DNA of 64,000 nucleotides from assembly GCA_036172245.1 (NCBI GenBank), contig JAYWIR010000014.1:1-64000 (forward strand), in the 5' to 3' direction. The notes beneath the pieces were generated by a model that saw only the letters and a list, made by a program, of their open reading frames with translations, did no database searches and was not told the DNA's origin. Positions 1 to 64,000 of the stretch are shown here, piece by piece; positions within the stretch are counted from its first letter, which is position 1; each line of letters begins with the position of its first letter. A program made the translations under genes and the position numbers. Source of the stretch: Raillietiella orientalis (lineage: Eukaryota).

Positions 1-24
1 AAAAAGCTGTAAACAATATTCACT

Positions 25-3000
25 GGAATATAACCTCAATCGGCATCAAGGATGGAAGAATACGTCGAGTTATTTGCAAACACTTCCAAGCATTGTAACA
101 TTTCAACTTCTGATCACTAATGACAACCACAATATAAGGAGTTTGTTAGGATCAGGAGTGCTTACAGAAGGACAAAACAACAGGTTTGCAAATGCATAGA
201 TGATGCTAATCAAAGTGTACGTTTAGTGGTGTGCAAGGAAAAGCAATTTCTGTTATGGATGAAAAGCATGATGCAGAGCTTTCCAATAAAAATCTCGACA
301 TCATTTGGGAAAACATTATAGAAAGCAACACCATTGGCGATGCTTTGATTGCCGAATTGACATGGAAACGAAATGTGGAACTGGTGCACTAAGCTCAACG
401 CGACGCTTGTGACAATTACATACTGCTGTAACCTCTAATCTAAATTGTAGTAGCAAGGTTGGAATTCTTAGAAGTGACATCTTCTGTCTCTTCACGTAGG
501 CACCTGAGCACTTCATAACGGATCCAGTTCAAGATGATCAAAGCAGGGAGCAATGCTGCGAACAGAGGAAAACTATTCCTCTTGCTCCATATTGTTCATG
601 ATTCTAAACGGAATTTTTTAATTCGAGGAAATTCACATCTTTAGTAGGCTTGGGTTTTTGTTTAAAGCTTATCGAAATGCGTGTCGCTAAATAGAGTATA
701 CATCTACATACTGCATACATTTGCTTTCAAAAATTGTGAACTGAAAACAATTGCGTCGCAGAATGTGGTCTCTTGCTTGCTTGTAAAAGCATAAATAGTT
801 TGGAATTTTATTCATTGTCAAGGAAACCAATGTTCCACACAGGACACCAATCATTGAGATTCACCGTATTTCACAAACGGAAGATATTTTTCATGTGTTT
901 TTGAAAATATGTTTGACTCAGCAAAAGGGCTTTCAAGTATAATTCGCTCACATGAAAATCGCCAATGCCGACAATGCAATAGAAAGCAAAGTGGCAACCA
1001 TAGATTTTTTGAAAAACTGGAATATCGTGTCAACTGTTTAAGTTTGAGCGTCCTTAAAGGCCAGAAGTCCATATAAGGGGTTCGTTTTTTTTGCTGCTCT
1101 CATTCAAAGCAGCAGTACACAATACTTCTGGAATATAAATTTAATCGTCGTTAACAAACTGAGGAATGCGTCAAAGTTATTTGTAAAGACTCCAAACGAA
1201 TTAACATTTCAACTTCTGATCACATATGACACGCTTCTGATATACGGAGTTTGTTTAGTTCAGGAGCGAGAAGGACAAAACAACAGGTTTACAAATCAAT
1301 AGATAATGCAATTTCAGATTGTACGTTTAGTTGTGTGCACAGGTAAGGAATTTCTGTTTTGGATGAAAGGCATGAAGCAGAGCATAACAAAAAAAAATCC
1401 GGATATTATTCAAGAAACGGATTCTAGAAGGGACCACAATTGGCGATGCTGTGGGTGCCGACTTGACATCGAAACGAAGTGTGCATCTGGTGCACTCACC
1501 TCAACGCGACGCTTGTGACAATTACATACTGCTGTAGCCTCTAGTCGAAATTGTAGTAGCAAGGTTGGAATTCTTAGAAGTGACATCTTCTGTCTCTTCA
1601 CGTAGGCACCTCAGCACTTTTTAACGCATCCAGTTCAAGATGATCAAAGCAGGGAGCTATGCTGCAAACAGAGGAAACCTATTCCTCTTGCTCCATATTG
1701 TTCATGATTCTGGGCGGAATTTTTCATTCGAGGAAGTTCACATCTTTAGTAGGCTTGGTTTTTTGTTTAAAGCTTATCGAAATGCGTGTCGCTAAATAGA
1801 GTATACATCTTAAGCTACATTGCTGAAATTGTGAATTGAAAACAATTGCATGTAGAATGTGGTCTCTTCTTGCTTGTAAGCATATAGTTTGGAATTTTAT
1901 TCATTGTCAAGGAATCCAATGTTGCACACCAAAGGAGAATCCTTGAGATTCATCGTATTTCGAAAACGGAAGATATTTTTCATGTGTTTTTGAAAATATG
2001 TTCCCATCGCGGAAGGGCTTCCGGGTATAATTCATTTACAAGAAAATCGCGTATGCCGACAATGGAAAAGAGGATGAGAGGAAAATTGGAAACCATACCA
2101 GAGATTTCTTAACACTGGAATAACACGTCAAAAAGTTCAATTAGTGCGTCGGCCGTCGAAATGAACCTAGAACTTCGTATCTTTGCAGTTCTCATTCAAA
2201 AGCTGTACACAATACTTACTAAGAATATAACCTCAATCAAAATAACGATGGAAGATTCGCTGGGTTATTTGCAAACGCGCGGCATTTTGGCCTTCAACAG
2301 GGTCACGCATGTGACAACTGCGATATCTGGAGTTTATGCAAGGTTCACGAATGCTCAGAAGGACAAAACAGCTGGTTTGGAAATAAATAGACGATGCTAT
2401 TTTGTGCGTTTGAAGTTGTGTGCACAGGTAAGGAATTTCTGTTTTGGATGAAAGGCATGAAGCAGAGCATTACAAAAAAAAATCCGGATATTATTCAAGA
2501 AACGGATAAATAGAACGGACCACAATTGGCGATGCTGCGGGTGCCGACTTGACATCGAAACGCAGTGTGCAACTGGTGCACTAACCTCAACGAGACGATT
2601 GTGACAATTGCATACTGCTGAAACCTCTAAGCTAAATTGTAATAGAATGGTTGGGATTCTTAGAAGAGACCTCTTATGTCTACTCACGGAGGCATCTCAG
2701 CACTTCACAACGGATTCTGTTCAAGGTGATCAAGCAGGCAATGCTAGGTGGAGACCATTACCGCTCTACCATATTGTTGGTGAATTGTGCGCGAGATTTC
2801 TTCATTCGAGGAAAGTGACATCTTGAGTCATCTTTGTTTTTTCTTGCATGTCCGTCGAAATGCGTGTTGCTCAAAAGGGCGTCCATCTACATACTGCGTA
2901 CTTTTGCTTTGTGAAATTGTAAATCTAGAACAATAGCGTTGTAGAATGTGGTCTCTTGATTGCATTGAAAAGCATGAAAAGTTTTGAATTTTCTTCATTC

Positions 3001-6000
3001 TCAAGGAAACCAGTGTTGCACACCAAAGACGAATCATTGAGATAAATCGTATTTCGGTAACGGAAGATATTTTGGCGTGTTCCTCGAAATATGTTTGACA
3101 TTGCACAAGCACTTTTCGGTATTATTTGCGTACAAGGAAAGTGATGATGACGACAAAAGTAAAGAAAGGTAAGTGGAAGCCAGAGATTTGGTAACACAAT
3201 GGAATATCGTGTCAACTGCTTGAATTGGGGATTGCGGAGGGGACGTAAGACGATATACGCGCTTCGTTTCTGCTGCTGTTCTCTTAAAAAAAAGCTGTAA
3301 ACAATATTCACTGGAATATAACCTCAATCGGCATCAAGGATGGAAGAATACGTCGAGTTATTTGTAAATACTTCCAAGCATTGTAACAGTTCAACTTCTG
3401 ATCACTAATGACAACCACAATATAAGGAGTTTGTTAGGATCAGGAGTGCTTACAAATGGAACAAAACAACAGGTTTACCGTCATAGATGATGCTAATCAA
3501 AGTGTACGTTTAGTGGTGTGCAAGGAAAAGCAATTTCTGTTATGGATGAAAAGCATGATGCAGAGCTTTCCAATAAAAATCTCGACATCATTTGGGAAAA
3601 CATTATAGAAAGCAACACCATTGGCGATGCTTTGATTGCCGAATTGACATCGAAACGAAATGTGGAACTGGTGCACTAAGCTCAACGCGACGCTTGTGAC
3701 AACTACATACTGCTGTAACCTCTAATCTAAATTGTAGTAGCAAGGTTGGAATTCTTAGAAGTGACATTTTCTGTCTCTTCACGTAGGCAACTGAGCACTT
3801 CATAACGGATCTAGTTCAAGATGATCAAAGCAGGGAGCAATGCTGCGAACAGAGGAAAACTATTCCTCTTGCTCCATATTGTTCATGATTCTAAACGGAA
3901 TTTTTTTAATCGAGGAAATTCACATCTTTAGTAGGCTTGGTTTTTTGTTTGAAGCTTATCGAAATGCGTGTCGCTAAATAGAGTATACATCTACATACTG
4001 CATACATTTGCTTTCAAAAATTGTGAACTGAAAACAATTGCGTCGCAGAATGTGGTCTCTTGCTTGCTTGTAAAAGCATAAATAGTTTGGAATTTTATTC
4101 ATTGTCAAGGAAACCAATGTTCCACACAGGACACCAATCATTGAGATTCACCGTATTTCACAAACGGAAGATATTTTTCATGTGTTTTTGAAAATATGTT
4201 TGACTCAGCAAAAGGGCTTTCAAGTATAATTCGCTCACATGAAAATCGCCAATGCCGACAATGCAATAGAAAGCGAAGTGGCAACCATAGATTTTTTGAA
4301 ACACTGGAATATCGTGTCAACTGTTTAAGTTTGAGCGTCCTTAAAGGCCAGAAGTCCATATAAGGGGTTCGTTTTTTTTGCTGCTCTCATTCAAAGCAGC
4401 AGTACACAATACTCACCGGAATATAAATTCAATCGTCGTTAACAAACGAGGAATGCGTCGAGTTATTTGTAAAGACTCCAAGCAAATTAACATTTCAACT
4501 TCTGATCACATATGACAACTACGATATACGGAGTTTGTTTGGTTCAGGAGTGCTTAGAGAAGGACAAAACAACAGGTTTACAAATCAATAGATAATGCAA
4601 TTTCAGATTGTACGTTTAGTTGTGTGCACAGGTAAGGAATTTCTGTTTTGGATGAAAGGCATGAAGCAGAGCATAACAAAAAAAAATCCGGATATTATTC
4701 AAGAAACGGATTCTAGAAGGGACCACAATTGATGCTGTGGGTGCCGACTTGGCAACATCAAGCAAGTGTGCATCCTGGTGCACTCACCTCAGCGCGACGC
4801 TTGTGACAATTACATACTGCTGTAGCCTCTAGTCAAAATTGTATTCAGTCCTGGAAATCCATGCGGGTGTGAAATGAAGCATCTTCTGTCTCTTCCATGA
4901 AGGCCTCCTGGCACTTTTTAACGCATCAGTTCAAGATGATCAAAGCGGGAGCTGTGCTGCAAAACAGGAAACCTGATGATGGCAAAATGTTGGGTTCATG
5001 ATTCTGGGCGAATTTTTCATTCGAGGAAGTTCACATCTTTATTAGGCTTGGTTTTTTTTAAAGCTTGTCGAAATGCGTGTCCGCTAAATAGAGTATACAT
5101 CCCTTTTTGTATTTGCTTTCAAAAATTGTGAATTGAAAACAATTGCGTCGCAGAATGTGGTCTCTTGTTTGCTTGTAAAAGCATAAATAGTTTGGAATTT
5201 TATTCATTGTCAAGGAATCCAATGTTGCACACCAAAGGAGAATCCTTGAGATTCATCGTATTTCGAAAACGGAAGATATTTTTCATGTGTTTTTGAAAAT
5301 ATGTTCCCATCGCGGAAGGGCTTCCGGGTATAATTCATTTACAAGAAAATCGCGTATGCCGACAATGGAAAAGAGAGGAAAGTGGAAACCAGAGATTTCT
5401 AAACACTGGAATAACACGTCAAAAGTTCGAGTGGGTGCGTCTGACCAATCGAAATGAGATTACAGGGGCTTCGTATCTTTTGCAGTTCTCATTCAAAAGC
5501 TGTACACAATGCTTACTGGAATATAACCTCAATCGGCATCAACGATGGAAGATTCCTTTGGGTTATTTGCAAACACTTGCAAGCATTTTAATATTTCAAC
5601 TTAGGGTCACATGTGACAACTGCGATATACGGAGTTTGTTAGGTTCACGAATGCTCAGAGAAGGACAAAACAACTGGTTTGGAAATCAATAGACGATGCT
5701 ATTTTCAATTGTACGTTTAGTGGTGTGCAGAGGAAAGGAATTTCTGTTTTGGATGAAAGGCATGAAGCAGAGCATTACAAAAAAAAATCCGGATATTATT
5801 CAAGAAACGGATAAATAGAACGGACCACAATTGGCGATGCTGCGGGTGCCGACTTGACATCGAAACGCAGTGTGCAACTGGTGCACTAACCTCAACAGGT
5901 TGATTGTGACAATTGCATACTCTGAAACCTCTAAGCTAATTGTAATAGAATGGTTGATTCTTAGAAGAGACCATCTGCTTTTACTCACGGAGAGCATCTC

Positions 6001-9000
6001 AACTTAATACAACGGATTCTGTTCAGGTGATCAAAGCAGGGAACTTAATCACGGAAACAGTGGAGGGCCATTCTCTACCTCCCTTAGCTGTTGGTGAATT
6101 GTGCGCGAGATTTCTTCATTCAGAGAAAATGCAACATTGATCATCTTTGTTTTTTCTTGCATGTCCGTCGAAATGCAGTATTTGCTCAAAAGGGCGTCAT
6201 CTACATACTGCGTACTTTTGCTTTGTAAAAATAAATCATTTCATAGCGTTGTAGAATGTGGTCTCTTGATTGCATTGAAAAGCATGAAAAGTTTTGAATT
6301 TTCTTCATTCTCAAGGAAACCAGTGTTGCACACCAAAGACGAATCATTGAGATAAATCGTATTTCGGTAACGGAAGATATTTTGGCGTTTTCTTCGAAAT
6401 ATGTTTGACATTGCACAAGCACTTTTCGGTATTATTCGCGTACAAGGAAAGTGATGATGACGACAAAAGAAAAGAAAGGTAAGTGGAAGCCAGAGATTTG
6501 GTAACACAATGGAATATCGTGTCGACTGCTTGAATTGGGGATTGCGGAGGGGACGTAAGACGATATACGCGCTTCGTTTCTGCTGCTGTTCTCATAAAAA
6601 AAAGCTGTAAACAATATTCACTGGAATATAACCTCAATCGGCATCAAGGATGGAAGAATACGTCGAGTTATTTGCAAACACTTCCAAGCATTGTAACATT
6701 TCAACTTCTGATCACTAATGACAACCACAATATAAGGAGTTTGTTAGGATCAGGAGTGCTTACAGAAGGACAAAACAACAGGTTTGCAAATGCATAGATG
6801 ATGCTAATCAAAGTGTACGTTTAGTGGTGTGCAAGGAAAAGCAATTTCTGTTATGGATGAAAAGCATGATGCAGAGCTTTCCAATAAAAATCTCGACACC
6901 ATTTGGGAAAACATTATAGAAAGCAACACCATTGCGATGCTTTGATTGCCGAATTGACATCGAAACGAAATGTGGAACTGGTGCACTAAGCTCAACGCGA
7001 CGCTTGTGCCAATTACATACTGCTGTAACCTCTAATCTAAATTGTATTTGCAAGGTTGGAATTCTTAGAAGTGACATCTTCTGTTTCTTCACGTAGGCAC
7101 CTCAGCACTTCATAACGGATCCAGTTCAAGATGATCAAAGCAGGGAGCAATGCTGCGAACGGAGGAAAACTATTCCTCTTGCTCCATATTGTTCATGATT
7201 CTGGGCGGAATTTTTTCATTCGATTAAATTCACATCTTTAGTAGTCTTGGTTTTTTGTTTAAAGCTTATCGAAATGCGTGTCGCTAAATAGAGTATACAT
7301 CTACATACTGCATACATTTGCTTTCAAAAATTGTGAACTGAAAACAATTGCGTCGCAGAATGTGGTCTCTTGCTTGCTTGTAAAAGCATAAATAGTTTGG
7401 AATTTTATTCATTGTCAAGGAAACCAATGTTCCACACAGGACACCAATCATTGAGATTCACCGTATTTCACAAACGGAAGATATTTTTCATGTGTTTTTG
7501 AAAATATGTTTGACTCAGCAAAAGGTCTTTCAAGTAGAATTCGCTCACATGAAAATCGCCAATGCCGACAATGCAATAGAAAGCAAAGTGGTAACCATAG
7601 ATTCTTTGAAACACTGGAATATCGTGTCAACTGTTTAAGTTTTAGCGTCCTTAAAGGCCAGAAGTCCATATAAGGGGTTCGTTTTTTTTGCTGCTGTCAT
7701 TCAAAGCAGCAGTACACAATACTCACCGGAATATAAATTCAATCGTCGTTAACAAACGAGGAATGCGTCGAGTTATTTGTAAAGACTCGCAAGCAAATTA
7801 ACATTTCAACTTCTGATCACATATGACAACTACGATATACGGAGTTTGTTTGGTTCAGGAGTGCTTAGAGAAGGACAAAACAACAGGTTTACAAATCAAT
7901 AGATAATGCAATTTCAGATTGTACGTTTAGTTGTGTGCACAGGTAAGGAATTTCTGTTTTGGATGAAAGGCATGAAGCAGAGCATAACAAAAAAAAATCC
8001 GGATATTATTCAAGAAACGGATTCTAGAAGGGACCACAATTGGCGATGCTGTGGGTGCCGACTTGACATCGAAACGAAGTGTGCATCTGGTGCACTCACC
8101 TCAACGCGACGCTTGTGACAATTACATACTGCTGTAGCCTCTAGTCGAAATTGTAGTAGCAAGGTTGGAATTCTTAGAAGTGACATCTTCTGTCTCTTCA
8201 CGTAGGCACCTCAGCACTTTTTAACGCATCCAGTTCAAGATGATCAAAGCAGGGAGCTATGCTGCAAACAGAGGAAACCTATTCCTCTTGCTCCATATTG
8301 TTCATGATTCTGGGCGGAATTTTTTCATTCGAGGAAGTTCACATCTTTAGTAGGCTTGGTTTTTTGTTTAAAGCTTATCGAAATGCGTGTCGCTAAATAG
8401 AGTATACATCTACATACTGCATACATTTGCTTTCAAAAATTGTGAATTGAAAACAATTGCGTCGCAGAATGTGGTCTCTTGTTTGCTTGTAAAAGCATAA
8501 ATAGTTTGGAATTTTATTCATTGTCAAGGAATCCAATGTTGCACACCAAAGGAGAATCCTTGAGATTCATCGTATTTCGAAAACGGAAGATATTTTTCAT
8601 GTGTTTTTGAAAATATGTTCCCATCGCGGAAGGGCTTCCGGGTATAATTCATTTACAGGAAAATCGCGTATGCTGACAATCGAAAAGAGAGGAAAGTGGA
8701 AACCAGAGATTTCTAAACACTGGAATAACACGTCAAAAGTTCGAGTGGGTGCGTCTGACCAATCGAAATGAGAATGCAGGGGCTTCGTATCTTTTGCAGT
8801 TCTCATTCAAAAATCTGTACACAATGCTTACTGGAATATAACCTCAATCGGCATCCACGATGGAAGAATGCTTCGGGTTATTTGCAAACATTTGCAAGCA
8901 TTTTAATATTTCAACTTCGGGTCACATGTGACAACTGCGATATACGGAGTTTGTAAGGTTCACGAATGCTGAGAGAAGGACAAAACAACTGGTTTGGAAA

Positions 9001-9934
9001 TCAATAGATGATGCTATTTCCAATTGTACGTTTAGTGGTGTGCAGAGGAAAGGAATTTCTGTTTTGGATGAAAGGCATGAAGCAGAGCATTACAAAAAAA
9101 AAATCCGGATATTATTCAAGAAACGGATAAATAGAACGGACCACAATTGGCGATGCTGCGGGTGCCGACTTGACATCGAAACGCAGTGTGCAACAGTGCA
9201 CCAACCTCAGCGAGACGGTGTGACAATTACCTGCTGAGGTTTGGAAGCTAAATTGTAATGAATGGCTAAGGGACTTAGAAGAGACCTCTTATGTCTACTC
9301 ACGGAGGCATCTCAGCACTTCGCAACGGATTCTGTTCAAGGTGATCAAAGCAGGTAGCAATGCTGGAAACAGTGGAGGGCCATTACTCTACCTCCATATT
9401 GTTGGTGAATTGTGCGCGAGATTTCTTCATTCGAGGAAAGTGACATCTTGAGTCATCTTTGTTTGTTCTTGCATGTCCGTCGAAATGCGTGTTGCTCAAA
9501 AGGGCGTCCATCTACATACTGCGTACTTTTGCCATTGAAAGTGTAAATCTAGAACAATATGAATACCGAGCTAATGTATTCTTGATTGCATTTAACTCTT
9601 TCCATCTCTTTGAATTTTCTTCATCTCAAAGAAACCAGTGTTGCACACAAAAACGAATCATTGAGATAAATCGTATTTCTAGTAACGAATATTTTGGCGT
9701 GTTCTTCGAAATATGTTTGACATTGCACAAGCACTTTTCGGTATTATTCGCGTACAAGGAAAGTGATGATGACGACAAAAGAAAAGAAAGTTAAGTGGAA
9801 GCCAGAGATTCGGTAACACAATGGAATATCGTGTCAACTGCTTGAATTGGGGATTGCGGAGGGGACGAAAGACGATATACGCGCTTCGTTTCTGCTGCTG
9901 TTCTCATAAAAAAAAGCTGTAAACAATATTCACT
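25..9934. repeat. Trimeric higher-order repeat (monomer types A-B-C, ~3.3 kb, 3 copies)
   Basis: Type-A monomers (AGGATGGAAGAATACGTCGAG) start at 25, 3313, 6623 and 9935, giving periods of 3288, 3310 and 3312. Near-identical ORFs occur at 851/4138/7448 and 210/3497. Confidence 0.93.
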
Positions 9935-12128
9935 GGAATATAACCTCAATCGGCCTCAAGGATGGAAGAATACGTCGAGTTATTTGCAAACACTTCCAAG
10001 CATTTTAAGATTTCAACTTCTGATCACTAATGACAACCACAATATAAGGAGTTTGTTAGGTTCAGGAGTGCTTACAGAAGGACAAAACAACAGGTTTGCA
10101 AATGCATAGATGATGCTAATCAAAGTGTACGTTTAGTGGTGTGCAAGGAAAAGCAATTTCTGTTATGGATGAAAAGCATGATGCAGAGCTTTCCAATAAA
10201 AATCTCGACATCATTTGGGAAAACATTATAGAAAGCAACAAGATTGGCGATGCTTTGATTGCCGAATTGACATGGAAACGAAATGTGGAACTGGTGCACT
10301 AAGCTCAACGCGACGCTTGTGACAATTACATACTGCTGTAACCTCTAATCTAAATTGTAGTGGATTGATTACCGTGGCATCTTCTGTCTCTTTACGTGAA
10401 GCCTCTGAAGCACTTCTGTGGATCAGTTCAAGATGATCAAAGCAGGAGCAATGCATGCCAATTGAGGAAAACCTTTTTCTTGCTCCATATTGTTCCTGAT
10501 GATTCTAAACGGATTTTTTCATTCGAGGAAGTTCACATCTTTAGTAGGCTTGGTTTTTTGTTTAAAGCTTATCGAAATGCGTGTCGCTAAATAGAGTATA
10601 CATCTACATACTGCATACATTTGCTTTCAAAAATTGTGAATTGAAAACAATTGCGTCGCAGAATGTGGTCTCTTGTTTGCTTGTAAAAGCATAAATAGTT
10701 TGGAATTTTATTCATTGTCAAGGAATCCAATGTTGCACACCAAAGGAGAATCCTTGAGATTCATCGTATTTCGAAAACGGAAGATATTTTTCATGTGTTT
10801 TTGAAAATATGTTCCCATCGCGGAAGGGCTTCCGGGTATAATTCATTTACAAGAAAATCGCGTATGCCGACAATGGAAAAGAGAGGAAAGTGGAAACCAG
10901 AGATTTCTAAACACTGGAATAACACGTCAAAAGTTCGAGTGGGTGCGTCTGACCAATCGAAATGAGAATACAGGGGCTTCGTATCTTTTGCAGTTCTCAT
11001 TCAAAAATCTGTACACAATGCTTACTGGAATATAACCTCAATCGGCATCAACGATGGAAGATTCCTTTGGGTTATTTGCAAACACTTGCAAGCATTTTAA
11101 TATTTCAACTTAGGGTCACATGTGACAACTGCGATATACGGAGTTTGTTAGGTTCACGAATGCTCAGAGAAGGACAAAACAACTGGTTTGGAAATCAATA
11201 GATGATGCTATTTCCAATTGTACGTTTAGTGGTGTGCAGAGGAAAGGAATTTCTGTTTTGGATGAAAGGCATGAAGCAGAGCATTACAAAAAAAAATCCG
11301 GATATTATTCAAGAAACGGATAAATAGAACGGACCACAATTGGCGATGCTGCGGGTGCCGACTTGACATCGAAACGAAGTGTGCAACTGGTGCACTCACC
11401 TCAACGAGACGATTGTGACGATTGCATGCTGCCTAAACCTCTAAGCTAAATTGTAATAGAATGGTTGGGATTCTTAGAAGAGACCTCTTATGTCTACTCA
11501 CGGAGGCATCTCAGCACTTCGCAACGGATTCTGTTCAAGGTGATCAAAGCAGGTAGCAATGCTGGAAACAGTGGAGGGCCATTACTCTACCTCCATATTG
11601 TTGGTGAATTGTGCGCGAGATTTCTTCATTCGAGGAAAGTGACATCTTGAGTCATCTTTGTTTTTTCTTGCAGGTCCGTCGAAATGCGTGTTGCTCAAAA
11701 GGGCGTCCATCTGCATACTGCGTACTTTTGCTTTGTGAAATTGTAAATCTAGAACAATAGCGTTGTAGAATGTGGTCTCTTGATTGCATTGAAAAGCATA
11801 GTTTGAATTTTCTTCATTCTCAAGAAACCAGTGTTGCACACCCAAGACGAATCATTGAGATAAATCGTATTTCGGTAACAAAATATTTTGGCGTTTTCTT
11901 CGAAATATGTTTGACATTGCACAAGCACTTTTCGGTATTATTCGCGTACAAGGAAAGTGATGATAACGACAAAAGAAAAGAAAGGTAAGTGGAAACCAGA
12001 GATTTGGTAACACAATGGAATATCGTGTCAACTGCTTGAATTGGTGATTGCGGAGGGGACGTAAGACGATATACGCGCTTCGTTTCTGCTGCTGTTCTCA
12101 TAAAAAAAAGCTGTAAACAATATTCACT

Positions 12129-15100
12129 GGAATATAACCTCAATCGGCATCAAGGATGGAAGAATACGTCGAGTTATTTGCAAACACTTCCAAGCATTTT
12201 AACATTTCAACTTCTGATCACTAATGACAACTACAATATAAGGAGTTTGTTAGGTTCAAGAGTTAGCGAAGAAGGACAATATGGAGTTTGCAAATGCATA
12301 GATGATGTTAATCAAAGTGTACGTTTTAATCAAAGTGTACGTTAAGTGGTGTGCAAGGAAAAGAAAGAAAAGCATGAGTTTTCTATGAAGAAGTGAAAAG
12401 CATGATGCAAGAGCTTTCAATAAAGAAATCTCGACATCATTTGGGAAAACATTATAGAAAGCAACACCATGTGATGCTTTGATTACCGAATCAGCATCAA
12501 AGCAATCGTAGAACTAGTGCACTAAGCTCAACGCGACACTTGTGACAATTACATGCTGCTTTATCTAGTCTAAATTGTAGTAGCAAGGTTGGAATTCTTA
12601 GAAGTGACATCTTCTGTCTCTTCACGTAGGCACCTCAGCACTTTTTAACGGATCCAGTTCAAGATGATCAAAGCAGGGAGCAATGCTGCAAACAGAGGAA
12701 ACCTATTTTTCTTGCTCCATATTGTTCATGATTCTGGGCGGAATTTTTTCATTCGAGGAAATTCACATCTTTAGTAGGCTTGGATTTTTGTTTAAAGCTT
12801 ATCGAAATGCGTGTCGCTAAATAGAGTATACATCTACATACTGCATACATTTGCTTTGAAAAAATTGTGAATTGAAAACAATTGCGTCGCAGAATGTGGT
12901 CTCTTTGCTTACTTGTAAAGCATAAATAGTTTGGAATTTTATTCATTGTCAAGGAAACCAATGTTCCACACAGGACACCAATCATTGAGATTCACCGTAT
13001 TTCCCAAACGGAAGATATTTTTCATGTGTTTTTGAAAATATGTTTGACTCAGCAAAAGGGCTTTCAAGTAGAATTCGCTCACATGAAAATCGCCAATGCC
13101 GACAATGCAATAGAAAGCAAAGTGGCAACCATAGATTCTTTGAAACACTGGAATATCGTGTGAACTGTTTAAGTTTGAGCGTCCTTAAAGGCCAGAAGTT
13201 TCTTTAAGGAGTTCGTTTTTCTTTAACTCTCATTCAAAGCAGCAGTACACAATACTCTGGAATATAAATTCAATCGTCGTTAACAAACGGGAATGCGTCA
13301 AAGTCCATTTGTAAAGACTCGCAAGCAAATTAACATTTCAACTTCTGATCACATATGACAAATACGATATACGGAGTTTGTTTGGTTCAGGAGTGCTTAG
13401 AGAAGGACAAAACAACAGGTTTACAAATCAATAGATAATGCTATTTCTAATTGTACGTTTAGTTGTGTGCACAGGTAAGGAATTTCTGTTTTGCATGAAA
13501 GGCATGAAGCAGAGCATTACAAAAAAAAATCCGGATATTATTCAAGAAACGGATTCTAGAAGGGACCACAATTGGCGATGCTGTGGGTGCCGACTTGACA
13601 TCGAAACGAAGTGTGCATCTGGTGCACTCACCTCAACGCGACGCTTGTGACAATTACATACTGCTGTAGCCTCTAGTCTAAATTGTAGTAGCAAGGTTGG
13701 AATTCTTAGAAGTGACATCTTCTGTCTCATCACGTAGGCACCTCAGCACTTCATAACGGATCCAGTTCAAGATGATCAAAGCAGGGAGCAATGCTGCAAA
13801 CAGAGGAAAACTATTCCTCTTGCTCCATATTGTTCATGATTCTGGGCGAAATTTTTTCATTCGAGGAAATTCACATCTTTAGTAGTCTTGGTTTTTTGTT
13901 TAAAGCTTCTCGAAATGCGTGTCGCTAAATAGAGTATACATCTACATACTGCATACATTTGCTTTGGAAAATTGTGAATTGAGAACAATTGCGTTGCAGA
14001 ATGTGGTCTCTTGCTTGCTTGTAAAAGCATAAATAGTTTGGAATTTTATTCATTGTCGAAAGGGCTCCAATATTTTTTCGGAGAATCATAAGATTAGCGT
14101 TTTTTCGAAGCAGAAGATATTTTCATGTGTTTTTGAAAAATATATTTCCCATCATGGAAAACTTCCGTTATATTCTACAAGAAAATCGCGTATGCCGACA
14201 ATGGAAAAAAGAGGAAAGTGGAAACCAGAGATTTCTAAACACTGGAATAACACGTCAAAAGTTCGAGTGGGTGCGTCTGACCAATCGAAATGAGAATACA
14301 GGGGCTTCGTATCTTTTGCAGTTCTCATTCAAAAATCTGTACACAATGCTCAGTGGAATATAACCTCAATCGGCATCAACGATGGAAGAATCCCTCGGGT
14401 TATTTGCAAACACTTGCAAGCATTTTAATATTTCAACTTATGGAAGAATCCCTCGGGTTATTTGCAAACACTTGCAAGCATTTTAATATTTCAACTTCAT
14501 GTCACATGTGACAACTGCGATATACGGAGTTTGTTAGGTTCACGAATGCTCAGAGAATTACAAAACAACTGGTTTGGAAATAGATAGATGATGCTATTTT
14601 TAATTGTACGTTTAATGGTGTGCAAAGGAAATTAATTTCGGTTTTGGATGAAACGCATGGAACAGAGCATTATAGAAAAAATCTTGATATTATTTAAGAA
14701 ACGCATTATGCAAGGGACCACAATTGGCGATGCTGTGGGTGCCCACTTGACATCGAAACGAAGTGTGCAACTGGTGCACTCACCTCAACGAGACGATTGT
14801 GACAATTGCATACTGCTGAAATCTCGAAAGTGAATTGTAATAGAAAAGTTGGGTTTCTTAGAAGAGACCTCTTATGTGTAATCACGTAGGCATTCCTGCA
14901 TTTCACGACGGATTCAGTTCAACATCATCAAAGCAGAGGGCATTGCTGCAAACAGTGGAGAGCTATTCCTTTTCCTCCATATTGTTGGTGAATTTTTCGC
15001 GGAATTTGTCCATTCGAGGAAATTGACATTTTTGGTTGGCTTTGTTTCTTGTTGCAGGCTGATCGAAATGCGTTTTGCTTAAAAGAGTATTTATCTGCAT

Positions 15101-18100
15101 ACTGCTTACCTTTGCTTTGTTAAATTCTGTATTGAGAACAATTATTTCACAGAATGTGGTCTCTTGCTTGCTTGCAAAAGCATGAATAGTTTGAAATTTT
15201 TTTCCTTGTCAAGTAAACTAATGTTGCACACCAAAGATAAGTTCTCTAGATTCATTGAATTTCAGAAAGGGAATACCATTTGCATGTGTTTCGAAATATG
15301 TTTGACAGTGCTTTAGCACTTTTGGGTTTTATTCCCGTACAAGGAAATTGCCGACGCCGACAGTGGAAGAGACAGGTAAGTGGAAACCAGAGATTTCGTA
15401 TCACTTTGGAATATCGTTTCAGCTGCTTAAGTTGGGGTGTACGGACGGGCCGCAAAACAATACACGGCCTTAGTTTCTTCTAATGTTCTCATAAAAAAAG
15501 CTGTGAACAATACTCACTGGGATATAACTTCAATCGGCATCAACGATGGACGGATACGTCGAGTTATTTGGAAACGCTTGCATGCAAATTAACATTTCAA
15601 CTTCTGGTCACTAATCACAACTTCGATATAAATTGTTTGTTCGGTTCAGAAGTGCTTAGAGAAAGACAAAAGAACAGATTTTTAAATGCATAGATTATGC
15701 TAATCAAAGTGTACGTTTAGTGGTGTGCAAGAAAAAGCAATTTCTCTTATGGATAAAAAGCATGATGCAGAGATATCCAATAAAAATCTCGACATCTATT
15801 GGGAAAGCATTTTAGAAAGCAACACCATTGGCGTTGGTTTGGTTGCCGAATTGACATCGAAACGAAATGTGGAACTGGTGCACTAACCTCAACGCGACGC
15901 TTGTGACAATTACATACTGCTGTAACCTCTAATCTGAATTGTAGTAGCAAGGTTGGAATTCTTAGAAGAGACATCTTCTGTCTCTTCACGTAGGCACCTC
16001 AGCAATTCATAACAAATCCAGTTCAAGATGATCAAAGCTGGTAGCAATGCTGCAAACGAAGGTAAACTATTCCTCTTTCTTTATATTGTTAATGACTTCT
16101 GGGCGGAATTTGTTCATTCGAGGAAATTGACATCTTTACTAGGCTTGGTTTCTTGTTGGAGGCTTATCGAAATGAGTGTTGCTAAATAGAGTATACATCT
16201 ACATAGTGCATACATTTGCTTTGAAAAATTGTGAATTGAGAACAATTGCGTTGCAGAATGTGGTCTCTTGCTTGCTTGTAAAAGCATAAATAGTTGGGAA
16301 TTTTATTCATTGTCAAGGAAACCAATGTTGCACACCAAAGGAGAATCCTTGAGATTCATCGTATTTCGGAAACGGAAGATATTTTTCATGTGTTTTTGAA
16401 AATATGTTCCCATCGCGGAAGGGCTTCCGGGCATAATTCATTTTCCAGAAAATCGCGTATGCCGACAATGGAAAAGAGAGGAAAGTGGAAACCAGAGATT
16501 TATGAACACTGGAATAACATGTCAAAAGTTCGAGTGGGTGCGTCTGAACAAGGGAAATGAGAATATAGGGGCTTCGTATCTTTTGCAGTTCTCATTCAAA
16601 AAACTGCACACAATACTCACTGGAATATAACCTCAATCGGCATCAACGATGGAACCCGTCGAGTTATTTGCAAACCCTTGCAAGCATTTTAACATTTCAA
16701 CTTCGAATCACATGTGACAACTGCGATATACGGAGTTTGTTAGGTTCACGAATGCTCAGAGAAGGACAGAACAACAGGTTTCGAAATCAATAGATGATGC
16801 TTTTTCTAGTTGTACGTTTATTGGTGTGCAAAGGAAAGTAATTTCTGTTTTGGATGAAACGCATGGAACAGAGCATTGCAGAAAAAATCCCGACATTATT
16901 TCAGAAACGCATTATAGAGGGGACCATATTTGGCGATGCTGTGGGTGCCCACTTGACATCGAAACGAAGTGTGCAACTGGTGCACTCACCTCAACGAGAC
17001 GATTGTGACAATTGCATACTGCTGAAACCTCTAAGCTAAATTGTAATAGAAAGGTTGGGATTCTTAGAAGAGACCTCTTATGTCTACTCACGTAGGCATC
17101 TCAGCACTTCACAACGGATTCTGTTCAAGATGATCAAAGCAGGGAGCAATGCTGCAAACAGTGGAGAGCCATTCCTCTTCCTCCATATTGTTGGAGAAAT
17201 GTGCGCGGAAATTGTTCATTCGAGGAAATTGACATATTTATTCGGCTTTGTTTTTTGTTGCTGTTTCATCGAAATGCGTGTTGCTCAAAAGAGTATCCAT
17301 CTGCATACTGCATACTTTTGCTCTGTAAAATTGTGAATTGAGGACAATTGTATTGCTGATTGTGGTCTCTTGCTTCATTGCAAAAGTATGAATCGTTTGA
17401 AATTTTATTCATTGTCAAGGAAACCAATGTTCCACACAGGATACCAATCATTGAGATTCACCGTGTTCCACAAACGGAAGATATTTTTCATGTGTTTTTA
17501 AAAATATGTTTGACTCAGCAAAAGGGCTTTCAGGTATAATTCGCTTACATGAAAATCGCCAATGCCGACAATACAAAAGAAAGCAAAGTGGCAACCATAG
17601 ATTTTTTGAAACACTGGAATGTCGTTTCAACTGTTTAAGTTTGAGCGTCATTGAAGACCAGAAGTCCATATAAGGGGTTCGTTGTTTTTGCTGTTCTCAT
17701 GCAAAGCAGCAGTACACAATACTCACCGGAATATAAATTCAATCGTCGTTAACAAACGAGGAATGCGTCGAGTTATTTGTAAAGACTCGCAAGCAAATTA
17801 ACATTTCAACTTCTGATCACATATGACAACTACGATATACGGAGTTTGTTTGGTTCAGGAGTGCTTAGAGAAGGACAAAACAACAGGTTTACAAATCAAT
17901 AGATGATGCTATTTCTAATTCTACCTTTAGTGGTGTGCAGAGGAAAGGAATTTCTGTTTTTAATGAAAGGCATGAAGCAGAGCATTACAAAAAAAATTTC
18001 GATATTATTTAAGAAACGTATTATAGAAGGGACCATAATTGGCGATGCTGTGGGTGCCGACTTGACATCGAAACGCAGTGTGCAACTGGTGCACTAACCT

Positions 18101-21100
18101 CAACGAGACGATTGTGACAATTGCATACTGCTGAAACCTCTAAGCTAAATTGTAATAGAATGGTTGGGATTCTTAGAAGGGACCTCTTATTTCTACTCAC
18201 GGAGGCATCTCAGCACTTCACAACGGATTCTGTTCAAGGTGATCAAAGCAGGGAGCAATGCTGGAAACAGTGGAGGGCCAATACTCTTCCTCCATATTGT
18301 TGGTGAATTGTGCGCGGAATTTTCTTCATTCGAGGAAAGTGACATCTTGAGTCATCTTTGTTTTTTCTTGCAGGTCCGTCCAAATGCGTGTTGCTCAAAA
18401 GGGCTTCCATCTCCATACTGCGTACTTTTGTTTTGTGAAATTGTAAATCTAGAACAATAGCGTTCTAGAATGTGGTCTCTTGATTGCATTGAAAAGAATC
18501 AAAAGTTTTGAATTTTCTTCATTCTCAAGGAAACCAGTGTTGCACACCAAAGACGAATCATTGAGATAAATCGTATTTCGGTAACGGAAGATATTTTGGC
18601 GTGTTCTTCGAAATATGTTTGACATTGCACAAGCACTTTTCGGTATTATTCGCGTACAAGGAAAGTGATGATGACGACAAAAGAAAAGAAAGGTAAGTGG
18701 AAGCCAGAGATTTGGTAACACAATGGAATATCGTGTCAACTGCTTGAATTGGGGATTGCGGAGGGGACGTAAGACGATATACGCGCTTCGTTTCTGCTGC
18801 TGTTCTCATAAAAAAAAGCTGTAAACAATATTCACTGGAATATAACCTCAATCGGCATCAAGGATGGAAGAATACGTCGAGTTATTTGCAAACACTTCCA
18901 AGCATTTTAACATTTCAACTTCTGATCACTAATGACAACTACAATATAAGGAGTTTGTTAGGTTCAGGAGTGCTTACAGAAGGACAAAACAACAGGTTTG
19001 CAAATGCATAGATGATGGTAATCAAAGTGTACGTTTAGTGGTGTGCAAGGAAAAGCAATTTCTGTTATGGATGAAAAGCATGATGCAGAGCTTTCCAATA
19101 AAAATCTCGACATCATTTGGGAAAACATTATAGAAAGCAACACCATTGGCGATGCTTTGATTGCCGAATTGACATCGAAACGAAATGTGGAACTGGTGCA
19201 CTAAGCTCAACGCGACGCTTGTGACAATTACATACTGCTGTAACCTCTAATCTAAATTGTAGTAGCAAGGTTGGAATTCTTAGAAGTGACATCTTCTGTC
19301 TCTTCACGTAGGCACCTCAGCACTTCATAACGGAATCAGTTCAAGATGATCAAATCAGGGAGCAATGCTGCGAACAGAGGAAAACTATTCCTCTTACTCC
19401 ATATTGTTCATGATTCTAAACGGAATTTTTTCATTCGAGGAAATTCACATCTTTAGTAGTCTTGCTTTTTTGTTCAAAGCTTATCGAAATGCGTGTCGCT
19501 AAATAGAGTATACATCTACAAACTCCATACATTTGCTTTGAAAAATTGTGAATTGAAAACAATTGCGTCGCAGAATGTGGTCTCTTGCTTACTTGTAAAA
19601 GCATAAATAGTTTGGAATTTTATTCATTGTCAAGGAAACCAATGTTCCACACAGGACACCAATCATTGAGATTCACCGTATTTCACAAACGGAAGATATT
19701 TTTCATGTATTTTTGAAAATATGTTTGACTCAGCAAAAGGGCTTTCACGTATAATTCGCTAACATGAAAATCGCCAATGCCGACAATGCAATAGAAAGCA
19801 AAGTGGCAACCATAGATTTTTTGAAACACTGGAATATCGTGTCAACTGTTTAAGTTTGAGCGTCCTTAAAGGCCAGAAGTTTATTTAAGGAGTTCGTTTT
19901 TTTTGCTGCTCTCATTCAAAGCAGCAGTACACAATACTCACCGGAATATAAATTCAATCGTCGTTAACAAACGAGGAATGCGTCGAGTTATTTGTAAAGA
20001 CTCGCAAGCAAATTAACATTTCAACTTCTGATCACATATGACAACTACAATATACGGAATTTGTTTGGTTCAGGAGTGCTTAGAGAAGGACAAAACAACA
20101 GGTTTACAAATCAATAGATAATGCTATTTCTAATTGTACGTTTAGATGTGTGCACAGGTAAGGATTTTCCGTTTTGCATGAAAGGCATGAAGCAGAGCAT
20201 TACAAAAAAAAATCCCGATTTTATTCAAGAAACGGATTATAGAAGGGACCACAATTGGCGATGCTGTGGGTGCCGACTTGACATCGAAACGAAGTGTGCA
20301 TCTGGTGCACTCACCTCAACGCGACGCTTGTGACAATTACATACTGCTGTAGCCTCTAGTCTAAATTGTAGTAGCAAGGTTGGAATTCTTAGAAGTGACA
20401 TCTTCTGTCTCTTCACGTAGGCACCTCAGCACTTCATAACGGATCCAGTTCAAGATGATCAAAGCAGGGAGCAATGCTGCAAACAGAGGAAAACTATTCC
20501 TCTTGCTCCATATTGTTCATGATTCTGGGCGAAATTTTTTCATTCGAGGAAATTCACATCTTTAGTAGTCTTGGTTTTTTGTTTAAAGCTTCTCGAAATG
20601 CGTGTCGCTAAATAGAGTATACATCTACATACTGCATACATTTGGTTTGGAAAATTGTGAATTGAGAACAATTGCGTTGCAGAATGTGGTCTCTTGCTTG
20701 CTTGTAAAAGCATAAATAGTTGGGAATTTTATTCATTGTCAAGGAAACCAATGTTGCACACCAAAGGAGAATCCTTGAGATTCATCGTTTTTCGAAAACG
20801 GAAGATATTTTTCATGTGTTTTTGAAAATATGTTCCCATCGAGGAAGGGCTTCCGGTTGTGATTCATTTACAAGAAAATCGCGTATGCCGACAATGGAAA
20901 AGAGAGGAAAGTGGAAACCAGAGATTTCTAAACACTGGAATAACACGTCAAAAGTTCAAGTGGGTGCGTCTGACCAATCGAAATAAGAATATACGGGCTT
21001 CGTATTTTTTGCAGTTCTCATTCAAAAAACTGTACACAATACTCAGTGGAATATAACCTCAATCGGCATCAACGATGGAAGAATCCCTCGGGTTATTTGC

Positions 21101-24100
21101 AAACACTTGCAAGCATTTTAATATTTCAACTTCATGTCACATGTGACAACTGCGATATACGGAGTTTGTTAGGTTCACGAATGCTCAGAGAATTACAAAA
21201 CAACTGGTTTGGAAATAGATAGATGATGCTATTTCCAATTGTACGTTTAATGGTGTGCAAAGGAAATTAATTTCGGTTTTGGATGAAACGCATGGAACAG
21301 AGCATTAAAGAAAAAATCCTGATATTATTTAAGAAACGCATTATGCAAGGGACCACAATTGGCGATGCTGTGGGTGCCCACTTGACATCGAAACGAAGTG
21401 TGCAACTGGTGCACTCACCTCAACGAGACGATTGTGACAATTGCATACTGCTGAAATCTCGAAAGTGAATTGTAATAGAAAAGTTGGGTTTCTTAGAAGA
21501 GACCTCTTATGTGTAATCACGTAGGCATTCCTGCATTTCACGACGGATTCAGTTCAACATCATCAAAGCAGAGGGCATTGCTGCAAACAGTGGAGAGCTA
21601 TTCCTTTTCCTCCATATTGTTGGTGAATTTTTCGCGGAATTTGTCCATTCGAGGAAATTGACATTTTTGGTTGGCTTTGTTTCTTGTTGCAGGCTGATCG
21701 AAATGCGTTTTGCTTAAAAGAGTATTTATCTGCATACTGCTTACCTTTGCTTTGTTAAATTCTGTATTGAGAACAATTATTTCACAGAATGTGGTCTCTT
21801 GCTTGCTTGCAAAAGCATGAATAGTTTGAAATTTTTTTCCTTGTCAAGTAAACTAATGTTGCACACCAAAGATAAGTTCTCTAGATTCATTGAATTTCAG
21901 AAAGGGAATACCATTTGCATGTGTTTCGAAATATGTTTGACAGTGCTTTTGCACTTTTGGGTTTTATTCCCGTACAAGGAAATTGCCGACGCCGACAATG
22001 GAAGAGACAGCTAAGTGGAAACCAGAGATTTCGTATCACTTTGGAATATCGTTTCAGCTGCTTAAGTTGGGGTGTACGGACGGGCCGCAAAACAATACAC
22101 GGCCTTAGTTTCTTCTAATGTTCTCATAAAAAAAGCTGTGAACAATACTCACTGGGATATAACTTCAATCGGCATCAACGATGGACGGATACGTCGAGTT
22201 ATTTGGAAACGCTTGCATGCAAATTAACATTTCAACTTCTGGTCACTAATCACAACTTCGATATAAATTGTTTGTTCGGTTCAGAAGTGCTTAGAGAAAG
22301 ACAAAAGAACAGATTTTTAAATGCATAGATTATGCTAATCAAAGTGTACGTTTAGTGGTGTGCAAGAAAAAGCAATTTCTCTTATGGATAAAAAGCATGA
22401 TGCAGAGATATCCAATAAAAATCTCGACATCTATTGGGAAAGCATTTTAGAAAGCAACACCATTGGCGTTGGTTTGGTTGCCGAATTGACATCGAAACGA
22501 AATGTGGAACTGGTGCACTAACCTCAACGCGACGCTTGTGACAATTACATACTGCTGTAACCTCTAATCTGAATTGTAGTAGCAAGGTTGGAATTCTTAG
22601 AAGAGACATCTTCTGTCTCTTCACGTAGGCACCTCAGCAATTCATAACAAATCCAGTTCAAGATGATCAAAGCTGGTAGCAATGCTGCAAACGAAGGTAA
22701 ACTATTCCTCTTTCTTTATATTGTTAATGACTTCTGGGCGGAATTTGTTCATTCGAGGAAATTGACATCTTTACTAGGCTTGGTTTCTTGTTGGAGGCTT
22801 ATCGAAATGAGTGTTGCTAAATAGAGTATACATCTACATAGTGCATACATTTGCTTTGAAAAATTGTGAATTGAGAACAATTGCGTTGCAGAATGTGGTC
22901 TCTTGCTTGCTTGTAAAAGCATAAATAGTTGGGAATTTTATTCATTGTCAAGGAAACCAATGTTGCACACCAAAGGAGAATCCTTGAGATTCATCGTATT
23001 TCGGAAACGGAAGATATTTTTCATGTGTTTTTGAAAATATGTTCCCATCGCGGAAGGGCTTCCGGGCATAATTCATTTTCCAGAAAATCGCGTATGCCGA
23101 CAATGGAAAAGAGAGGAAAGTGGAAACCAGAGATTTATGAACACTGGAATAACATGTCAAAAGTTCGAGTGGGTGCGTCTGACCAAGGGAAATGAGAATA
23201 TAGGGGCTTCGTATCTTTTGCAGTTCTCATTCAAAAAACTGCACACAATACTCACTGGAATATAACCTCAATCGGCATCAACGATGGAACCCGTCGAGTT
23301 ATTTGCAAACCCTTGCAAGCATTTTAACATTTCAACTTCGAATCACATGTGACAACTGCGATATACGGAGTTTGTTAGGTTCACGAATGCTCAGAGAAGG
23401 ACAGAACAACAGGTTTCGAAATCAATAGATGATGCTTTTTCTAGTTGTACGTTTAGTGGTGTGCAAAGGAAAGTAATTTCTGTTTTGGATGAAACGCATG
23501 GAACAGAGCATTGCAGAAAAAATCCCGACATTATTTCAGAAACGCATTATAGAGGGGACCATATTTGGCGATGCTGTGGGTGCCCACTTGACATCGAAAC
23601 GAAGTGTGCAACTGGTGCACTCACCTCAACGAGACGATTGTGACAATTGCATACTGCTGAAACCTCTAAGCTAAATTGTAATAGAAAGGTTGGGATTCTT
23701 AGAAGAGACCTCTTATGTCTACTCACGTAGGCATCTCAGCACTTCACAACGGATTCTGTTCAAGATGATCAAAGCAGGGAGCAATGCTGCAAACAGTGGA
23801 GAGCCATTCCTCTTCCTCCATATTGTTGGAGAAATGTGCGCGGAAATTGTTCATTCGAGGAAATTGACATATTTATTCGGCTTTGTTTTTTGTTGCTGTT
23901 TCATCGAAATGCGTGTTGCTCAAAAGAGTATCCATCTGCATACTGCATACTTTTGCTTTGTAAAATTGTGAATTGAGGACAATTGTATTGCTGATTGTGG
24001 TCTCTTGCTTGATTGCAAAAGTATGAATCGTTTGAAATTTTATTCATTGTCAAGGAAACCAATGTTCCACACAGGATACCAATCATTGAGATTCACCGTG

Positions 24101-24700
24101 TTCCACAAACGGAAGATATTTTTCATGTGTTTTTGAAAATATGTTTGACTCAGCAAAAGGGCTTTCAGTTATAATTCGCTTACATGAAAATCGCCAATGC
24201 CGACAATACAAAAGAAAGCAAAGTGGCAACCATAGATTTTTTGAAACACTGGAATATCGTTTCAACTGTTTAAGTTTGAGCGTCATTGAAGACCAGAAGT
24301 CCATATAAGGGGTTCGTTGTTTTTGCTGTTCTCATGCAAAGCAGCAGTACACAATACTCACCGGAATATAAATTCAATCGTCGTTAACAAACGAGGAATG
24401 CGTCGAGTTATTTGTAAAGACTCGCAAGCAAATTAACATTTCAACTTCTGATCACATATGACAACTACGATATACGGAGTTTGTTTGGTTCAGGAGTGCT
24501 TAGAGAAAAACAAAACAACAGGTTTACAAATCAATAGATGATGCTATTTATAATTCTACCTTTAGTGGTGTGCAGAGGAAAGGAATTTCTGTTTTTAATG
24601 AAAGGCATGAAGCAGAGCATTACAAAAAAAATTTCGATATTATTTAAGAAACGTATTATAGAAGGGACCATAATTGGCGATGCTGTGGGTGCCAACTTGA
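12129..24700. repeat. Hexameric higher-order repeat (A-B-D-E-F-G, 6,635 bp, ~2 copies)
   Basis: There is an exact 6,635 offset between anchors 15519/22154, 16622/23257 and 17728/24363. The same offset holds for ORF pairs 14648/21283, 15252/21887, 15747/22382, 16294/22929, 17055/23690, 17448/24083 and 17903/24538. Confidence 0.95.
14382..14497 (+). repeat. Perfect 58-bp tandem duplication inside one monomer
   Basis: ATGGAAGAATCCCTCGGG...ATTTCAACTT occurs at 14382-14439 and again at 14440-14497. This monomer is 1,164 bp, versus 1,106 bp for its hexamer partner at 21048. Confidence 0.95.
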
Positions 24701-26297
24701 CATCGAAACGAAGTGTGCAACTGGTGCACTCACCTCAGCGAGACGACTGTGACAATTGCATACTGCTGAAATCTCGAAAGTGAATTGTAATAGAAAGTTT
24801 GGTATTCCTAGAAGAGACCTGTTATGTGTAATCACGTAGGCATTCCTGCATTTCACGACGGATTCAGTTCAACATCAGCAAAGCAGAGAGCATTGCTGCA
24901 AACAGTGGAGAGCCATTCCTTTTTCTCCATATTGTTGGTGAATTGTGCGCGGAATTTGTTCATTCGAGGAAATTGACATATTTGGTTGGCTTTGTTTTTT
25001 GTTGCAGGCTCATCGAAATGCGTGTCGCTCAAAAGAGTATTTATCTGCATACTGTTTACCTTTGCTTTGTTAAATTCTGTATTAAGGACAATCATTTTAC
25101 AGAATGTGGTCTCTTGCTTGCTTGCAAAAGCATGAATAGTTTGAAATTTTTTTCCTTGTCAAGTAAACTAATGTTGCACACCAAAGATAAGTTCTTGAGA
25201 TTCATCGAATTTCAGAAACGGAATACCATTTCGCATGTGTTTCGAAATATGTTTGACAGTGCTTTAGCACTTTTGGGTTTTATTCGCGTACAAGGAAATT
25301 GCCGACGCCGACAATGGAAGAGACAGCTAAGTGGAAACCAGAGATTTCGTATCACTTTGGAATATCGTTCCAGCTGCTTAAGTTGGGACGTCCGGACAGG
25401 CCGTGAAACAATACGCGGGCTTTGTTGCTTTTAATGTTCTCATAAAAAATGCTGTAAACAATACTCACTGGAATATAACTTCAATCGGCATCAACGATGA
25501 ACGGATATGTCGAGTTATTTGGAAACGCTTGCAAGCAAATTAACATTTCAACTTCTGATCAATGTGACAACTGCGATGTAGGGAGTTGGACAGGTTTAGG
25601 AGTGCTTATAGAAGGACAAAACAACAGCTTTGCAAATCCATAGGTGATGCTTATCCAAAGTGTTCGTTTAGTGGTTTGCAAAGAAAAGCAATTTCTGTTA
25701 TGGATGAACGTTATGATGTAGAGCATTACGAGAAAACTCGCGTCATTGTTTGAGAAACTTATTCTAGAAAGGACCTCTATTGGTTATGCAGTGGGTGCCG
25801 AATTGACATCTAAACGAAATGTGCAACTGGTGCACACACCTCAACGAGACGCTTGTGACAATTACATACTGTTGAAATCTCGAAAGTGAATTGAAGTAGC
25901 AAGGTTGGTATTCTGAAAAGGGACTTCTTATGTCTAATCACGTAGGCATTTCTGCAGTTCACAACGGACTCAGTTTAAGATGATCAAAGCAGAGAGCAAT
26001 GCTGCTAACAGTGGAGAGCCATTCCTCTTCCTCCATATTTTTGGGTTATTTTGCACGGAATTTGTTCATTCGAGGAAATTGACATCTTTAGTCGGCTTTG
26101 TTTTTTGTTGCGGGCTCATCGAAATGCGTGTTGCTCAAAAGAGTATCCATCTGCATACTGCATACTTTTGCTTTGTAAAATTGTGTATTGAGAACAACTG
26201 CGTTGCAGACTATGGTTTGTTATTTGCTTGCAAAAGCGTGAATAGTTTGAAATTTCTTTCCTTGTCAAGGAAACCAATGTTGCACACCAAAGATTAA
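24364..26297 (+). pseudogene. Decayed LRR-like coding frame within the array monomer (best preserved in the terminal units)
   Basis: The frame from 24364 runs through the whole 1,107-bp monomer with only 6 stops. It gives RIIEGTIIGDAVGANLTSKRSVQLVH and RKLTYLVGFVFCCRLIEMRVAQ. The last unit (ORF 25980-26297) gives FVKLCIENNCVADYGLLFACKSVNSLKFLSLS, which fits LxxLxLxxNxIxDxGLxxLxxxxxxLxxLxL. Confidence 0.5.
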
Positions 26298-28419
26298 TCA
26301 TTGAGATTCATCGTGTTTCACAAACGGAAGATATTTTTCTTGCGTTTTTTGAAATATGTTTGATACTGCGGAAGGTCTTTCGGGTTTAGTTCACTTACAA
26401 GAAAATTGCCGATGCCGGCAATGCAAAAGAGAGGAAATTGGAAGCCAGAGATTTTTGAACACTGGAATAACATGTCAAGAGTTCGAGTAAGAGGGTCTGA
26501 AGAAGCAAAAAGAGGATACTGGGGCTCCGTTTATTTTGCTGTTCTTATTCAAAAAAGCTGTACACAATACTCATTGGAATATAAATTCAATCGGCATTAA
26601 CAAAGGAAGAATACGTCCAGTTGGATTAACATGGATAGAGCAAGCTTATCAAGAAACCTTTTATGATGCTGTCCGGCCTCTATATTGATTGTATCACCTA
26701 TTTTACGAACTTTGACGCACTCTGTATCGTTGAGATTCAAGAAAATTGCAATAACTAACGAAATCGGCTTAAGTTCTAGGATGCAAAAGAACGATCTTTT
26801 TTTGCATGCCACTCAAACATAAGCATGCATGCAAGGCAAACCAATTACTATGTGGATTACAGATTTCGTTCTCTTTCTACGATCGAGCCTAAGCGGAGAC
26901 GAGCAAGTAAAAGCACATGGCGACTGCATGTTTTTGGTAATTTTAAGACTGCGATGATGCATACTAAAAGTCACGATAGTTCTGGGTAGAAAATGACTGG
27001 AGGGGACTCACTGTTTCGAAAAAGCAAACTCACGTGTATGTCAGGAATGTTCACTGTACATTCGATTGTGTAGTGGTAGTTGCTCACTTGTGCACCTCTT
27101 GAAACACAGTGAATCACGGTTGCTCAATACACTTATTCTGAACACCTTTAGGAAGTTTACGTGCTCCAAATGAAAAGGAATACTTTTAAATCAATTCAGT
27201 TGACATTTTTGGTAACATTTAGGGTGTACCATCTGATGTCGCCTGGAATCTTACAAACAATATGAGAGAAGATTGTGCGGTTTTGTATTTCAAAATGGTG
27301 CACAGTGCCGCACTGCTATCCACCTGAAGGTTGTTTGGTATGAGAACTTTTTCCCTTGTCATTAAAACAGTCGTATCCATGGTGAGGAGAACACGCGAGA
27401 ATGCCTTCAATCATTCATTTCTTTTTTTGAAAACACACCCTCGTGTACAGAATCAAGAGCTTTGGAGAAAAATGCGTAAGCATCTAATTAGTCATTCATT
27501 TTTGTGCGGCAACATTACCTTATCAATGCGTTTTACTTCCATGCGAGATTACTGCCTGCGTTCTTTACTTTTAAAATTTGTAAAGCATGCTCTTTTCATT
27601 CATCGTTAGTGTCAACTCAAAATGTAATGAATGAATGTCTGCTGTGTACCACAAACACTTTTGAATCGAAAAAGATGGACATTTCGTTCATACCCAAGCA
27701 TCAGCAGAAAATCCACGTACGTGATTTCCAGCGAAGAGATTTCCATTCTATTTTAAATTAGTTCTCCGTATCCTGCTGCAAATGCAACGAGCGTATTAAA
27801 ACTTTTACGTGATTCAGGTGTCAGTTATCCACTAATGTTGCATTCAGAATAATTCTGAACAGCAGCCGATAAGAGTAGATTCCGAAGATGGTTTCGCATA
27901 CATTCTTTTCCGCATGTCACTCAATTATCCGTTTCCAAGGATAAAATTTGTTCAAATGTAGTTTTCAAGACCTGCCTTTTTCTGGGAACGCAGTGAGCGA
28001 GACACACTCAACGGAATCGCTATTCTTTGCAACTGTTGAAAATGGTACATGCTTTGGAGTTGCCAATTTGCGATCTTCGAAAACGAGCATTATGGAAGTA
28101 GGATAAGAGCAGATTTTCTATCTTGCATGAACATTTATGTTGCGTTCTGTTTGGACATACGGAGGTCAATTCGAACGCTTGGTTGTAGTTGTGTGTTTTC
28201 AACTTTAAGTTTACCTGGTTTCGAAGATTTGTGCATTTTCTGCGCACTTTGGTAATCATAGAAAGCATGCGACACGCATTTCACATCTGGGATGTCCTAT
28301 TCAGCTTACCTGAAATTTTTGAGAAATAGAGGTGTGTATCCAATCAGTTTTCTTGAATTTGTTCATCCCTTTTGTGGGATCAATGTTCGCTATAGAAATT
28401 GAGGAGAATTGCGGTTAGT

Positions 28420-30216
28420 TACCAGAGGTGTTTGGGGCTGGCATCCGATTCAATGATTTTTACTTCTCTTACGTTTTTTAATTTTTCAGTGTGAGTTTCT
28501 TTTCTATCAGGCGCGATGGGCAGAATCTGTTTGAAAGATGGGGTAGACACCTTTTCCGTATGCTTTACGGCTTCGCCCTTTCGACGTGTTATGTTCGGAC
28601 TCCTCTTTACAAGATGACCCACGACATTACAGTGGCCACAGAGTTAGTTTTCCCAAATACCAGTTGTCCATCTTCTCCACATTGATTTCGCACTTATGGA
28701 GTAGCACTCTCTGTTCTCACGCGGTTATGTTTGCGGCAGCAAACCTTTTAAACAAGCCGTTAAAGTACTTCTGGTAATGGTTTGGTTATGCCCACAAAAC
28801 ATGCACCATTCCGTTTTGTTCCAATTGCTCTCTCACAGCATGTATGTTCATGCGTAGCGTCAATTCTGTAAAGTGGCAACGATATCGCCGTCGACGGACA
28901 TGAGGAATACCTTGCGGCCATCGATTTTGTCAAGGCTCCTATGAAGTCGACGAGGCAAACCTTTGTCTTTGCAAGTCAGCTCCACGATCTGCACTCCGTT
29001 GCGGTTTTAGAATCCCAGGAATTCCTTCTTCTTCACGTCTAGATTGTGCAACTCCTCTCCGAAGGGTAGTGCAGTTTGGTCATCAGAATCCCGTCCTTCC
29101 TTGTACAGCAGGCCCCGATTGTAACCGAACACCTTTTAAGTGTTTTTTGTTCTGCCGCGGCTTCCGCCACAAGGTGGCAACCGTAACTTTTCAGACCCTT
29201 GCGAGTGCGAGGGTCTGAAGGGGGAACTGGCCCGTGATCCATTGGCGTGGTGGTTGGTGGCATTATCTTTCCCTGACCTTTCTTAGTGGTGGAAACAAGT
29301 TGTGCTGCCTTTCCCATACCACTGACACCGCAAATAAAGTTGAACCCTTCGTGCTGGAGCACTGAGGATACATCGCCGAGTCGGCGAGCGGCCCTGTCGG
29401 GGGTCCTTCGGCAAATTGTGCCGACATAATATGCGGAATGTCACTCTCGAGAAGGGCGCACGGATCCCTTTCACTCGCTGTGATGACAGCGTACAGCGCC
29501 GGAAAGCTCCGGCATTCCCCCTGGAATTCCTGGTTAACCATCCAGTCGTCGACCATCTTCCCAATTTTTCCTTTCGGCAGGAACCGGTTTCAGTTCGATT
29601 CTGGGGTGAACTGAGAGAGCGGACAGAGCTTTTCTGACAGCGAATATGGGTGCCCATTCATAAGCACGGGGTTTACGCTCCAGGTTTGCACTGGACACCA
29701 TTGAGCATGATCTGCTATCTGTTAGAGCGCGGATTGAGGCAGCTCTTGGCCAAGGGCAGGTGGACGTCTTCAGGAATTGAGCAGCATCCGAATGCCTCGT
29801 TAGCAATTCCTCTCGAGCGAGTACTTCCAAAGACAGAACTCCCTCTTGGTAGGGTCGGAAGTTGTGGGCTGGTAGGTCGAGTCGGACGCCATGTGAGAGC
29901 CGGCCTGCCGTTCTAGCTCGATTGTTCTCGCCAAAATGGGAGCTGCACTTTGTCTTCGAAATACGGCTACGCCATGTGAAGGTGTAGCCGTATTTCACCT
30001 CTAACGTTTCACCTTTGAGACGTTTTACATTGCGTTGCATCTTCGTTTGCCTCGTGCACAAGAACAAGGTCGGAACTTGCGGTTTCTGCAGGCTCTGTGT
30101 CGTTTTACGCCGTTTTCGCGCGTCTGTACGGAACTTGCAGGAGAATGTTCATTCTGTCGTCCTTCAGGGAATTGTATAGTCTTCTCTTCTTTCCATGTGG
30201 CCAGGAACTCCTCCAT
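28420..30216 (-). mobile_element. Decayed gag/ORF1-like region of a retroelement (non-LTR ORF1 type, with zinc-knuckle remnants)
   Basis: GC-rich island. ORFs 30067-29534 and 29362-29039 share one frame. Downstream reads FGEELHNLDVKKKEFLGF*NRNGVQIVELT..LP..KIDGRKVFL, resembling the ORF1 RRM-like 'NGxRxV' region. It is followed by CX2CX4HX4C remnants WCMFCGHN.. and LCGHCNVVGHLVKRSP (~28640-28599; last Cys changed to Ser). Multiple stops and frameshifts. Confidence 0.65.
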
Positions 30217-30478
30217 GACCGAGGATAGGACACGATGAGCCGATTATTCTGATACTCATTCAATAGAAAGATTCAAAGATTCGGTTGTTAAGTAGGAATG
30301 TAGAAGAGTCTGCACAACCCAATTGCAAATAAAGACGCACTTTTTGTTTGAACGTGTTTACAGGATTTCATTTAATTGTAAAATTTTTGTGAGAATCGGT
30401 ATCATCACTCTGTTGTACCCAGGAGACTTGTATGCTGGACCTGCTGATCCCGTCTTCTGTTGGAAGGGTGGACAAAGT

Positions 30479-31765
30479 TCAAGATGACATTTTGTGGCGG
30501 TGAATGGTCAAATCTGAAAACTGGAGATTGCCTTTGAAAAATTCGAGCGATTCGGTGAGGAAGGGCTTACATCTTCGTCCTTGAGGAGCCCGAAACCGAA
30601 AGAATCCCACGAATAGTGCCGATATAAGAGTTGTGATTCCCAGGATTACCATAATTCCTATCAATGGGTTAAAATAAATCAGAGTCTGATGTTGATCTGG
30701 AAATACAGGAAGAATTTGCACACTCCAGCGGAGAGCTTTTAGATACCATCAAGGAAGCGCACACCCGAGAAATTACGCGAAAACATAGGTTGGATGAAGT
30801 TGACATGGTGCTTATCCTTTACGTGAATGAACAGGGGGCGGGAGATCTTCTTCTCATTAACAATGTACATCACAACAAGGAGTGGAAACTGAGGCAGTTT
30901 CTTGATAATTAAAGTGGCGATGTAAATATTGTTCCCCATCATCTGCAATTAGGAAATGAGAATCAGATGTTTGACTGGAATAGGTAGGACCCGTTATTGG
31001 GTTCTGAAAGAAAAACCAACCAAATTATCTAATTCTGTGTATTCCTGGGCTTCATAGAAAGAGCAGCTGTTGTTCACTGTCACTATGCCACAACCGGTTC
31101 TCCACAAAATGTTTGACTTAGGAGGAGGTGGGTTGGCCAGAAAGGGAACTTGGATCGACAACGGTACTCTGATGTGCGTCCAGTGTAATTTCATATAATT
31201 GATTAGAACTCGAGGCTGAACTGGAACGAAGATGCGAATCGGACCATGGGAAACACAAACGGAAGCTGCGCTCCCACATTTCTTACTGCAATGGCATTGT
31301 ACTATCACTATAGAAAGACCGGAAGATTTATTCATTAAAGATATATCTTTTACAATAAACACCCAGCGTGACTGGATGAAAATACATTTCTCATTTTCAG
31401 TTACTACAGTAGAAAATGCCACAAATTGTTCTATATTCCAATATTATTTTGAAAAGAAACATCTGCCAGCCACGAAATGTACTAATAGAATCGAAAATGC
31501 TATTACATGGAGTTGTTCCTTTAGAAATGACGCATTGCGGTTTCAAAGAAACCCTTTGCAATCTTCCGCAAACTACATGTAGATTCCCTTTCAATGGAAA
31601 AAATGTATCTCTTTGTGATTTCATATTTTCAAGAGATCTGCCTATCCTATAGAGCAGCAAATCTTCTGAAGGAGAGATTTCAAATAATTGAACATGAGTG
31701 CTGTTTTCATACTGAGCCAAAAACAAACTGAAGCAAAAAAAAAGACAAGACGTAAACGAGCTCAT
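30479..31765 (-). CDS. 3' exons of a membrane protein: Ig-like domain, transmembrane helix, short cytoplasmic tail
   Basis: IQVPFLANPPPPKSNILWR (Ig-type ANPPP...W), then NIYIATLII, then hydrophobic LIGIMVILGITTLISALFVGFF followed by basic RFR. The segments are separated by short GT-AG intervals. Exact exon boundaries are unresolved. Confidence 0.6.
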
Positions 31766-33412
31766 TTACAATGAAGACGTTTGCTTCCGGCACATTCTTC
31801 TCCGGGAGCCCATTACATTCAACAGGCCTTCCGGAGAATATTTCTAAATCGGTTGTCGATCGTTCGAACACCCCTAAATTGCTTTCTTTCCTATGAGTGT
31901 CATAATACTGCAAAAGTAAACATCTATGTAATCTCGGGTTGAATTACACTGCAGGTCTGGAAGATTGGCTTCTTACCATTATTGACAAATTTGATTCCAG
32001 CATCTCTCAGGTTTCTCCGAATGCACTCTTTGCCTGACAAGTACATCTCTACTAAAGCATCTATTGCTGTCATCTATAAGAGGCAAGTGTTCCGAATGTT
32101 TTGGGTATTCAAGCAAAAAGGGAGCTCGTCACTGTTTACAAGAGTGAGCTGATCATGTTCTCTTCCAGTCAGTCTTGCACTTGAAGATTGCTTGATCTTG
32201 GGATTCATATTCCTTATTGTATCCATGGAATGTTTCCTGATTTCCATTACCCGTCATATCGATCATTGACATCTCTTAAAATGTTTGAACCCTTCATTCG
32301 GGACATTGAAATTCTACTTTCTTCATTCGCTTTCGATCTTTGGTTCAGCCCCTTTCAAGAACTTTTCAAGTTATATTTCCCCTCAATTCTTCTTCAGATT
32401 GAAGAATCCAGGAAATTAGGCCTGCAACCTGCTCCTACTGGATTCCTGATGAGCACACTTGATATTTCTATGGGATCTTTGAAAAGCATTCTTGCAGATC
32501 TGCACAGAATTGTGAAATTCTGTACAGATAATTATTGAACAAATAATTATTGACAGATAATTCTGTACAAATAATTATTGAAAAGAACTGCATACAAGAA
32601 ACAGTAGAGATCAAGTGTTTCTATGCTCAGGGCAATGTTACAATGTCATGCTTTCGACGTAATGATTGGTTCGGAGGTACTGACGTATCGAACAATGATG
32701 GAGGCAGTAAGAAAATTCAGGAACTTTGCAATCACTGTTTCTTCTACTTCTTGTTTCCTGACTTCGGAAGTCTTTCATTGTCTTTAGCGACCCTAACCTC
32801 AAACCAAAAAAAAGAAAACTCTTAAAAAAAAAAAGCTGAAAGAAAGTAAGCAGAACATCTACTGCTCTTCATTTTCAACATTATGCTTCTCGTGAATCAA
32901 GATGTTCTCATGACTCCGGCATCTGTGTTCAGCTCAGGCCTTCTAGAAGGGAGAATCTCGATCTCGTAATTATATAGTTTGATGTTTTCCTTGTGCAAAC
33001 AGCCTCGTTGCGTTGCAATGATGCTGGAGAATGATCTCCCACCTCATAATAATTGGTAAGAGGCATAAAATATTAGAACCCTTGAAGACGCATTTCACTA
33101 CCGCGTCTAACAATGAATAGAAAGTGTTTATTCTTCCTCTCTCGAAAATTTTTTCGTTGATGTGACTTTGGTGACTTGATCTAATCATTAATCCTGACCA
33201 AATTCTGCTTCTACAAACGGAATTTCCGGGGATTTTTGTGCCATGAACGAGGTAGCGGCACTCGGTAGCGGTGATTTTTTTAATTTGTGGATTTTTGGGA
33301 GTCGCAGTGATGGTGCATTCGATGTTACAATTCCGGTAGAAAGTACTACTTCCGTTAGCGTCATTAGAGCAATCCGATGGCATGTCACAGATCAGCAGGC
33401 GGTGATACTTAC

Positions 33413-34556
33413 ACTGAACCCACAAATGTATCTCCTGTATTAATCTGGGGAAGGAGCCGGAAACTTTGCACGACAGTACGTTGTTGTTGTCTGTCATGTG
33501 GGCATGGTATTCTATCTTACTGACGTGCTGTATTTTATCTCCGCGGTCCTCTGACACCGACTCGTTTGAGATCAATACTCGTTTACCTGCAATGCAATTT
33601 TTTTTTATTATTTTGCCTTTTGTGACTGCTGCACTGGAAGATTACCTATGTTCCAGAGAAAAAAGTGGGTCTGATTGCCTCCATTCAGTCGACATGTGCA
33701 AACGAGTTTCGCGCCTTCATCGACTTTTACTATTTTGCGTCCATCGGCCTGCAACTCGATTCTGTGATTTTCAACCGTCAGCTCCAAGTTGCCTTCTTCT
33801 TCTGAAATCATACATCAGTATTTCTTGTAGACAACGATGTGAAGGGACCATTTGTTTCGCATTTCTGAATACTGCAGCTTTCTTTCACGAATCCATGTTT
33901 TGGATCCGAAACGTAACACCATGGACCTTTGGATAACTCCTTTGGATTGCGACAATAATTTTTGGACTTTAGGAGGCATCCGTCAATCAACATCCAAGAA
34001 GCCTTGTTTATCGACATGTAACTCAAAAGGGGAGAGCTTTCCCAATGTTCACATCTGTTTCCTTTTAAAGTTACATTTTGATGACCGCGGTACATTAATC
34101 CCTTTTCATCTGTTAAACACTGTCTTTCTAAAAACCATGAATTTAGTTTTTTCTTTTAACGGCTGAACAGTCCTTACCTGGTGCAATTCTTCCACAGATG
34201 GCTCGAAGTCCATCATTGCATGATCTGACATGTCCGTCAAATTTCAATTTGAAGGGATCTGAATTAAACGATAAGGTGATGGACAAACAGTCATTTGGAC
34301 GAGGCGTCAGTGTCATGTTCTTTCCTAAGAGTGCTGCTTTGGCTGCACACGTTATTGGAGTTTCATCCGTCCATTGCCAATTCCCACTAACAGACCTTCC
34401 GCCTATCCAAAAGGAACGAGCAAATATCCATCCTTCTTTACTTAAAGTCTTTGATAGCAATTCCAAATATGGCTGAAATGAGTGGTGAAATGGTTGAGAG
34501 CAAAATAGGTCGCATAAGTAGAATAGGTCACTACTACCATAACGAGTCGCCAACAA
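33413..34556 (-). CDS. Exons encoding a C-type lectin domain, a kringle domain and an Ig-like domain (5' end not resolved)
   Basis: CTL: SFWIGGRSVSGNWQWTDETP..NDCL..SCNDGLRAIC. A 50-nt intron (34177-34128) joins in frame to a kringle: ERQCLTDEKGLMYRGHQNVTLKGNRCEHW..NYCRNPKELSKGPWCY..ESCSIQKC. Then Ig: CRLNGG..FLWNI, a 59-nt intron (33645-33587), and SKIEY..DNNNVLSCKV. Confidence 0.85.
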
Positions 34557-37500
34557 ATTTATTTTTGCTCAAAACAGCAACCTATAGTGTTCGTTTTTTA
34601 AAAAAATTTCATTGTTTTGGAGGACCAAAATACAAATCATCAAATTTCTGTACATAATCTGAAGAGACTGGACCGAAATGAAAGAAAGAGAGAAGTTGGT
34701 CGTGTCGAGAGTAAAAAATGGTATAGAGTAAGAAAATTCTTGACCACCCTTGTATATTCAGAAGTTGAGCAGGTGACCTTTCTGCATATTTTTCTTAAAA
34801 TTTGCAAGGAAATGCAGAGATCTGTGATCTGTGATCACGGATCAGTAAGAGAAACCAGATTTCATTAAAAAAAGGAGCTCCAGGGATTTCAAAAACATCT
34901 GGACGTGGACCCACTCGGGTGTAAGAAAAAAAAAAGGGAATTATTATTATATTCCGAATTGGTACACGAAACCGATGTACCAAAAATTTTCATACTCTAC
35001 TCCGAGTTGTAATTCAAGTATTCATGACTTCGGGATGTTATTTGATCCAGAGATTCAGTGTGGAAGGCATAAACTAATACTTCGCCATTAGTATTTGAGC
35101 ATCGAGTTCGAGATCAGAAACTGGTCTTGTTGATATCCGTAATCCATTGTTCTGCTTTGGAAACTTCTATTGAATTCAAATTGGATCCATTCATTTCTTG
35201 GTCTCCGTTTGTTCGCTACACATTGTGTTCAAAGAAAAGTCTAAATGAGTGCAGACACGATTTCTGTATGTGCATACTACATGTGATGTTTGTAAAAAAC
35301 GAGATGTTTTTTTCATTTCCTTTGGTCAAAAGAGACTAATGGCAGTGGCCAAGAGTACTTTGAGTGAGCTTTCTGTTTTAATATCTGAGATGCAGCGCTC
35401 CTTGACGAGAATCACTCAAGATCTCAACAAACAACAAACAACCAGATACGGTGAGAAAGGTTGCACCCAAAACAAAAAGTTTGCAGAGAATTATTCGGAA
35501 AAGATGCTACACATATTGGTAATGGCACGTCATTTGTTTCATGCTGCGTTTTCAGTGCTTTACCTTGCAAAAACCGTGCAAAAACATTATACTCTCATTA
35601 AATATGTTTTGACTCAAAGGTCCATAAGATTTTACATTTCTAACTTTCAAGGTTGAGGTTGAGTTAAATTTTTATTTTCAAAATGAATGTTTTAAATAAA
35701 TCTTGATAGCTCAAATCATAACTGGGTATAAGGGCAGAGAGAGAGAGAAATATGTTGAGTGTTACAAAGCCAGGCAAAAAGAAAAACAAGAGGTAATCTC
35801 ATTTGCTTGCCAAGTTCTCGAGGCTCACTCTCTGAAAAAATTATATTTTTTGTAATCCATCAAAAATCCATTCACATTGGATAAACATTTGACATCATCT
35901 GCAATTCTCTTCCCAATGCTCAGCCGCTTCCATGCCTTTCTAAACTCTTCTGAAATTCTCGAACGAGGATTCCACAATGAATTTTGTGTTTTCGAAGCAA
36001 TTTATTTCCTCTTCTAGAGGTCTTTTTTCGGTTTCCTCATTCGATTAGGAATCTTTGTTTCTTTCGTTACGGTCAGCCGTTTTACTGATTGCTCGAAAGG
36101 TGGGTTACTCTGCATTTGGAATCAATTTTCTTCTCCGACGGCCAGACTTTTGCATGAGTTTGTTTCCTACTCTTCTCAAAATTCAATGAAAAGTGATTCA
36201 AGAATTTGTGATCACATGGAAGACGGCTGTCTCTCTATTGAATGTACTGTTTATCTATAGAAATAGAATTATCATAGGATCATTAGTAAAAAGCGAACAT
36301 CTACTCTTCAGAATAGAGGAACAAGCAGTTTCTTTACAGCATGAAACACAATGATAAGTTTCCATAAAATCAATCAGTAAGCTTAGAAGTAGAGGATAAG
36401 GATGTTTCTGGAAAGAAAGGAGAAGAAAAACATGAATGCAAGGAAAGAAAGCAAAGTGCACTCCAAATCTCTATTTGCGTGTGTTGAGAAAGCCACCTAA
36501 TTTAAATGTGTGTGTATCTTGGAGCTGAGTTTGAAAATAAAATTAGAATTTCGGTGGATATGTCATTCATATTTATATTCCCACTTGTGCTTGTAACTTG
36601 ATTACCGATCGCAATACACATGAGTATGCGCTCCGTTATTGATGGTTTTACACATATGCAGTCAATCAGCAAATAGATGGATTAATTTTTTGCTCACCTC
36701 AGATAAGAGCTGCAGGAGTTCCATGTCATTTAGATTGCATTGCTTGCTAGCTTCGTCGAAACTGTAGAATTTGTTCAGAATCAACAATCTGAACTCCGGA
36801 TTGATCGGATAAAAGAAAGTTGCATCTGAAAGCACCAAGTTTTTGTAAAGTTAATGACCAAGAAACCAGTTTGCTGTGAAAATCATATTGGTTAACGGCC
36901 GGGAAAACAAAAACATTGATTTTTGGCATTATGAAAACACCTTGATCTCTCTGATTTTGTTTTTACAAAGAACATGACATCACTAGCATCTTTGAAAGTC
37001 AAGGAACAGACCATTAGTTTGCACAACGAAGATCAGAGTTTTTAAAAGAAAAATGTATACATTTAATGACCAGCATCATCGAAAACTTTATAATCTTTGT
37101 ACAAGTGCCTTGTTTCTGATGCAGTGAGCAGATCGAGGTCTTTAATTCCAAGAGATGGATTTTAAATTGCCTTGAAATCTCAAGTTCCTTATTTTATAAT
37201 TATCTATTAATAATAAATTACTACATTGTGTGATGAAATAGATTCTTTCATAAATAACTTGCTACATTGCCAATCTGAAGCCTAATTATAACACAACTGT
37301 TGCAAACATCCAATGTATTAAGAATTAAGTTCCATATGTTCATGATTTTCATACTTAATCTTAGTTTAAGTCTTTTTGGCAGGGTGTGGAAGTGAATTAA
37401 GGTATAGTCAATTGTTTGGCTTTTGAAATTTCAAAAGTTTCTCCTGAAACAAAGAAACTATTATGGAATGATCAAATAGACAATAACCGTTATCTTAAAT

Positions 37501-37574
37501 GGTAGATGCGGTTTTGATCAGCAACTATTTTGAAATTTCTAAAGTTCTGTGAGAGGAAAACGATTCTTATAAGC

Positions 37575-38020
37575 CAGGGGTGGCCCTCGGTGTGATTTTA
37601 TGTGGCTCGCGATGCTCTGGAATGAAATGAAAAAACAGAATATGTTACGAAGAGAATAGCAAGTAACTGTCGTGTCGTTATGTCATATGCGCTATGATGC
37701 ACTGGTCAACCGTGGGAGACAAAGTCCAAATGCAGAGTTAAATATAACCCGAGATTTTGTTGATTTAACGAATTTTCATAAGAGGCATTTGCGCTAGTTT
37801 CTTTTTCTCGATCGGCGTGCCAAAGTTTTGTGGGTTGTGTGTCTTTTATAGCTTATTTTAAAAACATGTAAGTTGTTGCAGTTATTTCAGTTTTTAAAAT
37901 TTATATTAAATCCCAATTTTTTATATTTTAAGAAAATTTGTAAATATCATGAATTCTCAACCGCGTGAATCTTACCAGTCGCATTAAATGGTCCGCGGTT
38001 GAATGAGTTTGACATACCTG
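37575..38020. mobile_element. Non-autonomous hAT (Charlie/Buster-type) element, 446 bp
   Basis: The left end reads CAGGGGTGGCC. The reverse complement of the right end reads CAGGTATGTCAAACTCATT..CGCGGACCA. The 8-bp flanks TTATAAGC (37567-37574) and CTGTAAGC (38021-38028) match at 6/8 positions, with the central TA typical of Buster/Charlie target-site duplications. Confidence 0.75.
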
Positions 38021-40419
38021 CTGTAAGCTAATCAATTAAAATAAGGGATGAGATTGAACAGCAGGAAAAGATTGGAAAAAAAGAAAAAGTAATCTAATAG
38101 AGTTTTAATTCATGATTTTCCTTGATAATGATTTCTGTAAATATAAAAAAACGATTTAAAAAAGACCACACTTTCTGAAGCTGAGCTCTTGAGCTCATGT
38201 GAACAGCACTGTGTTATCTATATGAATCAAAACATCTGTTTGCCTGCTTATAATTTATTGATTTACTAATGCTTCAACAATACTGAATATTTTAAGGCAT
38301 AGAGATGTTTTCTAAATGAGTGTCCCAAATGATACACATTTATGTGAACTCCTGCATATGCCTATGGATTGCAAGCGAATAAAGTGTACTTTTTGCGAGT
38401 GTGCCTGAAGACACTCTTAAAACACTTATAACTAAAAACTGTTGTTAACTGTATTGTTTAATTAAACTGATTTAACTATATATTTCATATTTAAACTATA
38501 TATTTCATAGGAAGAGTACAAGATTGCAAGAAACAGAATGAATTCTGATTTTTCTTTTTTTTGACGTCTGCAAAAGTGCGCTTCTGTTTTCTTACCTGCA
38601 TTGACTGAAACTTTTTTGAGCCCTTCAATCACAAAAAGCAATATAAAGCAAACTGTACATTTATTTACTGATTTCACTGAAAAAGTCATTTTAAATCTTT
38701 ATACTAGTTATGAAAACTAACATGCATCAGCTATTTTCCATAGCAAGAATTTCTAACAATTGAGACCCAAAGCATATTGTTAATTTCCCACCAGTATTTA
38801 AACTATGGCATCAGCATAACAAAAATGAATCGGATAACCTTTAACTAATTATAATAAGCGATTTGAAAAACTTTCGGGTATCCAATTCGGTGATTTAAAA
38901 ACAGCGATTATCATATTGACTTGAGAAAAAATCGAGTAATTCTTCAAATCGAAGGAGTTTCCATTAATCCCATGTCGAAAGTGCGAAACCAAAGATCACA
39001 TAAATAATAATAATGTTTTCACAGATCAGCAATGAATTTGCTTTAAAGAGCGCGAATCCTCTAAAGACGATATAAACAGAAATTCAAGATCAGGTTATTT
39101 CTTGGCACAACACGAATTTCCGTGCACATGGTATGGTATCATATCGATGAAATGATGATATTGATAATCTCATATAAGGAATGGAAAAAAACAAATATGT
39201 GCCTTTTGAGCAGTGAAAGGCATTCCGAAACAAAAAAATACTTCCATAAGAATCGTAACATATAATCAAGGTAGAAGCTACACAGAGTTTCACTGCAGAA
39301 TTCTTTGACAATTATCTCTAAACTGTTTACCAATGATAGGAAAGAAGAAATCCAGCTAGCTTACCGGATTTATACTAGGTATAAATGCTCTTTTATTCTA
39401 TGTACAAACTCATTGGCACGATAAAGTGAACACCCAAGATGAGAGAATTATTATTTTATTTCAACGGAGAGTGTCATCTTTTGTATACATACATTTTTTG
39501 TGTTAGCAAAGTGTATCCTTTCAGTGTATCTGTTCCATGAATCAATAATAGATCGACTGGGAAAATTTCCTTTGCATTTTGATCCTATCTGTTTGGAATC
39601 TTTGGATGGATAATGCTACCTTCTGATGGATTTTTTCCGTGATATTTAATCAGTATTTTGCCATTCACATTGAATTCTTACTTACTCTATTTTTTTTTTT
39701 TTTTCATTGTTCAAACATTGCAGCAGCAAAGGATGGAACTGATCTTTCGATTCGAAAGTAGTTTGGATTATCATAAATTTCATAAAAATTCATGACAAAG
39801 TAAAAAAGTTAAATAAAAATCCCTGAGATTTGGTATGAGAGACAGCAAAAAAAGAAATACGGAAGTGAAACATACGTTTTTATGCAAAACGGGCGTCAAT
39901 GATGAGTGATGACTAAACTGGCCTTCACTCCACTTCAAATAATTAGACGTATTTTCAGTTCATGGACATTACATGGATTCAAAACAACTTCAATGAAGGA
40001 AAGCCTTAAAAAGAATCGCTTAGAAAGTACAGTGGGATTTTTTCCCAAAATTTCGGAAATGTACTGAATTGAACTGTCAATTCAAATAAATTGACTTCAC
40101 GGCAGACTAGGTGCTGGAAGAGAATAATGACATTATCCAGATTATTTTGCTGTCTACCAGTCTTCCACTGTTTAGTCTGAGGAATTTATTCTCTGAACAA
40201 TCCCAGATCACGTAAATCCAGTAAACCACAGCACGACTGGTTTACAGTTTTCGGATGCTCGTTGGTCTGACACCCCGTTGTGCTGGGGCGTTATTTTTAA
40301 AATAAACATACAAGTTAATGGCAGGACATTTGGTCCTGCGACGTTAGATATATATACAAAAAGAAATCTGTTGAGAACCGTTGAGCAAGCCGGCGAGGTC
40401 CTCCTCGGCATCAGAGGAA

Positions 40420-41570
40420 AAGGCAAACAAACAAAAAGAAAAATAAAACAAAAAAATATATATATAAAATTGAGAGGATTTGGGAAGGGAACAACGGGGC
40501 GCTGGAGGGCGTTTCCTGCATCCTTGTAAGCATGCCGGCAAGTTTCTGTTTTACGATCCCCAGATGGGACCATCTTGCCTCTATAATCATGAAGAGGACA
40601 GCAAAATAGATGGCATCCCTATCATTTTGGCTTCCTCTTGCCTTGCTCCACGATCGCGCGTAGGCAGCACAATACTGCTAGGGCTGAGGTCAGCATGAAG
40701 GCGTCGCGCTGGAAGAGGCGATTCAGAATATCTCTGGGGTTGCCCTCGGAGTTCCTCAGAGACTCCGCAAAACATTCTCATAAAGGGTGGAGGGCAACAC
40801 AATCCATGAGCATGTGCGAGAGGGACTCTCGCGCTGCAGCTACCGTAGTTTGGACTTGCACTCCCCGGATCCAATGGTGTCGGCGAGCGTTATACGGGAG
40901 GTCCCGATGCAGCTGCAGGGTCTCCGACTCCTACCACTTCAAGGGGAGGATAGGACTGTTCCAAGACGCTGAGGGCCACTGTACCTCCTCCAGAGGAATT
41001 TGTAGTAGCTTTCCACAGCGTAGCAATCCTTTTGGAGGGACACTCGGGGTGACGGCATTGGTCAGCTCCCGAATTTTCCACGTACTTAAATATTTTTTCC
41101 TGTTATTAATTATGAGCGTCACCTCCCACTTGGCCATAAGGCCGCTGTCTACTAGGAGGCCCAGTTCACTACCCTCACGCGGAGCGCAAAGGTCCTTTTA
41201 ACCGGACTTTCGACCTCTCTGCGCCCGACATGGCTTTTCTGGGGAGGTCCTGGGTCCTCTTTTGGATGGCCACAAGAGTGAGGCAAACAAAAAGCAGGGG
41301 GCGCAGGAGAGGAGCCTCAAACGCGTTCCACACCGCGGTCCGTTCCAGCAATTAAAACTTGCCATTTGGGAACAGGAAGAGCGCCATTTCCACTTTCTGG
41401 AGACGGCCGAATCAGACCTCTGCTACGCAGAAGTCTCCCAACGGAACGCCAAGGTAACTGGTGTACCCCCCCGTTGGGATCCCCAAGCGGATCCACTCCG
41501 ACCGTCCGGCCTACATCGAACCAGTCGGCGCTGCCGGATGTTTGTTGGTCGGAAATCACGTAATCATGGT
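40420..41570 (-). mobile_element. Decayed 3' part of an L1/Tx1-clade non-LTR retrotransposon ORF2 with T-rich 3' UTR
   Basis: The minus strand reads SYLGVPLGDF..*FGRLQKVEMAL..*LLERTAVWNAFEAPLL (post-RT YLGVPL region). It then reads ILPLKW*E..LHRDLPYNARRHHW..ESLSHMLMDC (zf-RVT-like CCHC region), followed by a T-rich tract (40418-40470). GC-rich relative to the flanks, with internal stops. Confidence 0.85.
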
Positions 41571-42715
41571 CTAAGTGGACCTACCACGTGTCTCTGAGAA
41601 TACATTTGAAGAAATATTATTTTATCTCTAATGTTATCTAAATAGATGACACAATGCTTCTTGTATTGTGCTGCACCTTCCGTAGTGTCTTGCACAAGTG
41701 CTCATTCATGATTCCTCAAGTTCTCATGTGTGCAATGATTACTAATGAAGATTAGGATGCATTAAACCTAAAACCTAACACACATGCATGCGTGTGGAAT
41801 ATCAATAAATGCAAGAAAACGATGAAAAACACTTACAGAACGAATTCTGTCTTGAAAGCAATTCATTATTTTGCTTATACTTGGAATGATTTCAGAAGAT
41901 AGAAAATTATTTTATCGCAAGATGTAAATATCATAATCAAAAAAATATCGCTCTAGAAAAATTATTAAAAATAAAATTTAAAGGATGTTTCATTTCTTAA
42001 AATTTCTAAATATTATCATAGTGCATAAAAAATGAATTAGTGAACATAAATTTTCTGGATTATTTATTCAAAAAAGCAAACCGATAGTTTAAAAAAAAAA
42101 AAAACTAAGAAAGCAATCGGTAAATTGAAAAGAAATTTTTGATAATTTCTGGTATCATTGGATTTGCCTTCTGAGGGAACTTTGCTGAACAAATTCGATT
42201 TTACCATGGATGTTACAATATTTTTTCGTAAGCAAATATAGAACATGAATCGCTAAATGAGGTGGTAATCTCGCAACAGGAAGTTTTTGCGGATAGGGAA
42301 TCCTTACCTGGAGTTGATCGTGTTGTACGTACCGCATTTGTAGTTCAAGAACTTGAAATTGTTTTTCATACTACTTATCACGTTTTTCCTGAATTTGATA
42401 TCGTAATATTTCTCATGCAAAGAAGAATTCTGTTTCATTAATAAAAGTTTTTTGAAATGGAAGGTTTGCACTTGCTTCAATCATAATGCAAGAAAGTAAA
42501 GTCGTAGCGAAAATCCATTACCATAAGCTGAAAAGCGTACAGAGCAAATGGGTAATCCGCTTTGAAATTGATTTCCTCTGTGCTGAATTTGTTCATGATA
42601 AGAATACTAAAAAATTAGTTATCGAAAAAAATAAAAGTATAATGGAAACTACAGTTGCACTGTGTTTATCTCCTATATCTTAAATAAGTTTTATTTATAA
42701 AAAGTTGAAAGCGTT

Positions 42716-43688
42716 ATGAAAGCTGTTTATTGCCAGAGCCCATATTGCCAGAGACGACAAATTTTGAAGTTACTTGCATCAAGAGTTGCAAATTCTAGTT
42801 CATGTTCTTCTGCACAAATGCTAGCATTGACACGAGCAAGAACTGGCTTCATAACTGAAACTTCACAATGCTTAGAACTGATTAGAAAATTAGTTCAAAA
42901 GAAAATTAACCAAGAGATCGACAGCATCATTAAGAAGTATCTAGAGGTTAGTAAAGCTTTCATAAATTAATTGCAAATGTAGATTTGCAGACGTATTTCA
43001 AAATGGGAATTGAAAATATATGCCAAAACAATGGCAGGAATGCAGTTTCAGATGAACACATTCATGCTGTATGTCGTCAAATTTTGGAGGATGCCAAAAA
43101 ACTATACCCTATTAAAGAAGTATCACTGGTATCCAATGTATATGAAATGAACAATGACCAGATAAAAAAACATCCAAATGATTGGATTTCTTTGTCAAAG
43201 ATGAAAGAACAAAGTCAAGAGGAACCATCACGACCAAAGCATGGCATTCTAGAACAAACAAGTCAAATTTGCAGCCCTAATGAGGCTGCAAGTTGGCAAT
43301 CATGTTCAAAGGGGTACATAAATAAAATATATGGATCTTTCTTTGTTACTAATCATAAGTAAGTGAAAAGTTGGACTCAGTTCAGATAGACAAGGCACTG
43401 TAATGATGTTTCAGAGCATGTCAGTTTCTGCCAATTGTTCAAGATGCTCCCATATTTCGATATCAGTGTGATTTTGAAGATCAAGAATGGTTAATACAGC
43501 AACAGTTAATGATGCCAACTGAATCCTCAGTGCAACTGTTGTTAGTAGATGAAGTACTTCACCTAGAAGGAGCTGAGGAAGCTTGCCAAAGTTTACAAGG
43601 ATTTCTAGTACCTCAATTTCTGGAAGATAAAATGAGGAAATCACTTCAACTCTACCAGAACGTGGACACAAATCCTGTTCCCTGGTAA
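42716..43688 (+). CDS. DNTTIP1: Deoxynucleotidyltransferase terminal-interacting protein 1 (MiDAC subunit), 3 exons: 42716-42946, 42991-43358, 43415-43688
   Basis: Dimerisation domain CLELIRKLVQKKINQEIDSIIKKYLE|TYFKMGIENI..SDEHIHAVCRQILEDAKKLY. C-terminal domain IFRYQCDFEDQEWLIQQQLMMPT..GFLVPQFLEDKMRK. GT-AG introns of 44 and 56 nt keep the frame. The start codon is uncertain. Confidence 0.85.
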
Positions 43689-43729
43689 CATGAAAAATTT
43701 CCCAAAGATAATAAATCCTTTCATTCTTA

Positions 43730-45616
43730 TTATATTATGCCAATGCGATTAGCAACATCCAATGCATCATAATCAGGGCCAAGTCTCACATAGGCCTTTT
43801 TCTGACCATCTGGACGAATCAGTGTACTCACTTTGGCCACATCAATGCTATATAATTTTTTCACTGCTGCCTTTATATGATGCTTGTTAGCCTTCAAATT
43901 AACAATGAACACTAGGGTATTGTTATCTTCAATTTTTTTCATGGCTGACTCTGAAGTTAATGGAAACTTAATAATGTTAAAGGCATCCATGTGGCAACGG
44001 TCTGGCTTGGATTTTCGGGGATATTTGGGGTTTCTTGGTAGATGCAATGTATGTGGTCGGCGGAAGTGCACACTAGTGCGCACCTTGCGTACACGGGTAC
44101 CATAGATTCCTTTTGTTATCTGCATAAAAAGTGTTAATTTATTGCAGTTCACCTAATATTTACCTTAGCTTTAGCTCGCAAAGCTTTTTTCAGTGCACCA
44201 CTAGGAACCAAAGCTTTTTTGTTTGCATTCTGAGGAGCTTTTCCAGTCACCTTAGAACTCTTTGAAACAGATGGAGTTTTCTTTTGCTGTGATGCCTTGC
44301 TAGCACTAACAGTTTTTTTTGCTGTCTGTGCATATTTGGCAGGCGGAACTTGTGTCTTTGAAGTAACTGACTTTTTATCACCTTTACTCTTCTTTTTCAG
44401 CACTTCAGATTTACTTGATTTGGGCACCTTTTGAGCACTAGGACCAGGTGCAGGATTCACAGATTTATCTGCTCCTTTCCGTTTTTTAGGATTTCTATCG
44501 ACTTTTGTTGTAGATGCTGATGCAGATGTAGGTGCAGAAGCAGGAGCTGCAGGTGGGGCAGCTTTCTTTTCACCTGGAAAACAACATTCACATTCCTAAT
44601 GACCCTGAGTTCAACACATTACTAATTCACTATGATATCACACATATTGTATTCACCTCTACCTAGGATGACAACATTGAATCAAACCATTTTTCGTATT
44701 CAACCTGATTTGACACTCCAAAACAGATAGATGTATGTATTACTCGACATAAAACTAACACAGCTAATTGGAACATTCCAGAAGCTCTTTCTACACACTA
44801 TTTTAAAACTTGAATGTCAAATATCCCACCTAATTATATGTAAATACGTATCTTCTCAGAAACATAAGACAAATTTCCGTTTTGCGTTTTTCCTATCATG
44901 CATACGTTCGCAATACGAACACTTGCAGAAAGCAAACTAGTAAGAAGGATAAACCAACCATACAAGAACATAGACCACACCTTAAAACGTGCTTACATGT
45001 GTAATTAATATTTAGTGACACAAATAAGAAAAATTCCGTACGGTAGATACAAACAAGTCATAACATCAGTAAAGGCAATGCTACTATGATCTTACATGAA
45101 ATAGATATAAAACTTTGTTGCTGTTTTAAAAATTTATAAATACACGTAACAAAGCAGTAGCAGTTATTTATTGATACATATTAATGGATAAATTCGTTAT
45201 GCCGGAATGTCCACTTATTAATATTCTGCAGGACTAAAACAGAATTATTAAATTCAAGTCATAAATTTAAATGTTAAAAAAGCACGTATTAACAAACACT
45301 AAAACCCTCACAATTAAGACACTCCGTAATCACATAGCTGTACACCTCTAGCTTAACACTTTTTTTTAATTGTAAACTTCACGTTTCCTCAAGCAGATCG
45401 CAGCTCAAATAGAAACACTTGGTATAAGTCAAGATGATTACAAGACATAACTTTACTGTGTATATGCATCCCAATTAATTTCATTATGTGCAAACCCACA
45501 AAGCTGCGGTAAAGTCCTGCCTTAGCATTTAGTTTTACAATGCAAATAAGAGAAAAAAAGTATTATGATAAACACTTACCTTTACCAGCACTTTTGGCTT
45601 TCTGCTTGGGCCCCAT
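43730..45616 (-). CDS. RPL23A: 60S ribosomal protein L23a (uL23) with Lys/Ala/Pro-rich N-terminal extension, 278 aa; exons 45616-45580, 44573-44164, 44119-43730
   Basis: [79 protein letters not shown] introns of 1006 and 44 nt. The spliced CDS is 837 nt, in frame. Confidence 0.97.
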
Positions 45617-45626
45617 GTTGCTCAGC

Positions 45627-45636
45627 GGAAACGGAA
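45627..45636 (-). promoter_or_regulatory. Pyrimidine-rich TCT/5'TOP-like tract just upstream of the RpL23A ATG
   Basis: TTCCGTTTCC lies ~10 nt before the ATG. Such tracts are typical of ribosomal protein gene start sites. Confidence 0.5.
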
Positions 45637-48406
45637 TCGTCCACGTGTACCACTTAATGGATTTCACTTTGCGAACTTCATTCTAATATAACTCTAATCA
45701 TCCAATATGTATTTATCCTTCTACTCGTGTTATCAAAATATGAAAACTTCATAAAGTAATTAACATTAAAAGTGAAAAGATTTGCAAAGGTAGCAGAGGT
45801 GTGTAAAATTTTGAAAATATAGCTTCCTACTTTTGAGAACATGAAATTGCACTGTGGACGCTTATTACTAGAGTGACAAAATTATAGAAATAATTTAAAA
45901 CAGTAATATACATGTTAAATGCCACAGTTATATGTTAACAGTGTTTCATATTAAGCGAAATCCAAAAATAAAGATTAATCTTTTATGATTTTGAGGCAGC
46001 ATTCCGGAAAAGAATTTCAATTCACAATATTAAATTTGAATGCAAGAAAATGAGAAAACTTATCTGGAGTTTTAACATTTTGATAATAGTTTAATAAAAA
46101 CCGAATTAGGCTAGTCTTGTACATTTGATATTCATAACGTAGTTGTGTTGAGGTCTGAAAGTCATTTTTTTGGTAATAAATATGACATGATAATCTATTT
46201 TATAAAAGAATTGCTAAAAGTAAAATAGCAATAATGACGAAACAAAAAGCATATATTACCAAAGAATACACACTATCTAATTGCTAGAATGTCTACTATG
46301 ATGAACCATTGTGCGAATATTTTATTCAAAAGGAAATTATCTCAGGTGGATGAAGATTAGAGGATTTCTTCATTATAGAAGTCCTCGAAATAAATATCAT
46401 TCAAGAAAAGTCAAATATAACAAATCTGAGCCCTTTGTGAATTTCTCAAAAGTAAATAATTTTATAAGAAACGCAAAGCTCTAATAAGTGACATAAAATA
46501 ACAAATTGCAAACAAGATCTCAATGTTTTATAAAATGGCAACTATATGTTTTACGAAGGAAAGTTGCCTCTTTGAAGTATGTTTGCTGAACCGCTAATTT
46601 TATAACGGAATACAGTCCTTACTCATGAGAGACTAGCATTTAATTTGTAGCTGACTCTTTCAAGACTTCATTTGCTATTGAGTTTCTTTTTCTGTTTTCT
46701 TTTTTTTTTTACATATACGCATAAAAAATAGTAGAATGAGAAGCACAATGAGCAGATTAAGGTTCTTCAATATGTTTCACCAAACATCAAATTCAAAACA
46801 CCAAAAACGAAATGATAGTTTGTTAACTAAATAGTCAAATCTGTTGCAAGGCATTGTGTCTTTAGAAAATGATATATATATATATTAATATAGAATGAAA
46901 TATAAAAACATCACACATGTGAAGTTCATATCAACAGAAATGCTGTTGCCTGCTTGTTCTCAAAGTTAAATCAAACTCAGGCGTTCTAGATTTTTAAAAT
47001 TCTGCAGAATTTGGCAATTCTTCGCTATTCGTGGAAAGAAGTAGAAAGTGCCTAAGAGGTTAATGACTCAGATGCATACTTAATGATGAATGCAACATTA
47101 ACTGTTGTCCAAGCCAAGATTGCAAGTAGTTCAACACAAGATAAAGTAGAGAGAGCTATTGCATCTGAAGTCTGCATTTTAGATGTAGCTAATTTAAAAC
47201 AGGAAAGTTTTGAAAAGCAGGAACTTAATTTGAGCATTTTATGACACAAAGAATTGTGAAACAGCAAAGTAGAAACAATGAAGTTGTTGTATCAAAGATT
47301 GATCGCATTTGTTGGGATCTAAGATCTCAAACTCTGGATAGCCTTACATATACAAAACTGATACAGAGGAGCAATTACCGTGAATGCAGTCTTCCTATTA
47401 TAGGTTACTGGATAAATTTCCAAATCAAGATTATTTAAACAATATTCTTGGTTGTGGTAATGTGGTTTGCTAAGAGTTTTTAGAGTACAAACATTAGATA
47501 ATTTCGTATAAGAATAATCTGTAAAGAAATCTAGACAGGATCGCCAGTTTTTGTAGACCACTGATTCTGCCTTTTTTTCCTCATTTTGTTGCAAGATATG
47601 AACTTTTAAAGCTGTCAATGGGAGAAAAGCAACCTGTAGTGGGGCGAGGCTATAGAACAAAAGGAAAAGTACCATTTATCTGTCATGGTTTGTGATGCTC
47701 TTGATAATAGTTCCCGTGTTTACTGAAAAAGCTCAGATTCATAGCTCCATAATCCAAAATGTCCTTGCTTTGAAAGCAGCCAAGATGTCCGATTCGGGCT
47801 TTGGTTACTCTGGATTTACAGCACTGTGCGGCACTGATCGAAAAATTCTTCAGGAGATCATTCATAATTTCATTTCTTTAGTGTTCTCAGATGAATTTAT
47901 TGAAAGAAGTGTTTTAACAGTCTAAATGAAAATAGAAAAAACAAAAAAAAGAGATTTTGCTTCATAAGATTAAATGTTCAGAATTTCAAAATCTGTCGAG
48001 ACGGCGACCTCCCTGCAACTTGGTTTCTAACCTTAATCACGTCTTCCATTCGATGTTGAAATCGTTTCTTAAAACTTTGCCATTCTTATAAATTGTAGAG
48101 TGATTTACAAGAACTTCGCAAGATGATCTAGCTAGAAATAAGCATAAGGAAAAGAAATACAAAAATTAATACTTATGCTTCCTTGAATTCAGGGGATCTG
48201 CCAAGAAATCACTTTATCTCTAAATCGGTCACGGGAATGTTCAAGGAAGATTGTTCTATGGAGTGTGAAGATGATTTTCAACTGAACAAAAAAAGCAGCA
48301 TTAGAAGAATTTGTAATGTTTGAACATGTTCGTGTCCTAGATTTCCAAGTCCAGATTATTCAACAAACATCGGTCCCCAATGCTAGTAATGGAATATATG
48401 CAAGGA

Positions 48407-49232
48407 CTAGGAACAATTACAGGATAATTTGGTTCTAGGAATAATTACAGGCATAAGAGCTGATAGAAAATTCCCATCATCAATGTAATAAACGAGGTGA
48501 AGTAGAAAGGACATTGTCGTTATGTTGTGGCATGGTGAACGTGTAGCAGAATAGGTTTCAACGAAATAGGATGAAAATTTCACCAAAAAATGGCAACTGA
48601 GCTCTATAGGTTGTTCCAGCAGACGCAGCAGAATGCGAATGCAAGAGAAACTTTTACTAGAAAAATGTTTCACGATACGATGAAAAGAAATGGGGGGAAA
48701 AAAAACATACTCTCCGAATTGAGGACATCACATCGCAGCATGTTCCTATTTTCGCATTCTCAAATGAACAAAACCGTGTACAAGAAAGTTCGACTTCGAA
48801 TCTCGTATAAGCAAAGTCTGTAAGGCGAGAGACACTTGCTGTTGAAACTGGTTTTCCGTTCCATCTGTTCCGCTAATGCCCATGCTCCTCCCCTTGACTT
48901 CAGCAGCGAGTGAGAACAGAAAGTCCAAGACACCAGAATTTACAAATAGCGGCAAGTTTAACTGAAAGTTACATCTCACTGAGGGCCAAGGATTCGGAAT
49001 TGCATAGCGCGTAAAATTTTCGACCCATGTTACTCCAAGAGAAGCTAAATGTGCACATTTCCAAGAGGAAACTTGTTTCATCCATGGAATATTACAGTCA
49101 GACAAGGCCGTAAGCTCTCCTTGAATGCATCACCTTGAATCGCGTAGCCAACGGGCGCTAGAAAAGCAGCACACTTAGAGAGTCTCGAATGACTCCGAGC
49201 TCAGTGTTCGCCTTTTGTTGTTCTCCATTCAT
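48407..49232 (-). CDS. Possible multi-exon gene of unknown function
   Basis: An ATG at 49232 can splice over a 55-nt GT-AG interval into the frame of ORF 49105-48746. A further ORF lies at 48673-48407. No recognisable domain. Confidence 0.25.
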
Positions 49233-50687
49233 TGTGTTTGTTTTATACGATTGCTTGAGCACAATGGCTACCAAATGCATTTTTTTTCTTATTATTTTTG
49301 GATTTTATCAAACTGTGTTGCACTTCTGCAATCGGGAAGAGATGCATGCAAACTAGAATTGTTTCTTCCTTCTTTTCTTCCATTCGCTGTAATTTAGCCG
49401 ATGTCTTTGAACTGTTCCCAACTTTCTTAGTAGGCAGACTGGGTATTCTCCTCTATCAAATGTTAGCATAAGGCGATTTATCTAGGAATGACACGATTTA
49501 TCTCGTATTTCCCTATTTCTGGAAACTGCTAGACGCATTTCATCCTCTTGGGATTAAGTTGGGAATAAGAACAATGAAGAAAAACAAATGAAATTAGGCA
49601 AAAAAGATTGCAGCAGCTATGTAAAATCGCGAGAAAGAAGACGAAAGTCTCATCGAATGAAAAACCAATTCTTAAAAAGGAAATAGGAAAAAGTGGGAAA
49701 ATATCCGCGGTTGAGACTTCTACTTTTGCTCAGATGACGTTTGGAAACTGTTTCAGAAATGGAAATCTTTCCAGCCTAGTGGACATTTTAAAAAAATCTG
49801 CCAATTTTAAAACAACTCACGGATCGGAAACAGTTTCCCAGACCTCAACAACGTTATATGAGTTGAGAGCAATTTCCCACTTAATGAATTTGGGTACCAG
49901 GGCTACAGAAGGAAGATTTTTCCTTTCCCGTAGGAAAACACACAAAAAACTAAGCTGAAACCTGAAGATAAAAATTATATGTTCTGATAGTTGAGTGTCA
50001 GGAAAATGAGTTACGGAGTAAAAATAGGGTCGCTCATAGACATCAACTTCCCTTGCAAATTGTCCAGGAACAAATCGATCTTTCTCCTCCTCCCCTATCT
50101 CTTCAAAAGAAAGAAGTAGAGAAAATGCACATTTGGTCATGTAATTCATCATATACCCTGAAATCCCAAGATGTTGAAGATTACAGTTCCTAGTAGGGTT
50201 CTACGAGTAAAGAGCCTGATGTGAGGCAGGAATGTCTTCTTTCTTCTGCAGAGTTGGCTTATGTTATTGTGAGGAGAGATTTTGAGCAACAGACAAATGA
50301 ATAGGAGGGAGGAGCAGGGTGATTTACATAAACGGTAAGAAAAATGTGTATTTGTACACAGGATGTTGGTGAAAGTAAGCCTAGATAATTTACTTTCTGA
50401 ACACTGCATTTCAAGGGTAGCATGATGGCTCGTAGTACTGTTGAAAACAGTACTACGAGCACTACGGTAACTGTCTCTGACTCTATGCACCCTTGGGTGC
50501 AAATGTAGATCATGTTCCAGGACGCCCTCAGAAACAGGTATACCCCGACGAAATGCACCACGTGATTTGCTTTCCACAAGCGTCTCGGCTGCGTGATTTC
50601 AGGGCCAGTTTGTGGACGTTTGTGGAGGCTTTAGTCGTACAATCTTAAAATCCCGTGCAGAGTTTCTGGATTGAATCCAACGAATTA

Positions 50688-50966
50688 GCATTGGTGAAGA
50701 GTTGCATCCCATAAAAAAATTCTCTTTACCCACAAATATAGTACTTGTGAAACCGAAAAAAAGTTTTTGAGTACACCAGAGGTATTTTCCAAATACGAAG
50801 GAAATTTCTCCAAGCCAATTGAATGGGAGATGACACTGAAAAGGATTTATTAAAGGTTCTTAAAGAGACGAGAAATGATCTTCAAGAAATAGCAATAAGT
50901 CTTATTCCTGAAATTAAGGATGTGATATCAGCACTTGAATCACAGAAAGGCTCTATACTGTCTTGC
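50688..50966 (+). pseudogene. ispE: Frameshifted internal fragment of bacterial 4-diphosphocytidyl-2-C-methyl-D-erythritol kinase (Wolbachia-like)
   Basis: IGEELHPIKKFSLPTNIVLVKPKK / FLSTPEVFSKYEGNFSKPIEW / DDTEKDLLKVLKETRNDLQEIAISLIPEIKDVISALESQKGSILS. This carries the IspE motifs GIGE, LVKP..LSTPEVF and NDL, with two frameshifts. It is cut just before the MSGSG motif. Confidence 0.85.
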
Positions 50967-51305
50967 CTCACCGGACATAAAAAGGCACTCAAGAGGGGAA
51001 AATTGTGCAAAATTAGCTGCAATTCTCAGCAAAAGGGTAGATTTTCCAATTCCAGGCTCGACACCAATTAAAATGAACCTTAAACAATACCTCCACCAAA
51101 AACTCTATCCCTGTTAAAAAGCGGCCTGGAATAATAATTTCATCACCCGATAACGCCTTTATTGAAATCGGTGTAGATATACTTCTTGTCTCTGTTTTAC
51201 TACTATTTCTTCAACAACCGTATCCCAATTGTCACATGCAATATACCTTCCTACCCATCTGCTGGTGCTGTGACCGCAGGATTGACATACATATACAGTT
51301 TTCAT
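50967..51305 (-). pseudogene. radA: 5' fragment of bacterial DNA repair protein RadA/Sms, disabled
   Basis: ATG at 51305: MKTVYVCQSCGHSTSRWVGRYIACDNWDTVVEE (C4 zinc finger, one Cys lost). After a frameshift: RFLTGI..DRVFGGGIV*GS.ILIGVEPGIGKSTLLLRIAA..CLFMSGE (Walker A). It has indels and a stop, and is truncated at SGE. Confidence 0.92.
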
Positions 51306-54300
51306 AAAAGCTAAAGCTATTTTTTGCAATTGTAATGAAGATTAGCTAAGCAAGCGAGGTAAATTTAATTGCTAAGCCTCACAAACCTTGTGATGTTAAG
51401 ATAATTTTCACAGTTATGCTATTCAAATGACACCATCTCTTAAATTGCAGTGCACAAGGTGTCCTACTTCACGGATATCGAAAATTTTACCTGCCTTCTT
51501 GTCAGAGCATGATGCAGGAAAGTAGCGACAGATTGTTCTTGCACCAATACTTGCAATATTGATCAGAAAACATTGAAAACTGCATACGAACTAGCCTTTA
51601 CTTTTCATCGCTGCATTTCCCTTGGATATGCTCTCTCCAAAATTCTCAACAGTGCACTTTGATTCCAACAAATACATCTACCTCCAGGTCACCAACGCGG
51701 ATCAGAAACCTGTGCAACCTGATCATGGTATGAACTCCAATCATTGTGGGAGGCCACAGAATCTCCTGAATACCAGTGCTTACACGCACAGCTTGATTCT
51801 GTAGCTCTCCAGGAATCAATCAGCATGTCAGCTGCTGATTTCCTTACTTTCTAGTTTCCAATGCCCTGAAAATTGTTATTGGTAGACCACGATTGGAGAA
51901 AAAGAACACCATAAATGTAGACCCATGTTCATTTAGGAACTAAGCAACAGAAAGAAGGCAGTGATTTGAAATGCTATCGCATGATCTTTCCGCTTCAGCT
52001 CCTCATGAAACGCCCATCATTTTCACTAAGCGTGTTGAATGTAACGAAATGTGTCGGCTATTGTCTGTTTTAACGTGGAAGAAAATGTGCATTTCTTGAA
52101 ACAATACCACAATGCACTTCCCATATTATGGAGTGAGTTGACGTGAATGGCTCTTGCTTCGTATTATTTCTATCGGAACGGTTTACTAATTTACCCGAAG
52201 ATGCTATCTTCCGCTTCTGAACTTGAGCAAAGACCACACAAGCAGCGACTGTATAGTAAAGCGGTGCTCTAGTCCAGAATCCTGTCGATGCGAGTGATTT
52301 TCTCAGAAAAAGAATTTCGTCATAAATTATCAGGGGAGGATCTTTTTAGGCCTTTCAAAAGTTCTCAACCTCATGAGTTTTAATGACCTAGCTGCTATCT
52401 TGGGCGGAACGTAAATTTCACAGATCCCCATGAGGCCGAATCGAAAGAACGAAACGATAAAAATTCCGTTATAAATTGCAACTGGTTTGCAACAACACTC
52501 CACATGTAACAGGGAAATTTGCGCTCCTGGTCATTCTTTGTATCCACAGTGTCAAAAATGCCTAAAATTAAGGGAATTCAGAAATTCTTATGCGGTTTTT
52601 TGATGCACGAATCCTAAATCTACACCTGAGTACTTGCTTGAATTGATTCTACCAAAGATCATCAGTGTTCCCGAATTGGGTTATGATTTATGCTCAGAAA
52701 GGCCAGTTCTTAAAGTAACTCGATAGTACTCAATTTTTTTTTCGAATAAAAACATTGCAGGAAATTTTTTTAGAAAATAAAAAAGCTTCCTTCAAGTGGA
52801 AATCAAACTTGTTTATATTAGGAAATAATTTACTTTAATTTTGATGTATTTGATGTGTATTTGATGAGTTTACTAAACTAGATACTTGATGTGTTTATTA
52901 AAATGAAACAAATGCATTTGGTTACTAGGGAATTGTAATATAGAAGCGAACTATAATAACGGAGTACTGTATCTACAAATTTTGGATTCTATGTGAATAT
53001 TGAAATCATGAGAATTTTTAACAATTCAGGAAACAAGTTTATGGGCACTTGGTTTCAATAGTTTTCGGCTGCCTTTTGAGTATTTACGATACCTGTTCAA
53101 ATTCTGCTTTACTATTCGGCTTACTTAAAACTTTTCAAGAGCAACCTGTCTGCTCGACAAAACCATCCAAGTACGAGACTCACTGGCAAAAAGTATCAAA
53201 CAGCTCTGGGGAGAAAAACTTGAAAAACTTAATCATTATCGGCTCTTCCTTATCGGAATTCTGAACTTTTGCTTTCCGTCGGAGTTTTCGAAAAAATGCA
53301 GTTGCTTCGAGTAGAATGGTTCCTATCTTCACACATAGCTCTTCACTCCAGAACTGTTTGCTATTTATCCCTTAAGACTGGCTCGAGGGATTTCAAGCTT
53401 ACAAAATCAACCTTTTGTTGAGGCAACTGCTCGTATCAAAAACACGTTTGTTTCAAACTCATAAACTTTGATTTTATCAAAACGATTCGCGCTGTTACAG
53501 TTCTTCAAATATGCGTTGTTTTATCCCAATGAAAACAAAATTGTCTTTTTTTTTTAAGGTATTCTTTTAAAAACATACGTAATATCTTGTTTTAGAATCA
53601 TTTAGAAATGCTATCAGTCTCGCATGTCATTATTATTCCACAGCTGACCAATATCATTAGGTATCTCAAGTAAACAGATGAGAACTCATTGTGGAAAACA
53701 TGTGATAAGCTTCTGGAGTTTTCCGAATAAAATGGGAATTTATATGCTTGATACTCCAGCGACGGCTTCTCTTTTATTTTTAACTGGATAACCAGCTTGT
53801 TGTGGCAATATGACTCCACCTCTGATCCTTTCTCCCATCCGTTCGTGCCCACTTGGCATTCTTCTTACTTTCTCGTTATCTCCAGAAAAAAAATAAATGA
53901 AACTCATTACAACTTTCCGCCCTTGCTATACAACATGCTACCGCAGTGGGATCCAAATCGGAACTGAAAGATCAGCAAGCTTGTTGCTCCAGCAAACTGA
54001 GCAACACGTGGAGGGGGAGAAAGCAGACACAACTGATCTGTTTGTTAACTTTTTTAATGCGATAAACAAGACGGTGGTGATTTCTAAGAATCCATTGGCG
54101 AGTCATCTGCTACTTATGCAATAATGTTATGGGTGAACAGATGATGGCTTTCCATTTCCTTTCTGATATTTTGAAAGGCTACTAGAAGTTCCACTGACAG
54201 GTGAAAGGGAACTAGACGTTACAGCAGCTAAACTTTTAACTATTAGAAAGTGGCGAATGATCACATAGCTGTCTTTGGGGAATCTTTTGTTCCTTCCTCG

Positions 54301-56144
54301 GTACTGACTGAAAAGTAATAATCACATTTTAGATGTTTTTTGAGATTCTGAAGAAGAAACGGATAGATCTTTGGCAAGATATTTGTTTCCATAGAAGTGA
54401 CTTCATTTAACCAGCTGGGAACAGTTGGAAGCTATTTGTTCAAAATAAGATACTGAATAACATCAGGGTTTGTGAGCACTCCTTTTAACTGACTGTGATC
54501 ATTAATTTAGTTTTAATGATTTTCTTCCTTGTTGATATTTCTATGCCTCTTTCTTCTAATGAGAAAAAGAACTCTTTGTCGATTAAAAAATCTTTTCAAA
54601 TAGTTCAATCCTAAGCATCATTATAACCGAGTTTTAAGTACTTCGAACAAACAAAAATATCTATCAAATATTAATGATTAAATGTAATTCATGAGATCAT
54701 TTTTCACTCATTCGAGAAAGCAGTCATTAGGGTTTGTTTTTCTTTCAATGTCATCAGCTTATGCGAATGCAATGTGATCCCCAAGTGCACTTTTTAATTA
54801 GTGAAACAGATTTTTGCTCTAAAAAAAGTTCCGTATAGCTCAAAGTAGCGTTTCTTATCCAATACGAGGTCATCAGCTGATCGCGAAATGAGCTAAAGTG
54901 CAATTATTACTTGTTCAAGTAAAAGTAATAAAAAACTCAAGTCACTTTAACATATGACTGAGTTCGTTTCCATATAAGTAACCCGTACAGTGACACCCAG
55001 CCACCCACCCACACCCACAAGATATACGGAGGATAGTATGAGTAGCGGACGCTCTGCTGAAGTGGGAATAGACAAGCACTGAGCAGTATACCTGTATCCA
55101 TTCCATTGCCGGTCTGAGTGTATCGATAATTCTGATTCTCCATACGTGTCAGAGTCGACGAGTATCTTGGATCTCGACACAATCCCTGATTCTTTAGCTG
55201 TTGCATGTCTCTGAAGCACATAATTCGCTTCATTACGATCAATAGGGAGCTCTCAGTGTTGTTTTTCAAAAAATAAACCATTAGTGGCAGCCATTTACAG
55301 CATGCTAAATTACATTAAAAAGCGTACGTCGAGTGGCAAAGAATTTGATGTAATTGATTTACACTCGACAGAAGAAAGCCCAATTAGGTATTTGATCTCT
55401 TGATTCTGAAGTTTTTTGTCTTATTCAATTCCTTTGGAATTTTGAAACACTGGGGCTTGTTCGAGAAACCTCGCTGTGAAGCTTGCACATATACTACCTG
55501 AACAACATTTCAAACGAAAAATATTCTAACTCTTTCGCAAATAGGACGCATAACTTGGTACGGAGCATTTGGAAAATACAAATAACTCAGAGCATGAACG
55601 CTAATGCATCAATATTCCAGAGAACGACGAGAACCCGCTTGGTTGCATAGCTCGCGGGTCTACTGTAATTTTTTATTAAGCCGTTCTGATGAGCCACTCA
55701 CTTCATCGCATCTGCTGGAATTAAAACGGTGGATCTCAGTCTAAAATTTCGAACGTCGGTAGAGATTTCCTTCAAGTAAATATTTCAATGCTTCCATCTA
55801 TGCCGTACATTTCCTATCCACTGTAAATTGCATAAACTGATCTTGTGATGTCTACTATACCCTTATTTCAACGAGAAAGTCTTGGCGATGGGGAAAATTT
55901 TTCCATAGAACTTTTGGAATTTCAGGAAGAAAAGCACATAATCGACTTCCGTGAATAAACTGTTAAGGAAAAAAACTCTGGGATAAAAATGAGCGGTAAC
56001 AATGAAACATTGCAGCTCTGTGTTTTGAATACGCGAATGTGTGTGTCTTGCAGGAGCAAGGATTGACAAAAAGCTTTTAGCCTTTAGCTCAAAAGTCAGA
56101 AATTAGGACTCCTTAGAACCTAAGGAAAGGACCTATCGAGAATC

Positions 56145-56190
56145 CGAGGATTACTACCTAGGCAGCGGCTGCCTTAGGTAAGAATCCTCG
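56145..56190. repeat. Near-perfect 46-bp inverted repeat
   Basis: CGAGGATT-AC-TACCTA-GGCAGC-G-GCTGCC-T-TAGGTA-AG-AATCCTCG. Confidence 0.8.
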
Positions 56191-59054
56191 TATTTTATTT
56201 TCTATGGCCCATTTCGTTAAATAAATTCAAGTATTTTAGGGATTTCGGAGCAGCTTTCTTGAAACTGAACTGATGCTGAAAATGAAGTGAAAAAAACAAA
56301 TGCATAACCAAAAAATACTGTTGTACAAATATTACTTTACCAAGATTGAAGCTCTATCCGATGATTCACGGAAGCACTTGTGCCCATTTCTTTTTGCTCC
56401 TCCCCCCAGAACCGTTAAGATCCGGTGCAGCTTGCATGTTGCATCGAAGTTTTCAGTTCGTGCGTTGAAATGCTCGTGACGAGAAAGAGGAAGGAACTGG
56501 CAACCGCAGCCGACTGGTTGTTCAGTGACTGAACAAGTCAACAGGTTTACATTTTTCTTCCTCAGTGTTTGAGATTAATCGAGACCATTGTCCCTGTCGA
56601 GAGTTGCTAATAAAAGAAATTCAACTGTTGTAACAATTCTCTGAGTTCAATGACTTGCATTCTTCAGCAGTTGGATTTATGGCAACTGGCGAAGAACTGC
56701 TTTGAGATTACATGCTAGAAAAAGGATGCGTTCATACTTATAATGGATTGTTCCGCAGTAAGAATCTAAAAAATCTTATAACGAGGTCTTGAAACGTTGA
56801 CCATGATTTGTCATATCTTAATCAACTTGAATGACTGTAATTTATTTACGGAACTTACGCACCGCGTAATGATTCAGTTTATGATCTGAAATTTCGAAGT
56901 ACGACCAAACCAGCCATATCAGGTTACAACTGTGTACAATAACGGTAAAAAACATCACTTACTGTGCTCAGTCTGTAGATACGCGCTTTTCGTATGCAGA
57001 CGGGAGTACCAATGAGTTTAATAGTGGAGGATTTAAGGACATCTAGAATTCAGGAGTTTTTTTTTTTGGTTTTCCTCTCAGAGAATTGGTTTGCGACTGT
57101 CAGTTTTAGAATATTCGCTATATAGGAAGTGCCGGATAATTAGAGATTCTGAAAATTAGAAAGAAAATCACGAGATCACTGATGAAGCTAGACTTGATGG
57201 CCGTTCTGAAAGGTGGCAAATGAATGTGCAAATAGATGGAAAAGAGCTGTACTTCTCAACAACATCTTTGCACGTATACATATCTTCGAATACTGAATTA
57301 TCGTGTGCCGAACCTACTTACGCGTTCTTGAGTTCTCGGCTGCATCTCAGAACGTTGCTTCAACTACGTAAGCTACTTGTATCGTCTGGTTCCATTTGTG
57401 TTCTTAACGTCAGTCCACGTTATTGAATGTGTTGGGGCACTTAACTAATTCTTTCTAAGTTAAATGAAAATGAAAACGCATGGCACTAATTAGGTACCTT
57501 GTTTCTATTCTTTTGAGGAATTCTCTGATTTATTTCTATTCTTAAAGAATGATTGATAACGTGGTAAGCGAACCTCATTTTCATAGCAAATTTACCTTTC
57601 ATGGGTTTGTTTTCCCCGCGATACTTTATTCCTTCGTGGATGTCCCCAGATAGTTTTAATTATTCCCATTTGATCCTTGCATGTTTCACATATTTCCACC
57701 TCCTTGCAACTTCTCAAAAGAAATTTGTACGAGTACAAACGGTCCTCTCAAACAGCAGTATTTCTTTGGTGTTGTCCCTTTAGTTTCTGTGCTTTGTTGC
57801 CACTTGCTTACTCTAAAATAGTCGACACAAAATGCTAGAGGTGCCACAAAAGGAGTGGTGGATGTATGTATGAGTGAGTAGGGCAACACAGTTTTGTTTT
57901 CATTTAGGAGGAAGATCATGGATCGTTATGCACCTCGCAGTGATGTTGGAGACAAAATCCGTTGATTGTTTGAGGGATAAATGATCATCTTCTTGTACAT
58001 AGCCCCAGGATTAATCTAGGTTAAATTCTAAAGGAAACAACGAAGAGACCCGTAATGAGTTTGTTGGCATTCAAAACATGTTTGAACTCAGTTTTAATAA
58101 TAGATCAATGTCCACAAACATGGTTCTGTGTACTTCATTATACTTATAGGTACATTCAGAGATACACGGAACTTTAGCTATTCTTACACTGGTCTCTCTT
58201 TTTTTTTTTTTATGAAAGTTTCCAAATGTTTTTTGCTAGTAGCTGATACCGCGAAGGTGCTTGCAAACAAATTAAGTGCGTAGTTTCTGCTTCCCACTTT
58301 GGCAATCAATCATTGGTGACATGAGTCTGCTCTGCAAATTCTGTACTTCACTAATTTCTTCGAACTGATACAATCTTTCCCGTACATCTCCATAAACAGA
58401 ATTTCGAAGAGTTTTAAAATTGTCGAAAGCAGCAAAGGAAATAATCTCTACTGTTAGTCTACATCTAAGAAAATGCAAACAGCATGTATCACATCTGAAA
58501 AGGAATAGGAAAGAAAAGCTGAAAAAGATGCTGCAGGCTGTGCGAGCCACAGCCCACAGCATCTTTTTTGTGCGTGTGTAACCTTGGAGAATTTTTCGAA
58601 ATTGCACTTAGCGTCCTCACTATGAGGCTGGCTGATGTAAATCTAGTGCCTCACCTGACAGCCTACCGGTGAAATTGAGAGATCATTCATATGGAGTAAA
58701 AAAGAACAAAAAAACAAAAACACAGATGTTATGAAAACGGCATTCCTTGTTTAAACAATTGTGGTCTACAGAACATTTCTTAGACAGGCATGCAGCCCGT
58801 TGTGAGAAAAGGTCTCCCCACCAATGATATGAAGAATCGGAAAGTTCTATTTTGGAAAAGGAACAAGGGTTTCTCACTTTCTCGCCTTTCTCACTTAAGT
58901 AATTGTTCTCCTACGAAAGAGTATCTAAATGGATTTTTACTTTCAAAATCGATCCAGATCACATACATCTTTTGTTTTGATTAATTAAAGTTCGCTCATT
59001 TCTATTCAACAGTTGTTTAGGAAGACGCTTTTGGTATAGCTGGCGACTTTCTCA

Positions 59055-59852
59055 ATGGGGTGGAAACTTTGGCAAGCTGGAAAGGTTTTGATAATGATTC
59101 TGGTAACAACAAACATCACTGACAGCAATCGTCAGAGGAAACCTTGGATTACTTTTGTTCCTGGACCAGGGTCTCGCTTAGAAGCCTTGTACAACAACCA
59201 GCTTATCGCAGTAATCACTAGGACAGGAAACTTGTTGGAAAACTGCACCTTAGTAGAAGCCAGGTGAGATCCTAGGATCGATTGCTACCTCATCTCTGTT
59301 TCCAGAACAGAGAAGGATCTCGCCTCATATCTGAATGAACTAAACTCAACGGTGCCACTCCAGGAAATTAGCTTCCGTGGCATGTTCGAAATCATGAATG
59401 CTTGTCACAACTTGAGCACACGTTATTTCGAACCTGATCCCAGACATGTAACCAATGAAGAATTTGGTATGAAACGAGTCCTCTTAAAGTATGGGATTGT
59501 ACCTGGAACCAAATGGTGCGGTAATGGAGATATAGCGAGCAACTATAACGACCTCGGTGCCTTGATGAATATAGATGCTTGCTGCCGTGAGCATGATTTG
59601 TGTCCCATAAAAACCAAGGGCTTATCTTTTGATCCACGTTATGCATTATATAATCCTTCTTTATTCACGAGATCTCACTGTGCATGCGACTTACGTTTAC
59701 ATAATTGTCTCGAAAGGATTGGCAGTCCCTTAGCCAGAGTAATAAGAGAATTATATTTTTACATAATGCGCCCTCCCTGTATGACTCCGTGTATCCTACA
59801 GAGTTGTGTAACACCCTTTAAGTTTTTGGATGTAATTAAAATTCCTGTATAA
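59055..59852 (+). CDS. Group III secreted phospholipase A2 (bee/scorpion-venom-like family), 251 aa; exons 59055-59263, 59306-59852
   Basis: IVPGTKWCGNGD (Ca2+ loop), DACCREHDLCP (catalytic His-Asp) and RSHCACDLRLHNCL. Hydrophobic N-terminus and a pro-region with a KR pair. A 42-nt GTGAG..TTTCCAG intron keeps the frame. Confidence 0.95.
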
Positions 59853-60967
59853 CGGAACGCGACTGTTATTTGTTATGATAACAAATATGTATTACATTTA
59901 AAAAGCATCGATCGCGACTGGATTCTTGTGAAATTACAGTTTGCTCTGAAAATAGATTGTCAGTCTTTGTCAAAAAACTACAAATCAGTGCTTTTTACTT
60001 AAAGATACTTAATGAGAAAGCCTGAAACAGAACTAAATATACAATCCTGAGTGAGATGCAAACTACGGACAGAAAATAGCACTTTTGAAATTCACAAACG
60101 TAATTTAGGTAATGAAGCACGTTTTAGCAGGCCAAGCCTAACTAAATGATTCCAGTTAGGCTGTTTTTTTCTTTTCTTTTTTTTTGAATGTGAACAATAT
60201 TTTCGAACTGATTTTTAGATTACCCGAGCAGCATCCCATGTGAATTCGTACATACAGCCCTTTGGCGATTTTTTTTTTTTTTTATCTGGCTAGCAGCTCT
60301 GTACATTCACGACTGACAGAGAAACTGTTCAGAAAAAATCTTTCACTGTTCAAAATGGATATTAAGCAGATGTGTTTAAGCAAGAAACCATAGAAACAAT
60401 GAACAAAACCTTCGCTTGAAAACACCTAATCGAAGAAAACGGAGTATTCATATCTTTTTGGCTGCTTGGTCAAATACAAAGGAAAAAAGAAATCCTCTTT
60501 TATTTGATGACTTTACATATTTTACATGAGGATAGATTAATAAAAACATTATGAAATAAAAACACAAAACTGATTTAAAATTATATTTCATGATATGGAA
60601 AAATCACTCGTTTGAAGATGAAACTATGTGGAATAAAATACTGATAAAACGTCTCCACGGTCAAGTATCAGACGACATTCGTGTTTCATTCAATTAAATT
60701 TTTGGATCTTCAACGCTTATGTTGATGCGGATCTTTTGATTTTCCACCTTTACGTTCCGAAAACACGATTCCTCTAAATGTAACTGAAACGATGTGACAA
60801 TCAAAACATTTCAAGGAAACCTCAAAGAGAAGCCACTTTTGGGAGAGTTGCGCAGTTTGCTCTTTAATGGGACGACCACAGATACAAAATGCATGCCGAA
60901 CCTCCTATCAGGTCTACGAGAATCGGATGACTTCATCTGGGACAAAACAAGTGGCATCTGCAAAAAG

Positions 60968-61000
60968 TACCGCTCCCCCGCAGAGCGCGGGGGAGCGGTA
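60968..61000. other. Perfect 14-bp GC-rich stem-loop
   Basis: TACCGCTCCCCCGC-AGAGC-GCGGGGGAGCGGTA. On the minus strand it is followed by CTTTTTG. Confidence 0.85.
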
Positions 61001-61698
61001 TGAATTCATAAAGGCGGAAAACAAGTACAAATAAAAACGAAAACAAGGTATCGAAGAAGGCAAACTACTGAAATAAGTGCATGGAAGGGCAGGAAGAGAT
61101 CACCTCAAAACGTAGAGCCTGGACGCTGAAAGCGAAGTGGGATATTGGTCTCTACTGATGAATCCCTTCAAACCAGCGCGTGATCACTACTTATTGCATA
61201 GATCGAAAAAATATCCGGAATGCAGGTCAGCACGTAGATTCTGCAGAGACTCTCGCACGGTTCAATTTTCGGCATCCTTATTAAAAGCATATGTAGAATC
61301 GCAACTTGCCAACAGTGCTGCATGTGAGATTATTGCATCATATTGTACAGCAATGAACGGATGGAAGGAAAACAAACATTTTGTGGTGCTATAATGCCGC
61401 ATGGTAAGCATTGCTGTTTTTATTTTAATCAAAGGGTTTCTTTCAACCACATCGAGATACATGAAAAGTATGCAAGATAAACTGCTATAAAAAAATTAAA
61501 TTCGCTCCAGAACTCACAATGCAGTGGTACTATCAGTACTTACATCACAAAATGAAAACTTAAAGAATCTATGATGTTACCACTAACATTCCATATATAC
61601 ACTTGTTATGTGAAATGACATGGAGTGCAAGTACAGTCTTAAGGATATGGCAACAACTGACAGCAAACAAAACAGGACTGAGAAAAAAGAGCATGTTG

Positions 61699-63003
61699 TC
61701 AGAGCTCAGTGGGTGCTTCAAGCATCTGCATCAGGAATGTGTCAATGGGGTTGTCACCAATTAGCTTAAAAAAAAACAAATGTTCTAAACATTTAAGGCC
61801 AATGGATCGTAATGCTGGAAGCCTCAACAAAAGTTTTGCAAAGCGTCCATGCTGGTCAGGATAGGCTTGGCGGCAGTGTTCTTCTAAAGCAACAAATACT
61901 TTATCACGTAAAGATTCAACCAGTTGCACTGATTTAAGTCCTTTGATTTCTAAAACAAACCAGTTATGGGCACAGAGTGGCATAGGAACTCACCTGGATT
62001 AAAGAGAACAATGGCACGAAGGCATCCTAATTCTGTACGATCCATGTTAATTTCTCTCATCTTCACAACAAGCTCAGAGAGCACTCTATCAAAAATAGTA
62101 CCCACACCAGCTGCATGAGCAGACTCCCGATGCACTTGTAAACCATTGGCCAGAATGATGGCATCCTTGACTTCAACAGAACGGTGTGAAAAGGAAGCAA
62201 TCAAGAGCTCATTCCAGCCAGCACGTAACAAAGCAACTTGATCTTCCAGGCATAAATCTAAGAAATGAGGAATATGCTTGGCCCATTCCACAAGTTGCAT
62301 CAGCTGCCTATCAGCAGCTTGGCAGATGCTTGCCACAGCATCTGGACTAGCAATATCATCCAGTAACTCATCTTTCACTTCTGATCTTAATTCAGCCTCA
62401 AGAATTTTCTCCAAGGACATGTCAGTTTGTGAGGAACTGGATTCCACCTCTGCATCAGTACGCTCTTTACGATGTCTCTCCTCCTGCATTGCAGATTAGC
62501 AAGAGACACCCAATTGAGCAAGCACTGACAACCTGCACTGCCTCCCGTTTCATTCCCATCATTAGACACTTTTGGTAACGGCAATACTGGCACCGGTTGC
62601 GCTGCCTCTTATCAATGACACACTGGCGATCTTCACGGCATGCATAGGTCAAGTCTTTTCTGACTGTGCGTTTGAAAAAGCCTTTGCAGCCTTCACAACT
62701 GTATACACCATAATGTTTGCCACTGGCACGGTCTCCACAAATAGCACATAAATGTTTTGAACCAGACAGTGGATGATTAGGAGGATAACTCTGTTGCTGT
62801 GGACTTCGACTACTACTTCCAGCTGTTCCAGGAGGTAGATAACCCAGGGGAAATCCTCCTTGGGAAACACTACCAGATGGGTTTGAAAAATACTTTACTC
62901 ATCCCCACCTTGGAGAATTGGGTCCACTTCCTGCATAAGAAGAAGACAAGAGCGCTGGATCTGGTTTTAGTTCCAAAGGACTATGAGGACCCATTGAGGT
63001 CAT
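61699..63003 (-). CDS. RXR: Retinoid X receptor / ultraspiracle (NR2B), 390 aa; exons 63003-62909, 62869-62533, 62483-61994, 61949-61699
   Basis: A/B region [12 protein letters not shown] and [48 protein letters not shown]-box [71 protein letters not shown]-2 FLMQMLE. Introns of 39, 49 and 44 nt. The spliced CDS is 1,173 nt, in frame. Confidence 0.98.
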
Positions 63004-64000
63004 TCTATATTATATGGAGCTTTAAATGAAAACCTGGATTATTAGATGTTCGACTTGAATAAAACATTCACAAAAATAATGCATCATGCAAAGGTGGTAC
63101 ATTGCTAGTTGCTATCAGTGCATGTGTTTGAAAAAAAGTATCATTGGAAATAGCCATTAAAGCTCTTAAGAGGATCACATTGAGCACTTGATGTAAAGCA
63201 TCAAATGCCAAATAATCACATAGAAAAAAGGGCAAAAACCCATTAATTACAAATCTCCTTTGGAAAAAGCACTCATAAACCAATCAATAACATCATAAAC
63301 ATTAGGGAAAAACTTGGAAAAAATAAGTACCAATGTTAAACCAGATGTTATATTTGTGAATAGCAATTTTGATGGATTCAGATTCTTTCTGGGGAACACG
63401 AAAGTTCTATCAACACCAACACATATGCTCCTCAAAGAAGGCTTTTAAAAAAATTCAGATCAAAATATGTGAATATCTGTTTTCTATATATTTACAGTCT
63501 CCAAATAAACAATATGTAATTGATATTGATGAAAGACCAAGCTGTTCTTATTTTCAAGTTTTAGCACATATATTATATGTATCAAGCTGGTTTTTTAGAT
63601 TACAGTGTACTCGTGTGTAAAATGATTATGTTCATTAAAGTTTGTTTCACTCGGTCTCATTTTTGGAATAACATACACTTGCTATTCCGAAAATAGCTCA
63701 AGTTTGCTACATTCTTTAATGGATGCTTACTCTTTGCTCACACTTCAATAGTACTTTTTTCTGAATATGATCTTTATAATTTTTTTCTTCTCCCTAACAT
63801 CATGTACCCATAGAATTGTCCATCTCTCCAATCATATTTACCTAAATAAAAAACAAATTTATAGAATACATAATCACTGTGAACTTCAGCCTATAAGTTT
63901 TTTCTATTAGCATTTTTTTAATGCAACACGCAAATAGATTTAAATGTAGTTCAGCACACAAATCTTCCAGTTATGCTTCAATAAAATCCACAGAACTAGA

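What the first reader, a model, noticed from the sequence alone, without database searches (positions are those of the whole stretch)
24364..26297. The satellite monomer looks like an amplified, decayed leucine-rich-repeat gene
Seen: the 1,107-bp unit at 24363-25469 reads in one + frame that closes in register on the next unit. It has only 6 stops in 369 codons (24385, 24415, 24535, 24781, 24829, 25432); my rough expectation for AT-rich non-coding DNA is about 20 or more. Four of these are sense codons in other monomers (CAA, CAA, TAC, TGC), leaving about two shared stops. Peptides fit LRR consensus: FVKLCIENNCVADYGLLFACKSVNSLKFLSLS, IIEGTTIGDAVGADLTSKRSVQLV, RKLTSLVGFVFCCGLIEMRV, QLLITYDNYDIRSLLG. 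Inference: either a protein-coding LRR segment turned into satellite DNA, or this is a reservoir of LRR cassettes. This is the best candidate here for something undescribed, but it rests on motif matching by eye.
Basis: partly seen in the sequence, partly recalled or inferred. Interest (0 to 1): 0.75.

Follow-up and report, generated by a model that had tools for sequence, protein, structure and literature searches.

The report
Satellite built from decayed LRR gene
A 1.1-kb tandem repeat in this animal genome is the worn-down remnant of an amplified protein-coding sequence whose best-preserved part resembles the leucine-rich-repeat region of the spliceosome protein U2A', a tidy but not unprecedented example of a gene turning into satellite DNA.

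Summary
Window 1-26622 is a head-to-tail array of 24 units of about 1.1 kb, in seven monomer types arranged as higher-order repeats. The homologous frame has 5-13 stops in every unit, and the consensus of the types has only 4.

The LRR reading is supported for one block of about 80 codons. Translations of three monomer types and two profiles each find U2 snRNP A' (LRR3-5 plus LRR cap) as best match among solved structures (best E 2.4e-4). Control frames give only unrelated hits (E 0.54-2.2). Pfam gives only sub-threshold LRR_9 hits. The rest of the unit matches nothing. AlphaFold gives no confident fold.

Every unit now carries stops and most carry frameshifts. In the U2A'-like block alone, old (between-type) substitutions favour third codon positions (32/22/56, p=0.0002); recent ones do not (57/51/56).

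Best reading: a protein-coding, U2A'-like sequence was amplified in tandem, stayed under protein-level constraint for a time, then decayed into a satellite. A "reservoir of LRR cassettes" is not supported.

An earlier scan note (e1-7593496) describes a 1.1-kb satellite elsewhere in this genome. I could not link it to this one.

The parts
1..26622 (+). Tandem array of 24 units of about 1.1 kb, plus a 24-bp partial unit at the left edge and a 47-bp partial unit at the right end. It runs off the left end of the window. There are seven monomer types: A (m1, 4, 7, 12, 18), B (m2, 5, 8, 13, 19), C (m3, 6, 9, 11, 17), D (m14, 20, 23), E (m10, 15, 21), F (m16, 22) and G (m24). The order is ABC x3, then E C A B D E F C A B D E F D G.
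   Evidence: Self-BLAST, unit boundaries, identity matrix 71-100%, tree.
24363..25469 (+). The frame from 24364 has 6 stops in 369 codons.
25470..26575 (+). Unit m24 (type G), the last full unit.
25012..25227 (+). This is the in-register part of the block used for the codon-position tests.
   Evidence: Mapped from the PDB alignments. Codon-position bias.
26142..26351 (+). U2A'-like block in m24. Residues 32-101 of the translation of 26049-26369 align to U2A' residues 79-147.
   Evidence: E 0.0029, 21.3 bits.
8377..8613 (+). Best-preserved U2A'-like block, in unit m8 (type B). Residues 24-102 of the translation of 8308-8832 align to U2A' residues 71-148 (LRRs plus LRR cap). Pfam LRR_9 positions 68-149 of 175.
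   Evidence: E 2.4e-4, 24 bits; the top five hits are all U2A'; LRR_9 E 0.0086.
24535..24537 (+). In-frame TAG (codon 58), present in 24 of 24 units. Possibly the original stop codon of the ancestral ORF (inference).
24781..24783 (+). In-frame TGA/TAA (codon 140), present in 20 of 24 units. Possibly the stop upstream of the ancestral ORF start (inference).
24832..25434 (+). Longest open stretch in the array (200 codons, stop to stop). It spans the U2A'-like block of m23.

Best explanation
The 1.1-kb unit descends from a protein-coding sequence that was amplified head to tail and then decayed.

Shown:
- The array and its higher-order structure.
- A frame that is stop-poor over the whole unit in the ancestral consensus.
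- A block of about 80 codons homologous to LRR3-5 plus the LRR cap of U2 snRNP A'-type proteins (Pfam LRR_9).
- Present-day stops in all units, and indels in 23 of 24 units that nearly always shift the frame.
- A coding-like excess of third-position changes on the old, between-type branches of that block only.

Inferred:
- The founder unit carried an open reading frame. One possibility is an ORF of about 286 codons running from just after the shared stop at codon 140, through the unit junction, to the TAG at codon 58.
- Copies, or their donor, were under protein-level constraint while the monomer types diverged.
- The copies then died. They now evolve as ordinary satellite DNA, by unequal crossing-over that creates and copies blocks of 3 and 6 units.
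- No present protein function is expected.
For: Array and higher-order repeats. For example m15/m21 are 100% identical, m16/m22 99%, m14/m20 97% and m1/m4/m7 97-98%, while different types are 71-88% identical.

Stop depletion:
- 6 stops against 21 +/- 4, with 0 of 1,000 shuffles as low in any frame.
- 5-13 in-register stops in all 24 units.
- 4 stops in the consensus, against 12-23 in the other five frames. Outside the U2A'-like block the count is 3 stops in 262 codons, against 7 and 17 in the other + phases.

Homology: five of five candidate-frame queries that include the block find U2A' chains as best PDB hits.
- Profile A2: E 0.0079.
- m8: E 2.4e-4, with the top five hits all U2A'.
- m15: E 0.079, the only hits.
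- Profile A3: E 0.002.
- m24: E 0.0029.
- I predicted that the majority (+1) reading after position 864 would extend the match. Adding those 11 codons raised the score from 18.6 to 24 bits.
- Pfam LRR_9 is the only recurring family: 1/7, 1/16 and 4/12 proteins.

Controls: three other frames of the same DNA against PDB gave best E 0.54-2.2, all unrelated proteins. None of 22 control-frame proteins against Pfam gave an LRR hit.

Past constraint, in codons 217-288:
- Diversity among the seven types is 0.162/0.108/0.233 at codon positions 1/2/3, p=0.0009.
- Base or CpG context does not explain it, p=0.0015.
- Parsimony counts are 32/22/56 on between-type branches (p=0.0002) and 57/51/56 within types (p=0.83).
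- pN/pS is 0.50, against 0.64-1.18 in the five control frames.
Against: - The similarity is weak in absolute terms. The best score is 24 bits, about 27% identity over 79 residues. Pfam LRR_9 stays below its curated cut-off (16.1 against 30.5 bits).
- A chance Pfam hit of similar strength turned up in a control frame (Spore_permease, E 0.02).
- A profile search of 1.84 billion representative proteins found nothing at E<=0.001. Three word-based searches found nothing.
- The parts of the unit that should match the N-terminal LRRs and the C-terminal half of U2A' match nothing (and the single stretches). They also show no codon-position bias. A full-length U2A' copy is therefore not shown.
- AlphaFold gives no confident fold.
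- Over the whole unit, dN/dS (0.74) is within the range of control frames (0.77-0.92).
- Codon 239, inside the block, is a stop in 19/24 units. On the whole-unit tree, my own parsimony reasoning places that stop at the root; no script tested this. It fits badly with early constraint unless this site has a different history, for example by gene conversion.
- The codon-position test covered 6-7 regions. The block result survives Bonferroni correction (about 0.003), but the block was chosen because its protein signal survives, which could bias it slightly.
Confidence: 0.72

Rival explanations
1. Chimeric unit. Only the block of about 240 bp comes from a U2A'-like gene, for example a captured exon or a 5'-truncated retrocopy. 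The rest of the unit comes from something else, such as flanking DNA, another ORF or an unrecognised transposable element. The third-position bias in the block would then come from repeated gene conversion by the functional parent gene, not from selection on the array copies.
For: Homology and codon-position bias are both confined to codons of about 217-300. The N-terminal LRR region of U2A', which I recall as being as conserved as the matched part, finds nothing.
Against: The same frame is stop-poor outside the block too: 3 stops in 262 consensus codons, against 7 and 17 in the other + phases. A random flank would not do that. No transposon or other Pfam domain was found in any of the six frames. 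Between-type pN in the block is 0.13, which is high for alleles copied from a conserved spliceosomal gene.
Confidence: 0.2
2. No coding ancestry. The stop-poor frame and the U2A' and LRR_9 matches are chance products of a leucine- and phenylalanine-rich translation of AT-rich satellite DNA.
For: All scores are low and below curated thresholds. One control frame gave a Pfam hit at E 0.02. Nothing was found in the large protein libraries. No fold was predicted.
Against: 0 of 1,000 shuffles reach the observed stop count. Five of five block-containing queries return the same protein as best hit, while three control frames return unrelated proteins at E>=0.54 (against 68-70). A frame extension predicted from the homology raised the score. 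An independent signal, 3-periodic old substitutions, coincides with the same block and the same frame.
Confidence: 0.07
3. Living gene family or cassette store. The array still supplies LRR coding segments, either as expressed multi-copy genes or as donors for gene conversion into a functional LRR gene.
For: Past protein-level constraint in the block. The array continues beyond the window, so intact copies elsewhere cannot be excluded.
Against: None of the 24 units is open: each has 5-13 in-register stops and 23 of 24 have indels. Recent substitutions are even across codon positions (57/51/56 in the block, 288/296/284 overall). No related sequence lies in the remaining 37 kb of the window.
Confidence: 0.04

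Closest known systems
U2 snRNP A' (SNRPA1 / U2A'; Pfam LRR_9, SDS22-like LRRs with a C-terminal LRR cap)
   Same: The block aligns, with a single one-residue gap, to U2A' residues 71-148. The asparagine ladder positions ('NN'), the 'RNP' of the cap and the hydrophobic pattern after it are in register. Pfam places the block at LRR_9 positions 68-149 of 175.
   Different: Only about 80 of the 255 residues of the full-length solved chain (5xjc_o) are matched. The N-terminal LRRs and the C-terminal half are not detectable. Scores are below Pfam's cut-off. All copies are broken. Orthology to U2A' itself, as opposed to another LRR_9-type protein, is not established.
D4Z4 macrosatellite with the DUX4 retrogene (human)
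   Same: A kilobase-scale tandem repeat in which each unit derives from a copy of a protein-coding gene. In passages I read in PMC3465993, DUX4 is described as a processed pseudogene of DUXC sitting in 3.3-kb D4Z4 units.
   Different: Per the same passages of PMC3465993, the last D4Z4 unit encodes the DUX4 protein. Here every unit seen is dead. A retrocopy origin is not shown. The unit is three times shorter.
Ampliconic tandem gene families that decay or turn regulatory, such as Stellate / Suppressor of Stellate in Drosophila (recalled, not looked up here)
   Same: A paralogue of a housekeeping protein gene amplified in tandem, with copies that diverge into subfamilies and degenerate.
   Different: No evidence here for expression, small RNAs, sex linkage or genetic conflict. 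Nothing of that was testable.
Long-monomer satellite DNAs with higher-order repeats
   Same: Head-to-tail units, monomer types 71-88% identical to each other, blocks of 3 and 6 units copied at 97-100% identity, and neutral recent evolution.
   Different: In the passages I read of the review PMC5615363, the named seeds of satellites are rDNA spacers and transposable elements. A spliceosomal-type LRR coding sequence as seed is not among them.

Membership tests
Pfam LRR_9 / U2 snRNP A'-type LRR domain | Match to the family profile at or above the curated gathering score | tested here: not met
   Best 16.1 bits (E 0.0086) against a cut-off of 30.5. LRR_9 hit 1/7, 1/16 and 4/12 candidate-frame proteins.
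Pfam LRR_9 / U2 snRNP A'-type LRR domain | Significant, specific sequence similarity to a solved member over consecutive LRRs and the LRR cap | tested here: met
   U2A' chains are the best PDB hits for 5 of 5 block-containing queries, best E 2.4e-4. Three control frames gave E>=0.54 with unrelated proteins.
Pfam LRR_9 / U2 snRNP A'-type LRR domain | Colinear match to the whole protein (N-terminal LRRs, C-terminal region) | tested here: not met
   Codons 141-216 gave 0 PDB hits. The junction-spanning C-terminal piece gave no U2A' hit. All hits had a single matched stretch.
Pfam LRR_9 / U2 snRNP A'-type LRR domain | Curved solenoid fold | tested here: inconclusive
   AlphaFold2 mean pLDDT 26.6 (whole unit, 16-row alignment) and 33.5 (block, 12 rows). 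No residue reached 50. No fold search was run on such models.
Pfam LRR_9 / U2 snRNP A'-type LRR domain | Open reading frame | tested here: not met
   5-13 in-register stops in each of 24 units and indels in 23 of 24.
Satellite DNA with higher-order repeats | Head-to-tail units without spacers, several monomer types, and multi-unit blocks more alike than neighbouring units | tested here: met
   Tandem 'goes back' joints also appear in contigs of an independent run.
Satellite DNA with higher-order repeats | High copy number in the genome | not testable with these tools
   No whole genome is held. The window shows at least 24 units and the array runs off its left end.
Retrogene-derived macrosatellite (D4Z4 type) | Intronless copy of a spliced parent gene, with a poly(A) remnant and target-site duplications | not testable with these tools
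   The parent gene is not available. There is only a short A-run at 24623-24630 that varies in length between units, which is not diagnostic.
Transposon-derived satellite | Unit matches a transposase, RT or other TE protein domain | tested here: not met
   No TE domain at E<=10. All three + frames were scanned for 7 type representatives, and 8 - strand frames for 3 units.

The most novel reading that the evidence does not exclude
The array is the decayed edge of a lineage-specific, tandemly amplified family of U2A'-like LRR genes that was functional for a substantial time, as the third-position bias on old branches suggests. Intact or transcribed copies would survive elsewhere in the array. 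The family would either encode a fast-evolving germline protein or feed small RNAs that act on the spliceosomal parent gene, which would be an arthropod analogue of Stellate/Su(Ste)-type conflict loci built from a core splicing factor.
Probability: 0.08. Interest if true: 0.7.

Novelty: new member of a known kind. Interest (0 to 1): 0.4.

Why it matters
The origin of a satellite family can rarely be traced, because monomers diverge fast. Here a 1.1-kb satellite still carries three traces of a protein-coding past:
- a frame that is stop-poor over the whole unit;
- a recognisable LRR and LRR-cap block of the U2A' type;
- a fossil signature of purifying selection on its oldest branches.

That makes it a usable case for studying how an amplified gene becomes satellite DNA, and for dating when constraint was lost. 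It is not a new kind of element. Gene- and retrogene-derived tandem arrays are known, and nothing suggests a present function.

Tried and rejected
- Whole-genome search for a parent gene: no genome is held for this window.
- tblastn of unit translations against the rest of the window (26623-64000): only chance hits, E>=0.62.
- Word-based homologue searches with the read-through unit, profile A2 and profile A3: nothing.
- Profile search of 1.84 billion representative proteins: 0 hits at E<=0.001.
- ESM Atlas with the 200-residue open stretch and with the 82-residue block: no usable hit.
- AlphaFold2 on both alignments: pLDDT 26.6 and 33.5, unusable, so no fold search was run.
- A first fragment alignment (A1, 94 rows) was misaligned and dropped.
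- Rfam on the whole window: no family.
- Sequencing runs: one DNA run (X1) with a small share of words. No RNA holder is listed, so expression stays untested. Laid at 80% likeness, X1's contigs carry 80-95% similar variants with tandem joints. This shows that the repeat exists in another data set and nothing more.
- Internal sub-repeats in the unit that could mimic periodicity: none of note.
By-sequence look-ups did not link the two satellites.
- Literature: 'satellite DNA' with 'SNRPA1' gave one unrelated paper. Two broader searches gave reviews but no U2A'-derived satellite. These three searches are the basis for saying I found no report.
- By-eye matches of other parts of the unit to U2A' as I recall it: considered, but no tool supported them, so they are not used.

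Full report
**What is there.** It holds 24 full units of 1,086-1,154 bp (mostly 1,105-1,106), a 24-bp partial unit at the window's left edge and a 47-bp partial unit at the right end. The array therefore continues beyond the window. The units fall into seven types (A-G). Types are 71-88% identical to each other and 89-100% identical within a type. The order is ABC three times, then E C A B D E F C A B D E F D G. Recently copied blocks are evident: m14-m16 against m20-m22 are 97%, 100% and 99% identical. Tandem Repeats Finder misses the array because its longest period is 500.

The DNA to the right of the array carries ordinary animal genes: a kringle domain, DNTTIP1, ribosomal protein L23a, a phospholipase A2 and a nuclear receptor. 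No whole genome is held for this window.

**The observation.**
The other five frames have 16-23 stops.
- In 1,000 dinucleotide-preserving shuffles the mean was 21 +/- 4 stops, and none had 6 or fewer in any frame.
- Codon-position base composition is only weakly uneven (p=0.07) and cannot explain the deficit.
- When every unit is read in register with this one, all 24 have 5-13 stops, against 11-22 and 18-27 in the other + phases.
- Only codon 58 (TAG, 24/24), codon 140 (20/24) and codon 239 (19/24) are widely shared stops.
- The consensus of the seven type consensuses has 4 stops in 369 codons, against 12-23 in the other five frames. Three of the four lie outside the block discussed below, so the whole unit is ORF-like, not just one part.
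- 'Closing in register' is a property of this one 1,107-bp unit. The others differ from it by indels, nearly always frameshifting.

**Is it LRR?** Single translations gave little against Pfam. One of seven type representatives gave LRR_9 at E 0.037.

A profile of in-register translations (A2) searched against all solved-structure sequences returned U2 snRNP A' as the two best hits (E 0.0079 and 0.02). Profile positions 220-280 aligned to U2A' 74-134.

The natural-frame translation of type-B unit m8 (8308-8832) then scored 24 bits, E 2.4e-4. Its top five hits were all U2A' entries, and the alignment ran through the LRR cap to U2A' residue 148. Further queries agreed:
- Type E (m15) found only U2A' (E 0.079).
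- A 12-row profile of the block found U2A' in the top five places (E 0.002).
- Pfam LRR_9 hit 4 of those 12 rows and was the only family hit (best E 0.0086, profile positions 68-149 of 175).

**Controls.** The two other + frames and one - frame of the same 525 bp gave only unrelated proteins at E 0.54-2.2. Twenty-two control-frame translations gave no LRR hit against Pfam. One did give a chance hit at E 0.02 (Spore_permease), so the Pfam values alone would not carry the case.

**What is not matched.**
- Codons 141-216, where the N-terminal LRRs of a full-length U2A' would lie, found nothing in the PDB.
- A piece spanning the unit junction, where the C-terminal half would lie, found only unrelated weak hits.
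- The large protein libraries gave nothing, nor did the ESM Atlas.
- AlphaFold2 gave no confident structure for the unit or the block (pLDDT 26.6 and 33.5).
- No transposon domain appears in any frame scanned. No related sequence lies in the rest of the window.

What is established is a block of about 80 codons of U2A'-type LRR plus cap inside an ORF-like unit. A full-length U2A' copy is not established. Orthology to U2A' itself, rather than to another LRR_9-type protein, is also open.

**Selection.** By region the picture changes.
- In the in-register part of the U2A'-like block (codons 217-288, 25012-25227 in m23), diversity among the seven types is 0.162/0.108/0.233 at codon positions 1/2/3 (p=0.0009). 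No other region shows this.
- Base and CpG context predict 0.194/0.173/0.186, so context does not explain it (residual p=0.0015).
- On a FastTree tree with parsimony, changes on between-type branches in the block are 32/22/56 (p=0.0002). Changes within types are 57/51/56 (p=0.83). Over the whole unit the within-type counts are 288/296/284.
- pN/pS in the block is 0.50, against 0.64-1.18 in the control frames.

Old divergence in this block therefore looks protein-constrained, and recent divergence looks neutral.

Caveats:
- Six to seven regions were tested. The result survives correction at about 0.003.
- The block was chosen because its protein signal survives.
- Concerted evolution blurs any tree of satellite units.
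- Codon 239 inside the block is a stop in 19/24 units. By my own parsimony reasoning, not run as a script, it sits at the root of the whole-unit tree.
- The block is not more conserved overall than the rest of the unit (0.171 against 0.193; 37% of equally long blocks are as low).

**Most likely history.**
1. A protein-coding sequence containing a U2A'-type LRR and cap domain was duplicated in tandem. It may have been a complete small gene or retrocopy. An ORF from just after the shared stop at codon 140, through the junction, to the universal TAG at codon 58 would be 286 codons (inference).
2. While the monomer types separated, the LRR block was still under protein-level constraint. That constraint acted either in the copies themselves or, through gene conversion, in a functional donor gene (inference).
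3. All copies seen here then accumulated stops and frameshifts. They now evolve as a satellite with higher-order repeats (shown).

**Comparison and novelty.** Kilobase-unit tandem arrays built from gene copies are known. In passages I read in PMC3465993, DUX4 in the 3.3-kb D4Z4 units is described as a processed pseudogene of DUXC. Stellate/Su(Ste)-type arrays are a recalled parallel. In the passages I read of the satellite review PMC5615363, the named seeds are rDNA spacers and transposable elements. Three literature searches found no satellite traced to U2A'/SNRPA1. This is a new member of a known kind.

It may be the same family, but by-sequence look-ups did not connect them. No transposase signal exists here.

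**Expression and distribution.** One coded DNA run holds 80-95% similar variants with tandem joints. No RNA holder was listed, so expression remains untested.

Noticed in passing
window 14382-14497: A perfect 58-bp tandem duplication (2.0 copies, 100% match) sits at the junction of units m13 and m14. It accounts for the over-long unit m13 (1,154 bp).
   Followed up: partly
window 14413-17727 and 21048-24362: A three-unit block (types D, E, F) is repeated 6.6 kb downstream at 97%, 100% and 99% identity. The next units (m17/m23, m18/m24) are only 86% and 81% alike. This is a recent segmental copy within the old array.
   Followed up: partly
window 28000-30200: A GC-rich island (48% GC against about 38% around it) has three overlapping stop-free stretches of 124-204 codons on the - strand. 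Two of the three were scanned and gave no Pfam hit at E<=0.001. The window has no Rfam hit. Possibly an unclassified repeat.
   Followed up: partly
window 33808-34155 (-), 42955-43362 (+), 43730-44152 (-), 59268-59852 (+), 61950-62898 (-): Exons of ordinary animal genes flank the array: a kringle domain, the DNTTIP1 dimerisation domain, ribosomal protein L23a, a phospholipase A2, and a nuclear receptor with zf-C4 and ligand-binding domains (RXR/USP-like by my reading). The satellite therefore abuts gene-bearing DNA.
   Followed up: partly
window 50688-51434: An earlier scan note (e1-7513033) reports a decayed Wolbachia-like DNA scrap here. I did not re-test it. I took it only as a hint that the host is an arthropod or nematode.
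   Followed up: no
another piece of the same genome (note e1-7593496): A second report describes a 1.1-kb higher-order satellite whose origin was left open (a piggyBac claim failed). It would be worth testing that satellite for the U2A'-like block found here.
   Followed up: partly

What the first reader, a model, noticed from the sequence alone, without database searches (positions are those of the whole stretch)
50688..51434. Bacterial (Wolbachia-like) DNA in the host genome: fused ispE and radA pseudogene fragments
Seen: an ispE fragment (+) and a radA 5' fragment (-) meet tail-to-tail at ~50966. Both have frameshifts or stops, lack introns, and sit among intron-containing animal genes. Known: animals lack the MEP-pathway kinase IspE and bacterial RadA/Sms, and nuclear Wolbachia transfers are well documented in arthropods and filariae. 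Inference: the peptides closely recall the Wolbachia proteins as I remember them. The insertion is decayed, so it records a past or present infection. The radA upstream region to ~51434 may also be symbiont-derived.
Basis: partly seen in the sequence, partly recalled or inferred. Interest (0 to 1): 0.7.

Follow-up and report, generated by a model that had tools for sequence, protein, structure and literature searches.

The report
Decayed Wolbachia DNA scrap in animal genome
A 745-base scrap of Wolbachia DNA, made of two broken and unrelated gene pieces joined end to end, sits inside an animal chromosome region as a dead relic of an old symbiont infection, which is a well-known kind of event.

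Summary
Window 50688/50690-50966 (+) is an internal piece of ispE (codons 155-247 of 288). Window 50966-51305 (-) is the first 119 codons of radA, and 51306-51433 is its 128-nt upstream spacer.

- **Donor:** both pieces match Wolbachia genomes at E 1e-84 to 1e-159. 59 of 60 species genomes of that genus match.
- **Extent:** no other part of the 64 kb matches. The surrounding DNA carries animal genes.
- **Decay:** two 1-nt deletions in ispE. In radA there are 1-, 13- and 4-nt deletions, a CAA>TAA stop and a zinc-finger Cys>Tyr.
- **Origin of the join:** in the 39 genomes where both genes lie on one contig they are at least about 85 kb apart, so the insert is a composite.
- **Closest relatives:** the radA piece is sister (100/97 support, 95% identity) to the radA pseudogene of one MAG and shares its 1-nt deletion. 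The ispE piece is nearest a group-A-like strain (91%) but is unresolved in the tree.
- **Junction test:** the one run available did not reach any junction.

Verdict: a non-functional nuclear Wolbachia insert, a new member of a known kind, of low to moderate interest.

The parts
50688..50966 (+). ispE fragment: codons 155-247 of a 288-codon Wolbachia ispE. It lacks the N-terminal 154 codons and the last 41.
   Evidence: blastn matches at 50690-50966 in 5 of 5 genomes. 90.7% over 279 columns to wCantharis G008 and 87.1% to G001. tblastn IspE residues 154/155-250. Codon numbers.
50756..50762 (+). A-run of 7 where all 13 aligned Wolbachia have 8: a 1-nt deletion, the first ispE frameshift
   Evidence: alignment; frame change between ORFs 50675-50770 and 50698-50853
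50828..50829 (+). 1-nt deletion between these bases, the second ispE frameshift
   Evidence: alignment; frame change to ORF 50823-51071
50966..50966 (.). Internal junction. ispE homology ends and radA homology begins here, with at most one shared base.
   Evidence: no homology continues past it on either strand
50966..51305 (-). radA 5' fragment: start codon at 51305-51303 and codons 1-119 of about 449. The zinc ribbon and Walker A region are present. The rest of the ATPase domain and the C-terminal domain are absent.
   Evidence: TIGR00416 and PF18073 hits. tblastn RadA residues 1-119 at 51305-50967. 89.7% over 409 columns to L013/G001 and 95% over 340 ungapped columns.
51195..51198 (-). A-run with a 1-nt deletion (radA nt 108). 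It is shared with the radA pseudogene of MAG G001 and is absent in the 12 other aligned Wolbachia.
   Evidence: alignment; G001 frames; G001 gap at nt 108
51109..51110 (-). 13-nt deletion between these bases, private to the window
   Evidence: alignment
51080..51082 (-). TAA where 10 of the 12 donors aligned at this codon have CAA (Gln) and two have AAA: a nonsense change
   Evidence: alignment
51076..51077 (-). 4-nt deletion between these bases, private to the window
   Evidence: alignment
51243..51245 (-). Codon 21 reads TAT where all donors have TGC or TGT: the third zinc-ribbon cysteine is replaced by Tyr
   Evidence: alignment; ORF translation 'WVGRYIAC' against 'WVGRCIAC' in the consensus
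51306..51433 (-). Wolbachia intergenic spacer upstream of radA, of the wStur and group-A-like type rather than the type seen in G001 and its clade
   Evidence: blastn reaches 51433 (L009) and 51428 (L001-L003). Alignment. No ORF covers the homologous stretch in L009, although short ORFs overlap its edges in L009 and L001.
50823..51071 (+). Mechanical 82-codon ORF running from the ispE piece across the junction into antisense radA. No evidence that it is used.

Best explanation
This is a dead nuclear insert of Wolbachia DNA (a lateral transfer relic) about 745 bp long in an animal chromosome.

Two pieces of bacterial DNA were ligated tail to tail with at most one base of overlap and captured in the host germ line. 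One is an internal piece of ispE. The other is the radA start with its upstream spacer. The two lie at least tens of kb apart in every Wolbachia genome examined where both are on one contig. The most likely route is end-joining repair of a chromosome break. The insert has decayed neutrally since and does nothing now. It records that the host lineage once carried, or still carries, Wolbachia.

The radA piece comes from a lineage whose only sampled relative is the 5' part of the radA pseudogene of one MAG (G001, 'Rickettsiales bacterium Spi319_bin9'). Its first frameshift was probably already present in the bacterium before the transfer.

Shown: the identity of the pieces, the donor genus, the edges, the lesions, the composite nature and the animal flanks.

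Inferred: the end-joining mechanism, germ-line fixation, lack of function, a single event, and the timing of the shared frameshift.
For: 1. Identity and donor. NCBIfam and Pfam hits. Protein hits at 72-95% to Wolbachia RadA and IspE. DNA matches at E 1e-84 to 1e-159 in 5 of 5 genomes and in 59 of 60 genomes of the genus.

2. It is not a working bacterial copy. It has five indels, one nonsense codon and Cys21>Tyr. Both genes are truncated. Of 10 states in the radA piece found in none of 33 ingroup Wolbachia, 9 lie at codon positions 1 or 2.

3. It is composite. ispE and radA lie on different contigs or far apart in every genome. The smallest spacing I read from that table, over the 39 genomes with both on one contig, is about 85 kb (G027). 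The spacing is 134 kb in G006 and 379 kb in G007.

4. Host context. No other Wolbachia-like DNA occurs in four searches covering the whole 64 kb against 5 genomes. Only six 28-39-nt rows with E 3e-4 to 7e-3 turned up. Animal domains lie on both sides. The flanks are unique within the window.

5. Link to G001. The radA tree places WINDOW with G001 at 100/97 support. The 1-nt deletion is shared.

6. One public run holds two 151-nt contigs identical to 51131-51281 and 51255-51405. They therefore carry the shared deletion and the window's private changes at 51244 and 51263. That run may be the assembly's own sample.
Against: - No read or contig was shown to span either host junction or the internal junction, and no depth comparison was possible.
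- No whole genome is held for the window, so other inserts and copy number are unknown.
- The two pieces have different nearest relatives: radA is nearest G001 and ispE is nearest G008. The radA piece with G008 is rejected (p-AU 1.5e-5). The ispE piece with G001 is borderline (p-AU 0.048, with the group named after seeing the tree). Two donors or two events therefore remain possible.
- The shared deletion lies in a homopolymer run, where parallel loss is plausible.
- The four states shared only by the window and G001 are all at third codon positions. That gives no sign of long decay before the split.
Confidence: 0.85

Rival explanations
1. Assembly artefact or contamination: reads from a living Wolbachia in the sequenced animal were wrongly joined into a host contig.
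For: Junction-spanning reads were not seen. Some public animal records carry Wolbachia proteins flagged as contamination, for example the ispE hit P0011 named UNVERIFIED_CONTAM.
Against: - The ispE piece has two frameshifts and is cut at both ends. The radA piece has four further lesions beyond the one shared with G001.
- The two pieces are at least about 85 kb apart in donor genomes, so two bacterial misjoins plus two host misjoins within 745 bp would be needed.
- The contig continues for 50 kb on one side and 12 kb on the other, with animal genes on both sides.
Confidence: 0.05
2. Two separate donors or events: the ispE and radA pieces entered from different Wolbachia strains. This could be by co-infection, by successive insertions at one site, or as the remains of two larger inserts brought together by deletion.
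For: The nearest relatives differ: radA is 90% to G001 and 78% to G008, while ispE is 91% to G008 and 87% to G001. AU tests. Private states number 10 of 340 in radA against 2 of 277 in ispE.
Against: - ispE as sister to the whole clade that holds G001's ispE is not rejected (p-AU 0.40).
- The window's radA spacer is of the wStur and group-A-like type, as its ispE piece roughly is. One unsampled or recombinant donor therefore fits both pieces.
- G001's own radA is a mosaic.
- The difference in private states is not significant (Fisher p 0.075).
Confidence: 0.25
3. The fusion and decay happened in the bacterium. The insert would then be a faithful copy of an already rearranged, degraded stretch of a Wolbachia genome.
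For: radA is frameshifted at the same base in the bacterial MAG G001, whose neighbouring genes are intact. radA reading frames are also short in the wTis and wMoz loci.
Against: - No genome of the 60 has the junction or has ispE near radA.
- The junction 24-mer was not found in the metagenome collection.
- ispE is intact in all 17 named genomes examined. From general knowledge, it belongs to the MEP pathway that Wolbachia keep.
Confidence: 0.05
4. Co-opted sequence: the insert supplies an exon, a small protein (the 82-codon ORF 50823-51071) or a regulatory element to the host.
For: An ATG-initiated 82-codon ORF spans the junction.
Against: The ORF is half antisense radA. There is no Rfam match in 49500-52500. 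No Pfam family matches the flanking ORFs. The lesions are of the neutral kind.
Confidence: 0.03

Closest known systems
Nuclear Wolbachia transfers in arthropods and filarial nematodes, such as the inserts described in Glossina morsitans (PMC3998919), Drosophila ananassae (PMC4558871) and filarial nematodes (PMC12693587). For all three papers I saw only the search listing and the start of the abstract. A Callosobruchus chinensis RadA-like protein appears among the hits (P0005).
   Same: Wolbachia-derived DNA embedded in host chromosomal sequence, without introns, broken by frameshifts and stops. It can be used as a record of infection.
   Different: It is very small (about 745 bp) and built from two pieces that are distant in donor genomes. 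Its radA part has no close relative among 60 species-level genomes apart from a mosaic pseudogene in one MAG. The host is not identified here; its RXR-like exon is only about 70% identical to any named protein.
Organelle-to-nucleus insertions (numts and nupts). This comparison is recalled from general knowledge and comes from no call.
   Same: Short, often composite fragments of endosymbiont DNA joined with little or no microhomology at a repaired chromosome break, then decaying neutrally.
   Different: The donor is a facultative bacterial symbiont and not an organelle.
radA pseudogene of MAG 'Rickettsiales bacterium isolate Spi319_bin9' (G001:C48, locus L013/L068)
   Same: 95% identical over 340 coding columns, sister in the tree at 100/97 support, with the same 1-nt deletion at radA nt 108.
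   Different: - G001's copy is full length and sits among intact Wolbachia genes.
- It lacks the window's 13-nt and 4-nt deletions, stop codon and Cys>Tyr change.
- It has a different upstream spacer.
- It has its own 1-nt insertion at nt 1035.

Membership tests
Nuclear Wolbachia insert (symbiont-to-host lateral transfer relic) | The sequence nests within Wolbachia rather than another bacterium | tested here: met
   59 of 60 genomes of the genus match. In trees rooted on an Anaplasmataceae MAG, the window falls inside the genus for both pieces.
Nuclear Wolbachia insert (symbiont-to-host lateral transfer relic) | Contiguous with host chromosomal DNA on both sides | tested here: met
   This holds in the assembly as given. 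Animal Pfam domains lie at 33.8-44.2 kb and 59.3-62.9 kb. No bacterial match occurs elsewhere in the 64 kb.
Nuclear Wolbachia insert (symbiont-to-host lateral transfer relic) | Junctions supported by reads or amplicons | tested here: inconclusive
   The only run found holds two 151-nt contigs inside 51131-51405, and none crosses 50688, 50966 or 51433.
Nuclear Wolbachia insert (symbiont-to-host lateral transfer relic) | Read depth equal to single-copy host DNA | not testable with these tools
   The run is kept as contigs, and depth from contigs is no copy number.
Nuclear Wolbachia insert (symbiont-to-host lateral transfer relic) | Loss of coding integrity compared with the donor | tested here: met
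   Five indels, one nonsense codon and truncation of both genes.
IspE (4-diphosphocytidyl-2-C-methyl-D-erythritol kinase, GHMP kinase) as a working gene | Full-length protein reaching the family score, with the N-terminal GHMP kinase domain | tested here: not met
   The best score is 31.2 bits against a cut-off of 204. GHMP_kinases_C scores 15 bits against 21. Only residues 155-247 of 288 are present, spread over three frames.
RadA/Sms as a working gene | Zinc ribbon, RecA-like ATPase and C-terminal Lon-like domain in one frame | tested here: not met
   The zinc ribbon is detected (PF18073, 34.4 bits) but its third Cys is Tyr. The Walker A stretch GIGKST is present in another frame. Residues beyond 119 are absent. 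TIGR00416 scores 37.7 and 28.9 bits against a cut-off of 403.

The most novel reading that the evidence does not exclude
The insert preserves a Wolbachia lineage that is otherwise unsampled. Its radA segment is about equally far (roughly 78-84% DNA identity) from every other clade among 60 species-level genomes. The only other trace of that lineage is a window-like 5' segment of roughly 800 nt (about radA nt 60-800), carrying the same frameshift, inside the radA of MAG G001. That MAG segment would then be one of two things. It could be the product of recombination with the lost lineage, with radA already dead in the donor before transfer. Or it could be a piece of a related host's nuclear insert assembled by mistake into a bacterial bin, which would mean that public symbiont MAGs can carry host-nuclear relics.
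Probability: 0.3. Interest if true: 0.45.

Novelty: new member of a known kind. Interest (0 to 1): 0.3.

Why it matters
It marks the host lineage as a past or present Wolbachia carrier and gives a datable molecular fossil, provided that the host's other inserts or the orthologous site in sister species can be examined.

It is also a practical warning in two directions. Screens for symbiont infection by PCR or read mapping of radA or ispE could score this relic as an infection. Symbiont bins from host metagenomes, such as G001 with its mosaic frameshifted radA, may contain or recombine with such copies.

Beyond that, it is an ordinary example of a well-documented process.

Tried and rejected
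- **Whole genome of the window:** not held, so no count of further inserts.
- **Earlier findings of this scan:** none by place or by sequence.
- **Sequencing runs:** one DNA run with a small share of the words. No RNA holder was listed. When laid, only two 151-nt contigs lie in the radA part, plus two unrelated partial hits. The junctions are not covered.
- **Metagenome collection:** the junction 24-mer and a 32-mer over the shared frameshift each gave 0 matches.
- **Host identification through the RXR-like exon:** the best named hits are only 60-76% identical and spread over fishes, scorpions, spiders, a millipede, molluscs and insects, so the host is not resolved.
- **Homology beyond the edges:** 9 of 10 local-alignment tests did not exceed shuffles. 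One borderline hit (right flank against the G006 far-upstream region, reached by 1 of 300 shuffles) was not reproduced in G004 or G008.
- **Rfam in 49500-52500:** no match at E up to 0.1.
- **Pfam on five ORFs flanking the insert:** no family.
- **Supergroup for the ispE piece:** unresolved in the tree. Neither the clade with G008 (p 0.093) nor the clade with the group holding G001 (p 0.40) is rejected.
- **Sign of decay before the split from G001:** only four shared private states, all at third positions, which is uninformative.
- **Literature on a Wolbachia ispE-radA pair:** one unrelated paper.
- **Rows left out:** five divergent genomes (AnaplGLO, wTex, wCori, wPenNig, wTyrophagus) were left out of the private-state counts. 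Four of them were left out of the displayed ispE alignment, and four (all but wCori) out of the displayed radA alignment. All five were kept in the trees.
Full report
**1. What is there**

Reading 50300-51900 and its six frames shows three + frame pieces that together spell the middle of IspE:
- 50675-50770: '...IGEELHPIKKFSLPTNIVLVKPKK'
- 50698-50853: 'FLSTPEVFSKYEGNFSKPIEW'
- 50823-51071: 'DDTEKDLLKVLKETRNDLQEIAISLIPEIKDVISALESQKGSIL'

Three - frame pieces spell the start of RadA:
- 51159-51341: 'MKTVYVCQSCGHSTSRWVGRYIACDNWDTVVEEIVVK'
- 51013-51210: 'TETRSISTPISIKALSGDEIIIPGRFLTGIE'
- 50940-51104: 'ILIGVEPGIGKSTLLLRIAANFAQFSPLECLFMSGE'

NCBIfam names them IspE (PRK14608, E 1.3e-7) and RadA (TIGR00416, E 1e-9 and 4.7e-7). 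All scores lie far below the full-length cut-offs, as expected for fragments. Pfam finds the RadA zinc ribbon above its threshold.

**2. Donor**

Protein searches with the fragments returned Wolbachia proteins. There were 8 hits for RadA at 78-95% identity and 13 for IspE at 68-84%. Several carry names such as 'Wolbachia endosymbiont of ...' and 'MAG: Rickettsiales bacterium'. A few are filed under animals: Trichonephila, of which one is flagged UNVERIFIED_CONTAM, and Callosobruchus chinensis.

A scan of one genome per prokaryote species with a RadA alignment gave 19 loci:
- 13 are titled Wolbachia.
- 3 are titled 'Rickettsiales bacterium' MAGs.
- 1 is titled an 'Anaplasmataceae bacterium' MAG.
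- 2 are unrelated (Syntrophaceae and Planctomycetota).

blastn of the window against these loci hit the first 17 and not the last 2. The best is L013 (MAG Spi319_bin9, handle G001) at 89.7% over 409 columns.

Whole-genome searches of 5 of these genomes found exactly two places in each. An ispE match covers window 50690-50966 or 50690-50962 in all five. A radA match starts at 50966 or 50968 in four of them and at 51132 in the fifth (G003), where the donor contig ends. In 60 genomes of the genus of G001, 59 match. The best radA match stays G001 (90%) and the best ispE match is G008, the Wolbachia of Cantharis cryptica (91%).

**3. Extent and edges**

Searching the whole window in four pieces against five Wolbachia genomes gave no other real match. 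Only six rows of 28-39 nt appeared, at E 3e-4 to 7e-3.

- The left edge is at 50688-50690.
- The internal junction is at 50966, with at most one shared base.
- The right edge is at 51433 (wStur) or 51428 (three group-A-like loci).

The last 128 nt (51306-51433) correspond to the spacer upstream of radA. No ORF covers the homologous stretch in L009, although short ORFs overlap its edges in L009 and L001. Ten local-alignment tests for homology continuing past the edges or past the junction were made. Nine did not exceed shuffles, and the tenth was not reproduced in two other donors.

**4. Lesions**

Against 13 aligned Wolbachia, the ispE piece has a 1-nt deletion in an A-run (50756-50762) and another between 50828 and 50829. 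It covers only codons 155-247 of 288.

The radA piece has the following lesions:
- a 1-nt deletion in an A-run (51195-51198)
- a 13-nt deletion (between 51110 and 51109)
- a 4-nt deletion (between 51077 and 51076)
- TAA where 10 of the 12 donors aligned at this codon have CAA and two have AAA (51082-51080)
- TAT where donors have TGC or TGT at codon 21, a zinc-ribbon cysteine

It ends after codon 119 of about 449.

States found in no ingroup Wolbachia number 10 of 340 in radA, and 9 of those lie at codon positions 1 or 2. They number 2 of 277 in ispE. The difference is not significant (Fisher p 0.075). Neither piece can encode a working enzyme.

**5. Composite origin**

In every genome where both genes were found, they lie on different contigs or far apart. 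They are 134 kb apart on opposite strands in G006 and 379 kb apart on the same strand in G007. The smallest separation I read from the table, over the 39 genomes with both on one contig, is about 85 kb (G027). No genome has the junction, and the junction 24-mer is absent from the metagenome collection.

The join was therefore made during or after the transfer, or by a deletion inside a much larger insert. The window's order and orientation would fit such a deletion in a G007-like arrangement, but Wolbachia gene order varies between the genomes seen here. An abutment with at most one base of overlap is what end-joining repair gives. That last statement is inference from general knowledge.

**6. 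Where the pieces sit in the genus**

In a maximum-likelihood tree of the radA piece (39 rows), the window is sister to G001 with 100/97 support and 95% identity. Placing it with G008 or with the group-A-like set is rejected (p-AU 1.5e-5 and 0.008).

In the ispE tree (38 rows) the window is unresolved inside the large crown group, nearest G008. Three constrained placements were tested. With G008 gives p 0.093, with G001 alone gives p 0.048 (the group was named after seeing the tree), and with the clade holding G001 gives p 0.40.

Supergroup letters were not given by the tools. The exception is that RadA of loci L001-L003 is 98-99% identical to a protein named 'group A'. My labels B (wCon, wStri) and F (wMoz, wPaur) are recalled.

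**7. The shared frameshift and the mosaic MAG gene**

G001's radA lacks the same single base as the window, while 12 other Wolbachia have it. G001's radA is itself split over three frame pieces by that deletion at nt 108 and by a 1-nt insertion at nt 1035. Its neighbours on the contig are intact and 89-99% identical in protein to those of G002 and G005.

Identity along the gene is uneven. From about nt 50 to 650, G001 is 80-92% identical to all clades alike. Beyond about nt 840 it is 89-99% identical to G041, G026, G005 and G002, but 77-90% to the others. Read through, it has no stop codons. So G001 carries a window-like 5' segment inside an otherwise ordinary gene neighbourhood.

The simplest reading is recombination with the lineage that also gave the window's insert, with the frameshift already present in that lineage. 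Alternatives are parallel loss in a homopolymer run, or a chimeric assembly of the MAG with a host nuclear copy. The window's spacer upstream of radA is of the wStur and group-A-like type, unlike G001's. The donor was therefore not simply a G001-like strain.

**8. Host context**

Pfam finds the following animal domains:
- a nuclear-receptor DNA-binding domain (62470-62898, -)
- a nuclear-receptor ligand-binding domain (61953-62495, -)
- phospholipase A2 (59268-59849, +)
- ribosomal protein L23a (43733-44152, -)
- Kringle (33811-34155, -)
- C-type lectin (34146-34568, -; E 0.001, 20.2 bits, just below the Pfam cut-off of 22.6)
- DNTTIP1 (42955-43359, +)

The receptor exon is RXR-like. The flanks of the insert are unique within the window and have no Pfam family.

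**9. Reads**

One public DNA run held a small share of the words. When laid, it gives two 151-nt contigs with no differences at 51131-51281 and 51255-51405. They cover the shared deletion and two of the window's private substitutions (51244 and 51263). The decayed allele, and not a bacterial one, is therefore in that run. The run may be the assembly's own sample, and it reaches no junction.

**10. Comparison and verdict**

This is a nuclear Wolbachia insert of the kind described in several arthropods and filarial nematodes (PMC3998919, PMC4558871, PMC12693587). For those three papers I saw only the listing and the start of the abstract. It differs only in detail. It is tiny and composite, and its radA part comes from a lineage seen otherwise only as a mosaic segment in one MAG.

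I rate it a new member of a known kind, interest 0.3. My confidence is 0.85 that it is a real, non-functional nuclear relic. I put roughly 0.6 on a single composite event and roughly 0.55 on the first radA frameshift predating the transfer.

Noticed in passing
window 1-26622: One long tandem satellite array. The unit is about 1.1 kb and copies are 76-93% alike, with stronger matches at offsets of about 3.3 and 6.6 kb, suggesting a higher-order repeat (self-blast).
   Followed up: partly
L068 (G001:C48) 130-1530: The radA of MAG 'Rickettsiales bacterium Spi319_bin9' is a pseudogene with two 1-nt frameshifts and a mosaic identity profile. Its 5' part is equidistant from all clades and its 3' part is typical of its own clade. 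The neighbouring genes are intact. This is either recombination or a chimeric assembly.
   Followed up: partly
L015 (wTis) 2983-3495; L016 (wMoz) 2977-3198: The radA reading frames are only 170 and 73 codons long in these two loci. wMoz has an extra base near the position aligned to window 50981. radA may be broken repeatedly in this clade, or these may be assembly errors.
   Followed up: no
L030 (G008, Wolbachia of Cantharis cryptica) 1501-1779: Its ispE fragment sits apart from the other group-A-like ispE sequences in the tree and is the window's nearest relative at 91%. This hints at recombination in ispE.
   Followed up: no
window 61953-62898 (-), 59268-59849 (+), 43733-44595 (-), 33811-34568 (-), 42955-43359 (+): Host gene pieces: an RXR/USP-like nuclear receptor, a phospholipase A2 (PF05826), ribosomal protein L23a with a long Ala/Lys/Ser-rich N-terminal ORF next to it, Kringle plus C-type lectin, and DNTTIP1.
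   Followed up: partly
window 50428-50460: A 33-nt inverted repeat (91% self-complementary) lies 230 nt left of the insert. No link to the insertion was shown.
   Followed up: no
window 28900-30150 and 40200-41600: These stretches have overlapping long ORFs on both strands (up to 204 codons) and no Pfam family for the three ORFs tested. Their nature is unknown.
   Followed up: no
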